The position numbers were made by a program, and so were the translations under genes. From Fibrobacteria bacterium (GTDB lineage Bacteria > Fibrobacterota > Fibrobacteria > UBA11236): a stretch of 64,000 bases of DNA. The stretch covers positions 90,107 to 154,106 of the forward strand of contig JBGTHM010000019.1 in NCBI GenBank assembly GCA_041746255.1, written 5' to 3'. Positions 1-64,000 of the stretch are shown one piece after another. Numbering within the stretch: the first letter of the stretch is position 1; each line of letters begins with the position of its first letter. The notes beneath the pieces were generated by a model. The model searched no databases. It saw nothing but the letters and a program-made list of their open reading frames with translations, and had not been told where the DNA came from.

Positions 1-835
1 CGTGGCGGGTTAAAAATTCCAGCATGGACAAGGTGGTGGACTCGTCATTGGAGGCCCGCAACAGGCCTGCGTTTCCGGCGAAGTGAAAGGGGTTTCCAAA
101 ATGCAACGCGGTACGCATAAGCCAAGGAGACATGACAACCGCCATGGCCAGAAAAGCGAAGCTCAGGTGGGAAAGCGGCAGGGAATGCGATTTTCGTCGG
201 CGGAAAAAATGCCAGGCGATGGCAGGAGCGAATAGCAGGGCGTTAGGTCGCACCAGATAAAGCAGACCGACTCCGGCTCCAAGCAGCATCCACCAAACGC
301 GCCGGCTTTCGCCGCCGTTTATCGAATGCGCAATCACCGCAACCAAAACCAGTCCGAATAGGCCTTCGGAATAAATTCGGGTATTCCAATGCAATTGATG
401 CAGCGAAAATAATATGAGCAGCAATGAACCCCAAGCGGCATAGCGGCCATAGAGGCGCCGAGTCAGAAAAAACACCGATAAAGCAAAACCATAATAGAGT
501 AGGGTTATAACCCCGAATGCCACGCCAAGCGAGGGACCGGCCGGCCAAAAAGCCCAGGCCAACAGCAGGGTGAGCCCCGGATAGCGGAAATCGTCGGGGC
601 GGGGCAATTGGTAGGGTGTTAACCAATGGTTTTCCAGCCACCGGGTCGTAAAGCCGTTGCCCTGTGCCAGTTCCGCTGCTACGGCTAGCCAGGACCCTTC
701 GTCTCCCTGGGGAAGCCCATAATGGTTGAGCCGCAGCAGTATAAAATGGAGTCCAAGTCCTAAAAGCAATAGGACTCCGGTAATTTCCGCGCCCTGCTTT
801 AGGTGATAGGCGAAGCGATGGCTTAGGGTGTGCAT
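1..835 (-). CDS. GT-C fold membrane glycosyltransferase (ArnT/PMT-like), partial; runs off the window start
   Basis: Manual translation from the ATG at 835, absent from the ORF track because no stop lies in the window: MHTLSHRF...GLPQGDEGSWLAVAAELAQGNGF...DDFRYPGLTLLLA...YSEGLF...GLLYLVRPNALLF...PWLMR. Acidic DE motif after TM1, multiple TMs, and SE and RP motifs typical of GT-C. Confidence 0.75.
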   Translation of the reverse strand, partial: MHTLSHRFAYHLKQGAEITGVLLLLGLGLHFILLRLNHYGLPQGDEGSWLAVAAELAQGNGFTTRWLENHWLTPYQLPRPDDFRYPGLTLLLAWAFWPAGPSLGVAFGVITLLYYGFALSVFFLTRRLYGRYAAWGSLLLILFSLHQLHWNTRIYSEGLFGLVLVAVIAHSINGGESRRVWWMLLGAGVGLLYLVRPNALLFAPAIAWHFFRRRKSHSLPLSHLSFAFLAMAVVMSPWLMRTALHFGNPFHFAGNAGLLRASNDESTTLSMLEFLTRH

Positions 836-848
836 TCCGTTTTCTTTT

Positions 849-1706
849 TCAGACGCTCACCGGCTTGCGGGCAAGAAGAGCGACCATGGTTACGGACATA
901 TCCTTCTCGGAATACGCTTTAAAATCAGGATGCAACTTGGGTTTGACTCGAGCATAAGCCTCCGAATCCCTACCCAACGGTTTTAGGACTATGGATTCGA
1001 ATCCCACTTTGCGGCAAAGTTCTTCATAGTCCAAAATACGCAGACGGTTATGGTATCCGCGCCCTCCTTTCAGGGAGGTCAGGTATTTTTCCCAAACCCG
1101 TCGCGAAAAAGTGAGCATCTCGAAGGGATAGCGGAAATAATGATCACGCAAGTCGATGATATGCAGCATATAACCGCCTTCGCGTAACACCCGCCGACAC
1201 TCATCGAAAACCTCAGACATATTCGGAACGAATTGCAAAACCAGCGAAGACAGCACCAAATTCTGAGAGGAATCCGGGCAGGGAAGCTTGTCGGCCATAC
1301 CGGCATACAGATGGACTTTTTCCGGTTTAAAACCGTCGTCCCCGATAATCTCCTCCAAATCCGGTGCATTCGGAATGGCTTCCGGTCCGTGGTCCCAAAA
1401 ATATTGCATGCGCTGCTTCAGCTTAAGGGGCTGCAAATCACGCACGAAAGGTTCTTGCAAGTGGACTTTCCGGACTCCTAACTTGAACAGTAGCGCCGAA
1501 AATGGATTGTAAGTGCCCGGGCCGATTTCCAAAACTTTAGCGCCAGTTAAAGGGATGTCCTGCTCCTGTAATATCCGCGCGTAAAGCCAGGCATCGTCCC
1601 CGATTGTTTCCGGCGTGGTCTTATCGCGCGATGCCAAGGCATAAGTCAGTCCCGGAGGAACCCACCGACGGAGAAAACGATAGGCGATATAGCGCAAATT
1701 GGCCAA
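849..1706 (-). CDS. Class I SAM-dependent methyltransferase
   Basis: VLEIGPG motif I; LPCPDSSQNLVLSSLVLQFV; RVLREGG; DLRDHY. Confidence 0.85.
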   Translation of the reverse strand: MANLRYIAYRFLRRWVPPGLTYALASRDKTTPETIGDDAWLYARILQEQDIPLTGAKVLEIGPGTYNPFSALLFKLGVRKVHLQEPFVRDLQPLKLKQRMQYFWDHGPEAIPNAPDLEEIIGDDGFKPEKVHLYAGMADKLPCPDSSQNLVLSSLVLQFVPNMSEVFDECRRVLREGGYMLHIIDLRDHYFRYPFEMLTFSRRVWEKYLTSLKGGRGYHNRLRILDYEELCRKVGFESIVLKPLGRDSEAYARVKPKLHPDFKAYSEKDMSVTMVALLARKPVSV

Positions 1707-1849
1707 TGATTGACCTTTCAGACCCCGGGAAAGAGCCGGGAATCCGTATGGCTACCATACCATTTCGGGACAGGTCGTGGCCAGAAGGAATACTCCACCA
1801 GAGGGATTGGCAATTCAGACCCAAAGTGTGAAATAATGGAAGCAACTTC

Positions 1850-2794
1850 ATGCGAAAATCCACCGATATAACTACGGGACCTTCCGAATCGTTACCCGAT
1901 ACCGTGAGAAGACCGCAATTAGATGCAGAACGGGTCGAAAAGGTCCTCAATCGAGTGCCGGGCTCTTTGACAATCGTTATACCGGTGTTCAACGAAGCCG
2001 AAGCCCTCCCGGACTTTGATCGAAGTTTACGCTCCGCCCTCAATGAAGCCGGTTTCGATTGCCGGGTGCTTTATGTCGATGACGGATCCACGGATGCTTC
2101 CAGTCGAATATTAGCGGGCCTAGGAGCGGAATCACTTCGTCTCGAACGGAATCGCGGATACGGAGCCGCCATCAAAATCGGAATCCGTAAATCCGAAAGC
2201 GACTATGTCGCGATAATTGACGCGGACAGTACTTACAATCCTCGCGATTTGACCCGTCTCTTTTTGCAAATGGATGGTTGTGATATGATCATCGGTCTGC
2301 GTCCCCCCGAAAAAGGGCTGCGTCGCCTGGCCAAGGGTTTTCTGCAGTCCATCGCTTCCTATGCCGTCGAATACCCGATACCCGACATTAACTCCGGACT
2401 TCGGATATTCCGCCGGAGCCTGGCCCTGGATTTATACCGCCTTCTCCCCAACGGTTTTTCATTGACCAGCACCATCACGCTCGGGGCGCTTTATGTCCCT
2501 TACATCGTGCGCTACGTTCCTATTGAGTACCTTCCCCGCGTCGGCAATTCGAAAATCCGTAAGGTAAAAGCCCTGATGAATTTTACCATGCTCATTCTGC
2601 GTACCATGGTGCTTTTCAACCCTCTAAAATTCTTCCTCCCCACCAGCGCCGGATTTTTTATGGTGGGAACAGTTTTCCTCGTGCGCGACATTCTCGCTTA
2701 TAATATCGCCCAAACTTCCATATTACTGATTACCAACTCCTTTATTTTGTTCGCCATCGGGTTATTGGCCGAAGCCATTCGTTGCCGGGAGTGA
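1850..2794 (+). CDS. GT2 glycosyltransferase, polyprenol-phosphate glycosyltransferase-like, with C-terminal TM helices
   Basis: IVIPVFNE, VDDGSTD, NRGYGAAIKIG, IDADSTY, DINSGLRIFRR; two C-terminal hydrophobic helices. Confidence 0.9.
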   Translation: MRKSTDITTGPSESLPDTVRRPQLDAERVEKVLNRVPGSLTIVIPVFNEAEALPDFDRSLRSALNEAGFDCRVLYVDDGSTDASSRILAGLGAESLRLERNRGYGAAIKIGIRKSESDYVAIIDADSTYNPRDLTRLFLQMDGCDMIIGLRPPEKGLRRLAKGFLQSIASYAVEYPIPDINSGLRIFRRSLALDLYRLLPNGFSLTSTITLGALYVPYIVRYVPIEYLPRVGNSKIRKVKALMNFTMLILRTMVLFNPLKFFLPTSAGFFMVGTVFLVRDILAYNIAQTSILLITNSFILFAIGLLAEAIRCRE

Positions 2795-2798
2795 GGAT

Positions 2799-3824
2799 AT
2801 GGTGGCTCTTGGCGATGCCGTTCCGAAATTCTCCCCCAAATCCCTGCTACTAACCATCGATACCGAAGCCGATAATCCCGAATGGGGCCGTGCCGGTGCT
2901 GCAAATACCAGCCATGTCAATCTGAAGGCCTTGCCCCGGTTTTTCCAAACCGTGAAGGAATTGGGTATACGACCCACCTTTTTCGTCACCCATTCCGTGC
3001 TGGAAGAGAAGGATTTCGCCTCTCGCATCGACCCCTTTCTGCAAGTGGGAGCCGAAATAGGCGCGCATTTACATGTCGAGGAAACTCCGCCATTCGGTCC
3101 TTGGGACGCCAAAGCGGAGGGAAGTCCCTTGCCGCTTAGCGATGAAATTCTGGAGGAAAAATTCTTCGCTCTCCATAACGCCATCACCGAAAATTTCGGC
3201 TCACCCCTTTCATTCCGATCGGGTCGGTGGATTTTGGATGGCCGCTTGGTGAAGTTGCTGGAAAAATACCATTACCGTGTTGACTCCTCGGTTACTCCGG
3301 GGATCTCTTGGCGTTTACTGGGGCGTCCCGATTACCTTACCTGCCCTTTGGGCGCCTATCGACTAAAGGGAGGGGGGGCCCCTCTAGACGTCGACTCCTC
3401 GCTTTGGGAGGTCCCGGTCACCATTTGGCAGCCCCATCGTTTCAATTCTTTTCCGGGAGGTCTTTTACTAGGGCAGTTTTTAAGCATGCCCCTGCATTCC
3501 CGTACTTCCCTGACCGCAAGCATTCTGCGCACGCTTAGGCCGCGGGCCATAACCCCCCTTTGGCTTCGCCCGGCCTTTGTTTCTTCCGAGGATATGCGGG
3601 AGGCGGCTCTGGGAGCATCCGCGCACTCGGACTACGCCCATATCATGCTGCATTCCAGCGAATTATTTCCGGGAACTTCGCCTTACGCTTCCACTTCCGG
3701 CGAGGTGGACCGGGTTTTCCATCGTTTGGAAAAAATCTGCCGCGATCTACTTGAACGTGGATACCAACCGCGTACCCTAGGCGATTATGCCTCCCGCCTT
3801 TTTACTTCCCCCGTTACCTTGTAA
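2799..3824 (+). CDS. Polysaccharide deacetylase family protein (CE4, WalW-like)
   Basis: TIDTEAD, PTFFVT, EIGAHLH, SFRSGRW, DSSVTPG, LHSSEL motifs. Confidence 0.8.
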   Translation: MVALGDAVPKFSPKSLLLTIDTEADNPEWGRAGAANTSHVNLKALPRFFQTVKELGIRPTFFVTHSVLEEKDFASRIDPFLQVGAEIGAHLHVEETPPFGPWDAKAEGSPLPLSDEILEEKFFALHNAITENFGSPLSFRSGRWILDGRLVKLLEKYHYRVDSSVTPGISWRLLGRPDYLTCPLGAYRLKGGGAPLDVDSSLWEVPVTIWQPHRFNSFPGGLLLGQFLSMPLHSRTSLTASILRTLRPRAITPLWLRPAFVSSEDMREAALGASAHSDYAHIMLHSSELFPGTSPYASTSGEVDRVFHRLEKICRDLLERGYQPRTLGDYASRLFTSPVTL

Positions 3825-3879
3825 AGGTTTTATTAAGGGATAGGGGCTCGATTTTGAGCTTAATCCACGAGGTGGGAAA

Positions 3880-4329
3880 ATGGAAATCTACGAATACCTG
3901 CATAAGGACCACGAAAAGGTAAAAGCCCTGTTTCAGGAATTATCGGAAACCACGGATCGTCAGGTAAGACGGCGGCAGGACCTATTCGAAACGTTGAAGC
4001 TTGAACTGGATGCGCATTCGAAAGGAGAAGAGAAATTTTTCTACAAGCGTTTGAAGGATTCCGAGGAAGCCGGTGACCAGGTTCTGGAATCCATTGAAGA
4101 GCATCATGTCATAGACAAACTGTTGAAAGAATTGGACAAAATGGAGAAATCACACGAATCCTGGTTGGCTAAACTCAAGGTTTTGCAGGAAAATGTGGAA
4201 CATCACGTTGAGGAAGAAGAGGGTGAGCTTTTTCCCCAGGCGAAAAAGGTGATTGATTCGAAAGAGGGCGACGAAATCCTGGAGAAAATCGAGTCCTTCA
4301 AAGAATCTCAAATAGCTTTCCGAAAATAG
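3880..4329 (+). CDS. Hemerythrin HHE-domain protein
   Basis: DHEKV...AHSKGEEKFFY...EEHHVI...HHVEEEE; RBS GAGGTGG upstream. Confidence 0.9.
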   Translation: MEIYEYLHKDHEKVKALFQELSETTDRQVRRRQDLFETLKLELDAHSKGEEKFFYKRLKDSEEAGDQVLESIEEHHVIDKLLKELDKMEKSHESWLAKLKVLQENVEHHVEEEEGELFPQAKKVIDSKEGDEILEKIESFKESQIAFRK

Positions 4330-4398
4330 GGAAAAAGGTGAGCGCAAAGCGGAGTCGCCATAGCGTCGGTACCCGTGAACTCTGGGGATTTGCTTGGG

Positions 4399-6642
4399 TC
4401 AATCCTCCCGGGTGGGGACGGAGAAATAAATAGTGGCGCCTTTATCCACCGCGCCCTCCGCCCATATTCGGCCCCCGTGTTTGTGGATAATCCGTTGGGC
4501 CGTGGCAAGCCCGATTCCCGTTCCCGGAAACTCGCTGTCATGGTGCAGCCTTTGGAATGCGCCGAACAGTCTATAAGAGTATTCCATGTCGAATCCAGCC
4601 CCATTGTCGCGGAGATAAAAGGTCGGGCGTCCTTCCACTACCGTGCTACCCAGTTCGATTTCGGCCGGGTCCCTTCCACGCGTGAACTTCCATGCGTTTT
4701 CCAAAAGGTTGCGCAATACTTCTTCCAGCAGCCGTACGTCGCCTTCGATGGATAAGCCCGGTTCAATATGTGTCTGAACGGGCTTATCGGGGTCTTCCCG
4801 CCGCATTTCCTCGAGAATGTTCTCCGCGGCCTTACTTAAATCCATGCGATCGCGGCTGAGCTCGGCCCGTGTAAGCCGAGAGAGGTTGAGTAGTGCGTTT
4901 ATCAAGGACCCCATTCTCTCGGCCGCGGCGCGAATTCGGCGCAAATAATCCTGGCCTTGGGCGTCCATCACCCGTTCATAGCGCGAAGTGAGTACCTGAC
5001 TGAATCCCTCGATACTGCGCAAGGGAGCGCGCAGGTCATGGGATACCGAATAGCTAAAGGCCTCGAGTTCATTATTGGTAAGTTTGAGCAGGCGGCTTTG
5101 TTCCTCGATTTCCGCATTCATGATCTGGGTTACGGCAAGCCTTCGTGACGCCACCCGGCCTAGATATACCGCTAATGTGAGCAAAAACCCCATTAGCAAG
5201 CCCGCGATAAGTACGACTGTGGGCAGGGGAGAGGTAATGGACTGAATCGCGCTTCTCCGGGGCCAAACCGTTATGCTCCATATGTTTCCGCCCAGCGAAT
5301 AATTGCCCCTGGCGGCATACCTGCTTTTCCCCTCCTGTGGAAGGGCGCTGGCAAAAAGCAAGCCTCTTTCGGCGCCGATGGCTACTTGGTAGTCGAGGTT
5401 GAAAATATTCTTGAAAACGGAGCCGAAAAATTCATCGGCATTAAGATTCGCAAAATAAAAGCCGGCGGGGGCTCCCTCTCCACCGATAGGTGTCAGCAAA
5501 TGAAATTGGGAGGAGGCGCCGGCAACGAAAGTAGAGCCTCCGAGACTGGTTTTCCCCTTCGATAAAGCTTCCCGGCGAAGTTCGTCGGGAATGAGAGAGC
5601 TTGCGAATCCGGAAGAAACCGAGGCGTCTTCGGATTCGAAAGCGGATATGGTTTTAGTAATAACACCGTTGGTTTCGGCCCGATGGATAAATAGAAATTC
5701 GGGAAAGTCTTGGACATAAAGTCGGGCGTCACCTTCCCAACCTGTAGGCGAAATGTCTTCCGAATTCGAAATGTTGGAAGCAACTCCATTCCGAGGTAAC
5801 CAACGAGCTGCCATGCGTTCCATGGCGGAGGTGCGTGCGCTGAGGGCCGAGTGCAATTCGACCGTCACGGCGTTTAGCATGGTTCGACTCAGTCGGCGTA
5901 TCTGCTCGCGCTCGTGGGCGAGCAGTGCCTGCCACAAGACCAAGGAAAGCACCGATACGCCCAGGAAGAGCGGCATGAGAAAAACATCGCTTGCGTCTCT
6001 TTCCTCCATTTTTGCGGCATCAAGAAAACTTCTCACTAAAAGTGTGGCGCCTAAAATCGAGAGCGCCAGAGAGTTGAACAGGGACAAGCGGGCAAAATCG
6101 GCCCATCCAAACACATCCTCGATTCCAATCAAATAACCTAGGAAGGCTGCCATACCCACCGCGGCCACCAGCGAACCGCACAGGGCAATGAATTGGGGGA
6201 ATTTTCTGCCACGCTTGTCGGCAACCCACAACGCCACCCCGGCCACCATAAGGCTTAAGGAAGTATTAGGGGGCATGATAAGGTCTATTCGCCTTTCAGC
6301 CAACCTATTGGTCAATTCCCATGAAGTCGGGTCGAATCCGAATAGGTAATGGAGAAATGAGGGTAACAGAGTGATGCCGACCATGCCCACGCAGACGCGG
6401 GACAATTGCGGCCGGTTCAAGCTGGAAAAAACCAGCGCCCATCCCATAAAGCTGAAGGCCAAAGCCTTGGCCATTACCCGGAAATTATAGGGCCCGCCTA
6501 AATTCAAAGGGGTATCGGGTCCGAAGACCCAACCCATTACGGCGACTATCCCGAGTGCGGTAAGCACTAAACCTGTGACGAGGGGTAAATATTGGATTAC
6601 CCTGTTTCCCCGGTTCCGGGTTTTATCCGGGAAGGTTTCCAT
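4399..6642 (-). CDS. Membrane sensor histidine kinase (multi-TM plus periplasmic sensor, HisKA, HATPase)
   Basis: FSYSVSHDLRAPLRSI H-box; NLLENAWKFT; DNGAGFD; GTGIGLA. Confidence 0.92.
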   Translation of the reverse strand: METFPDKTRNRGNRVIQYLPLVTGLVLTALGIVAVMGWVFGPDTPLNLGGPYNFRVMAKALAFSFMGWALVFSSLNRPQLSRVCVGMVGITLLPSFLHYLFGFDPTSWELTNRLAERRIDLIMPPNTSLSLMVAGVALWVADKRGRKFPQFIALCGSLVAAVGMAAFLGYLIGIEDVFGWADFARLSLFNSLALSILGATLLVRSFLDAAKMEERDASDVFLMPLFLGVSVLSLVLWQALLAHEREQIRRLSRTMLNAVTVELHSALSARTSAMERMAARWLPRNGVASNISNSEDISPTGWEGDARLYVQDFPEFLFIHRAETNGVITKTISAFESEDASVSSGFASSLIPDELRREALSKGKTSLGGSTFVAGASSQFHLLTPIGGEGAPAGFYFANLNADEFFGSVFKNIFNLDYQVAIGAERGLLFASALPQEGKSRYAARGNYSLGGNIWSITVWPRRSAIQSITSPLPTVVLIAGLLMGFLLTLAVYLGRVASRRLAVTQIMNAEIEEQSRLLKLTNNELEAFSYSVSHDLRAPLRSIEGFSQVLTSRYERVMDAQGQDYLRRIRAAAERMGSLINALLNLSRLTRAELSRDRMDLSKAAENILEEMRREDPDKPVQTHIEPGLSIEGDVRLLEEVLRNLLENAWKFTRGRDPAEIELGSTVVEGRPTFYLRDNGAGFDMEYSYRLFGAFQRLHHDSEFPGTGIGLATAQRIIHKHGGRIWAEGAVDKGATIYFSVPTRED

Positions 6643-8612
6643 CAGGAGCCGCCGGTTTGTTGCGTTCCAAGGTCAAGGGTTTCGCGGATAAGTTTTACCA
6701 ACTTATGCGCGGAAAACGGCTTTTGCAAAAACTGGGCGGTGGTATGCAGGAGACCATGCCGAAGAATAGCGTCGTCGGTGTAGCCGGACATGAAAATCAC
6801 CCGCGTATCGGGAGAAAGCCGCAACACCTCCTCCGCCAACAACCGACCGTTCATGCGGGGCATGACGACGTCCGTCAATAGCAGGTGCAAGGGGCCTGCA
6901 AATTCTTCCAATACCTGCAGCGCCTGGTTCCCGTCCGCGGCTTCCAGCACGGTGTAACCGTTCATCTCCAATACCTTCCGAGTGAACTGCCTGACCGCAG
7001 CCTCGTCTTCGACCAGAAGCAGGGTTTCGTCACCGCGGCCATTGGTGGCCATGGCGCCGCTGGATCCTCCCATTTCGGTCGCTTCCCCGAGATCGAAGGG
7101 CAGATATATTTTAAATGTGGTACCGATGCCGGGTTCACTGTACACGAAGATATGTCCGCCACTTTGCGACACGATGCCGTCCACCATCGACAGCCCCAGG
7201 CCTGAACCCTGTCCTACGGCTTTGGTGGTGAAAAAGGGTTCGAAAATGCGCTCGCGAATGGAGCTGTCCATGCCCGGACCGGTATCCGACACGGTGAGTT
7301 GTACATAATCCCCTCGGAGTACGGCCGGGTGTTTCCGGATACAGGCTTTATCCAATCGAACTGAAGCCGTTTCCAGGATGATGGTGCCGCCTTCGGGCAT
7401 GGCATCGCGGGCGTTGACGACCAGATTCAAGACTACTTGCTGTAACTGCCCGGGGTCGGCTTTGATAGGCCCGATTTCCGGGTGGAGGTTCATGCGCAAA
7501 TCGATGTCCTCGCCGATGAGGCGGGTCAGCAGATTTTGCATTTCGGAAAGAACTTCGTTGAGGTTGAGCCGCTTGGGAGCCATCACTTGTTTGCGGCTAT
7601 AAGCAAGAAGTTGTTGGGTCAAAGCCGCAGCTCTTTCCCCGGCTTTGTTGATTTCATGCAAGGAGTTATGCAGGAAGTGATCGGATTCGATTTGTTCCAG
7701 GGCCAGGGAGCTGTAGCCGTTAATGGCGGTAAGCAGGTTGTTGAAATCGTGCGCGATGCCACCTGCGAGTTTGCCGATGGCTTCCATCTTCTGGGATTGC
7801 CGCAGTTGTTCTTCGCTTTTCTGTAAAGCCGCCTCGGTTTTTTTCAGCCGGCTCATGTCCAGTATGAAACCGATGAACTTTCTTTCCTCGCCTTCCGCGA
7901 GCATGGATCCGCCAACCACGCAGTGCAAGAGGGCGCCGTCCTTTCGGACCAAGTCCTTCTCAACGGGCTGGAGCTTCGATGTTTTTTGCAATTCGAGCAA
8001 GGTGTCGTCGCTTAAAAAACTTTCGCCGGGATTCACCAACCGGGACCAATGCAATTTTCCCTGGTCGAGATCGGATTGGTCATAGCCCAGCATGTCGGAA
8101 AAGGTGGCGTTGATTTCGAGTAGACGGCCTTGTTCATCGGCGTAAAAAATGCCGATGAGATGCGACTCGAGCAGGAGCCGCACTTGGGCCCGGCTTTTTT
8201 CCAATTCCTTTTCCGCTTCGCGGCGGGCGCCCCTTTCCATCGCTTCGCGAAGCTCGCGCGCGAGGGCGGGTGCGAGGCGGGCCAGGTTGTTTTTGCTGCA
8301 AAAATCATGGGCTCCGGCCTTCATGGTCCGCACGGCGATCTCCTCGGTGACCGCCCCCGAAACCACGATAAAGGGCAGGTCCAACCCTTTTTTGCGCATA
8401 ACGGACAGAACGGCCGGCGCATCGAATTCCGGCAGGTTGTAATCACAAATGACGGCGTCCCACGAAGTGCGCTCGATGGCTTTACGGAAATCACTCAAAC
8501 GTTCCACGCGCACCCATTCCGGAGCGAAATCCGCCTGGCGTAACTCTTCCAATACCAGGAGAGTATCGTCCTCGGAATCCTCAATGAACAGAATTTTAAT
8601 CGGAATGGACAT
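6642..8612 (-). CDS. Hybrid histidine kinase (REC-PAS-HisKA-HATPase-REC)
   Basis: N-terminal receiver (IEDSEDD...CDYNLP); [21 protein letters not shown]-terminal receiver (LLTDVVMP...KPF). Confidence 0.93.
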
Positions 8613-8680
8613 AGTTGATTAATATAAAATGTCGGATGGATTTAGGCTTCCGAATCGACTTCACTGGTTATGGCGAGAGA

Positions 8681-9784
8681 TTAGGGAGAGGTTTCCGGTT
8701 CCAGCAGGTATCGGTAGGTTCCGATTTCTCGGCGAAGCTCGGGATTATCGGGGGCGGCTGTCAAGGCGCTTTCCAGCACGTCCACTGAGCGGGCCGTCCA
8801 TCCTTGTTGATGGTATTCGTATGCCATATTCCTCAGCCCTTCTAAACCCTCTCGATTTCCAGTGCGTAAAGCTTGTAAGTATGCGCTTTGCGCGCGGTCC
8901 CACCATTTGGAATCAAATGCCAGATTGCCCAGAAAAATTGCCGCATCGGCATAATCCGGTTTCAGGGCCAGGGCTATTTGCAATTGCTCCATGGCCAAAA
9001 AGGGTTTGTCGTCCAGAACAAGGGCGTCCGCCAATTTATAGAGCGACTCCGGATCGTCGGGCCGCCTCGCCAGTCCCTCACGGTAGGCGGCCGCAGCCTC
9101 CTCGAAACGGTTCTCCGCCCGAAACAGGTCGCCGATATAAAACAGGAAATCGACTTCGTCGGGATGGCGTGCCAGGGCCTCGCGTACCAGTTGGACGGCC
9201 TTGTCCGATTCTTTAAGGGAGGCATGGACTTCCGCTTGCTGGTACACCAAGGCGAGATCCTCCGGATCGAGAGCGCGCGCTTTTTCCAGCGCTCTGAGGG
9301 CGCCTACGGGATCCCGGGTACGGACATGGGCGTCGGCCAGGTAAATCCAGGCATCCACGTTTTCCGGATCCAGACGTAGGCCACGGCGATAACTAGCGAT
9401 GGATTCGCCGTATTGGCCCAGCCGGAAAAGTACACTTGCCAGGTTGAACAGGGAAGGAGCATGGCTGCCCTCTCCGCTGCGAACCGCCTTGCGAAAGGCC
9501 GCCGCGGCTTCGGGAAATCGGTTCAATTGATAAAGGCAATTGCCCACGTTGAAGGCTACCAGGGCGGTGTTGGCGCCACGTTCCTCCGCTTTGCGATAGA
9601 GAATCAGGGCCTTTTGGTACTCGCCTTGTTGGTAAAAACGATTACCCTGCTCAACCAGAGCTTCCGGGGCCTGCACGGCGGGAGCGGCCAAGCGGGTGGA
9701 AGTCGGATCGGCAATGCCGGGGCAAAGAGCCGCCGCCACCAGAAGGGTGAAGATCATCCATTTACCCACCAAAGCGTACCTCAA
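8681..9784 (-). CDS. Exported TPR-repeat protein of the TonB operon (TtpD-like position)
   Basis: Signal peptide; repeated TPR units (ALVEQGNRFYQQGEYQKA, FNLASVLFRLGQYGES). Confidence 0.85.
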   Translation of the reverse strand: MRYALVGKWMIFTLLVAAALCPGIADPTSTRLAAPAVQAPEALVEQGNRFYQQGEYQKALILYRKAEERGANTALVAFNVGNCLYQLNRFPEAAAAFRKAVRSGEGSHAPSLFNLASVLFRLGQYGESIASYRRGLRLDPENVDAWIYLADAHVRTRDPVGALRALEKARALDPEDLALVYQQAEVHASLKESDKAVQLVREALARHPDEVDFLFYIGDLFRAENRFEEAAAAYREGLARRPDDPESLYKLADALVLDDKPFLAMEQLQIALALKPDYADAAIFLGNLAFDSKWWDRAQSAYLQALRTGNREGLEGLRNMAYEYHQQGWTARSVDVLESALTAAPDNPELRREIGTYRYLLEPETSP

Positions 9785-10382
9785 AGGGTTGTTCCATACC
9801 GCAAAATGCCACTGCTGTTCCGCCTTTGCGCGCCGGACGGAACAAGGCTTCCCGAAGCGCCTCGCGGCCGGCCTCGGCTAATCCTAAACCGGTAGGCCTT
9901 TCCTCCACAACGCGTAAATCATAGGGACGACCCGCAACATCCACACAAAACGAGAGTACGACCAGGGCGTCTCTTTCGGCTGCCTGCAATTCGGCGGGAA
10001 TTCGCAAGGAAATCCGATTTTGGGCTTCAGGCAAATCGTCGACGCCTCCCTGGCTGCCCACGCCGCCAGTGCCGGAACGGTTGGCGGTTTGCATAGGGAC
10101 GAGCGCGCCCCCAGCGCCGCCCACGCCCAAATCCATGGCGAAACGCGGACCCGACGGTGTGCGGGTGGTAACGGGCTTAGGCCTTTGTGGGCGTTTAATT
10201 TCGCGCCGGGGCTGCTCCTTGGGTTTAGCGATGTCCATTTTTTTGACTTCGGCGCGGGCTACGATACGAATTTCATCTTTATCTCCCGTCCCGGTTTTAA
10301 GCGTCATATTCAATAGGGGAATGCTCAAGATGAGCAGGGCGCTGAGGAAAGCGGCGCCAAGGGCGATGAGCAACTTACTCAT
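9762..10382 (-). CDS. tonB: Energy transducer TonB
   Basis: N-terminal TM; Pro/Lys-rich linker; C-terminal TonB_C-like (VVLSFCVDVAGRP...FRPARKGG); downstream of exbD. Confidence 0.8.
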   Translation of the reverse strand: MSKLLIALGAAFLSALLILSIPLLNMTLKTGTGDKDEIRIVARAEVKKMDIAKPKEQPRREIKRPQRPKPVTTRTPSGPRFAMDLGVGGAGGALVPMQTANRSGTGGVGSQGGVDDLPEAQNRISLRIPAELQAAERDALVVLSFCVDVAGRPYDLRVVEERPTGLGLAEAGREALREALFRPARKGGTAVAFCGMEQPFEVRFGG

Positions 10383-10434
10383 CGAACCGTCTCCCAGCCG
10401 AAAATGTGTCGAGGAGGGTTTATTGATATCACCA

Positions 10435-10842
10435 TCACTCCGCCAATGCCGCCACGGAAACTTTTTTCGCTCCGGCCAGATTGCAAATGTCCATGACCTT
10501 GACCAAGACCCCGGTTTGCGAGCGTCTGTCCGCCATCAGGATGACGTCGCGCTCGGGATTGGCTCTAAGCATGCGCTCCAATACATCTTTGAGTCCGGCG
10601 GGATCGATTTGACGTTCGTTCAGATGCAGGGTGCCTTCGCGGGTAATCGCGATGAGGATATTTTCCGATTTCAGGGACTGCGCTGATTGGGCTTGCGGCT
10701 TTTCCACGTCCACGCCGGTTTCCTGAGTGAAGGTGGAGGTGACTACGAAGAAAATGAGCAGGATGAACACCATGTCCATGAGCGGAGCGATATCCACACT
10801 CGGAGCCGCCTTTTTTTTGGGAGGTATAATGAAGGTTTCCAT
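10435..10842 (-). CDS. exbD: Biopolymer transport protein ExbD
   Basis: DIAPLMDMVFILLIFFVVT; ADRRSQTGVLVKVMD. Confidence 0.95.
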   Translation of the reverse strand: METFIIPPKKKAAPSVDIAPLMDMVFILLIFFVVTSTFTQETGVDVEKPQAQSAQSLKSENILIAITREGTLHLNERQIDPAGLKDVLERMLRANPERDVILMADRRSQTGVLVKVMDICNLAGAKKVSVAALAE

Positions 10843-10852
10843 GAAAATTTCC

Positions 10853-11488
10853 TCAGGCTTCCTGATGATGCCGATATATCTGGTTCAGGAGTGAACTCAC
10901 TCCAAGTTCCACTTGGCTGTTCAGCCATGCGATTCGATCCGCCAGTCGATGACGCATGAGCAGCAGGGGAAATGCGATTAAAAGGCCGGATTGGGTGGTG
11001 ATAAGCGCTTCGGAAATTCCGTCGGCCAAAAGCACGGGATTACGGTTTCCGTGAATGGTAATCACATCAAAGGTATGTACCATTCCCGTCACGGTTCCCA
11101 ACAATCCCAGCAAAGGGGCTGCCGTTGCCAGAACCGCAACCAGCGGAAGGCTGCTGTCGAGAGGGTGGAGTAAGCGGCTTAGTTTTTCTTCGAGTAATCG
11201 GCGTAGCGCCCGTTCGGGCAAATGTCGATTGTGGATTACTATTTCGAGGGAGCGCGGGAAAACCCCTTTGCCCGCCACCAACAGGGCCTCCGCTCCGGCC
11301 GTATCTCCCGCCTGTAGGCGAGCTCGCAACTTATCCAAAGTAACTTTGAAGTCGCTCCGGTAGAGATCGGCGCGAATGACGATATAGGTCGACAGGATGA
11401 GATAAAACCCCCATGCACCCACCAGGAAGATAGGCAGCATCACCCAGCCCCCTGCGGCAATGACGTGATACAGGTCGTCCAATATCAT
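10853..11488 (-). CDS. exbB: ExbB (MotA/TolQ/ExbB proton channel)
   Basis: APLLGLLGTVTGMVHTF; GISEALITTQSGL. Confidence 0.92.
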   Translation of the reverse strand: MILDDLYHVIAAGGWVMLPIFLVGAWGFYLILSTYIVIRADLYRSDFKVTLDKLRARLQAGDTAGAEALLVAGKGVFPRSLEIVIHNRHLPERALRRLLEEKLSRLLHPLDSSLPLVAVLATAAPLLGLLGTVTGMVHTFDVITIHGNRNPVLLADGISEALITTQSGLLIAFPLLLMRHRLADRIAWLNSQVELGVSSLLNQIYRHHQEA

Positions 11489-11540
11489 GGCCGCGAACTC
11501 AAAATGGTGAACGCGGCTCTAAGCATGTAGAAGGAAAACC

Positions 11541-13082
11541 TCACGATCGAGCTCCTTCGGAGGCGGGCCAGAGACGGTTAAGCACTTCCATGGTATGCAC
11601 GTTGAGTGAAGAGTTGATATTGTCGAGCCGGTTGGAAAGTACGCCGTGTGCCAAAAGCACCGGAATGGCGATGACCAAACCCGCCTGGGTGGTGACCAGG
11701 GCTTCCGAAATGCCTCCGGCGAGAATGCGTGGGTCGTTGGTACCCGCAGAGGTGATCACTTGAAACAAGGTTATCATTCCCGATACGGTACCGAGCAAAC
11801 CCATGAGCGGCGCAACGGCCGCCAAGGTCGCGATAAGCGGCATCCACTTTTCCAAAGTCGGAACTTCGCGCAGCATGGCTTCCTGGGCGGTTTTCTCGGC
11901 GGACTCCCGGTCCTGGCCGGTGCGGCCCAGTACAGCACCTAAAGTATCTCCCAGACTCGTGTTGGACTGGAGGCAATATTGGCGCGCTTCGGAGAACTTC
12001 CCCTGGTCCAGCAATAGACGAAGGCCCCGCATGAATTTTTCGGGATGCGTCCCCCTCCGGGCAAATGCCAGGAAGCGACCGGCCGAAAGAAATGCGGCGA
12101 ACAAGGCGACCAAGCCGATGGGAAACATGACCACGCCTCCGGAACGGAACCAAGCCGCTATGCCTTCCAATACACCCGGCGCCTGGCCACGACTGAGCAC
12201 CGCGCCCAGGCTTTTATTCTGTAGCACATCCAGGGGCGGGCTGATTTCGGTGCGGCCCTCCAAGGCCTCGCGTATGGTGGATCCCGTTTTGTCCATAATG
12301 TCTTTACCCAGGTTTTCCCGCCAGGCGAAAACCTGTCCTTGCAGCGAGCCCGTGCGCAGAATCAATTGGGTATGGTTGCCGTCCTTCGCCGTTTCACCCA
12401 GCCAGACGGTCCCCAGGCGAAGTCGCCACGAAGGAGCTTCCACTCCGTCTTCATAAAGGGATGCCCTTTCATCCAAGCTTTGGGTTTGCGTGAGTAGGTA
12501 ACGGTTGTGATACGCCCCGAAATACGCTTCCAGGCCCCGCATGAGGGAGGGGTTTTCCTGTTCCAATAATTCGCCCGCCTGCGACAGCATTTGAGTGCGA
12601 ATGGCCAGGTCTACGGGGAAATCACTTTCCGATTCGCGCGATGCCTCATCCACTCCTTGTTTGGCCATGGTAATCAGGCCTTCCCAGTTTCCGTTCGTGC
12701 CCGCCCATTCCGCTTCCCGTTCGCGAAGCTCATTTTGCGCCCGCATCAACTCCTCTTCCTGGCGGGCGAGAGCCTGGGCCGTTCTTCCATATTTTTCTTC
12801 CAGGCGACGTATGTCCTCTTCCCATTCCCGGTTTTGCGAAGCCTGCCGGTAACGGGCATCCCAACGCGCCGCTTCGGCTTTTTCGAGGGCACCCAATTTC
12901 GCGGCTTGCAAGTTTTTCAGGCTATGTAATTCTTTTTGCAGGGTCGCGAGACGCTCCTGTTCCGCCTTCGCAGCTTGATCCCCCTGGGCCCAAAGGGTTG
13001 GCTGTAGGCAGAGGAGCCCGGCGATTAGCAGCAAAGACCTATTCACGGTTGCCCCCGTTATTTTCAGCGCGTATTTCGGCAT
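11541..13082 (-). CDS. Large ExbB-family protein with periplasmic coiled-coil N-terminus (TtpC-like); true start may be GTG 13046
   Basis: Signal peptide and coiled coil, then APLMGLLGTVSGMITLF and GGISEALVTTQAGL. Confidence 0.85.
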   Translation of the reverse strand: MPKYALKITGATVNRSLLLIAGLLCLQPTLWAQGDQAAKAEQERLATLQKELHSLKNLQAAKLGALEKAEAARWDARYRQASQNREWEEDIRRLEEKYGRTAQALARQEEELMRAQNELREREAEWAGTNGNWEGLITMAKQGVDEASRESESDFPVDLAIRTQMLSQAGELLEQENPSLMRGLEAYFGAYHNRYLLTQTQSLDERASLYEDGVEAPSWRLRLGTVWLGETAKDGNHTQLILRTGSLQGQVFAWRENLGKDIMDKTGSTIREALEGRTEISPPLDVLQNKSLGAVLSRGQAPGVLEGIAAWFRSGGVVMFPIGLVALFAAFLSAGRFLAFARRGTHPEKFMRGLRLLLDQGKFSEARQYCLQSNTSLGDTLGAVLGRTGQDRESAEKTAQEAMLREVPTLEKWMPLIATLAAVAPLMGLLGTVSGMITLFQVITSAGTNDPRILAGGISEALVTTQAGLVIAIPVLLAHGVLSNRLDNINSSLNVHTMEVLNRLWPASEGARS

Positions 13083-13938
13083 CGGAGCGCAATGATAGAC
13101 TTAATGGCAGCGTCACTAACCGCGGTGGTTTTTTCGACCCCTTTACATCCAATGCTGTCCGCACGGCCTCCCTTTCGGCGAAGCTCAAGTTTTCACGCCA
13201 GGAATAATCGAGGCTGTCACCCCGCAAACGACGTTGTAAAACTCCGAAAGCCTTGCCTTCTTCGTCGGCATAGACCAACCACTGGTTGCCGATGCGGAGA
13301 AGTTGCGCATTCACGGTTTCACCCGTGTTACGGATAATGGGTTTGCTCAACAGTGCGACTTCGTCGCCGAATCGGATTTCATCCCGATAGAGAGCCTTGA
13401 GTCTGCCGAAGGCTTCCTCTACCGAGCTACGCCCGGCCTCCAAATCCTTGCGCAGGGACGCGGCTCGAGCCAGTCTATCCTCCCTTTCGAAGGGCACGGA
13501 ATTCCGGATCTGTTGTTCGAAATCGGCGGTGAGTCGGGTGAGTCTTTGGATAACGGCTTTTTCCCGCGCTTGCAATTCTTCGATGGAGTTGTCCACGGCG
13601 GCGGTTTTCCGTTTTTCCGCATCGGTTTTAAGGCCTGATTCCCGCAGACGCGCCTCCAAGGAGGCGATTTCTTCTTCCCGCTTCTGCCTTTCCTGGCCGC
13701 GCCCCGTAAGGATTTTTTCTTGCAGCGCTTTTTCGGAATTGCGCAGGGAATCCGTTTTGCGTATTTCCGCATCGAGACGGGGAAGTTCAGCCTGTAAACG
13801 GGATATCTCCGCCTGCAATGTTGCGGCTTCGTTCGCTGTTACGCCCTGGGCATGGGACACTCCAGGGAATAGCAAGCTCAGAACGACCGCCCCCAGCAAA
13901 GTGCAAAAAGCGTTTCTTGGGATTTTTACTAGCGGCAT
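13039..13938 (-). CDS. DUF3450-like periplasmic coiled-coil protein (TtpB-like)
   Basis: RBS AGGAG before ATG 13938; signal peptide; coiled coil; VPFEREDRLARA and LLRIG motifs; lies upstream of the ttpC-like gene. Confidence 0.7.
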   Translation of the reverse strand: MPLVKIPRNAFCTLLGAVVLSLLFPGVSHAQGVTANEAATLQAEISRLQAELPRLDAEIRKTDSLRNSEKALQEKILTGRGQERQKREEEIASLEARLRESGLKTDAEKRKTAAVDNSIEELQAREKAVIQRLTRLTADFEQQIRNSVPFEREDRLARAASLRKDLEAGRSSVEEAFGRLKALYRDEIRFGDEVALLSKPIIRNTGETVNAQLLRIGNQWLVYADEEGKAFGVLQRRLRGDSLDYSWRENLSFAEREAVRTALDVKGSKKPPRLVTLPLSLSLRSDAEIRAENNGGNRE

Positions 13939-13949
13939 CGTGGTATCTC

Positions 13950-15638
13950 CTATCGGCATAAAATCTCATCCGGACGTTCCGAACAGACTTTCCGGGCTTC
14001 CCGGCAAATTATCGGTGAATTGATATTCCTGTCCGAACAAAAACTGACGAGGCCCAATTGGCATTGCTCCGGAAGCCATACTTGCCCTTGGCAATACTCC
14101 CATAAAACATTTTTGCAGGGATTAGGTCCAGGCATGCCATGGCATTGATTCCGGTATTCGGAGCAATCCAGTTCGGGAGTATTGAAATTGCGAGGGACGC
14201 AATACCGTCTTTCGGCTTCTTCGCGTATGTTGGGCTCGACAGAACCTCCCGGAGATCCTGCGGAGCACAGATCCCCCAAGGTGTCACTGTTTTCTCCGGC
14301 TGCGATGCATTCCGTTACCGCGGCCACGGCGCATTCATCGCCTACCCAATTTTTTTCGCGGCAATAGGACGGATAGCGATCTCTACATACGGGATTGTTA
14401 AGCCAGCCGAGGTTACGACAGAATGCGTCGCGGGAGGCTTCCATCGGATAAACCTTGGTGGAAGAATCGGCCACAATATGCAAATCGAAGGAATCTTTGA
14501 CGGCGCCCACAAAAATGCCTTTGCCTTCCAGGGCATTATAAATGGGTATCACCCGGGAATCCTCCTCCCCTTCGACGGCGGATTGCATATACTTCGCATA
14601 AGCGGGCTCGATTCCATAAAAGTAGAGCCGGTTGGGGCCGATAAAAAACCAGGCGTTAACCACTCCCATGCGATCGAGCAACTTTCTTCCACCCTGGCCG
14701 CCGACATCCGGGTAGAAAATAAGCCTACGGATATTCCCGGGAAGGAAAAACATCGCCGTATCGGGCTCTCCGAAAAGCCCCGTGAAGGAATTGCCTGAAC
14801 GACCTAAGCTCATATTATAAGGTTGGCTTATAAGTACCCCTCCCACATCCTCGCTGCGCTCACTTTTAAAAAAATGCGAAAGAAAAGAAGCCGCCCTGGG
14901 GAGGTAGCTCAAGGTATCGCCGGCGTTATAGGGAAGGGTGTTCTCTCCCACTAGTTCGAGGGTGCGCGCAAGTATTCGCGCACCATTGGCCTGTAAATAT
15001 TTCTCCAGGGCCACGCTGTCACCCAAAAGGGGAAGCAAGTCCGGGCCGAATTCCTCCAATAAAACGTTACGCACGGGTTCCGGAAGGCTTTCCAGAAAAT
15101 CGGGATTGGCAAAGTCTAAAATAGACCCACCCTGGAAAGCGGGCGCAGGAGCTTCGGCGGTTTGTGCCATTGAGAATCGGCTGGGCACTTGCGCCTTGGC
15201 CCGAATTCGGGTTTCCGTTTTGACTCCGGCGCTGTCCCAATTTATCCGTGCTCTTAATTCATAGCTTTTACCCCTGCGTACCAAGGCGTCGTTGCGGCCC
15301 CAAAAGCAATTTTGTTGATAGGGTATAGGTGTCAAAGTCATCGACTCGATTCCGTTACCGAAATCGCCTTCGACCTCGACTTGCGCGTTTTCATAGAAGG
15401 GAAACGCTTGTGTCGATTCTTCCGAAATGTTGAAAACGCGTTCAAAACAAACTCGTTCCAAGGGCCGATCCGCAATGGCATAGGCCGTGACGAACAGACC
15501 CCGATAAATTACCGGACTTTCTGGAACATAATCCCAGGGGCCAGGCAAGCAGCCGGTGAGTAAAAGGAAAACCCAAGCTCCCCATAGGGGGCCGGTGCCC
15601 TTACCCTGAGCCGATGTTATTTCAGAAGTAATATTCAT
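13950..15638 (-). CDS. TBDR-associated lipoprotein (DUF4249-like N-terminus) with a 16-Cys C-terminal repeat domain
   Basis: Lipobox FLLLTGC; immediately follows the TBDR; Cys-rich tail. Confidence 0.65.
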   Translation of the reverse strand: MNITSEITSAQGKGTGPLWGAWVFLLLTGCLPGPWDYVPESPVIYRGLFVTAYAIADRPLERVCFERVFNISEESTQAFPFYENAQVEVEGDFGNGIESMTLTPIPYQQNCFWGRNDALVRRGKSYELRARINWDSAGVKTETRIRAKAQVPSRFSMAQTAEAPAPAFQGGSILDFANPDFLESLPEPVRNVLLEEFGPDLLPLLGDSVALEKYLQANGARILARTLELVGENTLPYNAGDTLSYLPRAASFLSHFFKSERSEDVGGVLISQPYNMSLGRSGNSFTGLFGEPDTAMFFLPGNIRRLIFYPDVGGQGGRKLLDRMGVVNAWFFIGPNRLYFYGIEPAYAKYMQSAVEGEEDSRVIPIYNALEGKGIFVGAVKDSFDLHIVADSSTKVYPMEASRDAFCRNLGWLNNPVCRDRYPSYCREKNWVGDECAVAAVTECIAAGENSDTLGDLCSAGSPGGSVEPNIREEAERRYCVPRNFNTPELDCSEYRNQCHGMPGPNPCKNVLWEYCQGQVWLPEQCQLGLVSFCSDRNINSPIICREARKVCSERPDEILCR

Positions 15639-18084
15639 AGTTGATTAAAATAGGAAAGAAGGGGAATTGCGTGATGTCCGTCCGCTTAGGCGGGTTGGCG
15701 CGGTCGTAACTGTAAAGGAAGATATTTTCATTGTCGGTGATATTGAGAATGGTCCAGGAAAAATTCCATTTGTTTTCGCGGCCGACATCGATAACTTTGA
15801 CATCCCATCGGAAATAAGGGGGGACCCTCGCGCCATTGCGGTGACCCCGCAGTACAGTCTGATTTCCGGAAAAACCCGAAGTAGGACCACCCGCTGGTAT
15901 GCCGTGGCCTTGGTCCTGGAGATGCGCCGGCGTGTAGCCGATCACTTCGGTAAAAGGCAGTCCGGTGGAATAACTCAACTGCGTGGAGGTTCGCCAGAAA
16001 AAATTCTGTGAGCTACTGAACAAAGCTTCAGGCCCCCGAATGTTGACTGCCAGGTCCGCTTTGACACTGTGCGGCTGGTGCCATTTGGGGTAGTAGGCTC
16101 CCGCATCGCCTCTGTCCTTCATCACTGAAAATCCCCGCGAATAGCTGGCCCCTCCAAAAATCAAGCCCTCTACTCGTCGCAGCGAAACTTCTGCTCCATA
16201 ACTGTAACCCTCGCTATCCTTGAAATAATCCACCAAGGGCAGGTCGGCCAGGTTTTCGTTAGCGTCTTCCGGAATAACCAGGGGGTCGAAAACCAGTAGC
16301 CGGCTGAGCGCTTTATAATAGCCCTCCAAAATGAAATCGAATTGATTCAACCACTTTTCCCGGTTATAACCCAAGGAAAAAAGCCAGGAATTGCTGGGAT
16401 AGAGGGTATTGTAAGTCCCCTTTTTGGCCGGGTAATAGAATTCGTTTAAGGTTTCCTGGTCTACCCATAAAATCGAATTGATGTATTGCAAGTAATACCC
16501 CGCCGAGGCTTCAATTGCTTGCTGGTGCGGCAGACGGTATTTCAGGGATAGGCGGGGTTCCAAGCCCACATATTCGGGAAGCGTGGAAATGTAAGTGCTG
16601 CGCAGGCCTCCGGTGATATCTGCCGGGCCGAGCGTATAAGTGTCCTGGGCGAAAAGGGTATGTTGCCAATAGGTTTCTTTATCCACAAGTTTAATGTCGA
16701 CCACATCCTGTTGATTGCTGAAAACCGTTTCAAAGCGATTCAACTCAACCCCTGCCTTCAATCGATGGTGGTTGAGCCCGCGATACTCTACGGATTGCCG
16801 AAAGGTGGCGTTGGTGATTTTGTTGTAAAACTGAAAGAGATTGGTGACACCGAAACTTTGACTGAAATGGCTGAAAGAGAGGGTGGTTTGAGCCGTTGAT
16901 TTTTCGCTCAATTCGGTGACGTAATTCAGGGGTATCACCGTATTTCCCCAATCCAGGAGGATGGGAAAGAAATTGAGCCTGTCTTTGCCATGGTATCCGC
17001 TCAGGGTAAGGTGGCTTCCCGCGCCCAAATCGTAACGCAGGTTACCTTGCAGGTCGAAAAAATTATAATCCACGGTAAAGTCAGTGACACCGATGCTTTC
17101 CAGAAAATCCAGGATTTGTTTGATATAAGTCGTGCGTCCCGCCAATAACCAGCGGGCATCGCCCTGCTTGCCTTCGGTATGCACTTGGGTGGCGAAGGTG
17201 CTTATTTTGAGGGAAGAGCCTTTCATCCAGGTATCGGCCGTATCTTTACCCCCTAAACGCGATTTGATATCGAGAACCGAGGAAAGGCGATTGCCGTATT
17301 CGGCGGGAAAGCCGCCTTTGTAAAAGTCCACTTCGTCGACGGCTTCGACCAGGAAGGTGGAAAAGAGCCCGAAAAAATGAACGGGCGAATAGACGGGAGC
17401 GTTGTCGAGCAGGATAAGGTTTTGATCGGCGCCTCCGCCTCGAACATAAATCTTGGTGGAAAAATCCGAGCTGGCCACTACTCCGGGCAGACCTTGTATC
17501 GTACGGATGACATCGGCTTCGGCTAAACCCGGAAGGCGTTTCATCAGCTTGGCCGATACGGTGGCTTTGCCCAAGGAACGTTTGGGCCTGCGTTGAGCCC
17601 TAACCACTACTTTGCGTAGCCTGACGACTTCTTCGGCAAGGGACTCGGAGGGAGCGGCAACGGATTCGGAAGTTTCGGAAATTTTCGGGTCCTCCATTTC
17701 GTTGAGGTCGGGTGGTTTTTCCCCGGTACTTCCCTGGCGTAGAGTGATTCCCTCGTTCGCAAATTCCCTTTCAATCAGGCTATTCTGACCCGAATGCTGC
17801 AAAGTATAGCACTTTTCCAATTCGGTGGCGGTGAAGCAAAGGTGCCAAGCCGTATCGAGGGGGAGTGGCATGGTAAATTGTTCACCGTGACGTATCGTCA
17901 AGGTATCGCCGGACTCCAATACTTGTGCGATTATTGTATCCGAACCTGAAAAATCGGAGTCAGACAAGGTCGCTTGGAGTCGAAGAGAGGTTTCGGCTGG
18001 GATGGGAAGATAAAGGCCGGCTACCAGAAAAAGGACGAAAAGGCTCGCCTTTCGGGAGGATGAAAAAACGGAGAGGGGTTGCAT
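15622..18084 (-). CDS. TonB-dependent outer-membrane receptor
   Basis: Plug motifs LPGV...IYVRGGGADQNLILLDNAPVY...VDFYKGGFPAEYGNRLSSVLDI; C-terminal YEYYF. Confidence 0.93.
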   Translation of the reverse strand: MQPLSVFSSSRKASLFVLFLVAGLYLPIPAETSLRLQATLSDSDFSGSDTIIAQVLESGDTLTIRHGEQFTMPLPLDTAWHLCFTATELEKCYTLQHSGQNSLIEREFANEGITLRQGSTGEKPPDLNEMEDPKISETSESVAAPSESLAEEVVRLRKVVVRAQRRPKRSLGKATVSAKLMKRLPGLAEADVIRTIQGLPGVVASSDFSTKIYVRGGGADQNLILLDNAPVYSPVHFFGLFSTFLVEAVDEVDFYKGGFPAEYGNRLSSVLDIKSRLGGKDTADTWMKGSSLKISTFATQVHTEGKQGDARWLLAGRTTYIKQILDFLESIGVTDFTVDYNFFDLQGNLRYDLGAGSHLTLSGYHGKDRLNFFPILLDWGNTVIPLNYVTELSEKSTAQTTLSFSHFSQSFGVTNLFQFYNKITNATFRQSVEYRGLNHHRLKAGVELNRFETVFSNQQDVVDIKLVDKETYWQHTLFAQDTYTLGPADITGGLRSTYISTLPEYVGLEPRLSLKYRLPHQQAIEASAGYYLQYINSILWVDQETLNEFYYPAKKGTYNTLYPSNSWLFSLGYNREKWLNQFDFILEGYYKALSRLLVFDPLVIPEDANENLADLPLVDYFKDSEGYSYGAEVSLRRVEGLIFGGASYSRGFSVMKDRGDAGAYYPKWHQPHSVKADLAVNIRGPEALFSSSQNFFWRTSTQLSYSTGLPFTEVIGYTPAHLQDQGHGIPAGGPTSGFSGNQTVLRGHRNGARVPPYFRWDVKVIDVGRENKWNFSWTILNITDNENIFLYSYDRANPPKRTDITQFPFFPILINYEYYF

Positions 18085-18179
18085 GGGCAGGGATTAAATT
18101 AGAAATGCCGCGAGCTACGCACCATGAAAATCAGAACACAAAAGCGACAGCCCTTCTCAAATGCGCGATTGGCTTGCCT

Positions 18180-18509
18180 CTAGAGGTCGCGGCGGAGAGA
18201 CGTAATCAGTCCTAAAATCCCGAATGACACCGCGATAATTGCCAGCCCGCCGAATTCGCGCGCCTCCTCATGGTCGACCCAATTCGCCGGCCATGGATGG
18301 GGGTACCAGTAAATAGACCCGACCAAATAAATCAGGGCTATACCGAGTAGCACCCCTCTATGTTTGATTTTCAGTCCATAAAGCAAGGCGACAATACCGG
18401 GGAGGGCATAGATGATAACCCAAATAAGGGTATCCGGGTCGTTATATTGGAGAATTCCGCTCCACAGGCATAACCCGAATAAAAGAAAAGCAAAAATACG
18501 CGCAATCAT
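18180..18509 (-). CDS. TMEM220-family small membrane protein
   Basis: LQYNDPDTLIWVIIY and EEAREFGGLAI motifs. Confidence 0.8.
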   Translation of the reverse strand: MIARIFAFLLFGLCLWSGILQYNDPDTLIWVIIYALPGIVALLYGLKIKHRGVLLGIALIYLVGSIYWYPHPWPANWVDHEEAREFGGLAIIAVSFGILGLITSLRRDL

Positions 18510-18523
18510 GGAAGAGTCCTTCT

Positions 18524-19417
18524 TTAGGTGCTGTAAAAATACCGACCGATGAAATACCCCGGCAATATCCATAATAGTCCCAACAAGGCCCAGGGAACGG
18601 CGACCAGATTAGCCAGCATAGCCAAAACGTCTATCAGGGGAATCAGTCGTAACATGGAACCCACGGTTTTTCCGGTATTTTTCGGGGAAGGTTGAGCGGA
18701 TAGGGCACGTAACGGGCGATACAACGCCGCGAAAATTGCGGCCATTACCATTATTGCATAAAGGGCATATTCACCCTCTAACATGAAAACGGAGAAACTC
18801 AGCCAGCCAAGCCCCCAAAGAGTGAGCCCTCCCAGAAAAACCCGTAATCTTCTCCACGAAGTGCCGCGTACCTCCTCATGCGCCAGGTAGGTCACCAACA
18901 TGATATACGAGGCCAAGGAAACCAGGGCAAACGCAATACCGGTATTGAATCCAAAATATTGAGGCCAGGTTTCCCAGGTCAGCACGATTCCCGTGGCGAG
19001 GTTGCAGGCGCGACAGGCCCCCATGGATAAAGGCCCCAGGGGGCCGCCTTTGAAAATGAAATTATACAGGGCGATGCAGCCGATGAGAGCCGCAGCGGGA
19101 ATCAAGGCCAGGGGATTGGCAATAGCGATGAGAACCGTACCCGAAAAAAGCAAAGCCAACGAAAGCCGCAATGCTCCGGCACGGCTGATGGCCCCGGAGG
19201 GGATGGGGCGCGAAGGCCGCTCCCGGGCGTCCACCTTCGCGTCGGCCACATCGTTCAAGGCCATGCCTCCCATGATGAAAAAGGCCCCAGCGAAAAGCCC
19301 CAACAACAATTCCCACGACAGGCGCCCACCCCCGATTAAATACCCTGCGTAAATATTGGACATGGAGCTGAAGGCGGTGGGAATGCGCACCAGCGAAAAG
19401 AAGGCTTTGGCAGTCAC
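18524..19417 (-). CDS. eboC: UbiA-family prenyltransferase EboC
   Basis: LVRIP; GGMALNDVADAKVDARERPSRPIPSG; MGACRACNL; ebo context. Confidence 0.9.
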   Translation of the reverse strand: MTAKAFFSLVRIPTAFSSMSNIYAGYLIGGGRLSWELLLGLFAGAFFIMGGMALNDVADAKVDARERPSRPIPSGAISRAGALRLSLALLFSGTVLIAIANPLALIPAAALIGCIALYNFIFKGGPLGPLSMGACRACNLATGIVLTWETWPQYFGFNTGIAFALVSLASYIMLVTYLAHEEVRGTSWRRLRVFLGGLTLWGLGWLSFSVFMLEGEYALYAIMVMAAIFAALYRPLRALSAQPSPKNTGKTVGSMLRLIPLIDVLAMLANLVAVPWALLGLLWILPGYFIGRYFYST

Positions 19418-20790
19418 GACAGAATATGCTTTTCGATTAAGGTTTTGACCTCCATCATGGGTAACCTCTCGACGCCGGGGTTGGCTTCCGCGAAGTTGGA
19501 AATGAACAAAGGTCCGGCTTCGGGGTCGTCGACGGGCGTGCCATGGCTGCCTTTAACGAGTTCGGGCATCAAAGGAATGACGTCCATGTAATAACGGAAG
19601 CCCAGTTTTTTCTTGAGCAGGGTAAAGGCGATTTTCGCCTGGATGGATTTTTGCTTGGGATCGAGAAAGAGCTCCACCGGATCATATCCCGGTTTGCGGT
19701 GGATATCCACGCAGCGGGCAAAGTCCGGCGCTTTTTTATCGTCGAACCAATAGTAATAGGTGTACCAATTATCGGGTTCGGCCATCAGGATAACGTCTCC
19801 GGAACGCTCATGGTCCAGGTCGTAGGCGGCGATGGCATCTCCGGTAAGCACGGCGCGTTGTCCAGGCAGGTTTTCGAAAAGCGCGGCCACCTCGGCGATA
19901 CGTCCCTTGTTCTTCACATAGATATGGCAAATTTGATGATCAGATACGGCAAAAGCCTCGCTGGCGCCCGCGTCGAGCACTTCCCAATCCAAGCTGTTCC
20001 GAATAGCCAATAGGCCCGCTTGGCGCAGCACCCGGTTGGGGTGCAGGTATTTCGTAACCGAAGTGATACCGTATTCGGAAAGGATGACGATGCGGGACCC
20101 TTCGCTGGAGAAATAATCGACAAGATTCCCCACGACCTCGTCGATGTCGCGCAAATCCGCTTCGAGTTCGGGCGCGTCAGGGCCGTATTTCTGCAAACCA
20201 TAATCGAGATGCGGCAAATAAACCAGGTTGAGCGTGGGCTTGTGTTGCTCGTGTATCCACTTGGCCGATTCGGCAATCCATTTGGAGGCGCCGATACCGG
20301 CGGCGGGGCCCCAGAAATTGAAAAAGGGAAAGGCGCCCAAATCCTTCACCATGGGATCGCGGATTTCCGAAGGGTGTGTATATATATCGAAAACCTTGCG
20401 GCCGTCCGCGGGATAATGGGGGCGCGGAGTCACGCTCCAATTCACATCGGAGTACATGTTGTACCACCAGAACATTTTCGCGCAGGTAAAATCGGGGTAC
20501 GCTTTTTTCAGGCTTTCATAGATCTTTTCGCCTTGCATGAGACCGTCGTTCTGTTTCCAGAATCCGACCTCCGCCAAATCCTTGAAATACCAACCATTGG
20601 CGACGATGCCGTTTCTTGAAGGAGGAAGTCCGGTAAGCATGGCGGCTTGGCTGGAACAGGTGAGCGCGGGAAAGACTTCCTTAAGGTGAGTGCTCCATCC
20701 TGCTTCGAGGAAGCGTTTGATGCGGGGAGTATGGATACCGATTAGATTTCGAGTCAAACCGACGACATTCAAGACTACGGTATTATGCAT
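19414..20790 (-). CDS. eboF: Alkaline-phosphatase-superfamily (nucleotide pyrophosphatase) protein EboF
   Basis: VVLNVVGLT; FPALTCSSQ; GIVANGWY; FWWYNMYS; VDIHRKPGYDPVELF; VKGSHG. Confidence 0.92.
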   Translation of the reverse strand: MHNTVVLNVVGLTRNLIGIHTPRIKRFLEAGWSTHLKEVFPALTCSSQAAMLTGLPPSRNGIVANGWYFKDLAEVGFWKQNDGLMQGEKIYESLKKAYPDFTCAKMFWWYNMYSDVNWSVTPRPHYPADGRKVFDIYTHPSEIRDPMVKDLGAFPFFNFWGPAAGIGASKWIAESAKWIHEQHKPTLNLVYLPHLDYGLQKYGPDAPELEADLRDIDEVVGNLVDYFSSEGSRIVILSEYGITSVTKYLHPNRVLRQAGLLAIRNSLDWEVLDAGASEAFAVSDHQICHIYVKNKGRIAEVAALFENLPGQRAVLTGDAIAAYDLDHERSGDVILMAEPDNWYTYYYWFDDKKAPDFARCVDIHRKPGYDPVELFLDPKQKSIQAKIAFTLLKKKLGFRYYMDVIPLMPELVKGSHGTPVDDPEAGPLFISNFAEANPGVERLPMMEVKTLIEKHILS

Positions 20791-22006
20791 GCACTCTTTC
20801 CAGCTTCAAAGAAGAATGTTCCTCCACAAAACGTAGTTCTCTTGCCAGACTTTTCGCCAGGTCTTCGCGGGTAACGGGCCGGTTCTGTTCAGGAAGCACC
20901 GACCAGGTATAGGTTTCCACCTCGAAATGGGAACAAAGCGAATTATCCAGGGCATGATTCAATGCCGTAAGCATGTCTTTGCGGGTGGTGGAGATGACAT
21001 AAGCAGGGTGATCCTGATTAGGTTCGCTTTCCCAAAGGAATCCGGAAGTATCGATGGGTACATGGTAATGTACTCGCCAGGGGTGATCCCAACTGGCTTT
21101 GTCGTCGTTCAGCGCATGGGGCAAGTCGTCATAAAGGTGGATTTTCCGGCCTTCTTTGATGCGGGTTTGGTGCAAAAAACGCTCTTCCACATAGGCCAGA
21201 CGCGCTTCACGCGAAACCTTTTCGGGGTCGGCTTTGAATTCCAGGGCGCTGGAAAGTTGCATTTTCACGACGGGTATTCCGTTTGCGGTGAGTTTATCCA
21301 GGGATTTTACCGGGTTTTCGAATTGTACCGCCTGATGGCAAACATCGTAACACACACCGATATAGCGGGTTAAATCCTCCTCGCTGAAATGCATTTTGCG
21401 AGCCGCGGGACGCAGGTATTCCTCCCAAAACGCCACGACTTGCGAAATGGTCTCCAGAACACACCCGGGTTCCGGCTCCACCGCCAAACGGATGACTTTG
21501 GCATCTTGGTGCTCCAACTCCAGAGCGCATTTCGCCCACAGGATGAGGTTCTCCGCGGCTTGACGCGACTTCTCCTCCGTCCAGCCGGCACGCCAGCCCA
21601 GCGGCAAAGTGGAAATGCTGCCTTCCCCATTTTCAGGGTCCAACAAATCACTCAACATTTGCGCGCAGGTCATACTGTAATGCAGACGTTCCGGGTCGGT
21701 CCAATCCGGAGTATAAACCTTGGTTTTCACGATTTTTTCATGAAAATTGATATAGGGAAAGGCGTTGAGTGTAAACACGGACAGCCGGTTTTGCTCCAAC
21801 ACTTCCTTTATCCGGTGCTGGGTCGGGGAGTCGTGATGGCTGATCTCAGCCAATAAATTGGCATTGAACCAAAGTCCCAGGGGAAGCTGGTTTACCCCCA
21901 ACTCGTCGCGGATATGGGGGCCGAAAAACGAAATGGTTTCTACCCATTCCGAGAGGCTGTTGAGCGCATGAACATTTGTGCAGTAAGTTAGTCTGGGCTG
22001 AGTCAC
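20783..22006 (-). CDS. eboE: Metabolite traffic protein EboE (xylose-isomerase-like TIM barrel)
   Basis: LTYCTNVH; NAFPY..FH..VK..VY.PDW; EPEPGC; DVCHQAV; WRVHYHVP; EVETYTW. Confidence 0.93.
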   Translation of the reverse strand: MTQPRLTYCTNVHALNSLSEWVETISFFGPHIRDELGVNQLPLGLWFNANLLAEISHHDSPTQHRIKEVLEQNRLSVFTLNAFPYINFHEKIVKTKVYTPDWTDPERLHYSMTCAQMLSDLLDPENGEGSISTLPLGWRAGWTEEKSRQAAENLILWAKCALELEHQDAKVIRLAVEPEPGCVLETISQVVAFWEEYLRPAARKMHFSEEDLTRYIGVCYDVCHQAVQFENPVKSLDKLTANGIPVVKMQLSSALEFKADPEKVSREARLAYVEERFLHQTRIKEGRKIHLYDDLPHALNDDKASWDHPWRVHYHVPIDTSGFLWESEPNQDHPAYVISTTRKDMLTALNHALDNSLCSHFEVETYTWSVLPEQNRPVTREDLAKSLARELRFVEEHSSLKLERVHA

Positions 22007-22092
22007 GAAAACCCCCTTGGCAGCGTAAATTTACAACCGCGTCTTTCTAATTGGAAGTAAATTAATTTCTCACTCAAGAAGTTGATAATCAC

Positions 22093-23295
22093 ATGGATAC
22101 AGCGAAAAAAAACGCGTCCGGTCGTATTTCCGCCCGAGTCAAAATCCGCACCGGGAATGCTGCCGGCCCGACTTGGCAATGCCGTCCCTCGCCGCTCCTA
22201 GGCCATATGCCGCTGTACCACGGCTTCGGCGCCATGGAGGCGCTGAAAGAAATTCTGGAAAAGGCGAGCCCCGACAAGGTTTTTGTCCTCTCCGACCAGC
22301 GTATTTTCAAGCTTTATGGCGGTTATTTACTGCAACTTCTGGCGGATGCTCTACCCAAAGCCAGTAACCGGATGACTCCGGAAACCATACTTTTATCGGA
22401 AGGTGAAACCGAAAAGACCTGGAGTAACCTGGAATTCCTGTGCGAGGAACTCTTCGAGCGGGGAATTACCAAATCCTCTCTTATTCTCAATTTCGGCGGC
22501 GGGGTCATTTTAAATATCGGTGGCATGGCCGCCAGCCTGATTTACCGCGGAGTACGCTTCGTGCAAATTCCCACGACTTTGATGGCTCAAAGCGACGTCG
22601 TGGTTTCCAACAAACAAGGCATTAATTTCGCGGGCGGCAAAAATCGCCTCGGAACCTTCCACGTGCCCCTGGCGGCGGTCGCGGATCCCCGCTTCTTGGC
22701 CACTGAGCCCCGGCGCCAATTGCGCGCAGCCATGGTGGAATATTGCAAGAATGCCCTGCTGCTGGGCGGAAGCCATTACGACGAGGCTTTGGAGCATTTT
22801 GGACGCGGCGATCTCTATTCCGAAGAGCAACTCGGCCGACTCATCGAATGCAGTCTCGACCAAAAATTTTTCATCGCCGAAGCCGACCCCACCGAAAAGG
22901 CGGCGGGGCTTATGCTCGAATACGGCCATACCGTGGGTCACGCACTCGAATACCTGTCGCAAGGACGCCTCCTCCATGGCGAAGCGGTGTATCACGGCAT
23001 GAACGTGGCCGGCATGTTGTCCGAAAAAATGGGATACATGCCCGCGCAAGAACTCATGCGGCAATCCCTTCTGCTCAGCCACCTCGCGGAAATGCCGACC
23101 ATTCCCGCCGATATTTCGGTGGGACAAGTCTTGAATTGCGTACAGCGCGACAATAAAAAAGTCGGCGCCGATATTGCTTTCATCCTGGTGGAAGGAATCG
23201 GCAAAGTCCGCCGCAACGGGGATACGGTGCTCACTCCCGTTACCGAGACGCAACTCAAAGAAGCCCTGATAGAATACTGGGATGCTTTGTTATAG
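22093..23295 (+). CDS. btrC: Sugar-phosphate cyclase with 2-deoxy-scyllo-inosose synthase (BtrC/NeoC-type) signatures
   Basis: GGGVILNIGG (Asn where DHQS has Asp); AQSDVVVSNKQGIN; PRRQLRAAMVEYCKNAL; LEYGHTVGHALE; C-terminal VLTPV. These match BtrC motifs as recalled (GGGLTGNVAG, SDSVLSIKQAVN, PPRQVKAGMCELVKN, FEYGHTIGHAIE, LLTPV). Confidence 0.75.
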   Translation: MDTAKKNASGRISARVKIRTGNAAGPTWQCRPSPLLGHMPLYHGFGAMEALKEILEKASPDKVFVLSDQRIFKLYGGYLLQLLADALPKASNRMTPETILLSEGETEKTWSNLEFLCEELFERGITKSSLILNFGGGVILNIGGMAASLIYRGVRFVQIPTTLMAQSDVVVSNKQGINFAGGKNRLGTFHVPLAAVADPRFLATEPRRQLRAAMVEYCKNALLLGGSHYDEALEHFGRGDLYSEEQLGRLIECSLDQKFFIAEADPTEKAAGLMLEYGHTVGHALEYLSQGRLLHGEAVYHGMNVAGMLSEKMGYMPAQELMRQSLLLSHLAEMPTIPADISVGQVLNCVQRDNKKVGADIAFILVEGIGKVRRNGDTVLTPVTETQLKEALIEYWDALL

Positions 23296-24094
23296 CACGG
23301 GATCCCTCCCCGACGCTTTCACCCTGAAGGACGTGCGCGAGGCGCTATCCGCGTCCCTCTTCCGCGGCGTGGAATTGGTGATGACTCCTTTTTTCTTGGA
23401 GCGCGCCGATGACCCGGATTTCTGGCTGCAAGCGCGGAATGAATTCGAAAGTTCCGGCCTTACCTTCCGTAATGTGCATATGGGCAATCCTCTGCTGTTA
23501 TCCGGCGAGCCCCATGTTCCGGGCCTTGGCACGTTGGATGACGAGGGTCGCAAGCTTAAGTTTGAGACCGTGGAGCGCTCCCTGCGCGTGGCGCATTTTC
23601 TGGGAGCTCCGCATCTTACACTCACCACGGGATTGCCTGAAGCGAATGTGGAACGTCAATTGGAATACTTCGCGGATGCGCTGCGTTGCTTGGTGGAGCA
23701 AAAACCCTCCGAGGTGAAAATCCTCATCGAGCAAGAGCCGGAACACATCATCCACTCCACCGGGCAATTGCTGGACCTCTCGGCCCGCCACCCGGGCCAA
23801 GTCTTCGCCACCTTCGACGTGGGCCATAGCGAAGTGGCGGGAGAGGATGTTGCAGCTTCGGTGGAGCGATTGGGTCCGGTCATCCGTAACCTGCACTTGG
23901 AAGACATCAAGGACAGGGTGCATCGCCACCTCTTATACGGCGATGGCGATATCGATTTCGACCGAATTTTCGCGGCGGTCCGCCGCATCGATTATCAAGG
24001 GGACATCACCCCTGATCTCTACCCTTTCAAAGACGATTATTGCGCAGCCATTTCCGCCAGTGAAAAGTTTTTGCGAAGCCACCTCTCGCTTTAG
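23282..24094 (+). CDS. Sugar phosphate isomerase/epimerase (AP_endonuc_2 TIM barrel)
   Basis: LIEQEPEH; FDVGHS; HLEDIKDRVHRHLLYGDGDIDF. Confidence 0.88.
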   Translation: MLCYSTGSLPDAFTLKDVREALSASLFRGVELVMTPFFLERADDPDFWLQARNEFESSGLTFRNVHMGNPLLLSGEPHVPGLGTLDDEGRKLKFETVERSLRVAHFLGAPHLTLTTGLPEANVERQLEYFADALRCLVEQKPSEVKILIEQEPEHIIHSTGQLLDLSARHPGQVFATFDVGHSEVAGEDVAASVERLGPVIRNLHLEDIKDRVHRHLLYGDGDIDFDRIFAAVRRIDYQGDITPDLYPFKDDYCAAISASEKFLRSHLSL

Positions 24095-24227
24095 GCAAAG
24101 TTCGGTTTAGAGTAAAATTCACTACCTTTTTTCGTGCGTAAAAGGGCGGAAGGAATTATGATGGAGGGTAATGGAATGCCCGGTTTTGAATACTTTCCAC
24201 CCCCTGTTTCCAACAAGGTAACGTACC

Positions 24228-25571
24228 GTGCATGTGGTAATTCCCCTGTTATTGGCATCCTTACTGCTTTCCTCTTGCGGATCGGGTGATCGCGACGACT
24301 CCATAAGAATCCTGTGGGCCAATTTTGCCCCCGCCGACATCCTCTCCGAATTGGGGCGGCAATATGAACAGGAAACCGGTATTGCCGTCAGGGTCGTGAA
24401 AAAGTCCTGGGATGGAGCCTTCACCGACGCGACCTACGCGGAATTCCGGAATCGCGCCCAAAATTACGACATCATCATTGGGGACAGCCAATGGCTGGGT
24501 TTGGGAACCGTGGGCGGTCATTACCTGGAATTAACGGATTGGATGCACGAGAACTTGGCTTTAGATGAAATCGAGCCCGTGGCTCTGACGGGCTATAGTG
24601 AATACCCCAAAGGATCCGGGCGCTATTATGCGGTGCCTTGTGAAGCGGACGCCATGGTTTGGGCCTATCGGAAAGATTTATTCGAAGATCCCAACCACCA
24701 AAATGCGTTTCAGGAATTCCTTAGGCAAAAGGGGGTCGATAAGCCCTTTCCCCTTGCTCCTCCGGAAACCTGGGAAAACCTGAGGTTGATTGCGGCCTAT
24801 TTTAAGGAATCTATTCCCGGAATGGCGGGAGTGATGATGGTCACTTCCCGAAGTTACGATATGGCCACCATGAGTTTTCAACAAATCCTCCATGCTTTCG
24901 GCGGAAAGTTCGGTGATTACAGTACGAATGAAGTGCTTTTCGATTCCCCCGAAACAGTGAAGGCGTTGACCTTTTTTTCCGACTTGCTGGAAACGAGTAC
25001 ACCGGGCGGGAAAAACATGGGTTATTCCGAGGTTGGGTCTGAGTATATTTCCGGTCGCGCGGCCATGGTATGCAATTTTCTCGCTCTGCTCCCGTCGTTC
25101 GCAAGTCCGTCCGAAAATCCGGATTACCATGATAAAACCGGATATTTCAACTCGCCCAGCCATACTGACGAAAGCGGCGTCACCCGACGGTATACCTCTT
25201 TCGGGGGACAGGGGATGAGTGTCAACGCCCATATCAACGCTAAAAGGCAAGGGCGTGCCAAGGATTTCATAAAGTGGTTCGCCTCCCGCGAAATCCAAAG
25301 AATCTGGGCGGTCAAAGGGGGGCTGTCGGCGAATTTGGAAGTATTGAAAAGCCAGGAATTTCTGGATGCGGCGCCCTATAATCATTTGGCGGCCGAAGCC
25401 TTTTCCCTCATGCGGGATTTCTGGACGGTGCCTGAATATGACGAACTGTTGAAAGTGACCCAAAGGGAAATCACCTCGGTATACCAACAAGGCGCGGATG
25501 CAAGAGACGCTGCCGCACAGGTTCAGAAAGAGCATGAGATGATTCTCAAGCGACGAGGGCGCATCAAGTGA
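24228..25571 (+). CDS. Carbohydrate ABC transporter substrate-binding lipoprotein (CUT1)
   Basis: Lipobox LLLSSC; YDIIIGDSQWLG; YAVP...AYRKDLF; PPETWE. Confidence 0.9.
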   Translation: MHVVIPLLLASLLLSSCGSGDRDDSIRILWANFAPADILSELGRQYEQETGIAVRVVKKSWDGAFTDATYAEFRNRAQNYDIIIGDSQWLGLGTVGGHYLELTDWMHENLALDEIEPVALTGYSEYPKGSGRYYAVPCEADAMVWAYRKDLFEDPNHQNAFQEFLRQKGVDKPFPLAPPETWENLRLIAAYFKESIPGMAGVMMVTSRSYDMATMSFQQILHAFGGKFGDYSTNEVLFDSPETVKALTFFSDLLETSTPGGKNMGYSEVGSEYISGRAAMVCNFLALLPSFASPSENPDYHDKTGYFNSPSHTDESGVTRRYTSFGGQGMSVNAHINAKRQGRAKDFIKWFASREIQRIWAVKGGLSANLEVLKSQEFLDAAPYNHLAAEAFSLMRDFWTVPEYDELLKVTQREITSVYQQGADARDAAAQVQKEHEMILKRRGRIK

Positions 25572-26455
25572 ACTCCTTGGCCGGATTCTCCCCCATAGCG
25601 ATTCGCAATTTTTGCATTTTACCGGCCCTGGGCCTGCTCATATCTTTTAATGCCTTTCCTTTACTGGCTTCGTTGGTGGTCAGTTTTACCGAATACAACC
25701 CTATCATCGACTCCGCTCCGCAATATGTGGGATGGCGTAATTATCTGGATTTACTCAATAGCCCGCGCGACGAAGTATGGGCCGCGTTTGCCCGCACTGG
25801 GGCATTGGTGGTTTTTGCGGTAGGATTGCAAACCGTTTTGGGGTTCGGGCTTGCCCTGCTTCTGCAACGACGCTTTTATGGCCAGGGTGTGCTGGTGTCC
25901 CTGCTATTGATACCCATGATGCTTTCTCCCGCGATCATGGGGTCATTTTGGCGTTACATGTTGAATGCGGATTATGGAGTGATAAACTGGCTGCTCGATT
26001 CGAGTTTGAGTTGGGGCGGGTCCACGCCTCTGGCGTTTTGGGGAGTGGTGTTGGCGGAAACCTGGATGTGGACGCCTTTCATGTTGCTGCTCTCGCTGGC
26101 CGGATTGCAAAGCATCCCTCCGTCGCTTTACGAAGCGGCTGCGGTGGATCGCGCCGGCGCCTGGTTCCGTTTTAGGCATATCACGCTACCGCTGGTGCTT
26201 CCCATGCTGCTTTTGGGAATCGTCTTCCGGGCCATGGACACCTTCCGTCTTTTCGATACCGCCATGGTTATGAATGGAAATTTGGAGGGCCAACCGACGA
26301 CTTTCGTAAGCGTGTTGCTGCATTCCCGCGGGTTCGGAGGAAGCCTTTCTTTGGGCGATGCCACGGCACTGGCTTACCTCCTCTTAGTGGTGGCCATAGC
26401 CCTTTCCGTATTGGTGCTTCGGCTGCTGGAAAGAGTACGGGAGGCCCGCCATTGA
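25568..26455 (+). CDS. Carbohydrate ABC transporter permease
   Basis: WMWTPFMLLLSLAGLQSIPPSLYEAAAVDRAG EAA loop. Confidence 0.93.
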   Translation: MNSLAGFSPIAIRNFCILPALGLLISFNAFPLLASLVVSFTEYNPIIDSAPQYVGWRNYLDLLNSPRDEVWAAFARTGALVVFAVGLQTVLGFGLALLLQRRFYGQGVLVSLLLIPMMLSPAIMGSFWRYMLNADYGVINWLLDSSLSWGGSTPLAFWGVVLAETWMWTPFMLLLSLAGLQSIPPSLYEAAAVDRAGAWFRFRHITLPLVLPMLLLGIVFRAMDTFRLFDTAMVMNGNLEGQPTTFVSVLLHSRGFGGSLSLGDATALAYLLLVVAIALSVLVLRLLERVREARH

Positions 26456-27303
26456 AAAATTCGCCGGTCGGTCGTATCACCTTGCTTCTCATTTACGCGA
26501 TGCTGTCATTGACTCCCATTCTTTGGATGGTTCTGACCGCGGTCAAGCTCCCCGCGGATACGGTGGCTTTTCCGCCACGGTTCGTCCCCGCAGGTTCCGC
26601 TCCGGAAGGGTCCTTTCTTTATCGTTTCTCTTGGACCAATTTCGAAAGGCTATTCGCCGATACCGAAACCATGCATTACCTCTGGAATTCCATATTGGTG
26701 GCTTCTTTCAGTACTCTTGCATCCGTGGCATTCGGAACCTTGGCGGGATACGCCTTCAGCCGCTTTCCCTTTCGCGGTTCGCAAAATTGGCTTTTCTTCA
26801 TTCTTTCCACCCGGATGTTGCCGCCTCTGGCGGTGGCGGTTCCCATCAGTTTCATGTATAGCCGCCTGGCTTTATTCGACACGCGTTTCGGATTGATAAT
26901 CCTGTATACCTGCTTCAACCTTTCCTTCAGCACATGGATGATGAAGCTGTTTTTCGACGAGATTCCCACTGATTACGAAGAGGCGGCGATGTTGGATGGC
27001 CATTCCCGGCCGTCGGCTTTTTTCCGCATCGTGCTTCCACAGGCAGTGAGCGGGTTGTTGGCCACCTCGATTTTTTGTCTCATCACGTCTTGGAACGAGT
27101 ACTCCTTCGCCCTCACGCTTACCAGTACCGACGCAGTAACCATGCCGGTACGGATCCATGCCATCATCGGGGACGTCGGCGTGATTCCGTGGGGATTGTT
27201 GGCCGCGGCCTCCCTGTTATTCCTGGCTCCGATTCTCATTTTCAGCTTACTCATGCGTAAACATTTGGTACAAGGCATCAGCTTCGGAGCGGTGAGGGAA
27301 TGA
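26452..27303 (+). CDS. Carbohydrate ABC transporter permease
   Basis: RMLPP; DEIPTDYEEAAMLDG; SWNEY. Confidence 0.93.
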   Translation: MKNSPVGRITLLLIYAMLSLTPILWMVLTAVKLPADTVAFPPRFVPAGSAPEGSFLYRFSWTNFERLFADTETMHYLWNSILVASFSTLASVAFGTLAGYAFSRFPFRGSQNWLFFILSTRMLPPLAVAVPISFMYSRLALFDTRFGLIILYTCFNLSFSTWMMKLFFDEIPTDYEEAAMLDGHSRPSAFFRIVLPQAVSGLLATSIFCLITSWNEYSFALTLTSTDAVTMPVRIHAIIGDVGVIPWGLLAAASLLFLAPILIFSLLMRKHLVQGISFGAVRE

Positions 27304-27551
27304 AAGACAAAGGAGAAATCTTATACCGTCGGCTTGATCGGGGCTCTATGGCCGTGATGGCCGCGGGTATCGGCATGGTACTGCAGCCTTGGATTCACCT
27401 GCTTTTCCGCTTCGGTTTCGCTGTGATTCTGATGGGTTTGTTTTTCTATTTGTTCGCCTCACGTCTGTCCACCTTTTCAGGCCGTACCGATGATGGCCAA
27501 GAAGCCGCCTCTGAATCTGAAAAAAAAATGAATAGGGTCGCGAATCCATGA
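27300..27551 (+). CDS. Small 2-TM membrane protein within the ABC operon
   Basis: ATGA overlaps on both sides; GIGMVLQPW...FAVILMGLFFYLFAS hydrophobic. Confidence 0.65.
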   Translation: MKDKGEILYRRLDRGSMAVMAAGIGMVLQPWIHLLFRFGFAVILMGLFFYLFASRLSTFSGRTDDGQEAASESEKKMNRVANP

Positions 27552-28672
27552 GCGGAGTGGCGCTGGAATTCGAAGGCCTGGGGAAGCGCTTCGGCGACTT
27601 TGCGGCCGTGCATCCGCTCAACCTTTCGGTGGCTCCCGGCGAATTGCTCGTTTTGCTCGGGCCCAGCGGTTGCGGGAAAACCACGACCTTGCGCATGACG
27701 GCGGGTTTGGAGTTTCCCAGCGAGGGGCGAATCCTGTTCGACGGAAAGGACGTAACCCGCAAGCCGCCGGGTGAGCGGGATGTCGCATTCGTTTTCCAGT
27801 TGTACGCCTTGTATCCGCACATGACCGTAGGGGAGAATGTGGCTTTTCCCCTTCGCACGCAAGGGCGATCAGCCGTGGAAGCCAGCCGTGCCGCTTCCGC
27901 CATGCTCGAGCGGCTGGGTCTCGGCATGCTGGCGGGATCCAAGCCCAGGCAACTCTCCGGAGCCGACCAGCAGCGCGCGGCCTTGGCGCGGGCGTTAGTG
28001 CGGAAACCGCGGGCCTTTTTGCTGGATGAGCCGTTGAATACGCTCGATTCGGCCCAACGTGAATTCTTGCGGGAGCAAATCCGCGAGTTGCACAAAGAGA
28101 TGGAAGCCACCACCCTTTTCGTGACCCATGATCAGGCCGAGGCCCTGGCACTGGGCGATCGGATCGCAGTGATGGGCGAAGGAAAGATTTTGCAATGTGG
28201 CCCGCCCAGAGAAGTCTATGAAAACCCCAACAGCCTTTTCGTGGCCAATTTTTTGGGCACACCCGGAATGAACTTTCTCTTCGCAAGCCGAAGCGGCGAA
28301 GCGGTGCGTGTACAGGGCGCCGATTGGATGGTAAGGGTGTCCGACCTTCCCGACTCCAAAGCCGGGCTCGGCGAAGCTTGGACGAACAAAGACGGCCTTT
28401 ATCTGGGCATACGGCCAGAACACGTCTTGCTCACCGGAGAGGGTGCGCCGTGTCAAGTGGAGCATACCGAGATGCTGGGAGCTTATAGCCTGGTCGATTT
28501 GCGCGCGGGTAAAGTCCGGCTCAAGGCGCGCGTTCCCGGTGGCCGCCGTTACCGGGAAGGCGATACCGTGGGAGTGAGCTTTCATCCCTCCGGCTGCCGC
28601 TGGTTCGACGCCGTCGAAGGCAACGCGCTGCCCTGGCATACCCAGGAGGTTAAATGCACGCCTTCTCGGTAG
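27548..28672 (+). CDS. ABC transporter ATPase (MalK-like, TOBE), variant signature
   Basis: GPSGCGKTT; LSGADQQR; LLDEP; VTHDQ. Confidence 0.93.
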   Translation: MSGVALEFEGLGKRFGDFAAVHPLNLSVAPGELLVLLGPSGCGKTTTLRMTAGLEFPSEGRILFDGKDVTRKPPGERDVAFVFQLYALYPHMTVGENVAFPLRTQGRSAVEASRAASAMLERLGLGMLAGSKPRQLSGADQQRAALARALVRKPRAFLLDEPLNTLDSAQREFLREQIRELHKEMEATTLFVTHDQAEALALGDRIAVMGEGKILQCGPPREVYENPNSLFVANFLGTPGMNFLFASRSGEAVRVQGADWMVRVSDLPDSKAGLGEAWTNKDGLYLGIRPEHVLLTGEGAPCQVEHTEMLGAYSLVDLRAGKVRLKARVPGGRRYREGDTVGVSFHPSGCRWFDAVEGNALPWHTQEVKCTPSR

Positions 28673-29691
28673 AAAATCTGAATTGTTCCTATCCGGACCG
28701 GCGAGCGGGAATGTTTCGGCGGCCTTCCGCCGATGCGGTCCACAACGTGCTTTCGAATATCACCTTCACGACCGAACCGGGCGAATTATTGGTTATTCTC
28801 GGAGAAGGAGGCGCCGGCAAAAGCACCTTGCTCCGTGCAATGGCGGGGTTGTTAAAGCCATTGTCGGGTCGCATACTTGAAAACGGACGGGATATCACGG
28901 CGATTCCGCCCCACTTGCGCGATATGGCGATGGTTTTCCAGAATTTTTCCTTGTACCCGCGCATGACGGTAGCCGAGAACCTGGCCTTTCCCTTGAAAGG
29001 CGGATCCTTCCCCCTTTCCGAAATCCAAAAAAGGGTGGAGGAAACGGCCGGTACCTTGGGTCTCTCCGAAAAGCTGGGACGTTACGCTCCGGAATTGTCC
29101 GGGGGTGAATTACAACGCGTGGCATTGGGCCGGGCGCTAATCCGAAAGCCCAAGCTCTTTTTGTTGGACGAGCCTCTCACCAATCTCGATGCCAAATTAC
29201 GTGAACAAATGCAGACCTATATCCGCCGGCTGCAAAAATACCTGCAGACCACCCTCCTATTCGTCACTCACGATGCAGAAGAAGCCATGGGAATGGCCGA
29301 CCGGGTCATGGTGATGCGAAAAGGCGAAGTGATGCAAATCGCCGCGCCCGAGGAAATCTATCGTAACCCCGCGAACTCCTATGTTGCGGGCATACTGGGA
29401 AGCCCGGTAATCAATCTCCTCGCGCCGGAAGAAGCTTCCCGATGGGGTTTGCCGGACAATTCGGGTCGGATATTGGGAGTTCGGCCCGAACACGTGACGG
29501 TCACCGCCAGTCTCCAAGGCCGGGCCCGAGTCCGTGTTTGCCAGCACCTAGGGCATGCGCTGGTGCTGACCGTGGAGAGAGACGAGGTGCGCCTACGAGC
29601 ATTAGTGGAGCCCTTTTCGGGACTGAAAGAGGGTGACGCGGTGGACGTTAACGTGGATTTCAGGAATATTCTTCTCCTGGAACCGAGATGA
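28654..29691 (+). CDS. Second ABC transporter ATPase (MalK-like); start codon uncertain
   Basis: GEGGAGKST; LSGGELQR; LLDEPLTNLD. Confidence 0.92.
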   Translation: MHAFSVENLNCSYPDRRAGMFRRPSADAVHNVLSNITFTTEPGELLVILGEGGAGKSTLLRAMAGLLKPLSGRILENGRDITAIPPHLRDMAMVFQNFSLYPRMTVAENLAFPLKGGSFPLSEIQKRVEETAGTLGLSEKLGRYAPELSGGELQRVALGRALIRKPKLFLLDEPLTNLDAKLREQMQTYIRRLQKYLQTTLLFVTHDAEEAMGMADRVMVMRKGEVMQIAAPEEIYRNPANSYVAGILGSPVINLLAPEEASRWGLPDNSGRILGVRPEHVTVTASLQGRARVRVCQHLGHALVLTVERDEVRLRALVEPFSGLKEGDAVDVNVDFRNILLLEPR

Positions 29692-29934
29692 TTACCCTCT
29701 CTTTGAGTTTTTTTAGTTTGAGTCGTTATTGAATCGCTCTTCTTTTTAGCTTGGAAAGGGAATGCGAATACGATTAATGCCTGACGAATAGCCACTTTGG
29801 CAATATTTCCTGAAGGTCACCCCGATATTCCCACAGCAATGTTAATTGAAATAGCTTAAATTTATCCAGGTTTGGGTTACCTATCACCAGAAGCGCCTGC
29901 GACCGATAATGAGCCTTTGAGGAGAAGTTGAAAT

Positions 29935-31356
29935 ATGTACCGTGCCATGTTGTTCGGAGCAGTAATATTACCGATGGTTTTCTTGAATCCGGTCGAAGCC
30001 GCATTTAAACGCTGGGTTCCTTCGGCCGATCTGACTACGGCGCCGCAAACTATTTCAGCGACGGGTTTCTATACCAATATTGCTACGCAACAGGTTACGA
30101 GTGAAGCGGTGTATTTTGAAGTGAACTCCGCTTTATGGAGTGATCATGCTAAGAAAAAGCGATGGATCATCCTGCCTGCCGGTCAAAAGATTACTTACAA
30201 CGACACCACCGATTTTTACGTCTATCCTGCGGGTACCTTTTTCATCAAAAACTTCTATCACGAAACCGTTCCAGGCGATGCCTCGACCCAGCGGATATGG
30301 GAAACCCGTATTCTGGTCAACAAAACGAGTGAATCCGATGCCACCCATCAGGAATGGTTCGGATACAGCTATAGGTGGAAACGCAATGGTTCGGACGCGG
30401 ATTTGGTCAAGGGTGATGCCGAGAGGGATACCTTGCATTTCTATCCGAATGGACTGGGAGCCGCATCCAAAGTCAGAAAGTGGGAGTTTCCCAGTTCCCA
30501 AAATTGCAATCAATGCCATGTCACCGGGGCAGACTACTTCGACTTGAAAACCAGGTCGGTCCTGGGCTTTTTCCCGGCTCAACAGAACATGCCGGCTCCC
30601 CTGCAGCCCGCCATCAATCAATTGATCTACCTTTTCAATAAGGGAGTTTTCAATTTGCAGCCGGACCCAGCCAAGGCGGCCCGTTGGTACGCCATCGATG
30701 ATGAATCCGCGCCTCTGGATAATCGGGCGCGGGCCTATATCGCCGCCAATTGCTCCGGCTGCCATGGAGCCCGTGGCATCGAAAATGGGCTTATCGAAGG
30801 TCAAGAACTCAATTATGATTTCCATACCGGAACGCCCGCCATGGAGTTCCGGGATCGCTACTTAACCTACGACTATGGAATAGACAACTCCAAGCTGGTA
30901 GTTGCCGGAGCTCCGGAAAAATCCATCATCCTCCATCGTCAAAAACTGCGCAAACCCGACTATGTACCATCGGGATTACCCTTTGCAGATGACGAAGAGA
31001 ATTTCGACCCTCTCTGGTCGCAGCAAATGCCGCCATTGGCGGTGTACGAGGAGGATACGACCGCCGTGCGTTTCCTGACCCAATGGATTAGCGGAATGGA
31101 GCCACTTCCGGCTTCCATACACGGACATCGCGCACCGTCGGTCTTTCAGAAGCCGGTATTACAGAATCGCCATCTTTACCTGCCCGCAGATCTGGTGTCC
31201 AAGCCCGGCCTTGCCGTGCAGGTGGTTGATGTCTCCGGTCGCAAGGTAGCCGTGGAAAAAATGGGTGAGGGCGTCTACCGTCTGGCCGCGTCGCTGCCGC
31301 GGGGATTATACCTATTCAAAGTGGGGAATCTCAGCTTTACGCATTACATCTTTTGA
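29935..31356 (+). CDS. Secreted dihaem c-type cytochrome (SO2930-like) with T9SS-like C-terminal domain, paralog 1
   Basis: Signal peptide; VNSALWSDHAKKKRWI; WETRIL; CNQCH; ARAYIAANCSGCH; MPPLA; CTD DVSGRKV...LPRGLYLFKV. Confidence 0.75.
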   Translation: MYRAMLFGAVILPMVFLNPVEAAFKRWVPSADLTTAPQTISATGFYTNIATQQVTSEAVYFEVNSALWSDHAKKKRWIILPAGQKITYNDTTDFYVYPAGTFFIKNFYHETVPGDASTQRIWETRILVNKTSESDATHQEWFGYSYRWKRNGSDADLVKGDAERDTLHFYPNGLGAASKVRKWEFPSSQNCNQCHVTGADYFDLKTRSVLGFFPAQQNMPAPLQPAINQLIYLFNKGVFNLQPDPAKAARWYAIDDESAPLDNRARAYIAANCSGCHGARGIENGLIEGQELNYDFHTGTPAMEFRDRYLTYDYGIDNSKLVVAGAPEKSIILHRQKLRKPDYVPSGLPFADDEENFDPLWSQQMPPLAVYEEDTTAVRFLTQWISGMEPLPASIHGHRAPSVFQKPVLQNRHLYLPADLVSKPGLAVQVVDVSGRKVAVEKMGEGVYRLAASLPRGLYLFKVGNLSFTHYIF

Positions 31357-31443
31357 TTTTTTTCGATGGATAATTTGGAAAGATACCATCATAATAGTGA
31401 ACGCTGGTTTTGGTCCAAGTCTTTAAGAGGAGAGAAAAAACCT

Positions 31444-32841
31444 ATGAAACGTGGCATGCTTTTCGGAGCGATGTTATTCCCGATTGCGTTGTTGAATTCC
31501 GCTGATGCTGCTTTCAAGCCTTGGACTCCATCGGAGGATTTGACCACCGCGCCGCAAACCATTTCGGCGACGGGTTTCTATACCAATATCGCCACGCAGG
31601 CGGTTACACCCGAGGCGGTTTATTTCGAGGTGAACTCCGCTTTGTGGAGCGACCATGCCAAGAAAAAGCGGTGGATTATCCTGCCCGCGGGAAAAAAGGT
31701 GACTTATAACGACAGCACCGATTTTTACGATTATCCTGAGGGCACCTATTTCATTAAAAACTTCTATCACGAAATCGTTCCGGGAGATGCCGCGACCCTG
31801 CGGATTTGGGAAACCCGTATTCTGGTGAACAAAGTAGACGCACAGGATTTAGACCATCAGAATTGGTACGGATATAGCTACAAGTGGAGACCAAATGGAT
31901 TGAACGCCGATTTGGTGGTGGGAGAGGATGGACTGGACGACACCTTGCATTTTTTTCCGAATGGAAAATCAGCGGCCGCCAAAGTTCGGAAATGGAAGTT
32001 CCCCGGCGCTGCCGCATGCAATACTTGCCACGGCACGGAAAATACCGGTAGTGAATTAAAGCCCCGTTCCGTTCTGGGATTTTTCCCGGCCCAACAGAAT
32101 ATGCCGGCCCCCTTGCAGCCCGCCATCAATCAATTGGTCTATCTTTTCAACAAAGGGGTATTCGATCGCCAACCGAACCCTGCCCTGGCGCCCCGTTGGT
32201 ATGCCATCGACGATGAGTCCGCGCTTATCGATAATCGGGCGCGGGCCTATATCGCCTCAAATTGCTCCGGTTGCCATGGCGAGAGGGGAATTCAAAGCAA
32301 TCTGGCTCAAGGCGTATATGTGAAATATGATTTCCATACCGGTGTGCCGGCGATGGAATTACAGGATTACCAAATGGGCGATGATTTCGGTATCCCTGGG
32401 GCAAGGCTGTTGGTAGCGGGTGAACCCGAAAAATCGCTTATTCTGTATCGTCAAACAGTACGCAATCCGGATTTTGACCCCACGGCGGAGTTCGGAAACT
32501 TTGACCTGATGGGGGACCAAATGCCCCCCATAGCGGTGTTCGAACAGGACACCACCGCGATAAAATATCTGACCCAATGGATAAGCCAATTGCCCGTCGC
32601 CTCCATCGCACGTCGCGCGCCATCCGTATTCCAAAAGCCGGTATTGCAAAACCGCCAACTATTCCTCCCTGCCGATTTGGCCGCCAAGCCCGGGCTCAAC
32701 CTGCAGGTTATCGATGCCGCCGGCCGCAAAGTGGCCGTGGAGAAAGTGGGGGACGGGGTATATCGACTGGCGGCTTCGCTGCCTCGCGGTTTATACATCT
32801 TTAAAGCCGGGAACCTGAGTTTTACGCACTATCTTTTCTAA
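31444..32841 (+). CDS. Secreted dihaem c-type cytochrome, paralog 2
   Basis: Start reassigned to ATG 31444 (RBS GAGGAG, aligns with paralogs); CNTCH, CSGCH, MPPIA; same CTD. Confidence 0.75.
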   Translation: MKRGMLFGAMLFPIALLNSADAAFKPWTPSEDLTTAPQTISATGFYTNIATQAVTPEAVYFEVNSALWSDHAKKKRWIILPAGKKVTYNDSTDFYDYPEGTYFIKNFYHEIVPGDAATLRIWETRILVNKVDAQDLDHQNWYGYSYKWRPNGLNADLVVGEDGLDDTLHFFPNGKSAAAKVRKWKFPGAAACNTCHGTENTGSELKPRSVLGFFPAQQNMPAPLQPAINQLVYLFNKGVFDRQPNPALAPRWYAIDDESALIDNRARAYIASNCSGCHGERGIQSNLAQGVYVKYDFHTGVPAMELQDYQMGDDFGIPGARLLVAGEPEKSLILYRQTVRNPDFDPTAEFGNFDLMGDQMPPIAVFEQDTTAIKYLTQWISQLPVASIARRAPSVFQKPVLQNRQLFLPADLAAKPGLNLQVIDAAGRKVAVEKVGDGVYRLAASLPRGLYIFKAGNLSFTHYLF

Positions 32842-32892
32842 TGAAGCCGAGTTTAGCTATACCTTGAATCCATAAAAGGAGTGAACCGAATT

Positions 32893-34290
32893 ATGAAGCG
32901 TGCCATGTTGTTCGCAGCAGTACTATTGCCGATTGCCCTATTGAATCCGGCCGATGCCGCCTTCAAGCCTTGGGTTCTTTCGAATGACTTAACCACAGCG
33001 CCGCAAACCCTTTCGGCGACGGGTTTCTATACCAATATTGGAACAAAAACGGTGACCCCTGAGGCGGTTTATTTCGAGGTGAACTCCGCTTTGTGGAGCG
33101 ATCACGCTAAGAAAAAGCGATGGATTATTCTGCCCGCCGGAAAAAAAGTGACTTATGACGACAGCACCGATTTTTACGAGTACCCCGAGGGTACCTACCT
33201 CATCAAGAACTTCTATCACGAAATCGTTCCGGGTGACGCCTCGACCGAACGGATATGGGAAACCCGTATTCTCGCCAACAAAGATGAGGAAGGTGGTGTT
33301 CAGAATTGGTTCGGTTACAGCTATAGGTGGAGAGCCAACGGGTCGGACGCCGATTTGGTAGTGGATGACAATGGAATATTCGATACGCTGCGCTATTATC
33401 CGAATGGAATGGGGGCGGCCTCCAAGATTCGGAAATGGACATTCCCAAGTGCCCGAGCCTGCAATGATTGCCACAACTCCATTGACTTTGGTACCGGTGA
33501 AAAGACACGCTCGGTGCTGGGTTTCTTTCCCGCGCAGCAAAATAAACCAGCCCCTTTACAGCCGGCCATTAACCAATTGGTTTATCTGTTCAACAAGGGT
33601 GTATTCGATCGGCAGCCGGACCCCGCTAAGGCGCCCCGTTGGTATGCCATCGATGATGAATCCGGGCCTCTGGATAATCGGGCGCGGGCCTATATCGCCT
33701 CGAACTGTTCCGGCTGTCACGGAACCCGGGCGGTTACGGTTGGCGTAGTACCCTGGACCGACGTAAACTACGACTTTCATAGGGGAGTGCCAGAGATTGA
33801 ATTCCAAAACTTTCAGATAATGGATAACTTCGGCATCGAAGACGCGAAATTGGTATACGCCGGTTATCCGGAAAAGTCGACCCTACTCCATCGGCAAATT
33901 GTGCGTGCGCCGGAATATAATGTCGACTCATCAATATATTGGAATTCAGATAGACCGGCGGAAACCATGCCACCTTTGGCTGTTTTCGAACAGGATACTA
34001 CTGCGATCAAATACCTTTCGCAATGGATTAAGGAAATGCCTCCGGTAGCATCCATTGCCCGTCGCACCCCCTCGGTGTTCCAAAAGCCGGTATTGCAAAA
34101 CCGCCACCTTTTCCTGCCCGCAGATTTGGCATCCAAGCCCGGTTTTAACCTACAAGTTATCGATGCCTCCGGTCGGAAAGTCGCCGTGGATAAAGTGGGT
34201 GAAGGGGTTTACCGGCTTTCGACTTCGCTGCCGCGCGGATTGTATATCTTCCGAGCCGGTAACGTCAGTTTCACGCATTATCTTTTCTAA
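32893..34290 (+). CDS. Secreted dihaem c-type cytochrome, paralog 3
   Basis: Start ATG 32893 aligns with paralogs; CNDCH, CSGCH, MPPLA; same CTD. Confidence 0.75.
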   Translation: MKRAMLFAAVLLPIALLNPADAAFKPWVLSNDLTTAPQTLSATGFYTNIGTKTVTPEAVYFEVNSALWSDHAKKKRWIILPAGKKVTYDDSTDFYEYPEGTYLIKNFYHEIVPGDASTERIWETRILANKDEEGGVQNWFGYSYRWRANGSDADLVVDDNGIFDTLRYYPNGMGAASKIRKWTFPSARACNDCHNSIDFGTGEKTRSVLGFFPAQQNKPAPLQPAINQLVYLFNKGVFDRQPDPAKAPRWYAIDDESGPLDNRARAYIASNCSGCHGTRAVTVGVVPWTDVNYDFHRGVPEIEFQNFQIMDNFGIEDAKLVYAGYPEKSTLLHRQIVRAPEYNVDSSIYWNSDRPAETMPPLAVFEQDTTAIKYLSQWIKEMPPVASIARRTPSVFQKPVLQNRHLFLPADLASKPGFNLQVIDASGRKVAVDKVGEGVYRLSTSLPRGLYIFRAGNVSFTHYLF

Positions 34291-34317
34291 GCCCCTGAGA
34301 ATGAATTTGGCTTGGGC

Positions 34318-34352
34318 AAAGGCTCTGCGTATCGCAGGGCCTTTACTTTTTT
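34318..34352 (+). terminator. Intrinsic terminator after the cytochrome triplet
   Basis: AAAGGCTCTGCG-TAT-CGCAGGGCCTTT hairpin followed by ACTTTTTT. Confidence 0.75.
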
Positions 34353-34380
34353 AACATGCCCGCTTGATTGGGAGTAGAGG

Positions 34381-35247
34381 ATGAATCCAGAAAAAATCCA
34401 GACGCTGTTGGCACAATGGCTTTCGTCCCGACTTAAGCCTGAGTCAATGCAATGGCTGCGGGAAAAAGCCGCGGCCCTGAAAGCGGATGCTTCCGGAAAA
34501 GCCTTCTTTGCGATTTTCAGCGCGGCGGCAAGGCATGCGGGAAAGGAGACCTTGGCCTTATCGGCTACCGATCTGGCCTTCGCGCAGGACTTGGTCCCGG
34601 GATGGAATCCAGCGAATTGGACTTGCATTGAGGCGGCGCGTGCCCATATCCTGCTCGCCCTTCCCTATGAGCCAGCCGAAAATTATGCCCGAATCTTGGA
34701 CCAAGCCTTGGAAACCGCGGATTTGGGAGAAACCTTGGCTTTGCAAAAATCTTTGCCGCTATTACCGCATCCCCTCAAGCACTATGACCGGGCCTGCCTG
34801 GGAGCGCGTAGTAATATGAAGGCGGTATTCGAGGCCGTGGCCTTGGACAACCCCTTTCCGGCTCGATATTTCGACGAAGGCGCCTGGAATCAACTGGTGC
34901 TGAAGGCGATTTTCGTTGAGGCCCCCTTAAGACGGATATACGGAATTGATGAACGCGCGAATCCGATATTGGCGCGTATGCTGGTGGATTATGCCCATGA
35001 AAGATGGGCGGCTGGCCGAGTCATTACCCCGGAGCTGTGGCGCTCGGTGGGGCCTTTCGCGGATAAAAGTATGCTGGAAGATTTGCAAAAGGTGGTGGAA
35101 ACCGGTACATTACCGGAGAAACGTGCCGGAGCCTTGGCGCTTAAAGCCTGTCCGCTTCCGGAGGCCCAATCCCTGCTCAGCGCGCAGGGGGCTTGGGTGA
35201 AAGAAGTGGAAGAGGGAAGTATCAATTGGGAGAATCTGGAATCATGA
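34381..35247 (+). CDS. eboA: EboA domain protein
   Basis: RSNMKAVFEAVALDNPFPARYFDEGAWNQLVLKAIF...RMLVDYAHERWAAGR. Confidence 0.92.
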   Translation: MNPEKIQTLLAQWLSSRLKPESMQWLREKAAALKADASGKAFFAIFSAAARHAGKETLALSATDLAFAQDLVPGWNPANWTCIEAARAHILLALPYEPAENYARILDQALETADLGETLALQKSLPLLPHPLKHYDRACLGARSNMKAVFEAVALDNPFPARYFDEGAWNQLVLKAIFVEAPLRRIYGIDERANPILARMLVDYAHERWAAGRVITPELWRSVGPFADKSMLEDLQKVVETGTLPEKRAGALALKACPLPEAQSLLSAQGAWVKEVEEGSINWENLES

Positions 35248-36161
35248 GCCAAAACGGGAAAAAATTACGCATAATAGACCCCCATATCCACATGGTGTCC
35301 CGCACCACGGACGACTACCAGGCCATGGCGGCCGCGGGTGTGGTCGCCGTAATCGAGCCGGCCTTTTGGGTTGGCCAGCCCCGTACCAATATCGGTTCAT
35401 TCAAGGATTATTTCGCCTCATTGGTCGGGTGGGAACGTTTCCGCGCCTCCCAGTTCGGCATCCGCCATTATTGCACAATAGGCCTTAACTCGAAAGAGGC
35501 CAATAACGAAGCCTTGGCCGAAGAAGTGATGGATTTGATTCCCCGGTTTGCGGGCAAAGAAGGAGTCGTGGCCATAGGAGAGATCGGTTACGATGAGATG
35601 ACCAAGGCCGAAGAAAAGTATTTCCGAATCCAGCTCGACATGGCCAAAGATTTGGACATGCCGGTTATGATCCATACGCCCCATCGCAATAAAAAGGAAG
35701 GGACCCTGCGCAGCATGGACGTTTGTCTTGAGCAGGGATTGGCGCCGGGAAAAGTGGTCATCGATCATAACAATGAAGAAACCGCAAAGGAGGTTTTGGA
35801 CAGGGGCTTTTGGGCGGCGTTCACCCTGTACCCCAAAACCAAAATGGGAAGTCAACGCATGGTCGAGATTGTAAGGCGCTTCGGCTCGGAGCGAATCATC
35901 GCGGATTCCAGTGCGGACTGGGGGATAAGCGATCCGTTGGCGGTGCCCAAAACCGCACAGTTGATGCTGGATAGCGGCATACCTTTCGCGACGGTCGAAA
36001 AGGTCTGTTATGCGAACGCATTGGAAGTTTACGGGCAAAGCGGACAGTTCAACGAATCCGATTGGTTGGATGAGAAGAGCGTGGATCGCACCAGCCTATT
36101 CGAAGGCAATAGCGTATTGCGGGGTCAGCCTGAGAATGAAGATTCCAAATTAATCAAGTAA
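35244..36161 (+). CDS. eboB: TatD-family hydrolase EboB
   Basis: ATGA overlap with eboA; DPHIHMVSRTTDDY...EPAFWVGQPRT; HTPHRNK; DSSADWG. Confidence 0.92.
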   Translation: MSQNGKKLRIIDPHIHMVSRTTDDYQAMAAAGVVAVIEPAFWVGQPRTNIGSFKDYFASLVGWERFRASQFGIRHYCTIGLNSKEANNEALAEEVMDLIPRFAGKEGVVAIGEIGYDEMTKAEEKYFRIQLDMAKDLDMPVMIHTPHRNKKEGTLRSMDVCLEQGLAPGKVVIDHNNEETAKEVLDRGFWAAFTLYPKTKMGSQRMVEIVRRFGSERIIADSSADWGISDPLAVPKTAQLMLDSGIPFATVEKVCYANALEVYGQSGQFNESDWLDEKSVDRTSLFEGNSVLRGQPENEDSKLIK

Positions 36162-36190
36162 ACCGTAGCGCGACTTAACAACCGTATGGC

Positions 36191-39100
36191 CTAAGGCGCG
36201 CCTTCGTCCCGATTCCGTTTCGAGGCCCACTTCTCCTTTTTGTGCTCCCACCAATAATAAAAGGTGGGCACTGCCATCAAAACCAGGATGGTGTTGAATA
36301 CCAATCCCCAAAAAATCGCCCAAGCCATGGGCTTCCACCACATGGTGGTTTCGGATTTGAACACCGGCTCCAAATTGAAGAAATCGAACCCGATTCCGGT
36401 AGCCATGGGAAGCAATCCCAACATAGCGGTTACGGCGGTCAATATCACCGGGCGAAGACGCACCGAACCGCCTTCCAGAACCGCCTCCTTCAAAGGTACG
36501 CCCTCACGCCGCAATTGGTTGATGAAGTCGATAAGCACGATACCGTTCTTGGCCACAACGCCGGCCAAAGCGATAATACCGATTCCGGACATCATAATGG
36601 CGAAGGTCACATTCGACATAAGCAAACCCCAGAATACCCCGCCAATGGAAAGCACGATTCCTACGATAACCAGCAGAGGTTGGGAAACGGAATTAAACTG
36701 AAAAACCATGGTGAGAAATACCAGGGCGATGGCGATCAAGAAGGCTTGATTCAGGAATTCGGTGGTTTCATCCTGGTCTCGATTGCTGGATCCCGGGCGG
36801 ATGGAATATCCCGGAGGCACAAGCACTTTTTCCGCTTGAACCAAGGCGGCGGCCTTTGGGCCCGATTCATCCTTGACGCCGGGAGCCATTTCAGCCCATA
36901 CCTGCACGGTTCTTTCGCCGTCGAGATGCCGTATATTCGCCATGTTCGCCTGTTGGGTAACTTGAGCCACCGAGGAAAGGGGAATGAGCGCACCCTCAAA
37001 GGGAATGGTTATCTGGTCGAGTCCCGCGAAAGTTTCCCGCGTATCGGGATCCAGGCGGACCATAATATTATGTTCGTCGTCGCCGGTACGGAATTTTCCC
37101 GCTTCGATTCCGTGAATGGCTCCGCGAACCGCCATGGCGACATCGCTTGCGGATAGGCCCATGACCATGGCTTGATTCCTATCCACTTCGATGCGTAATT
37201 CCGGTTGCACCGGGTCGTAATCCCAATTGATATTCACCAATTGGGGAATAGTAGCAAGGCGTTTTTTCAGGCTGTCGGCAAGGAGGGCGATGCGCCCATA
37301 GTCGCTGCCGACCACTTCGAAGGAAACGGGAAATCCCTGGGGCGGGCCTTCCTGCTGTTTCTTGACGCGGACCCTCCAGCCCGGTAGTATGGCCGGGAGA
37401 TTTTTCTGCATCCAGAGCATGGAAATTTCGGATGAGACCTTGCGATCTTCATAGTCCGTGAAGGACACGTCGACATAGCCCCGATGGCTTTCGGGCGCCC
37501 TATCTCCCATGGCCATGTCTGCCTTTCCGAATCCGACCACACCGGACAAACTTTCCACATCGGCGGAATCCTTGGGCATGGCCATGAGTTTTCTTTCAAT
37601 GAGGGTAAGTGCGGAGTCGGTAATCCGATTATCGAGTCCCAGAGGACCCTCGATTTCAGCGGCCGCGACCTTCGGTTCGATATTGGGAAAGAAGACCACG
37701 CCCGAACCCAAAAACGCATACGCCAGAATGCCGCCGATGAGAAATAGGAAGCTGGCGAAGGCCACCAAAACAGGATGACCCAAGGTTCGCCCGAGCGCGC
37801 GTTTGTAGGTAAGCCGGATGCGCTCGAAGCGCTCACTTCCTTGACCTTCCATTTGTTTGGTGTCTTTGGCGGTCATGAATAAGGAGGCGAAAACCGGATT
37901 GAAAACAAAGGCAACGAATAGCGATCCGGTCAGGGTGACCGAAATGGTGATGGGAAGGTATTTCATGAATTCGCCCATCATGCCGGGCATGAATAAAATG
38001 GGCAGAAAGGCCACGATGGTGGTAAGTGTGGCGGTGGTTACGGGTAAGGCCACCTCACGTGTCCCTTCGATGGCCGCCTGTTTCCGCGGCTTTCCCATTT
38101 CCCGGTGGCGATAGATGTTTTCCACCACCACGATACCGTCGTCCACCAGCATGCCCAGCGCGATGACCAGGGAAAACAAAACCACCATGTTTAGGGTGAT
38201 ACCCATGATGTCGAGCACCAAAAAGCCCATCAGCATGGAAAAGGGAATCGCCGTGGAGATGAAAAAGCTGTTGCGGAAACCCAGGAAGAAGGAGATGAAT
38301 CCCACCACCAGAAAAAGCCCGGTTATGATATGATTCTGAAGCTCGTTCACCATGTGCCGGATTTGCACGGATTGATCGAAAGTGTAGTCCACGTTGGTTC
38401 CCTGGGGCCATTGGAGGCGGTGCTGCTCCACCAGTTTTTTGGCGCCGTCCACCACTTCGATGATATTGGTTCCCGTTCTTTTCGTAACGGATATGGCAAT
38501 GGAGTTTTTTCCGTTCAGCCTGAAAATCGTGCTACGATCGCGGGTATACCCGAAGTTCACCTCGGCCACGTCGCGAATGCGGACGGGACTGCCTTCGTGG
38601 CGGACGATGATGTCGCCGAACTTCTGGGGGTCGCGTATTTCGCCGGTCAACTGGATGGAGAAACGGTTCCCCCCTGCGCGCAGAGTACCTCCCGGCACAT
38701 TGCGATGTTGACCTTGCACGGCCTTGACGATGTCGTCGATACTGACATTGTATTGCAACAGTTTGGCGGGGTCGGCGTCGATGGCGATTTCCCGTTCCTG
38801 CTTACCCGTGAGCTGGGCATCGAGCACCCCGGGAACCCGGGAAATTTCGTCCCGCAAATTCTGGGAGACGCGTTCGAGTTTTTCTCCGGCATAATCGCCC
38901 GAAATGGAAATGACGAATATGGGGATGTTGGAAAAATTAAGTTCCTGGACCATGGGATCTTCCGCATCCGGAGGAAGTTCCCCCTTGGCCTCGTCCACTT
39001 TGTCCTTCACCCGCCGCAAGGCGGTCTCCACCGCCACATCCGGCACGAACTCGACTTGCAGGGCGGAACGTCCTTCGCTGCTTACGCTGGTGAGCTTTTT

Positions 39101-39325
39101 CAAACCGTCCAGGCCCTCGAGTTTATCTTCAAGCTTGTCGGTGACCAATCTTTCCATATCTTCGGGAGAAGCGCCCGGATAAATGACGTTCACGAAAATC
39201 AGGGGAATTTTGATTTCGGGAAAAGATTCGCGCGGCAACGCCTTGTACGACATGGTGCCGGCGATGATGAGAATAAGCGCCATCACCAAAACGGTGATGG
39301 GATTCCGGACGGCGAAACGGGTCAT
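36191..39325 (-). CDS. RND efflux permease (AcrB/AcrD/AcrF family)
   Basis: 1044 aa; GMLVDDGIVVVENI; KNGIVLIDF; RLRPVILT. Confidence 0.95.
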   Translation of the reverse strand: MTRFAVRNPITVLVMALILIIAGTMSYKALPRESFPEIKIPLIFVNVIYPGASPEDMERLVTDKLEDKLEGLDGLKKLTSVSSEGRSALQVEFVPDVAVETALRRVKDKVDEAKGELPPDAEDPMVQELNFSNIPIFVISISGDYAGEKLERVSQNLRDEISRVPGVLDAQLTGKQEREIAIDADPAKLLQYNVSIDDIVKAVQGQHRNVPGGTLRAGGNRFSIQLTGEIRDPQKFGDIIVRHEGSPVRIRDVAEVNFGYTRDRSTIFRLNGKNSIAISVTKRTGTNIIEVVDGAKKLVEQHRLQWPQGTNVDYTFDQSVQIRHMVNELQNHIITGLFLVVGFISFFLGFRNSFFISTAIPFSMLMGFLVLDIMGITLNMVVLFSLVIALGMLVDDGIVVVENIYRHREMGKPRKQAAIEGTREVALPVTTATLTTIVAFLPILFMPGMMGEFMKYLPITISVTLTGSLFVAFVFNPVFASLFMTAKDTKQMEGQGSERFERIRLTYKRALGRTLGHPVLVAFASFLFLIGGILAYAFLGSGVVFFPNIEPKVAAAEIEGPLGLDNRITDSALTLIERKLMAMPKDSADVESLSGVVGFGKADMAMGDRAPESHRGYVDVSFTDYEDRKVSSEISMLWMQKNLPAILPGWRVRVKKQQEGPPQGFPVSFEVVGSDYGRIALLADSLKKRLATIPQLVNINWDYDPVQPELRIEVDRNQAMVMGLSASDVAMAVRGAIHGIEAGKFRTGDDEHNIMVRLDPDTRETFAGLDQITIPFEGALIPLSSVAQVTQQANMANIRHLDGERTVQVWAEMAPGVKDESGPKAAALVQAEKVLVPPGYSIRPGSSNRDQDETTEFLNQAFLIAIALVFLTMVFQFNSVSQPLLVIVGIVLSIGGVFWGLLMSNVTFAIMMSGIGIIALAGVVAKNGIVLIDFINQLRREGVPLKEAVLEGGSVRLRPVILTAVTAMLGLLPMATGIGFDFFNLEPVFKSETTMWWKPMAWAIFWGLVFNTILVLMAVPTFYYWWEHKKEKWASKRNRDEGAP

Positions 39326-39377
39326 GGACTTCTCCTGTACATGCTATTCAGGCTGGGGACGAAATGGGAAAAATGGG

Positions 39378-40415
39378 TCAATAATTCACGGGTGTTCCGT
39401 CGGTAACCTGGAAGGCGCCCGCGGTGATGAGCACTTCGCCGGCAACCAGGCCGCTGCGAACCTGCACCCGGTTTCCTTGAGCGGGTCCGAGTATCACGGG
39501 AAGCTCGCGGGCCATGCCGTCGCGAATAACCATCACCGAGGTACCACCCTGGAGCCGCAGCACGGCATCGGAAGGGACAACAACGGCGCTGTCCATTTTG
39601 GCTCGCAGGATACGCGCCCTGCCCACCATGCCGGGCCGGAGCTGGTCGCCCTGGTTCTGGATTTCCAGGCGCGCAGTAACCGTCCGGTTACGGGCTTCCA
39701 CGGCCTTGTCGATGCTGCGGATTTTACCCGGAAAAACCGTGGCGGTATCCTGAATGAGCATGAATTCGGCCGTTTGCCCCTCCTTATAATCGAAGCTTTC
39801 GCTTTCGGGAATGGCGATAACCGCTTCCAACCTGTCGGTTTGGGCGATGCGGACGGTTGGCTGCCCGGGAGCCGCCGTCTGGAACTTATCGATGTTACGG
39901 CTGACCAGAACTCCGGAGAAGGGCGCCTGGCAGCGGCTGTCTTGGTAGGCCCTTTCGGCCTGGAGCAAGGCGACCCGCGCGGATTGAAAATCGAGATCGG
40001 CCTTATCTTTAACCGAGGCGCCAATATAGCCTTTGGCAATATTGGCTTCGGTACGTTCCAATTCGCCTTTGGCCAAGTCCAGAGCAGATTGGGTTTGAAG
40101 GTACATGGCGCGATATTTTTCGCTCTCGATATCGCAAAGAGATTGCCCTACCTTGACTCGGGTACCAACCTCGGCGACGCTATTGACGCGCCCACCCTGT
40201 CCGCTGGTCAACGAGACGTCCTGGATTCCGCGGAGGTCGGCGCTATAGCGGCCCCAATCCTCGAAAGCGACGGTTTCCACCGTGTCGGCGATTACCCTTA
40301 CCGTTTCCGAATTCGCGCCGACTTGGGCGGTGTTTCCTTCCACGGCCGGTTCATCGCCGCATCCGACAAATAAAACCCCGACCGCTATCAGGGTAGAAAG
40401 TAACGCATGTTTCAC
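39378..40415 (-). CDS. RND periplasmic adaptor (MFP) lipoprotein
   Basis: Lipobox LFVGC; APFSGVL; LRPGMVGR; GLVAGE. Confidence 0.92.
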   Translation of the reverse strand: MKHALLSTLIAVGVLFVGCGDEPAVEGNTAQVGANSETVRVIADTVETVAFEDWGRYSADLRGIQDVSLTSGQGGRVNSVAEVGTRVKVGQSLCDIESEKYRAMYLQTQSALDLAKGELERTEANIAKGYIGASVKDKADLDFQSARVALLQAERAYQDSRCQAPFSGVLVSRNIDKFQTAAPGQPTVRIAQTDRLEAVIAIPESESFDYKEGQTAEFMLIQDTATVFPGKIRSIDKAVEARNRTVTARLEIQNQGDQLRPGMVGRARILRAKMDSAVVVPSDAVLRLQGGTSVMVIRDGMARELPVILGPAQGNRVQVRSGLVAGEVLITAGAFQVTDGTPVNY

Positions 40416-41791
40416 AAATCCTCCTCTTTGACCAAATCCTTGCCCAGGGCGACTTTCAAGGCCGCGCCGGAACGCACTTGCAGATAACGGGCGTTCAATA
40501 ATCCGAACTCGGCTCTTTGCAACGCTTCCTCAGCCGTAAGCAAATCCGTGAGATTGCCCTTGCCGGCGCGGAATTCGTCCGAGATCAGCGACTGCGCTTC
40601 CCGAGCCGCTTCCACCGATTGCGTGGCGGCGCTTAAGGCCGTATCGGCGGCCTGCACTTCCCGCAAGGCTCCGGTTACTTCGATTTTCGTCTGCTTGCGC
40701 GCCATTCTTTCCTGTAGGCCTACGGTACGGGCATCGGATTGGAATTGCCGGGAACGGGAACGATTTCCGAAGCCGTCGAAAAGGTTCCATTGCAAACCGA
40801 TGCCGACTTGCCAATCGACGTGATCCCAATCCACGAGTTGGCCGAGTTGGGTGCGATCATAATTGAGGAAGCCGAATTTGCCTTGCGCTCCCAGCGTCGG
40901 GAGACTTTGCATGCGCATGAGTCGGGCGGTTTGTTCGAGCGCTTCACGCTGCAAACGCAGGGCTTTCAAGTCGGAACGATTTTCCGAGGAAGTCAAAATG
41001 TCGCTTTCGCTTTCCAAAACGCCTTTTTCCATGGCTAAAAACGCCTGGGCCGTATCCAGCACGACTTCGGCATCCACGGGCCGTCCCAGGAGACGGTTCA
41101 AGTGCATGCGCATGATCTCGGCGTCCCGTTCCGCGCGGATCCGTTCCGGTTCCAAAGCTTTGAGCGCGGAGACAGCGCGAAGCACGTCCGCCCGATTACC
41201 CGCTCCCAGGCGGAAATTCTGTTCCAAAAAGGCGACCGTCTCACGCTGACGCGCATGAGAGCTCTCCAAGGTTCGCAGATGCGATTCGGAGGTGATCACG
41301 GCATAATAGGCGTCCAAAGCCATCAGTTGGGCTTGTTGGCGGGCGCGCAAGGCCGAGACTTGATTAGCCTCCTCTTGAACCTTGGCCACGCGAATGGCTT
41401 GGGAAAGGCGACCGAAAGTATACAGCGCCTGATTGACTTCCAATCCGTAAGTAAACCTGTCCTGCTCGACCGAAAAAACCGGGGCGTTCCGCTGGCCGAA
41501 GCTGGAAGGGTCCATCGGCAGATGCGCCCTTCCGCCATTGGCATAGAAGTTTACCTGGGGATAGGCGGTGGCATAGGCCTCCTCTTTCACGGATTCGAAT
41601 CTTTTTACCTGCTCTTGAGCGACTAATACTTCCTCGCTTTGGGTCGCTGCCTGTTGTAAGGCTTGGGCCAAGGTCAAGCCTTGTGCGGAACTATCTAAAG
41701 GTCCGCACAAGAGGGGGAAGGTTAGCGCAGCGGTTACGGCGCGCTTACGCATTAAAGATTGGACGGGAAGGAGAATTTTATTTATCGGCAT
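40412..41791 (-). CDS. TolC-family outer membrane protein
   Basis: LTLAQALQQA; YPQV; two OEP repeats; start uncertain (41791 or 41752). Confidence 0.9.
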   Translation of the reverse strand: MPINKILLPVQSLMRKRAVTAALTFPLLCGPLDSSAQGLTLAQALQQAATQSEEVLVAQEQVKRFESVKEEAYATAYPQVNFYANGGRAHLPMDPSSFGQRNAPVFSVEQDRFTYGLEVNQALYTFGRLSQAIRVAKVQEEANQVSALRARQQAQLMALDAYYAVITSESHLRTLESSHARQRETVAFLEQNFRLGAGNRADVLRAVSALKALEPERIRAERDAEIMRMHLNRLLGRPVDAEVVLDTAQAFLAMEKGVLESESDILTSSENRSDLKALRLQREALEQTARLMRMQSLPTLGAQGKFGFLNYDRTQLGQLVDWDHVDWQVGIGLQWNLFDGFGNRSRSRQFQSDARTVGLQERMARKQTKIEVTGALREVQAADTALSAATQSVEAAREAQSLISDEFRAGKGNLTDLLTAEEALQRAEFGLLNARYLQVRSGAALKVALGKDLVKEEDL

Positions 41792-42389
41792 AATAACGAT
41801 CTCGGCCCTCTTGGGTGAAAAAACCTTCGTATAAAATCTTGACACAGGCGTCGAAGGCTTGCGAGGGGGTGAAAGGTAATTGAGCGAGCGAATCGGGATT
41901 CAAAATGTTTTCAATGACGGTAAGGTAGATGGTTATAAAAAGAGTATCATCGATGTCATTACGGAAAATTCCTTGTTCACGTCCTTGACGAATAAGGTTT
42001 CCGAAATCGGTGCGAATATTGCAGCGTCGATGTTCCGCTACGTCGTTCCACAAACCCGGCGCGCTCTTCTGTAAATCTTCGAGCAATGGAGTTGTCATTT
42101 GCCCGTAGAGGCTGGTGCAAAAAGCCGTCATGCGTTTCAGCTTTTCCAGTATATCGGTGCTGGCATCGGTATAGATGTCCCTGAGTCGGGCGTCGATTTC
42201 CTCGAGGTGGCTGCGTGTCGCGGCTTCCAGTAATTCCTCTTTCCCGGGAAAGTGCTTATATAGGGTTTTTTTGCTGATACCGAGTTGCGCAGCGATTTCA
42301 TCCATGGTCACTTTACTGATGCCATGCTTGAAAAACAGGCCTCGGCCCGCTTCCAAGATCCGTTGTCTGACTTCGCTATCTTCGGCCAA
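41778..42389 (-). CDS. TetR/AcrR family regulator
   Basis: HTH VTMDEIAAQLGISKKTLYKHFPGKEELL. Confidence 0.95.
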   Translation of the reverse strand: MAEDSEVRQRILEAGRGLFFKHGISKVTMDEIAAQLGISKKTLYKHFPGKEELLEAATRSHLEEIDARLRDIYTDASTDILEKLKRMTAFCTSLYGQMTTPLLEDLQKSAPGLWNDVAEHRRCNIRTDFGNLIRQGREQGIFRNDIDDTLFITIYLTVIENILNPDSLAQLPFTPSQAFDACVKILYEGFFTQEGRDRYYADK

Positions 42390-42420
42390 AATTCCGTCCC
42401 AGTTTAGACCCAGAAACTTA

Positions 42421-42448
42421 GGAAACTAATTTAGTACTCAAAGTTTCC
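42421..42448. promoter_or_regulatory. Candidate TetR operator
   Basis: GGAAACT-N14-AGTTTCC inverted repeat ~30 bp upstream of the tetR start. Confidence 0.5.
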
Positions 42449-42465
42449 GGTGCCAAGGGGCGTTT

Positions 42466-43179
42466 TTAGGCTGGAAAGGGGAAAAATTCATCGAGGAGAG
42501 TCTGGAAATGCAGATGGCAGTCGGGAAGGTTGTCCATCTTGGCCCGTATTCCTTCGGCGCGTTGTATATACGGGCCTGGAATTAATTCCCCTTCACATTC
42601 GCGTAGTAATGCCTCGATACCCTCTTGGGTTATTTCAAGATGGAATTGCAGTGCCAACGCGGTCTTTTCCCACAAGAAGGCCTGGTTCAAGGTGGCATCC
42701 GTTTTGGCCAATTGCCGGCTTCCTGTAGGTAAATCGAAGGTATCGCCATGCCAATGAAAGGCAGGAAAATTTTCCCGAGGAAGTAAGTCGCTGTGAGTCT
42801 CTACGGGTTGGACCGCGTGCCATCCGATTTCGGGGTGAGAACCCCGATAAACCCGGGCTCCCAAGACGTGGGCCAACATTTGCGCTCCCAGGCATATACC
42901 CAGTACGGGTTTACCGGAATGGAGGGTTTTCTCGATAAAGCGCAACTCCCGGTTCATCCAGTCGAGTCGGCTTAAATCCCGAAGGCCCATGGGTCCACCG
43001 AGAACAACAACTCCGTCGATACTCTCGTCCATCGGAAGCGGATCGTCCTGATACAACTTGGAGAGTGTAAGAGAAACTCCCCGGAGCCGCGCCCAGGTTT
43101 CCAGATGACCGGGGCCTTCGAAGTGAACATGTTGGAGGACGTGGATTCGGCGCAGAAGTGCGGGGGACGGCTTACTCAT
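42466..43179 (-). CDS. Type 1 glutamine amidotransferase (GATase1)
   Basis: LQHVHFEGPG; LGGPM; GICLGAQ; HWHGDTFDLP; LQFHLE; start at MSKPS. Confidence 0.9.
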   Translation of the reverse strand: MSKPSPALLRRIHVLQHVHFEGPGHLETWARLRGVSLTLSKLYQDDPLPMDESIDGVVVLGGPMGLRDLSRLDWMNRELRFIEKTLHSGKPVLGICLGAQMLAHVLGARVYRGSHPEIGWHAVQPVETHSDLLPRENFPAFHWHGDTFDLPTGSRQLAKTDATLNQAFLWEKTALALQFHLEITQEGIEALLRECEGELIPGPYIQRAEGIRAKMDNLPDCHLHFQTLLDEFFPFPA

Positions 43180-43189
43180 GTAAGCTCGG

Positions 43190-44053
43190 TCAAGATAGCA
43201 ATAGCGGCCATTTTGGCGGCAACCCGGTTTTTTCCGCGCTCCATTCCCACAAACGTTTTGCGATGGACTCGTTATAAGTCTCGGGAGTCGAGGCCACCAC
43301 TTTTCGGCGCCTGAAATACTTACCGGAAACACCTTCCACTTCGGGTGATGAGGCCAGATAAATACTGGTACGGGCTCCTTTTTCCGGGGAGATGGCGGCC
43401 AGGAAGAAGGGAGCCGACAATACCCGGTACCACAGGGGATTATTTTTACCGAACCCGGAGGAAACGAATCCGGGATGCAAAGCGTTAACGGTTATGTTCT
43501 CTCCCCGGAGTCGGCGAGCGAGTTCGTAGGTGAAAAGCACATTGCCCAGCTTCGATTGGCAATAGGCGCTCCAGCCATTGTAGCCGTGCTTTTTTTCCAA
43601 ATCGAGAAAATCGATAGAGCCTCGCCGATGGGCTTCGGAGGCGACATTGATGATGCGGGGCGAGGACGCTTTTTTCAAAGATTCCAACAATTGGGAGGTA
43701 AGGAGGAAATAGCCGAGATGGTTTAGGGCCAAGGTCATTTCAATGCCGTCGCGGCTTTCGCTACGATGAATGAAAATGGCGCCGGCGTTATTGATTAGAA
43801 TATCGAGGTGAGGGTACCGGGAAATGAAATTTTCGGCCACGCGCCGCACCTGTTCCTGTTGGGAAAGATCGGCCAGCAAAAATTCGACGCGAGCGTTCCC
43901 GGTTTGGGAGCGGATCGCCTCTCGGGCCGCTTCCGCTTTCTCCGCATTGCGCGCCACGCCCACTACCGTGGCGCCCTTACGGGCCAATTCCAGAGCGGTG
44001 ACGTATCCAATCCCAGTGGTGGCGCCGGTGATGAGGCAGATTTTATCTTCCAT
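43190..44053 (-). CDS. SDR oxidoreductase (retinol dehydrogenase-like)
   Basis: TGATTGIG; INNAG; YCQSK; LHPGFV. Confidence 0.92.
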   Translation of the reverse strand: MEDKICLITGATTGIGYVTALELARKGATVVGVARNAEKAEAAREAIRSQTGNARVEFLLADLSQQEQVRRVAENFISRYPHLDILINNAGAIFIHRSESRDGIEMTLALNHLGYFLLTSQLLESLKKASSPRIINVASEAHRRGSIDFLDLEKKHGYNGWSAYCQSKLGNVLFTYELARRLRGENITVNALHPGFVSSGFGKNNPLWYRVLSAPFFLAAISPEKGARTSIYLASSPEVEGVSGKYFRRRKVVASTPETYNESIAKRLWEWSAEKTGLPPKWPLLLS

Positions 44054-44296
44054 GCGCCCAATAGAACAAAATCCCCACTCTATTACCAATCCTTTCGTGA
44101 GCGGATTTGGGGTCAAGCCTGCGGGCCTCCGTGTCTTGCAATGCCTCCCGCATTTTGGTACCTTCTAGCCATACCAAAGGGCAGGAAAAGCTCGAAAAAA
44201 GCGAAAAAAAGGCGTTTTGCCTTCGGTGAACCCCATCCCTTACATCCGTTATGAGATTGTCATTGTACAATCCGAATAGTATTGGAATCTGAGGCA

Positions 44297-44659
44297 ATGC
44301 TGACAGAATATCTTCCTTTCATTCTCTTCGGTCTTCTGGCACTGACCGTGGGAATTATCGCCCTGGCGTTTTCCAGCTGGATGGGGCCGAAAAAAATGGA
44401 GAGCGACAATAAGTTCGAGCCCTATGAATGCGGAATGGATCAAATGGACTCGCCGCACAAACCCTTCGCTCTCAAGTTTTACACTTTCGCCCTGCTTTTC
44501 ATTCTCTTTGATATCGAAACCGTCTTTCTCATTCCCTGGGCGTTCGGATACCGGAATTTTCTGGGAACGGGCACCATCGTTTCGATGCTGGTATTCATGG
44601 GAGTATTGGGATTCGGGCTTTTTTACATCATTAAAACGAGGGCGCTCGAATGGGAATGA
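44297..44659 (+). CDS. nuoA: NADH-quinone oxidoreductase subunit A
   Basis: [26 protein letters not shown]. Confidence 0.95.
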
Positions 44660-45165
44660 TGCCTAAGACCAACGACTTTACCATCACCCGGCTGGAGGAT
44701 GCCATCAACTGGGCCCGTTCGAAAAGCATGTGGCCCATGCCCTTTGGAACCGCCTGTTGCGGTATTGAAATGATGGCCACCTTCATGTCCAAATACGACG
44801 CGGCCCGCTTCGGTTCCGAAGTGATGAAATTCACCCCGCGTCAAAGCGACCTGCTTATCGTGTCCGGCCGCATTTCCTTGAAGATGATGCCGGTTCTCAC
44901 CCGCATCTGGGAGCAAATGCCTGAGCCCAAATGGTGCATTTCCATGGGAGCATGCGCTTCCAGCGGCGGTGTGTTCGATACCTATACCTTGATTCAAGGC
45001 GTGGACCAGTTTATTCCGGTGGACGCCTATATGCCGGGTTGCCCTCCCCGTCCCGAGGCTTTTCTGGATGCTTTGATGATGGTGCAGAAAAAGGCCAGCC
45101 GCGGTGAAGCCCGCGCGCAGGATTTTCAGGAACAGGCGACCCCAGCCGATAGCGGCGCGGTTTAG
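44650..45165 (+). CDS. nuoB: NADH-quinone oxidoreductase subunit B
   Basis: [23 protein letters not shown]. Confidence 0.97.
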
Positions 45166-45187
45166 GATTAAAGGCGGAAAGCGACTC

Positions 45188-45724
45188 ATGATACTTTACG
45201 ACGCTTCCAAGCATATCAAACTCATCACGCGGGCGACTGAATTCGCGGGAGACAAGATTCTGTCGCGGGAAGAGAAGTCGCATTACCATCAATTCAGGGT
45301 AATGGGCGAAGATGCCTATGCTTTGATCGAATTTTTAAAACAGGATGCCGAGCTGGGATTCCAATTTTTTCTCGACCTTACCGCGGTGGATTATCTCGAT
45401 TATCCTGTCGCCCAACCCGAACGTTTCGCGGTGGTGTATACATTACTCTCACCGACCCTGGGGATTAAAACCCAGGTTAAGGCATTCGTATCCGCATCGC
45501 TTCCGCGCATCGCTTCCATCACCCATCTTTTCGCCGGAGCGAATTGGACCGAGCGGGAAGTATGGGATTTATACGGGATTGAATTTACGGGACATCCCGA
45601 TCTCACGCGCATATTGATGCCGGACGATTACGAGGGACATCCCTTGCGTAAGGATTATCCTTTGCGAGGGCGGGGGGAACGGTCCGATTTTCCCGTATAC
45701 CGTTCCAGGCCCCGGGAAAGCTGA
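45188..45724 (+). CDS. nuoC: NADH-quinone oxidoreductase subunit C
   Basis: ANWTEREVWDLYGIEFTGHPDLTRILMP...GHPLRKDYP. Confidence 0.96.
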   Translation: MILYDASKHIKLITRATEFAGDKILSREEKSHYHQFRVMGEDAYALIEFLKQDAELGFQFFLDLTAVDYLDYPVAQPERFAVVYTLLSPTLGIKTQVKAFVSASLPRIASITHLFAGANWTEREVWDLYGIEFTGHPDLTRILMPDDYEGHPLRKDYPLRGRGERSDFPVYRSRPRES

Positions 45725-45726
45725 AC

Positions 45727-46938
45727 ATGTACGCCTACGACAAGGAAATCATCGAAAAAAGCGAAAACACCGTTCACATGAACGTGGGGCCTTCGCATCC
45801 GGCCATGCATGGAACCCTGCGTGTCAAATTGGAGGTGCGCGGCGAGCGCATCATCAACGCCGAACAGGAAATCGGCTTTCTGCATACGGGTTTCGAGAAG
45901 CTGGGCGAATACCGCTCCTATAACCAATTCATTACCCTCACCGACAGACTCAATTATTTTTCTCCCCTTAACAACAACATCGGATTCGCCATCGCCGTAG
46001 AGGAACTTCTCGGTATCGAAGTACCCCGCCGAGGCCAGGTTATCCGTACCCTGCTTTGCGAGCTGTCGCGTTTGGCGGATCATTGCCTTTCGACCGGCGC
46101 TTTGACCATGGACTTGGGGGCCTTCAGCTCCATCCTCTGGACATTCATCGAGAGAGAGAAGCTTTACGACGTCTTCGAAGCCGTGACGGGAACCCGGTTG
46201 ACCACCAGCTATGCCCGGGTGGGAGGATTGGCCTTCGACGTGCCCGACGACTTCGAAAAACGCGTCACGGAAATCCTCGACAGTTTGGAAAAAACCGTCG
46301 ATAAGCTCCGCGACAGCTTTTACCAAAACCGCATCTTTCTGGATCGCACCCAGGGAATCGGAGTCATTTCCAAAGAAGACGTAATGAGTTATGGCATTAC
46401 CGGTCCTTTGGCCCGGTCGGCAGGCGTAGAGTATGACCTCCGCAAATACCGTCCCTATCTCATTTATCCCGAGCTGGACTTCGACATTCCCGTTTACCAC
46501 GGCGGCGACACTTTGGATCGCTATAAAATCCGCCTGGATGAAATGGATCAAAGCATCCGTATCGTGCGCCAAGCATTGAAGTTGCTGGAGCCGGGGCCCA
46601 TCAACCTCGAAGACCAAAAGCGCATCCTTCCCGACAAAGCTTCGGCTTACAAGGATATGGAGTCTCTCATCCATCATTTCAAAGTCATTATGCCGGGAGA
46701 AGATCACGGCATTCATGCCCCGGTGACGGATATGTATTCGGCCACCGAGTCGCCCAATGGCGAATTGGGTTTTTATATCGTTTCCGACGGCGGCTCCTGC
46801 CCTTTCCGGGTGCGCATCCGTCCTCCCTCTTTCATCAATTATCCGATTTTCAGTAAGCTGCTCAAAGGACTGATGCTTGCCGATCTGGTGGCTATCTTGG
46901 GCTCCATGAATATCATCGCCGGAGAGTTGGACAGATGA
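45727..46938 (+). CDS. nuoD: NADH-quinone oxidoreductase subunit D
   Basis: NVGPSHPAMHGTLR; GFLHTGFEK; GELDR. Confidence 0.97.
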   Translation: MYAYDKEIIEKSENTVHMNVGPSHPAMHGTLRVKLEVRGERIINAEQEIGFLHTGFEKLGEYRSYNQFITLTDRLNYFSPLNNNIGFAIAVEELLGIEVPRRGQVIRTLLCELSRLADHCLSTGALTMDLGAFSSILWTFIEREKLYDVFEAVTGTRLTTSYARVGGLAFDVPDDFEKRVTEILDSLEKTVDKLRDSFYQNRIFLDRTQGIGVISKEDVMSYGITGPLARSAGVEYDLRKYRPYLIYPELDFDIPVYHGGDTLDRYKIRLDEMDQSIRIVRQALKLLEPGPINLEDQKRILPDKASAYKDMESLIHHFKVIMPGEDHGIHAPVTDMYSATESPNGELGFYIVSDGGSCPFRVRIRPPSFINYPIFSKLLKGLMLADLVAILGSMNIIAGELDR

Positions 46939-47588
46939 AAACGCTTTCATCCACGCGCCTTGAAAAGGCTGAAGCCTATCTGACGGAATATCCCACCAAG
47001 CGCTCAGCTCTGCTTATGGTTCTGCGTTTAATCGAAGAGGAGTTCGGCCACATCGACGATGAGGGCATGGCCATCGCGGCCGACCTTTGCGAAGTCACTA
47101 CGGCTCATGTTCAGGGCATGGTCACTTTCTACACGCATTATAAACGCCCCTACCACGGCAAACACCGCTTTATGGTTTGCGCCACCCTGATGTGCGCCCT
47201 GGACGGTAATACCGACGAAGCGCTGTCGGCCATCAAGGCGAAACTGGGCATTGGACCCGGCGAGAAAACCACGGACGGCCTTTTCTCCTGTGAAAAAGTG
47301 GAATGTCTGGCTGATTGCGATCGTGCGCCCGTGGTGCAAAAAGACAACGAGCATTTCTGCTCCATGAAAGGCGAAAAGCTGGAGGGATATATCGACGGCC
47401 TTTTGCAAAGCGAAGGCAAAAGCGCGGCCGATTATAAAAATGAGGGCCCCGTACGCATGGATAGCCGCGTGCAGACCTTGCCCGTGCATTTCAATTTCGA
47501 CGGGGAAAACACGCGGGGAGCCCGGCGCTTGGATGATAAAGATCCCTACCTGCCACCCCGAAATACAACCGAAAAGCCGCGCGGATAA
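46935..47588 (+). CDS. nuoE: NADH-quinone oxidoreductase subunit E
   Basis: VCATLMC...VECLADCDRAP [2Fe-2S] ligands. Confidence 0.93.
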   Translation: MKTLSSTRLEKAEAYLTEYPTKRSALLMVLRLIEEEFGHIDDEGMAIAADLCEVTTAHVQGMVTFYTHYKRPYHGKHRFMVCATLMCALDGNTDEALSAIKAKLGIGPGEKTTDGLFSCEKVECLADCDRAPVVQKDNEHFCSMKGEKLEGYIDGLLQSEGKSAADYKNEGPVRMDSRVQTLPVHFNFDGENTRGARRLDDKDPYLPPRNTTEKPRG

Positions 47589-47625
47589 CGGAACGTTTCC
47601 AGAGTAAAAGCAAAAGAGCCCATGC

Positions 47626-49014
47626 ATGTCAGACGATAAGAACACTTCCAACGCGATTCCGGCCGCGGCCACTCCTGAGCCGTTTTCGCCCGTTATTCTT
47701 CGGCATATTCACGAAGAGGGTTCGCATACCTTGGCCCACTACCTGGCACGTGGGGGTTATGAAACCGCCAAAAGCAAGATGGGAACCGATCCCCAGGCCA
47801 TCGTGCAAACGGTAATAGACTCCGGCTTGCGCGGTCGCGGCGGCGCGGGTTTCCCTACCGGCAAGAAGTGGAGCTTTCTGGCCAAGGGCACGGGCAAGCC
47901 GATTTACCTGGCCGTCAACGGCGATGAATCAGAGCCGGGCACTTTCAAAGATCGGCACATACTTGAGAAGGATCCCCACCAACTGCTCGAAGGCGTGATT
48001 CTCACCTCTTATGCCATCGGGTCCCATCATGCTTTCATTTACTTGCGCGGGGAGTTTATTCTAGGCTATGAGCGTCTGCAGCAGGCGGTGGACGAAGCCA
48101 TGGCCAAGGGCTTTATCGGTAAAAAAATCTTCGGCGGCGATTTCGACCTCACGGTGACCGTGGTGCGCGGAGCGGGCGCCTATATTTGCGGGGAAGAAAC
48201 GGGAATGCTGTCTTCCATTGAAGGCGGTCGCGGGTACCCGAAAATCAAACCTCCTTTTCCCGCGGTCTCGGGCGCGTTCGGATGCCCAACCATCGTGAAC
48301 AATGTCGAGACCATAGCCGCGGTAACGCATATCGTGAAACATGGCGCGGCCTGGCATAAACAATGGGGCACGGAGATGAGCCCCGGATTCAAGATTTTCT
48401 GCCTTTCCGGCCATGTGAATAAACCCGGCGTCTACGAAGTGCCGCTGGGAATTCCGCTAACCGAGATGATAGAGGTTTACGGCGGCGGCATGCGCGGCGG
48501 CGTCAAACTGAAAGCCGTGATACCGGGCGGACTCAGCGCACCGGTGCTTACCGCGGCGCAGGTAGCCGATGTTACCCTCGATTACGAAAGCCTCGCCAAG
48601 GCCGGGAGCATGCTCGGTTCGGGAGGCATCACCGTCCTCGATGAAAACGTGGATATGATATCCGCCATTTACAATACCATGCGCTTTTATCACCACGAAT
48701 CGTGTGGTCAATGCACCCCCTGCCGCGAAGGCACGGGATGGCTGGAAAAGCTGGCGCACCGTTTCCACCACGACGAGGGCCGCGAAGGCGAAGTCGACCT
48801 GTTGGGCGACGTGGCCAAGAACATGCGGGGCCGCACCATATGCGTATTGGCCGACGCGGCCGCCATGCCCATGCAAAGCTACTTGCAGCATTTCCGCGCC
48901 GATTTCGAGGCCCGGGTCAAAGCGGCATCGTGGAAAGAAAGAACGCGAAGTTATAAGGACGAAATCACGCCGAAGGCCAAAGCCAGCGCCAAAGTACGGA
49001 CGGAAAATCCATGA
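47626..49014 (+). CDS. nuoF: NADH-quinone oxidoreductase subunit F
   Basis: GLRGRGGAGFPTG; DESEPGTFKDR; ESCGQCTPCREG. Confidence 0.97.
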   Translation: MSDDKNTSNAIPAAATPEPFSPVILRHIHEEGSHTLAHYLARGGYETAKSKMGTDPQAIVQTVIDSGLRGRGGAGFPTGKKWSFLAKGTGKPIYLAVNGDESEPGTFKDRHILEKDPHQLLEGVILTSYAIGSHHAFIYLRGEFILGYERLQQAVDEAMAKGFIGKKIFGGDFDLTVTVVRGAGAYICGEETGMLSSIEGGRGYPKIKPPFPAVSGAFGCPTIVNNVETIAAVTHIVKHGAAWHKQWGTEMSPGFKIFCLSGHVNKPGVYEVPLGIPLTEMIEVYGGGMRGGVKLKAVIPGGLSAPVLTAAQVADVTLDYESLAKAGSMLGSGGITVLDENVDMISAIYNTMRFYHHESCGQCTPCREGTGWLEKLAHRFHHDEGREGEVDLLGDVAKNMRGRTICVLADAAAMPMQSYLQHFRADFEARVKAASWKERTRSYKDEITPKAKASAKVRTENP

Positions 49015-50477
49015 GCGACGTCAAAACAGTCAATATCAAAGTAGATGACAAACCCATGACGGTGCCGGCCGATTGGACGGTGATCAGAGCCTGCCAGACT
49101 AACGGCGTGGAAGTGCCTCATTATTGCTACCATCCCGATCTCAGCATCGCGGGAAATTGCCGCATTTGCATGGTGATGATCAAAGGGATGCCGCGTCCGG
49201 TGGTAGCCTGCGCCCAGCCCGTGAGCGAAGGCATGGAGGTTACCACTACGGGCCAGGAGGTGGAGGAAGCGCGCAAGTCGGTGATGGAATTCATGCTCAT
49301 CAACCACCCGCTCGATTGCCCCGAATGCGATCAGGCCGGTGAATGCCGCCTTCAGAATTACAGCTACGAATACGGCCGTGATCACGGCCGTTTCCACGAG
49401 GAGAAGGTGGTCAAGTCCAAGGCCACCATGGGACCCAATGTCAAATATTGGGGATCGCGTTGCATCGTATGCACGCGTTGCGTGCGTTTTTCCGACGAAG
49501 TGAGCGGTACCGGCGAGTTAGGAGTCATCTACCGGGGCGATAAAAGCGAAATCGCGCTTTTCCCCGGCAAAGAGTTGGATAATCCCCTTTCCATGAACAA
49601 CGCCGATATCTGCCCGGTGGGAGCCCTGGTCTCTTCCGACTTTTTGTATCAAACTCGCGTGTGGAACTTGACCTCCAAGGATTCGCTGTGTCCGGATTGT
49701 TCGGTGGGCTGCAACACCCGTGTCGATTCCGACAAAAAAGGATATATCAAACGCATCGTTCCCCGCCGTAACGACGCAGTGAACAAGGAATGGATGTGCG
49801 ATTACGGCCGACTTTCCTTTCCCTATGTTTACGAAAACCGATTGGGTCGCCCCCTGGTCGACGGCAAGGCGACGGGATGGAAAGAAGCCCGCAAGGCCGC
49901 ACTCGATTTGCTTGGTGGTACGCCCAATGCCGCGGCTTTGATAAGCGCCTGGAATACCAACGAAACCCTGGCCGCTCTGAAATCCCTGCTTGCCAATCAT
50001 TTTCCCGAAATCCGAATCAGCGGCTATGCGAACCCGGGGCGGGCCGACGAAGTTTTTCCGGGATTCACCATCAGCGGCGACAAAAACCCCAATCGCGCGG
50101 GGCTTCGTCAGATTCTCGGAATTGAAGACGCGGAAGCTTCCCTAGCGCAATTGGCGGAGGAAAAGAGTAAGCTGGGAACCTTGCTGCTGGTTCATGGCAT
50201 TCCCCAGTTCGAAATGTCCGAGGCTTTAAAAGCGGTTCTGGACCGCAGCGAAAACGTAATCTTGCTGGATTTCGCCGAGTCCGGGTTAACCCGGTATGGT
50301 AACGTAGCGGTGGCCTTTCCCACACTTACCCATTATGAGAAAAACGGCACTTATATCAACCGCAAGGGACTGTCCCAATCCTTTCGCTCCGTGGTGGAGC
50401 CGTTTGGATATGGCCGCGACGAATCCGAGATATTGCAGGAAATGCATCGGGAAATGGAGCGGAGTGTAAAGGCATGA
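49011..50477 (+). CDS. nuoG: NADH-quinone oxidoreductase subunit G (short form, 488 aa)
   Basis: CYH...GNCRIC; HPLDCPECDQAGEC; CIVCTRC; CPDCSVGC. Confidence 0.9.
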   Translation: MSDVKTVNIKVDDKPMTVPADWTVIRACQTNGVEVPHYCYHPDLSIAGNCRICMVMIKGMPRPVVACAQPVSEGMEVTTTGQEVEEARKSVMEFMLINHPLDCPECDQAGECRLQNYSYEYGRDHGRFHEEKVVKSKATMGPNVKYWGSRCIVCTRCVRFSDEVSGTGELGVIYRGDKSEIALFPGKELDNPLSMNNADICPVGALVSSDFLYQTRVWNLTSKDSLCPDCSVGCNTRVDSDKKGYIKRIVPRRNDAVNKEWMCDYGRLSFPYVYENRLGRPLVDGKATGWKEARKAALDLLGGTPNAAALISAWNTNETLAALKSLLANHFPEIRISGYANPGRADEVFPGFTISGDKNPNRAGLRQILGIEDAEASLAQLAEEKSKLGTLLLVHGIPQFEMSEALKAVLDRSENVILLDFAESGLTRYGNVAVAFPTLTHYEKNGTYINRKGLSQSFRSVVEPFGYGRDESEILQEMHREMERSVKA

Positions 50478-51529
50478 GTGAATTTCTGCTCAACCCCTGG
50501 GTACTGCTCGGAATCAAAATAGCCGTCGGATTGGGCTTGGTCATGACCATGGTTCCCATGCTGATTTGGATGGAGCGCCGAGTCAGCGCCCGCTTCCAAT
50601 TGCGGCTGGGACCCAATCGCATCGGACCTTTCGGATTATTTCAGAACCTCGCCGATGCCGTCAAGCTCATCTGGAAAGAGGATTTTTTTCCTCGCAATAC
50701 CGATCGGGTTCTGTTTCTGGCCTCCCCCATCATGACTTTTCTGCCGGGGGTCCTGATTTTCGCTCTGATACCGGTGGGGATGACGGGTAACGCCGCATTG
50801 GGTCATGGAGGTATTCTCGCGATCAGCGATATCGGACTCGGGTTGCTCGTGGTATTGGCGATATCGTCGGTTTCCGCCTATGGAATCGCCTTTGCCGGGT
50901 GGTCTTCCAACAATCAATATGCCTTGCTCGGCGGAATCCGGTCTTCGGCGCAACTCATCAGCTATGAAATCGTGATGATGCTTTCCATCATCGCCTTCGT
51001 GATGATGACCGGAAGCATCAACCTGATTGAAATCGTGGTGCAACAACAGGAGACGTGGTGGAATATCGCCCGGCAACCCTTTACCTTTTTATTGTTCCTC
51101 ATCGCCATATTCGCGGAGCTTAATCGCGCGCCCTTCGATTTGCCCGAGGCGGAGCAGGAGTTGGTCGGCGGCTATCATGTCGAATACACCGGCCTACGCT
51201 ACGCCTGGTTCATGTTCGGCGAATACGCCGCTCTTTTCACCATGTGCGCGGTGACCACCACCTTATTCCTGGGCGGGTGGAGCCTACCCTTCGTGGATAC
51301 CTGGCTGCTTGCCACCCCATGGTGGTTTATGGGCTTGGTCAGCTTCGGCATTTTCATGACCAAGGTCATCGCTTTGGTTTTCTTTTTCATGTGGGTTCGT
51401 TGGACCATGCCCCGTTTCCGATGGGATCAATTGATGAGCCTGGGTTGGACCGCGCTCATCCCGCTGGCCTTGGCCAACATCCTTTTGACGGCGGTGCTGA
51501 TGGAAGTCGGAGGATTTTATGTCGATTAA
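50474..51529 (+). CDS. nuoH: NADH-quinone oxidoreductase subunit H
   Basis: ERRV..RFQLRLGPNR; NRAPFDLPEAEQELVGGYHVEY. Confidence 0.97.
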   Translation: MSEFLLNPWVLLGIKIAVGLGLVMTMVPMLIWMERRVSARFQLRLGPNRIGPFGLFQNLADAVKLIWKEDFFPRNTDRVLFLASPIMTFLPGVLIFALIPVGMTGNAALGHGGILAISDIGLGLLVVLAISSVSAYGIAFAGWSSNNQYALLGGIRSSAQLISYEIVMMLSIIAFVMMTGSINLIEIVVQQQETWWNIARQPFTFLLFLIAIFAELNRAPFDLPEAEQELVGGYHVEYTGLRYAWFMFGEYAALFTMCAVTTTLFLGGWSLPFVDTWLLATPWWFMGLVSFGIFMTKVIALVFFFMWVRWTMPRFRWDQLMSLGWTALIPLALANILLTAVLMEVGGFYVD

Positions 51530-51965
51530 CAAAATGCCTTGGTGGATGCGCATCTATCTCCCCGCCTTTTTCAAGGGGCTGTTCGTTTCCATCCGCCAGT
51601 TCGCCAAAAAACCGGTCACCTACGAGTATCCCGAAGTTAAGCCTCCCATCAATGAGCGCTTTCGCGGCGAACACCGATTGACCAAGGATGAACAAGGCCA
51701 TATGAAATGCGTGGCCTGTTATATGTGCGCCACCGCCTGTCCGGCCCATTGCATCCATATCGAGGCCGAAGCTGCTCCACCTGATTGGGATGGCCGCGAC
51801 AAGATTCCCCGCACTTTCGAAATAGACATGTTGAAATGCATCTATTGCGGGTATTGCGTTGAAGCCTGTCCTAAGGAAGCCATCGAGATGACGAATAAGA
51901 TCCCGCAGGTTTACGATAATCGCCGGGATTTCATTTACGGCATCGAAAAGCTGCTGAACAACTAA
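51519..51965 (+). CDS. nuoI: NADH-quinone oxidoreductase subunit I
   Basis: CVACYMCATACP; CIYCGYCVEACP. Confidence 0.96.
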   Translation: MSINKMPWWMRIYLPAFFKGLFVSIRQFAKKPVTYEYPEVKPPINERFRGEHRLTKDEQGHMKCVACYMCATACPAHCIHIEAEAAPPDWDGRDKIPRTFEIDMLKCIYCGYCVEACPKEAIEMTNKIPQVYDNRRDFIYGIEKLLNN

Positions 51966-52012
51966 CCGTCCTCCGCCTAATGGCGGCGGTGACGTAGGAG
52001 ACTGCCGGCGCC

Positions 52013-52210
52013 ATGGGTCAGCTCAAAAAATTCGGCCTCATCCTATTTATCGCTTACTTCACGGTGCGCGGCATCTGGCCGGATTTTTTCCGTTTGCGTA
52101 CCCTCCTCGCGCGCATTTTCTTCTTCGCTCTTGCCCTAGCCTCCGAATTGATGGAGCCTGTCAAGCCTCAAAAGCCCAAGGGTACGGATTTTCTCTCCCC
52201 TTCCCACTAA
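52013..52210 (+). CDS. Small hypothetical membrane protein
   Basis: RBS TAGGAG upstream; two hydrophobic segments; 65 aa. Confidence 0.4.
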   Translation: MGQLKKFGLILFIAYFTVRGIWPDFFRLRTLLARIFFFALALASELMEPVKPQKPKGTDFLSPSH

Positions 52211-52434
52211 GCATCCCGCCCTTTAAGAAAAAAGCTTCCGTTTCCCTTTTTAAGGGCACGAATTCCCCCTTGTATTCGTCAAATGATTCGGAGTGGAAAA
52301 TTTGGATCGGTTATTTTCCGCTATGTGACGTAGAGCACGGAAATTTTGGGACGGAAAAGGCAGTTTGATAGGAGAAGGCGGCAAGTCAGTAGGAAAAACG
52401 GCTGCGAGCGCGCCTGAACCAGGAAGTTCATTTC

Positions 52435-52887
52435 ATGGAGGTAGAAGTGAGGGATGTCCGGGAGCTCTTACAAGAATGTCTGCAATTTTATTTCCCCTCG
52501 TTCCGTCCCTTTTTCATTTTAGACTTGCCCCAACACCCTGTGCCGGTCACGGCGGGTTGGGAGTGGTCCTGTATTTTTTTGAATCTCTTCAAAAACGCTC
52601 TGGAGGCAGGCGCCGATAAAATCAGTGTATCGCTAAGGCGGGCCGAAAGCCCGGAGTGGACTTTGCGGATCCAGGATAACGGCGTGGTCTGTGCGCATGG
52701 AAATATGGGACGATTGTTTCATAGGAGTTACGCCACCAAAAAACCCGGTGTTAACATGGGGTTGGGATTGGCCGCCGTTAAAATGGCTTTACAGCGTTGC
52801 GGCGGGAAGATTTCCATTATGCGGGGCGAGGGCGGCGCCGGTCTTTGCCTCGAAGTGGAATTTTCCGCACCAATGCCGTCCGGCTGA
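52435..52887 (+). CDS. Stand-alone HATPase_c domain (no HisKA); possibly a pseudogene fragment
   Basis: NLFKNALEA (N box), QDNG (G1), LF..SYATKK (F), GLGLA (G2); in-frame TAG at 52390 upstream. Confidence 0.6.
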   Translation: MEVEVRDVRELLQECLQFYFPSFRPFFILDLPQHPVPVTAGWEWSCIFLNLFKNALEAGADKISVSLRRAESPEWTLRIQDNGVVCAHGNMGRLFHRSYATKKPGVNMGLGLAAVKMALQRCGGKISIMRGEGGAGLCLEVEFSAPMPSG

Positions 52888-52894
52888 AGCCATA

Positions 52895-53341
52895 TCAGGG
52901 CATATCGAGAAGTTCTCGCACTTTTTGAATCAGGTGCTTGACGTGAAAGGGCTTTTGCAAATAGCTGGAGGTAGTTCCCGTAATTCCGGTAAGGGATTCC
53001 TCCAGGCAATATCCGGTCATAAACATGACTTTCAATTCAGGACGAAGTACAGCGAGTTTTTCAGCGAGTTCCTTGCCGCCAATATGGGGCATTTCCAAAT
53101 CGGTAAGCAGTGCATGGATGGCGGTAGGGTGATGCGCGGCGATATCCATAGCCTCCTCCCCGTCCCGGCTTTCCAGAATCGTATACCCTTTGGCCGTTAG
53201 AATCTCCCTGACGAGTTGCCTTAGCTCCTCCTCGTCCTCCACAAGCAAAATGGTTTCCCAGCCTCGAGGTGAAGAAAGGGGGGAGAAGGGCGAATCGCTT
53301 TCGCGTGAAAGAAACCCGGGAGAGAAGATGCCAGAAGACAT
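52895..53341 (-). CDS. Single-domain response regulator (receiver)
   Basis: LLVEDE; LLTDLEMP; FMTGY; QKPF. Confidence 0.88.
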   Translation of the reverse strand: MSSGIFSPGFLSRESDSPFSPLSSPRGWETILLVEDEEELRQLVREILTAKGYTILESRDGEEAMDIAAHHPTAIHALLTDLEMPHIGGKELAEKLAVLRPELKVMFMTGYCLEESLTGITGTTSSYLQKPFHVKHLIQKVRELLDMP

Positions 53342-53537
53342 GGAGACCTCCTCTATGCTATTGGGAGCGGCCAGGAGACGGTACGGTTAAAAAGTAGTAC
53401 GACTGACGGTCCGGTGTCACCTTTCGGGAGGATGAAGGCCGACTTTCCCCTATGCCGGAACAGGGATGCAAGGCTTTATTTTCAGGGTATTTCTTGCTAA
53501 CATTTCCGGGAAACTCCGACAAATAGGGTAGTGTTTA

Positions 53538-54149
53538 GTGCAGAATCCGAGCCTGGTCCATTTAATTTTTGCGCTGTCCTCCCTGCTTATCCTCCTGGCT
53601 TCGCTGGGAGTCGTGTTGGTCAAGAACCCGGTTCGCGCTACTTTGCTTCTAATCGCTTCTTTTATCCCTACCGCTTTGATTTACATCCTCCTTCAAGCCC
53701 CCTTTGTCGGGATTCTGCAAATCCTGGTCTATGCCGGGGCCATCATGATGCTTTTCACCTTTGTCATCATGATGATCAATCCCGCTCCCATGGGTGGCAA
53801 AGGGGGGGAGGGTGGATTACCGCCTTCGCGCCTGAATACCCTTGTCGCCCTGCTGCTTTTGGTTCTGGCGGCGGTAGTTTTCATTCCGGGGGTTTATCAG
53901 GCAGCGGCTCAAACCACGGTAAACCTTCCGCTACGCCCCGACTTCGGCGGCTTGGGCGCCCTTTCCGAAATGATTTTCCGCGATCCCGCCAACAATCCGC
54001 TTACAGTATCTTTCGAACTCATGTCCTTTCTCATTCTGGTAGGAATTATCGCCGCCTTGAATTTTTCGCGGCGTAAAAGCCAAAGCAGGCTCGATTCGCC
54101 CTCGGAGACCGTTTCGGCGAGCGGACAAGTGGAAAAGGAAGAGATTTAA
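53538..54149 (+). CDS. nuoJ: NADH-quinone oxidoreductase subunit J
   Basis: KNPVRA; QILVYAGAIMMLFTFVIMM; SFEL. Confidence 0.93.
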   Translation: MQNPSLVHLIFALSSLLILLASLGVVLVKNPVRATLLLIASFIPTALIYILLQAPFVGILQILVYAGAIMMLFTFVIMMINPAPMGGKGGEGGLPPSRLNTLVALLLLVLAAVVFIPGVYQAAAQTTVNLPLRPDFGGLGALSEMIFRDPANNPLTVSFELMSFLILVGIIAALNFSRRKSQSRLDSPSETVSASGQVEKEEI

Positions 54150-54469
54150 TGGAGCTGTTCAATTTGCAGAATGTCCTGTTGTTGTCCCTCCTGCTCGTGC
54201 TAATCGGGTCTTACGGGATTTTCCTTCGGCGCAGCCTCATTCTCGTCCTGTTATCCGTGGAAATTGCCCTTAACGGGGTGAACTTGAGCCTAATCGGATT
54301 CAATTACTTCCGCTGGAGCGACGTGGAAACCAGCCACTATCTCTACATGCTTTCCATCGGGGTGGCCGCCGTAGAGGCGGCAATCGGGCTATCGATGATC
54401 ATCGTGCTTTTCCGCAATTATAACGATGTGACACGGGACCGGGTAGCGAATTTACGGGAGATTCCCTGA
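54149..54469 (+). CDS. nuoK: NADH-quinone oxidoreductase subunit K
   Basis: SVEIALNGVNL; AAVEAAIGL. Confidence 0.95.
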   Translation: MELFNLQNVLLLSLLLVLIGSYGIFLRRSLILVLLSVEIALNGVNLSLIGFNYFRWSDVETSHYLYMLSIGVAAVEAAIGLSMIIVLFRNYNDVTRDRVANLREIP

Positions 54470-56397
54470 TGAATTCGTGGGCCTTACTGTTACTTCCCTT
54501 GCTTCCGGGTTTGTCCGCCGCCATTTTGGCCGTGGCCGGACGACGCTGGTCTTATGGAGTCTATTCGACGTTTTCCACCGCCGCTGCCGGTGCGGCATTT
54601 CTCTGCGCGCTTTACTTGGGTGCCGCTTCCGACTGGGGCGCCTTAACTCTGAACTGGACATACGGCGCTTGGCTCACAACACCGGCTTTTGAAGCCGGGC
54701 TCTCCCTGCGACTGGATTCGCTGGCGCTGTGGATGTCTATGCTGGTAAGCGGATTCGGATTTCTCATCACTTTCTATTCCGTCGGGTATATGCGGCTTGA
54801 CCAGGAACAGGGCCGTTTTTTCGCCAGCCTCAACCTTTTCGTCGCGGCCATGCTGTTATTGGTATTGGCCGACAACCTGGTGCTCATCTTCTTGGGATGG
54901 GAAGGCGTTGGGCTTTGCTCTTATCTCCTTATCGGCCACTATTGGAAACAACCCGGCGTTCCCTTGGCGGCTTTCCGCGCTTTTTTCGTGAACCGCGTGG
55001 GAGATATTTTTTTCCTGCTCGGCGTATTCATGCTTTTTACGGTGTTCGGAAGCGTATCCTTTTCCGAACTCGACACCGCCGGCTTGCTGTTTCTGGAAGG
55101 CGATCCCGAAGCCATGCGCCGGGCGGTATGGGGAGCGTTCCTGCTTTTGGGCGGAGCCTTCGCCAAATCCGCGCAAGCCCCGCTCCATGTATGGTTGGCC
55201 GACGCCATGGCGGGACCGACTCCCGTAAGCGCCCTGATTCATGCCGCCACCATGGTCACGGCCGGAATTTACCTGGTGGTCCGCCTCGACTGGCTTTTCG
55301 CCATCGCTCCGGAAGCGCGATTCCTGATGGCCGTTTGCGCGCTCGTCACCTTGATAATTGGCGCCTTGATGGCGCTCACCCAAACCGATATCAAAAAAAT
55401 TCTGGCCTATTCCACCCTTTCCAACCTGGCGCTCATGTTCCTGGCTTTGTCGATAACGGCGGTCGGACCGGCCCTGCTGCATCTTTTCGCCCACGCCTTT
55501 TTCAAGGCGCTGTTGTTTTTGGCCGCGGGAAGCGTCATCATCGCAGCGCATCACGAGCAAGACATACGCAAGTTACGGGGGGTTTTGAAAAAACTTCCCA
55601 TCACCAACGCCGCTTTCTGGGTGGGTTGCATCGGCGGCGCCGGTTTGCTGCCCTTTTTGTCCGCGGCTTTTTTCAGCAAGGAATTGATACTCGAATCCTT
55701 GCAGCAAGGAAGTGTCAGCGCTTTTGGCCTGACCCTCGGCCCCAATTTTCTGTACGGTACCGTACTGGTCATGGAGTGGGTGACGGTGCTTTATCTTTTC
55801 CGCCTACTGGGCTATTTGCGGGCGGATTCCCCCGCCGAGGATTCGCACCAAGCTCACGGGGAGGCCATTCACGAGCCCGGGTTCAGCTTGAGAGGCATCC
55901 TCATCGTATTAAGCTTGGCGGCCCCCATCTTCGGAATTTTAAGCGCCACCCCTTCTTTTGGTGGCGGAGGCGCTTTTTATCGGGCTGTAAGCGGAGAAGT
56001 CGTTCCGGCCGGCCCGGATTTCGGTCATGCGGCGCCTTTTCTGGCTATCGCACTCCTTTTAGCGGTCGGGTGTTACCTCGTTTTTGCCAAGGCGGCCTGG
56101 CGCTCCGCCTTCACCGCGAAAACGGCATTTCTGCGCCTGGGTGATTACGGTCCCTTATCGCGGCGCTTCTATTTCGACGATGTGTATGAATACCTGCTGC
56201 TGGGGCCTTTACGCATCTTGGGATGGTTATGCCGCATCATCCTGGAATTCCTTTTCGTAGGCTGGGTGGTGCTTTTCGGTTCGATAGGCATGGGCCTATC
56301 CCGCCAGATGAAGCGCCTGCAAAGCGGCCGGCTGCATCATTACGCCATGGCGGTGCTCTTTTCGGCGGTGCTGCTTTATTTGTTCGTGGAAAGGTAA
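54469..56397 (+). CDS. nuoL: NADH-quinone oxidoreductase subunit L
   Basis: GWEGVGLCSYLLIG; KSAQAPLHVWLADAMAGPTPVSALIHAATMV. Confidence 0.96.
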   Translation: MNSWALLLLPLLPGLSAAILAVAGRRWSYGVYSTFSTAAAGAAFLCALYLGAASDWGALTLNWTYGAWLTTPAFEAGLSLRLDSLALWMSMLVSGFGFLITFYSVGYMRLDQEQGRFFASLNLFVAAMLLLVLADNLVLIFLGWEGVGLCSYLLIGHYWKQPGVPLAAFRAFFVNRVGDIFFLLGVFMLFTVFGSVSFSELDTAGLLFLEGDPEAMRRAVWGAFLLLGGAFAKSAQAPLHVWLADAMAGPTPVSALIHAATMVTAGIYLVVRLDWLFAIAPEARFLMAVCALVTLIIGALMALTQTDIKKILAYSTLSNLALMFLALSITAVGPALLHLFAHAFFKALLFLAAGSVIIAAHHEQDIRKLRGVLKKLPITNAAFWVGCIGGAGLLPFLSAAFFSKELILESLQQGSVSAFGLTLGPNFLYGTVLVMEWVTVLYLFRLLGYLRADSPAEDSHQAHGEAIHEPGFSLRGILIVLSLAAPIFGILSATPSFGGGGAFYRAVSGEVVPAGPDFGHAAPFLAIALLLAVGCYLVFAKAAWRSAFTAKTAFLRLGDYGPLSRRFYFDDVYEYLLLGPLRILGWLCRIILEFLFVGWVVLFGSIGMGLSRQMKRLQSGRLHHYAMAVLFSAVLLYLFVER

Positions 56398-56400
56398 GCC

Positions 56401-57918
56401 GTGACGGCAATACAACCCATATTGTTGATTTTAAGCCTGTTCGCGCCTTTGGCGGCGATTGTGCTTCACGCAACCTATTCGGGCGACGGAAAGGGCCATG
56501 CTCGCTTGGCGGTGATTTTCCATCTGGGCTACGGAGCGCTGCTCATCGTTCTTTCGGTACTCAATCTCTACTCCGGGTTATACATGGTCAGCCGGGGAGA
56601 CGGCATTCCTTTCGGCTTCGCGGGCTTTACTTTCGAGCCATCCCTTTATTTGAACCCGGGTAACGCGCCCCTGCTATTGTTGATGGGAATTTCGCTTCCC
56701 CTTACTTTCATCTGGCTGCGCGATCGCGAAGGCCGCTACGGCGTTTCCTATTATGTTTCGGCGAACTTGCTGGTGTTCAGTCTCGTCGGCGTATTCGTTT
56801 CCCAAAGCCTGATACTCTTCTATCTGTTCTGGGAATTGGCGCTGGTCGGAGCCTATTTTTGGATCGGCATGCATGGCCGGGCGCATTCCTATACACCGAT
56901 GGTTTATCCCGCGCTGGCGCGCTTCGCTCTCATGACCCTGTTGGGCAGCCTTCCCATGTTGCTTTCCATTGTGCTTCTGTCGGCGAGCGCAGGCCGCGAT
57001 CCCGGTTTGTTCGGAATCAAGACGGTATTACAGGTTATGGATCCCTGGGCCCGCTGGTTGGCCTTCTCCGGATTCGCCCTGGCCTTCACGGTGAAATTGC
57101 CGCTATTGGGGTTGCATGGTTGGCTGCGCGATACCTATAACGTTTCTCCGGCTGCGTGCCGAACCCTGCTCTCGGCGTTGATGTCGAAAATGGGCGCCTA
57201 CGGTCTCGTATTCATCCTGGCGGCGGGTTTCGTCGAGGAAAGCCGCATCTTGGCGCCCTATTTCCAAATAATCTGCGTGGTGGGAGCCGTTTACGGAGGC
57301 CTACTCTGCCTTTCCAGCGAGCGCTTCGCCGACATTCTTATCTATTCGTCCCTGGCGCATCTCTCGGTAATCGGTCTTGGGGTTTTCACCGCGGTGGGAA
57401 GCGAAGAAATGTATGCTACGGGAATTACCGGAGCGGTTTTCCTCATCTTCAGCCACGGCCTTATCATGACCGCCTTGTTCGCTTTCGACGCGCGAATCAC
57501 GGTTTCCGGCGAAAGCCCTTCCATCCATTCCGCCGGAGGATTGCGCGCGGGCCAGGGCCGCCTCTCCGCATTGTTACTCCTTTCCATCTTCGCCTCGGCG
57601 AGCCTTCCCGGCCTCAGTAATTTCGCGGGGGAGTTCATGGTCTTCTTTTCCGCTTTCGGCGTCTCGCCCTGGCTCACTTTTTTCTCCGCCGCGGGGGTGC
57701 TCATCGTGGCCGCGGCGCTGGTTCGGGCCTACCACGCCCTGTTTCTCGGAGAGCGGGAAAACCCCTCCCCGGTAAAACAAGCGGCGGATCTCGGAATCGG
57801 AGAAACCGTCCTGGCGCTTGGCCTGGCGGTGCTTTGGCTGGTACTTGGCCTTTATCCCATGCTCTTCGTGGGACCCGTACAAAAAGCCTTCCTGATTCCC
57901 GGATTGGGAGGAATGTGA
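56401..57918 (+). CDS. nuoM: NADH-quinone oxidoreductase subunit M
   Basis: FYLFWEL; VKLPLLGLHGWL; SKMGAYG; LPGLSNFAGEF. Confidence 0.9.
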   Translation: MTAIQPILLILSLFAPLAAIVLHATYSGDGKGHARLAVIFHLGYGALLIVLSVLNLYSGLYMVSRGDGIPFGFAGFTFEPSLYLNPGNAPLLLLMGISLPLTFIWLRDREGRYGVSYYVSANLLVFSLVGVFVSQSLILFYLFWELALVGAYFWIGMHGRAHSYTPMVYPALARFALMTLLGSLPMLLSIVLLSASAGRDPGLFGIKTVLQVMDPWARWLAFSGFALAFTVKLPLLGLHGWLRDTYNVSPAACRTLLSALMSKMGAYGLVFILAAGFVEESRILAPYFQIICVVGAVYGGLLCLSSERFADILIYSSLAHLSVIGLGVFTAVGSEEMYATGITGAVFLIFSHGLIMTALFAFDARITVSGESPSIHSAGGLRAGQGRLSALLLLSIFASASLPGLSNFAGEFMVFFSAFGVSPWLTFFSAAGVLIVAAALVRAYHALFLGERENPSPVKQAADLGIGETVLALGLAVLWLVLGLYPMLFVGPVQKAFLIPGLGGM

Positions 57919-57919
57919 T

Positions 57920-59368
57920 ATGAATCCCTATATTGCCACCCAGCTTCCGCTAATCATCGGCTTCATCCTGCTCCTGCTGACGGCCTCCTTACGCCCCTGG
58001 AAGGCCGAACCCTTTTCTTTGCCGATTTCGCTGGCCGCCCTTTTTCTGACGGGATTGTTGGTACAAACGGGTTTGCAGCCCGGACAAGTTTATTTCGGAG
58101 GCTCCATCCAGGTTACCGCCACCGGAAAATCCCTGGCATTGTTATGCCTGCTTTTAACCGGATTGGCGCTGCTGCTATCGCAAAATTACCTCGACAAGGT
58201 TCGCGTGCATCCTGTCGATTGGCGCATGGTGGTTTTGGCGTCGGCGCTGGGCATGGTGAGCCTTTGCTTGGTGGGCGATTTGGCCACGCTTTTCGTCGCC
58301 TACGAACTGGTTTCCATCCCCTCTTATGTATTGGCTGGATTTGCAAGCCGTGATCCCCGTTCCAATGAAGCTGGGCTTAAATACCTGTTGCTCGGCATGT
58401 TCGCATCCCTTTTGCTTTTGCTGGGCATTTCCTTCGTATACGGAGCCACCGGCGAAATCCATCTCTCGGCGCTCGGCGACAAACTCGCTTTGGCCGCCAT
58501 CACCAACACGGCCGATGCCGAGGCTTCCATGGTTTTCGCCCGGCTGGGTCTGGTATTGATCCTGGCCGCGCTCTTTTTCAAAACGGCGATTGCGCCCTTT
58601 CATACTTGGCTTCCCGATGTTTACCAAGGCACCAACCTCGCTTCCTTGGCCTTTATTTCCTCGCCGGTTAAAGTGGCGGTATTCGGAATGCTGGCCTTGT
58701 TGCTGTGGGGGCCGTTCGCCCCCCTGGGCTCTTTGTGGCAGATGGCGCTGTTGGCCGGCATGGTGGTGTCCGTAGTAGCCGGCAATTTGCAGGCGCTGAC
58801 CCAAATGAGCCTGAAGCGCCTCATCGCTTATTCGGCCGTGGTGAACGGCGCCTTCGTGCTGTTGGCCATTCTCGCGAAATCACCCAATGCCCTGGTGCTC
58901 TATTTAGCGGCCTATGGATTGATGTCGCTGGGCGCCTGGGCGGCCTTCATGGCCATGGGAACAAAATCCGCCGACGTGGATGAATTGAGCGATCTAACCG
59001 GTATGGGGGCATCGCATCGCTGGTTGGCGCTCGGTCTCACCGTGGTCCTGTTCTCCTTCGCAGGCATCCCGCTTACGGTGGGTTTCGCGGCCAAGTTCGC
59101 AGTCCTATACGCGGCAGTGCATGCCATACCCACCTTGCCTGCGGGAACCGTGGCCGTCCTTGTGCTGCTGGTCTTGAGCAGCCTGGTATCCTTCTACTAT
59201 TACTTTCAGATTGTGCGGTCCATCTGGTTCGCCAAGGTGGAACCGGCTACGTCGGTGCCTGTGGCGGGTTTACAGCGCACCCTGCTGTGGAACTATGCGA
59301 CTGTCCTGGCCATCGTGGTTTTTCTCGCCCTAACGTTGGGATTCTTCCCCCGCCTCGTGGGGTTGTAG
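57920..59368 (+). CDS. nuoN: NADH-quinone oxidoreductase subunit N
   Basis: SNEAGLKYLLLG; FKTAIAPFHTWLPDVYQG; AGIPLTVGFAAKF. Confidence 0.94.
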   Translation: MNPYIATQLPLIIGFILLLLTASLRPWKAEPFSLPISLAALFLTGLLVQTGLQPGQVYFGGSIQVTATGKSLALLCLLLTGLALLLSQNYLDKVRVHPVDWRMVVLASALGMVSLCLVGDLATLFVAYELVSIPSYVLAGFASRDPRSNEAGLKYLLLGMFASLLLLLGISFVYGATGEIHLSALGDKLALAAITNTADAEASMVFARLGLVLILAALFFKTAIAPFHTWLPDVYQGTNLASLAFISSPVKVAVFGMLALLLWGPFAPLGSLWQMALLAGMVVSVVAGNLQALTQMSLKRLIAYSAVVNGAFVLLAILAKSPNALVLYLAAYGLMSLGAWAAFMAMGTKSADVDELSDLTGMGASHRWLALGLTVVLFSFAGIPLTVGFAAKFAVLYAAVHAIPTLPAGTVAVLVLLVLSSLVSFYYYFQIVRSIWFAKVEPATSVPVAGLQRTLLWNYATVLAIVVFLALTLGFFPRLVGL

Positions 59369-59420
59369 TAACCTTCCAGTTACGCTATGAAGCTGGACTC
59401 TTCCCGGGTCCTTGCCGGGC

Positions 59421-59849
59421 TCAGTTCTCCGCTTCACCCACCCGTTCCCAAAAGCGAATTAAGAATTCAGCGGGCTTGAGAATGGGTATGGGAAATTTCC
59501 CGGCGACATCCAGCAAATGGTGATCGCTGGAGACGATGGCTTCGGCGTCTAAAGCCAAGGCAACTTCCAAAAATTTATTGTCGGCGGGGTCTTCGGAGAG
59601 GTCTAGCTTTTCCGTTGGTTCGATATTGCAGCTTCTCGCCGGGTCTTGAAACCCTGCCTGCCAGCGGGCCCAGACCTCGGCGGGAAGAAAGGGAACTCTC
59701 CCGAGTATATGCCGGTATTCGCTTAGAATTCCCGCCGAAATCCCCAGCATGAACCGTTGTGCTTCCCAGGCTGCGACGATACGCCGGGAGGTTTTTCCGA
59801 AGCGGGAGGCGATGAAGACGTTGGTATCGAGGAGGATGATTGGCGGCAT
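59421..59849 (-). CDS. PIN-domain protein (PIN_3/VapC-like), no adjacent antitoxin
   Basis: LLDTNVFI; ILSEY; EDPADNKFLEVA; IVSSDHHLL. Confidence 0.88.
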   Translation of the reverse strand: MPPIILLDTNVFIASRFGKTSRRIVAAWEAQRFMLGISAGILSEYRHILGRVPFLPAEVWARWQAGFQDPARSCNIEPTEKLDLSEDPADNKFLEVALALDAEAIVSSDHHLLDVAGKFPIPILKPAEFLIRFWERVGEAEN

Positions 59850-59855
59850 GAAAAA

Positions 59856-59900
59856 TGGTGCACCCCGAGGGATTCGAACCCCCAACCCTTGGCTTCGAAG
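59856..59900 (-). repeat. 45-bp duplication of the tRNA-Arg 3' half (att site)
   Basis: TGGTGCACCCCGAGGGATTCGAACCCCCAACCCTTGGCTTCGAAG is identical to 61375..61419. Confidence 0.95.
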
Positions 59901-59983
59901 ATCTGTCCTCTAGACATAGGCCACGACCCTAAATAGATAGAGTAAATTATCGCTTGTCTGTGTTGCTTCTGATAAGAAATTAT

Positions 59984-60442
59984 TTAATTCACGGAGCAAA
60001 AGCGTTCTTTGACGACCTTCAATTTATTCAGGGAGAGCTCAGCCTTTTTCTGAGACACTTTTTGCGTATTATATCTGGCAGAATGCGCGGTATTGAAAAG
60101 CAGTCGCCAAGAACCGGCTGCAGTATGATAATTTGAACTGATTATTTCGATATAGGCGCTGTGCTTCGAACCTTGATAATCAAATTTCGACAGGAAATCC
60201 GCCAGGGTGGATATCCGATCGGATTTCAGGCCCCAAGTGATTTCAGGAGTTTCTTTGCGGATAAAATAAAGGAAAAATTGAATGGCCGCATAATAAGCCA
60301 TAGTGGCAGACCAATCAAAAGCAGGCTCCAATTCTCCGCCTGGCTTCATTCGAAATAAGAACTCGGCCCAATTTTCATTATGGTGAGCCTTCTCCAAATG
60401 GTCTTGGGGGCTAGGGGCCGGTAGGCCGTCTCTAGTGCTCAT
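59984..60442 (-). CDS. HEPN-like domain protein
   Basis: HLEKAHHN...DWSATMAYYAAIQ...SKHS...LFNTAHSARY pattern of HEPN helical bundles. Confidence 0.6.
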   Translation of the reverse strand: MSTRDGLPAPSPQDHLEKAHHNENWAEFLFRMKPGGELEPAFDWSATMAYYAAIQFFLYFIRKETPEITWGLKSDRISTLADFLSKFDYQGSKHSAYIEIISSNYHTAAGSWRLLFNTAHSARYNTQKVSQKKAELSLNKLKVVKERFCSVN

Positions 60443-60914
60443 TTCGAGGTTTAAGCGGGAAGTCGCGGTGCACGGATTCTTGATCTAGGGGGGCTTCCGA
60501 AGAGTTGGTGATTACCAGAGATTCTATCGTGTAATTCGAGATGGAAGGAAAGGAATCAACCAAAATACGCTCCATTGCGCTAATCAATGAAAAAAGGGTA
60601 TCATGGCTTTCCAAGTACTTTTCTTCTGGAAGAATTACCGCGAAGGATATGCGATTATTCCGAGAGTCGCATCTAAATCGGAAGAATAACTCCTGACCCA
60701 GCCTCTCTTGTAGGAATTGCTCACAAACCACAAAATATGGGTTAATTGTCTTCGCCAATTGGTTATCGGCGTTTTCGAAATTGGGCTCATAGGAAGAAAC
60801 AAAACCTTCAACATGACCTTTTACATATCCACGCTCAAATGCTTGTCGCAGCATATCTTCCAAAGACCGTCTATCTGCGGATTCATTTTCGAAAACTAGG
60901 TTGTTTTTGTTCAT
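60432..60914 (-). CDS. Hypothetical protein, upstream partner of the HEPN-like gene
   Basis: 160-aa ORF with RBS GAGGGG; overlaps the downstream gene by 11 nt. Confidence 0.65.
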   Translation of the reverse strand: MNKNNLVFENESADRRSLEDMLRQAFERGYVKGHVEGFVSSYEPNFENADNQLAKTINPYFVVCEQFLQERLGQELFFRFRCDSRNNRISFAVILPEEKYLESHDTLFSLISAMERILVDSFPSISNYTIESLVITNSSEAPLDQESVHRDFPLKPRNEH

Positions 60915-61374
60915 ACGAGGCCCCCTCTGTAGAAGGAAATTTCTGTGGGGGTAATTTGACTAGAAAAATTCTGCAACGCCCAAGAATATACTTGTATAGG
61001 GATAGTATGTCCATAGGCAGCTTCCGATGTCTAGTTTTGGCAAGAAAATTTTGAAAATTTGCTCAGAATATGGCCTGGAAACACAAATTTCACTGATACT
61101 GAGTAGGCTCTGTTCGCCAAACCCTTATTTTTTAAACTTCGCCAGCACCTTATCCAACTCCTCCTAATTAAGGTCTGCTACCTGCCCTTACCACCCTGCT
61201 CGGCATTTCATAATTCCTAAAATTTGAGTTTTCGGCGCTCCGACGAGTTTTGATTATGCGGAACAGCTCGGTCTGCCATTGAGCGTAATTGCTCAGCCAT
61301 TCGACGAATATTTCGGTCACCTTCAGGAGGGGTTACCTATGTTGTCGAGCAAGCAGCGCATTTATGGAAATTAG

Positions 61375-61451
61375 TGGTGCACCCCGAGGGATTCGAACCC
61401 CCAACCCTTGGCTTCGAAGGCCAGTACTCTATCCAGTTGAGCTAGGGGTGC
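61375..61451 (-). tRNA. tRNA-Arg(UCG)
   Basis: GCACCCCTAGCTCAACTGGATAGAGTACTGGCCTTCGAAGCCAAGGGTTGGGGGTTCGAATCCCTCGGGGTGCACCA: cloverleaf, A20 Arg identity base, anticodon TCG, encoded CCA. Confidence 0.95.
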
Positions 61452-61531
61452 AAGATAGCCGCTTCCCGAGGGAACGGAAAAGACGCTGAGGGAAATATAC
61501 AATCCCACCGCCGGGCCGCAAAGACGCCATT

Positions 61532-62758
61532 TCATCCCGACGGAGAGTCTGGAACATGCCCCCGGGAAGGGTAACCTCGGATATACTCCTGCCGCCTCTG
61601 TAGCCTTCCGGATTTTTCTTCGAAAATAAGCCGGGGACCGTGCAATTGCCCCAGGCTGAAATGGGCTTCCTCCATCAGCACGCCGCTTTCGCTGTAAGTT
61701 TTCCAAATGCCGTCCCTTTTTCCTTCTCGATAACCGCCCTCCACCGAGAGACGCCCGTTGGGATACCACTTGTTCAGTTGGACGGGGAGGTCGTCCCGGT
61801 AGATCACCACCGCCATGCGCGCCCCCGAGGGATAGAACTCCTCGGCGCGGCCCTCCCGTTTCCCGGCTTGGTAGGGGAGGATTTCCAGCACGGCTCCGGT
61901 GCTGTCCAAGCGGGTCAGCCAGCCCGTTCCTTCTTTAAAGAAGCCTTTGGCGATAACCCGTCCCACTTCATCCCACTGGAAGGCACTGTCCGTCTTAAGG
62001 CCGTGAACGTAGAAAGCCTTTTCCGCCGGTCTGCCGTTGGGGTGGAAGGTTTCCCAGAGACCTTCCTTGATGCCGGTATCAGCATAACTTCCTTTTTCCA
62101 AAACCAATGCCGACGGGTCTTGCCGAACATATTCTCCGGCGGGACTTCCGGCCTTGCAGGCATAGGTTTCCGCCCATTCCCCATTGGTGTGAAAGGCGCG
62201 ATAGTTTCCTTTTTCATTGGCGGGAAAGCAGGAGTTTTCCAAAACCACAACACCGTTTTCATTCCACGATTTCCATTCGCCGATTTTGCGGCCCTCCCGG
62301 AAAACTCCCCGGCTTTTAGGGGAGCCGTTTTCAAAAAACTCCGTCCATTCCCCTTCCTCCTTGTCGTCCACGAACCGCCCTTCGGAGGAGCGGGAGAATT
62401 TATTGTAAAAAAACACCCAATCGCCCTGCTTGCGGCCCTGCTGGTATTTGCCTTGGGATTTGATCTGCCCATTATGCCAGTAGGAGAGAAACTCCCCGTG
62501 CAAAACTCCTTTCCGGTAGCGCCCATCGGTTTCGGGTTTATTGTTGAAATAAAAGGTTTGCACGCGACGTAGGTTTTGGAGCGAGGTATCCTTTCCCGCA
62601 TAGGTATGCAAGGTTTTGGGAGACCCCATCTCATAGCGCTCCACCACCACTTCGGTAGTGCAAGCGGATAGCAGACTGAGTATGCCTAACAGCAGAGCAG
62701 CGAGGCAAAACCGGAATCGGGTGGAGGATCTGCCCGGGACGGATAGTGCCCGGTTCAT
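61532..62758 (-). CDS. MORN-variant repeat lipoprotein (YwqK-like repeats)
   Basis: Lipobox LLSAC; many Y..NG..K.EG.Y..G...G.W repeats. Confidence 0.85.
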   Translation of the reverse strand: MNRALSVPGRSSTRFRFCLAALLLGILSLLSACTTEVVVERYEMGSPKTLHTYAGKDTSLQNLRRVQTFYFNNKPETDGRYRKGVLHGEFLSYWHNGQIKSQGKYQQGRKQGDWVFFYNKFSRSSEGRFVDDKEEGEWTEFFENGSPKSRGVFREGRKIGEWKSWNENGVVVLENSCFPANEKGNYRAFHTNGEWAETYACKAGSPAGEYVRQDPSALVLEKGSYADTGIKEGLWETFHPNGRPAEKAFYVHGLKTDSAFQWDEVGRVIAKGFFKEGTGWLTRLDSTGAVLEILPYQAGKREGRAEEFYPSGARMAVVIYRDDLPVQLNKWYPNGRLSVEGGYREGKRDGIWKTYSESGVLMEEAHFSLGQLHGPRLIFEEKSGRLQRRQEYIRGYPSRGHVPDSPSG

Positions 62759-62759
62759 G

Positions 62760-63440
62760 CTATTGCGGCCCCGGGGAGGATTCGGACGGCCGTTGCGCCA
62801 AAATCTCCAGGCATTGCTTGACCAAGGTCATATCCTTTTCACCGGGAGCGGATTCGACCCGGCTGTTGAGATCCACGGCATGGGGGCGGCATACCGACAG
62901 GGCTTGCGCAAGATTATGGGGTCCCAGTCCACCGGCCAGAAAATACGGCCTTACCAGGCGCGCCGTGGAGAGAATCGACCAGTCGAAGCTTTCGCCCGAT
63001 CCCCCGAAAACGCCCGCATCTCCCTGTTTAACCAGGGAATCGACGAGCAGGAAGCGTATGTTGCGGGGCAGCCCGGAGTCGGATTCCGGGGAACCGTCTT
63101 CCGGCAAAAGGTAACGGGAAAGTGACTGTGAAGGCAGGGCGCGGATAACGGGCAAGGAGATGCCGGCGGCATAGGCCGAAGTTTCCCGTCCATGGAGCTG
63201 AACCATATCGAGCTCCACTTCCTCGACGATGCGCTCCAATTCTTCGGGGTCCGCGTCTACAAAAACTCCTACCGAAACCAGGCCCGGGGCCCGGGTTAAA
63301 AGCGCGCGGGCTTTGCGAGGCTCGATATACCGGGGGCTGCGAGGGCTGAAATTAAGTCCGATGTATTGCACGCCAAGCTCCCGCAAGCCCTCGATATCGG
63401 CTTCCCGCCGCACTCCGCATACCTTGACAGCCGTTTTCAT
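62760..63440 (-). CDS. trpF: Phosphoribosylanthranilate isomerase
   Basis: VKVCGV; SPRYI; VQLHGRE; FGGSGESFDW; FLAGGL; VDLNSRVESAPGEKD. Confidence 0.95.
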   Translation of the reverse strand: MKTAVKVCGVRREADIEGLRELGVQYIGLNFSPRSPRYIEPRKARALLTRAPGLVSVGVFVDADPEELERIVEEVELDMVQLHGRETSAYAAGISLPVIRALPSQSLSRYLLPEDGSPESDSGLPRNIRFLLVDSLVKQGDAGVFGGSGESFDWSILSTARLVRPYFLAGGLGPHNLAQALSVCRPHAVDLNSRVESAPGEKDMTLVKQCLEILAQRPSESSPGPQ

Positions 63441-63720
63441 GCCGGAATCCCTCCTCCTAGGGCTAAATGTAGAACCTACCTTAAAAAACCTTCCTGGGTC
63501 TCCGAAAAATCCCTAATTCCACTCGAATAACCCAATCGAGTTGTTACCCGCCTGGTTCCAAGGGGTCGGGGTATTTTATATCTTTTCCAGCGAATATCGA
63601 TGCATCTTGGCGGGTGATTGGGACTTTGGGTCCCGGTTCATCCCGGCACCGGGCCCAGTCCGGGTAGAGTGCAAGAACCAGAACGAGCCTCCGCACGGGA
63701 GGGCTCGACGGAGCGAGGGT

Positions 63721-64000
63721 ATGAGCGAAACGAAGAAAATTGCTTCACTGACCAATGTCACATACAATTATCCGGCCGGCAATGCCGCCCTGGAAAACGT
63801 CACCCTTGATCTCCATCAAGGTGAAATAGTCGGAGTGGTCGGCGCCAACGGCGCCGGAAAAACCAGTTTGATGAAAATCCTGGCGGGCTATATGGAAAAG
63901 TCCGACGGCGGAATTCTTCTCGGTGGCCGCGCTATCGAAGAATTCACCAACCGCAAACTCAACGAATATGTCACTTTGGTCGAACAAAACCCCGAAGGTC
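63721..64000 (+). CDS. ABC ATPase, ECF/CbiO-like (partial; runs off the window end)
   Basis: Manual translation MSETKKIASLTNVTYNYPAGNAALENVTL...GANGAGKTSL...LVEQNPEG; QNPE Q-loop typical of ECF A subunits. Confidence 0.75.
   Translation, partial: MSETKKIASLTNVTYNYPAGNAALENVTLDLHQGEIVGVVGANGAGKTSLMKILAGYMEKSDGGILLGGRAIEEFTNRKLNEYVTLVEQNPEG

Follow-up and report, generated by a model that had tools for sequence, protein, structure and literature searches.

A putative DOI-synthase-type cyclase with a TIM-barrel partner at the position of EboD in ebo loci of Fibrobacterota

Few unexplained biosynthetic clusters of bacteria are as widespread as the ebo genes, and 2-deoxy-scyllo-inosose (DOI) synthase (DOIS) is the entry enzyme of the 2-deoxystreptamine aminoglycoside pathways. 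The main text of a preprint (10.64898/2026.05.21.724671) ties the ebo genes to thallusin, which acts as a morphogen in green seaweeds, and the product of EboD has been named as 4-epi-DOI (cited in PMC12904256; preprint 10.64898/2026.05.21.724671). According to the same text, Actinomycetota ebo clusters without eboD use ino1-3 and have small TIM-barrel enzymes alongside, which is a precedent for an exchanged cyclitol entry step. This Actinomycetota type, with its SCO3242-family prenyltransferase, resembles the loci described here in that the entry step is replaced and TIM barrels stand alongside, but its entry enzyme is an inositol-3-phosphate synthase rather than a cyclase of the dehydroquinate synthase (DHQS) fold. 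The main text of the preprint contains no mention of 'Fibrobacter', 'DOIS' or '2-deoxy-scyllo'; its supplements (Fig. S6 and the phylum list) may show Fibrobacterota or eboD-less clusters. Our literature search found no text tying DOIS to ebo or to Fibrobacterota.

The window analysed here is a stretch of 64,000 nucleotides from a Fibrobacterota genome, and the cyclase gene within it (22093..23295, + strand) is an open reading frame encoding a protein of 400 aa, hereafter P0001, the N-terminal ~28 residues of which show little conservation and are disordered in the predicted model. The original prediction had assigned this protein to the DOIS type, and not to EboD or AroB, on the basis of five motifs, all of which were located in the translation: GGGVILNIGG (residues 135–144), SDVVVSNKQGIN (residues 167–178), RQLRAAMVEYCKNAL (residues 208–222), LEYGHTVGHALE (residues 275–286) and LTPV (residues 380–383). 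The motifs given in that prediction for EboD (GGGAxxD, NDSGVGVKNG and DFGHWxAH) agreed with the real EboD genes of 23 canonical ebo loci, and those given for DHQS with the AroB of the source genome. Pfam searches identified the N-terminal DHQ_synthase domain (E 1.5e-31) and the DHQS_C domain (E 5.4e-23; PF01761 and PF24621), and phmmer aligned P0001 with BtrC, the butirosin DOI synthase (PDB 2D2X/2GRU), with an E value of 3.5e-53. These motif and domain matches are far beyond chance.

BtrC has the same fold as P0001 and was its best match in both sequence and structure. Against PDB sequences, P0001 scored 184 bits with BtrC, 145 with the best DHQS, 88 with ValA and 64 with DDGS, and the HMMER alignment with BtrC gave ~38% identity. 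The two proteins were identical at all 21 signature positions, the BtrC residues having been read off the pairwise alignment and counted by hand (BtrC residue n corresponds to P0001 residue n+33). These positions include the equivalents of Glu183, His246 and His262, which we take to be the metal ligands of BtrC, and of Lys141, Glu235, Glu243 and His250, presumably further active-site residues. DHQS differed at five of the 21 positions and canonical EboD at seven, with D, N, V, H, D, F and E where P0001 has N141, Q175, N220, K258, E276, Y277 and K355, respectively. Gly272 and Glu276 of P0001 occupy the positions of the DHQS-specific arginine and asparagine (the arginine for the DAHP carboxylate and the asparagine of LNxGHT), the Glu of EYGHT replacing this asparagine as it does in BtrC. 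In Foldseek searches with the AlphaFold model (pLDDT 92.3), the top four matches were BtrC chains (2gru, 2d2x), with a target TM-score of up to 0.91, and the margin over DHQS was small (E 9e-28 versus 4.5e-26).

AroB shares its fold, its NAD+/metal chemistry and its Pfam domains with P0001, and aroB (TIGR01357, 247.2 bits) was the best NCBIfam match of P0001, which itself holds the cyclase position within the ebo cluster. Both features would be expected of a very divergent EboD orthologue or of a second dehydroquinate synthase, but we consider either identity highly improbable. The aroB score lies below the model cut-off of 305, as does the score against the EboD model NF004852 (164.8 bits, cut-off 333; canonical EboDs scored 552 and 566), and the residues at positions 272 and 276 are not those of DHQS. 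A BtrC-like protein (P0140) and a protein named DOIS by NCBI (P0125) likewise had aroB as their best match (256 and 277 bits), owing to the lack of a DOIS model in the library. Canonical EboD scored only ~100–120 bits with P0001 and placed BtrC last among its 16 PDB matches (87 bits). Furthermore, the source genome already contains a 551-aa AroK-AroB fusion beside aroE (contig C81), the second PF01761 match of this genome, which scored 213 bits against NF004852; P0001 is thus not the only AroB homologue of the genome, and the housekeeping enzyme is encoded elsewhere.

The phylogenetic analyses placed P0001 with neither EboD nor AroB. The Fibrobacterota cyclases were nested within a DOIS-like clade (SH-aLRT 100 in one tree and 95 in another) that also contained P0140, whereas EboD formed a separate clade (support 100); these trees are 'quick' searches with SH-aLRT values only, the representatives were chosen as the best matches to P0001 and many rows had deviant composition. 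A topology forcing the Fibrobacterota group together with EboD was rejected by the AU test (p-AU 0.0024, delta lnL 34.4), which also argues against a divergent EboD. The trees were built from sequences outside the experimentally proven DOIS and the EEVS, DDGS, EVS and aminoDHQS families, and BtrC entered the analysis only through the PDB scores and through P0140 (263 bits to 2d2x), which was taken as its proxy because a motif search of the 150 nearest clusters for a BtrC representative gave partial matches only. Together with P0121, a cyclase from a Planctomycetota metagenome-assembled genome (MAG), the Fibrobacterota group formed a sub-clade distinct from the BtrC-like group. P0001 therefore probably belongs to the DOI-synthase (BtrC) lineage of sugar phosphate cyclases, with dependence on NAD+ and a metal, rather than being an AroB or an orthologue of EboD; we hold this assignment jointly with the reading of the whole locus given below.

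The neighbourhood of P0001 differs from that of BtrC and the other DOIS of aminoglycoside clusters in that the gene lies in an ebo cluster. On the opposite strand, and divergent from the cyclase gene, are eboE (20783..22006; TIM-barrel 'metabolite traffic protein EboE', NF035939 384.9 bits, cut-off 250), eboF (19414..20790; type I phosphodiesterase/alkaline-phosphatase superfamily, PF01663 194 bits), the product of which is 48–54% identical to EboF of canonical clusters, and an eboC-like gene for a UbiA prenyltransferase (18524..19417; PF01040). The position of the last gene beside eboF and its UbiA fold are kept across the Fibrobacterota loci; however, its product is divergent in sequence and scored below both equivalog cut-offs (128 bits for NF035940 EboC, cut-off 250; 129 bits for NF045897 SCO3242, cut-off 260), so that a compound other than thallusin may be the end product. 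A gene for a small TMEM220-like membrane protein overlaps eboC (18180..18572, − strand; PF15071 56.6 bits) and was found by tblastn only in a same-genus relative (L003/L036). A second locus on the + strand, 11 kb downstream (34381–36161), carries eboA (34381..35247; NF035938 EboA_domain 165 bits, cut-off 50; NF035937 284 bits, cut-off 320) and eboB (35193..36161; TatD-like hydrolase, PF01026). The EboB of the window is 58% identical (382 bits) to the cluster-borne EboB of a Polyangiaceae ebo cluster, 53–75% identical to canonical-cluster EboB from outside the phylum and 46% identical to the EboB of genome G246. The gap of 86 nt between eboE and the cyclase gene (22007..22092), the equivalents of which measure 101–410 nt in 35 genomes, is presumed to be a shared control region; a scan of 21900–24400 for sigma-70 promoters and terminators did no better than with shuffled sequences and yielded nothing within the gap itself.

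On its other side, the cyclase gene overlaps by 14 nt a gene encoding a xylose-isomerase-like TIM barrel of 270 aa (TIM270; 23282..24094, + strand; Pfam AP_endonuc_2 88 bits). Of 31 loci with the DOIS-like gene, 29 have this gene next to it, the two exceptions lying at contig ends; none of 23 canonical EboD genes has it as a neighbour. The swapped unit is a two-gene module of cyclase and TIM barrel rather than the cyclase alone. The PDB matches of the TIM270 profile were TM0416, UlaE, MJ1311, Art22, IolI and AsbF, and TIM270 is likely to be a keto-cyclitol isomerase, epimerase or dehydratase, as suggested by these sequence relationships. The original prediction mentioned neither this partner gene nor eboA and eboB. 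It had stated that no 2-deoxystreptamine aminotransferase or dehydrogenase lies nearby, and no gene for a DegT-type aminotransferase or a Zn-dehydrogenase was found between 13950 and 44116, which, with the TIM-barrel partner and the separate sub-clade, further distinguishes P0001 from the DOIS of aminoglycoside clusters. A DegT-family gene does occur in the operon of one distant relative (L052, genome G245). TIM barrels are also found next to eboA-B-E-F in the Streptomyces loci L203 and L204; the TIM barrel of this inositol-type ebo was considered as an orthologue of TIM270 and dropped (28% identity over about 170 residues).

EboE was detected in 37 of 296 Fibrobacterota genomes. The DOIS-like gene was present in 35 of these 37 and, as the search for DOIS beside ebo genes had been expected to show, it lay next to eboE-eboF-eboC in every case, always divergently adjacent to eboE. 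The remaining two genomes (G246 and G247) have a canonical EboD, above the cut-off, beside eboE. DOIS-like genes (E<=1e-60) and EboD matches reaching the cut-off were absent from all EboE-negative genomes of this census, the sub-cut-off NF004852 match in G197 (205 bits) being in the same range as that of the AroK-AroB fusion of the window genome. EboB was identified in all 35 genomes with the DOIS-like gene and EboA in 34. The computational checks put forward in the original prediction (scores against other cyclases, clade membership, a further AroB homologue in the genome and the search beside ebo genes) all turned out in its favour. These genomes, one of which is unpublished (G257), span three genus-rich lineages with identities of 44–100%; since they are close kin, the swap corresponds to one or a few events and not to 35 independent ones.

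Our preferred reading, to which we assign a probability of about 0.7, is that the cyclase and its TIM-barrel partner replace EboD in the ebo pathway of Fibrobacterota, via DOI. The analysis establishes the family placement, the identity of the active site with that of BtrC, the order of the genes and the mutually exclusive occurrence with EboD; the substrate, the product, the reaction of the partner and the end product are inferred. P0001 would convert glucose-6-phosphate to DOI, a product extrapolated from the active-site identity, and the partner would isomerise, epimerise or dehydrate this keto-cyclitol. The Ebo enzymes would then carry the resulting compound to a cyclitol-derived metabolite of the saccharoquinoline/thallusin kind, presumably prenylated; the pair is arranged head-to-head with eboE-eboF-eboC, and eboA-eboB are found at a second locus. 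The ring would be aromatised en route, and the stereocentre separating DOI from the EboD product would therefore be erased.

EboD belongs to the same superfamily as P0001 and occupies the corresponding position in both pathway and gene cluster, but EboD loci lack a TIM270-type partner, and the products of the two enzymes are probably one stereocentre apart. Because the EboD product has been published as 4-epi-DOI, the new route would be chemically close to the canonical one, and it may differ from it by this single stereocentre. The proposal of a third cyclitol entry route beside EboD and inositol-phosphate synthase thus stands insofar as P0001 takes the place of EboD beside eboE, but the route does not lead to another class of cyclitol. 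One group of Fibrobacterota would in this way supply the ebo pathway with its ring precursor by a third means.

The same replacement could also involve a different chemistry, in which the EboD product is still reached, either through formation of 4-epi-DOI from mannose-6-phosphate by the cyclase or through conversion of DOI by the TIM-barrel partner, and the downstream Ebo enzymes meet exactly the canonical intermediate. These enzymes are orthologous to those of canonical clusters and may require the canonical stereoisomer; moreover, the nearest solved relatives of the partner include keto-sugar epimerases/isomerases (TM0416, UlaE and IolI), and its strict association with the DOIS-like gene and absence beside EboD would fit a correcting step. 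We nevertheless consider this variant unlikely: the signature positions, seven of which differ from EboD, are all those of BtrC, a glucose-6-phosphate enzyme, and, on chemical reasoning, C4 of DOI is not adjacent to the carbonyl, which puts it beyond a simple enolisation-type epimerase. In the preferred route via DOI, the natural swap of the committed cyclase for an enzyme with a DOI-synthase active site would constitute a test of the requirements of the downstream enzymes. Continued function of the swapped pathway would mean either that these enzymes are indifferent to the configuration at C4 or that it is corrected by the TIM-barrel partner. The range of the ebo pathway would also be widened to Fibrobacterota, a phylum unnamed in the main text of the published census, and screens requiring eboD would overlook ebo clusters of the DOIS type.

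The cyclase and TIM-barrel genes were not confined to ebo loci, as 18 of 80 loci from sister clades contained the pair and no ebo genes; the pair may therefore be able to work independently of ebo. It could accordingly be asked whether the pair is merely a neighbour of ebo in Fibrobacterota too, making a polyhydroxybenzene or cyclitol for another use, or serving the downstream sugar ABC transporter, with the ebo ring coming from elsewhere. That transporter (24228..29691, + strand; a binding protein, two permeases, an 83-aa ORF and two ATPases) follows the pair in the window and in 3 of 19 Fibrobacterota loci (L006, L010 and L015, on the same contigs as L025, L059 and L033), and its membership in the module is uncertain. 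Three Planctomycetota MAGs encode a Fibrobacterota-like EboE (49–51% identical) and have an ordinary AroB as their best cyclase match, as would be expected if the ring came from another source; one of the three also carries part of a cyclase at the end of a contig (L104). However, an unrelated neighbour would hardly have kept its divergent adjacency to eboE in 35 of 35 genomes from three lineages of such diversity, nor would the 37 EboE-positive genomes be expected to show a perfect alternation between it and canonical EboD, with both missing from the EboE-negative ones. Mere neighbourhood is thus improbable, and replacement of EboD by the pair remains our preferred reading. The Planctomycetota MAG encoding P0121 also has the TIM-barrel partner, EboE (270 bits) and an EboC-like gene, its only further cyclase being an AroB-like protein; the locus search with P0121 returned its own contig only.

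Of the 149 nearest cluster representatives, 98 carried the DOIS signature, and some Clostridium proteins of this kind are already named DOI synthase by NCBI. The original prediction proposed a non-aminoglycoside role for DOI synthase; proteins with this signature are already common outside aminoglycoside producers, and the ebo loci would provide a first testable physiological role for them. We tentatively raise the possibility, in our opinion not the probable case, that the DOIS-type cyclase and the TIM barrel form a portable two-enzyme module, converting glucose-6-phosphate to a six-carbon ring that bears several hydroxyl groups and is destined for aromatisation, and thus a shikimate-independent source of hydroxybenzenes that is plugged into different pathways. 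Its hosts would then be the ebo/thallusin-type pathway in Fibrobacterota and one Planctomycetota lineage, a Zn-dehydrogenase set in anaerobes, and a cluster with PLP and B12-radical-SAM enzymes in Kitasatospora and Streptomyces, and most of the very large DOIS-like clade would be unrelated to aminoglycosides. The ebo-free pairs were accompanied by a Zn-dehydrogenase gene in the anaerobes and by TatD-like, PLP and B12-radical-SAM genes in Kitasatospora and Streptomyces. The pair from Desulfosporosinus has pyrogallol-hydroxytransferase-like and UbiD genes alongside.

The reading frame of the window's sugar phosphate cyclase (P0001; 22093–23295, plus strand) is open over 400 codons and contains all the motifs quoted when the cyclase was first noticed (residues 135–144, 167–178, 208–222, 275–286 and 380–383). 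Pfam matched both halves of the dehydroquinate synthase (DHQS) fold (PF01761, E = 1.5e-31; PF24621, E = 5.4e-23), and the best match among all PDB chains was BtrC, the butirosin 2-deoxy-scyllo-inosose (DOI) synthase (2d2x/2gru; 184 bits, E = 3.5e-53). For the predicted structure (AlphaFold, 51 sequences, mean pLDDT 92.3), the top Foldseek matches were four BtrC chains, with a small lead over DHQS structures, as expected because both share one fold.

The best NCBIfam match was aroB, whose cut-off of 305 bits P0001 did not reach (247 bits), and identification as AroB was rejected. NCBIfam contains no DOI synthase (DOIS) model, and the BtrC-like P0140 (256 bits) and P0125 from Clostridium (277 bits), named DOI synthase by NCBI, likewise match aroB best. 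The whole genome has only two PF01761 matches, P0001 and a 551-aa AroK-AroB fusion (L001, G000:C81, 919–2574, minus strand), the housekeeping dehydroquinate synthase fused to shikimate kinase. The fusion carries the LNYGHT and GGGVVGD motifs, adjoins a shikimate-dehydrogenase-like gene and lies on a different contig, so P0001 is not the only AroB homologue of the genome. NF004852 (‘PRK06203, 3-dehydroquinate synthase’) is the EboD model; EboDs from canonical clusters scored 552 and 566 bits, whereas P0001 scored 165, below the cut-off of 333, and was rejected as an EboD. One canonical EboD had BtrC as the last of its 16 PDB matches (87 bits), the reverse of P0001.

Twenty-one signature positions were chosen from the P0001–BtrC alignment (BtrC residue n is P0001 n+33, with BtrC numbers counted by hand); the functional roles of the BtrC residues are taken as background. 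The active sites are identical in this alignment, with 21/21 positions shared: E105, K108, N141, D168, K174, Q175, N178, K183, N184, E216, K219, N220, K258, E268, G272, E276, Y277, H279, H283, H295 and K355. By contrast, the rows for DHQS, among them the AroB of this genome, have five changes (N141D, Q175T, N220Y/H, G272R and E276N), and canonical EboD has seven (N141D, Q175N, N220V, K258H, E276D, Y277F and K355E; 19/19 EboDs examined).

In a maximum-likelihood tree of 78 rows, EboD formed a separate clade (SH-aLRT 100), and all the DOIS-signature rows grouped with the Fibrobacterota group (96) in one clade (100), with the DHQS rows outside. A second tree, of 72 rows, had the same topology, with the BtrC-like proxy P0140 within the DOIS-like clade (95). 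These were quick searches including many rows of deviant composition, and the rows were the nearest cluster representatives of P0001, a biased sample without proven DOIS, EEVS, DDGS, EVS or aminoDHQS sequences. A tree joining the Fibrobacterota group with EboD was rejected (AU test, delta lnL 34.4, p = 0.0024), in line with the original prediction that P0001 is not an EboD. Two cluster representatives branching beside the Fibrobacterota group, P0193 and P0214, have lost most catalytic residues, metal ligands included, and their sequences suggest that they may be inactive paralogues.

The cyclase gene lies head-to-head with a set comprising eboE (NF035939, 385 bits), eboF (phosphodiesterase) and an eboC-like gene (divergent UbiA prenyltransferase), and its 3′ end overlaps by 14 nt the gene for a xylose-isomerase-like TIM barrel of 270 aa (TIM270; 23282–24094). 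Between this pair and eboA (34381–35247) and eboB (35193–36161), which lie eleven kb further on, come a sugar ABC transporter and three genes for diheme cytochromes; neither eboA nor eboB figured in the first account of the window. From this gene content, every ebo function is therefore present, with eboC represented by the divergent eboC-like gene and canonical eboD excepted. The cytochrome genes (29935–34290, plus strand), between the ABC transporter and eboA, are tandem SO2930-family diheme c-type paralogues (TIGR03806, 143–162 bits against a cut-off of 313), the second with a weak T9SS sorting-domain match. Directly after eboB there is a complete RND efflux set (36191–41845, minus strand; AcrB-type permease, membrane-fusion adaptor and TolC-like channel), which could export a lipophilic ebo product.

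An EboE-anchored scan, with one genome per species, yielded 79 loci: 31 of the Fibrobacterota type, with a DOIS-like cyclase near eboE, 23 from other phyla, with canonical EboD near eboE, and 25 with no cyclase within 9 kb of eboE. Downstream of the DOIS-like gene, the TIM-barrel partner is present in 29/31 loci, both exceptions being at contig ends, and it was found beside canonical EboD in 0/23. Every locus long enough to show the gene order has eboC-eboF-eboE / cyclase-TIM. Close homologues of P0001 (55–88% identity) all belong to Fibrobacterota MAGs or to MAGs with apparently wrong labels. Contigs titled ‘uncultured Bifidobacteriales’ or ‘Bifidobacterium’ (L003/L036, L019/L045, L047 and L051) carry the Fibrobacterota-type cluster and are probably from mislabelled MAGs.

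The DOIS-like gene and EboD follow an either/or pattern. EboE was found in 37 of 296 Fibrobacterota genomes, all from one order (family f1, 32/32, including the window's genome; f2, 5/6), and 35 of these 37 (34/36 without the unpublished genome G257) have a DOIS-like gene. In 35/35 carriers the gene adjoins eboE, divergently, on the same contig, with a gap of 101–410 nt, a result in favour of the original interpretation. EboD scored above the cut-off only in the other two EboE genomes, G246 and G247, adjoining eboE in both, and the 259 EboE-negative genomes yielded neither a DOIS-like gene at E ≤ 1e-60 nor an EboD above the cut-off. In one EboE-negative genome (G197), NF004852 matched at 205 bits, under the cut-off and in the range of the AroK-AroB of the window's genome (213 bits), and the match was therefore read as housekeeping AroB. 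EboB is present in 35/35 DOIS-like genomes and EboA in 34/35 (the genome without it is 83% complete), mostly at a separate locus. Since the 35 genomes are kin, they represent one or a few replacement events. Several genomes of the family (G250, G259, G260, G262, G263, G268 and others) have two eboA-eboB pairs, with in-frame TGA in some eboB matches, and the duplicates may be decaying copies or assembly errors.

In the main text of a recent preprint, the ebo genes (core eboB, C, E and F) are described as determining thallusin synthesis, a cyclitol and aspartate giving the quinoline ring, and Actinomycetota without eboD as having ino1-3 in its place; that text names eleven bacterial phyla, Fibrobacterota not among them, and does not mention DOIS (10.64898/2026.05.21.724671). 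Our literature search found no paper linking a DOIS-type enzyme to ebo. The best-supported reading is non-orthologous displacement, in which a DOIS-lineage cyclase, together with its TIM-barrel partner, would stand in for EboD and deliver the cyclitol to the Ebo enzymes in one Fibrobacterota order. What the cyclase consumes and makes, which reaction its partner carries out and what metabolite results are inferred. Since aromatisation of the ring is part of the proposed downstream chemistry, DOI and its 4-epimer, the published EboD product, could converge on one product; alternatively, the partner might adjust the intermediate. Against solved structures, the partner-family profile matched TM0416, UlaE and IolI (keto-sugar epimerases/isomerases) and AsbF (an aromatising dehydratase), none of them close. 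The analysis shows the family in which the cyclase belongs, its match to the BtrC active site, the order of the genes and the either/or pattern with EboD. The original observation is confirmed and its interpretation supported; the account needs amending to take in the chemistry published for EboD, the TIM-barrel partner and the wide occurrence of DOIS-like proteins beyond aminoglycoside producers.

The sister of the Fibrobacterota group (support 98–99) is P0121, from a Planctomycetota MAG, with a TIM270 homologue (35% identical) coming next; the same genome encodes an EboE (270 bits) and an EboC-like protein that stays under the cut-off (182 bits), and the one further cyclase in it is AroB-like. 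In three further Planctomycetota MAGs (G003, G001 and G002; L037, L041 and L057), EboE is 49–51% identical to that of the window, closer than any canonical EboE, and P0001 has no better cyclase match there than an ordinary AroB; in G003, one contig end (L104) carries a cyclase fragment as well. The furthest relative within Fibrobacterota (44% identity; L052/L110, 3803–8935) comes from a 1.6-Mb genome, G245, where the cyclase-TIM pair heads an operon whose later genes include a glutamine amidotransferase/chorismate-binding (PabB-like) fusion and a DegT-family aminotransferase; a gene resembling eboC was not found within 9 kb.

Among 80 loci of neighbouring DOIS-like sub-clades, 18 have a TIM270 homologue immediately after the cyclase, and five of these pairs were annotated. 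A Zn-dehydrogenase comes next in four annotated pairs (Desulfosporosinus, Holophaga, Terracidiphilus and Lachnospiraceae), and cyclase, TIM barrel and Zn-dehydrogenase form a conserved triad in anaerobes (L172, Desulfosporosinus; L174, Holophaga; L164; L192). Beside the Desulfosporosinus pair (L172) are genes for a molybdoenzyme of the pyrogallol-hydroxytransferase-like kind and for a UbiD decarboxylase, a possible pointer to trihydroxybenzene metabolism. A TatD-like gene follows the pair in Kitasatospora, Streptomyces and one Pseudonocardiaceae MAG. The Kitasatospora locus (L179, 5471–14409) encodes a PLP enzyme, the DOIS-like cyclase, the TIM barrel, a TatD-like hydrolase, a PLP decarboxylase-like protein, a B12-radical-SAM protein and an alcohol dehydrogenase, and by tblastn 10 further actinomycete loci have the cyclase, TIM-barrel and TatD-like genes in common with it.
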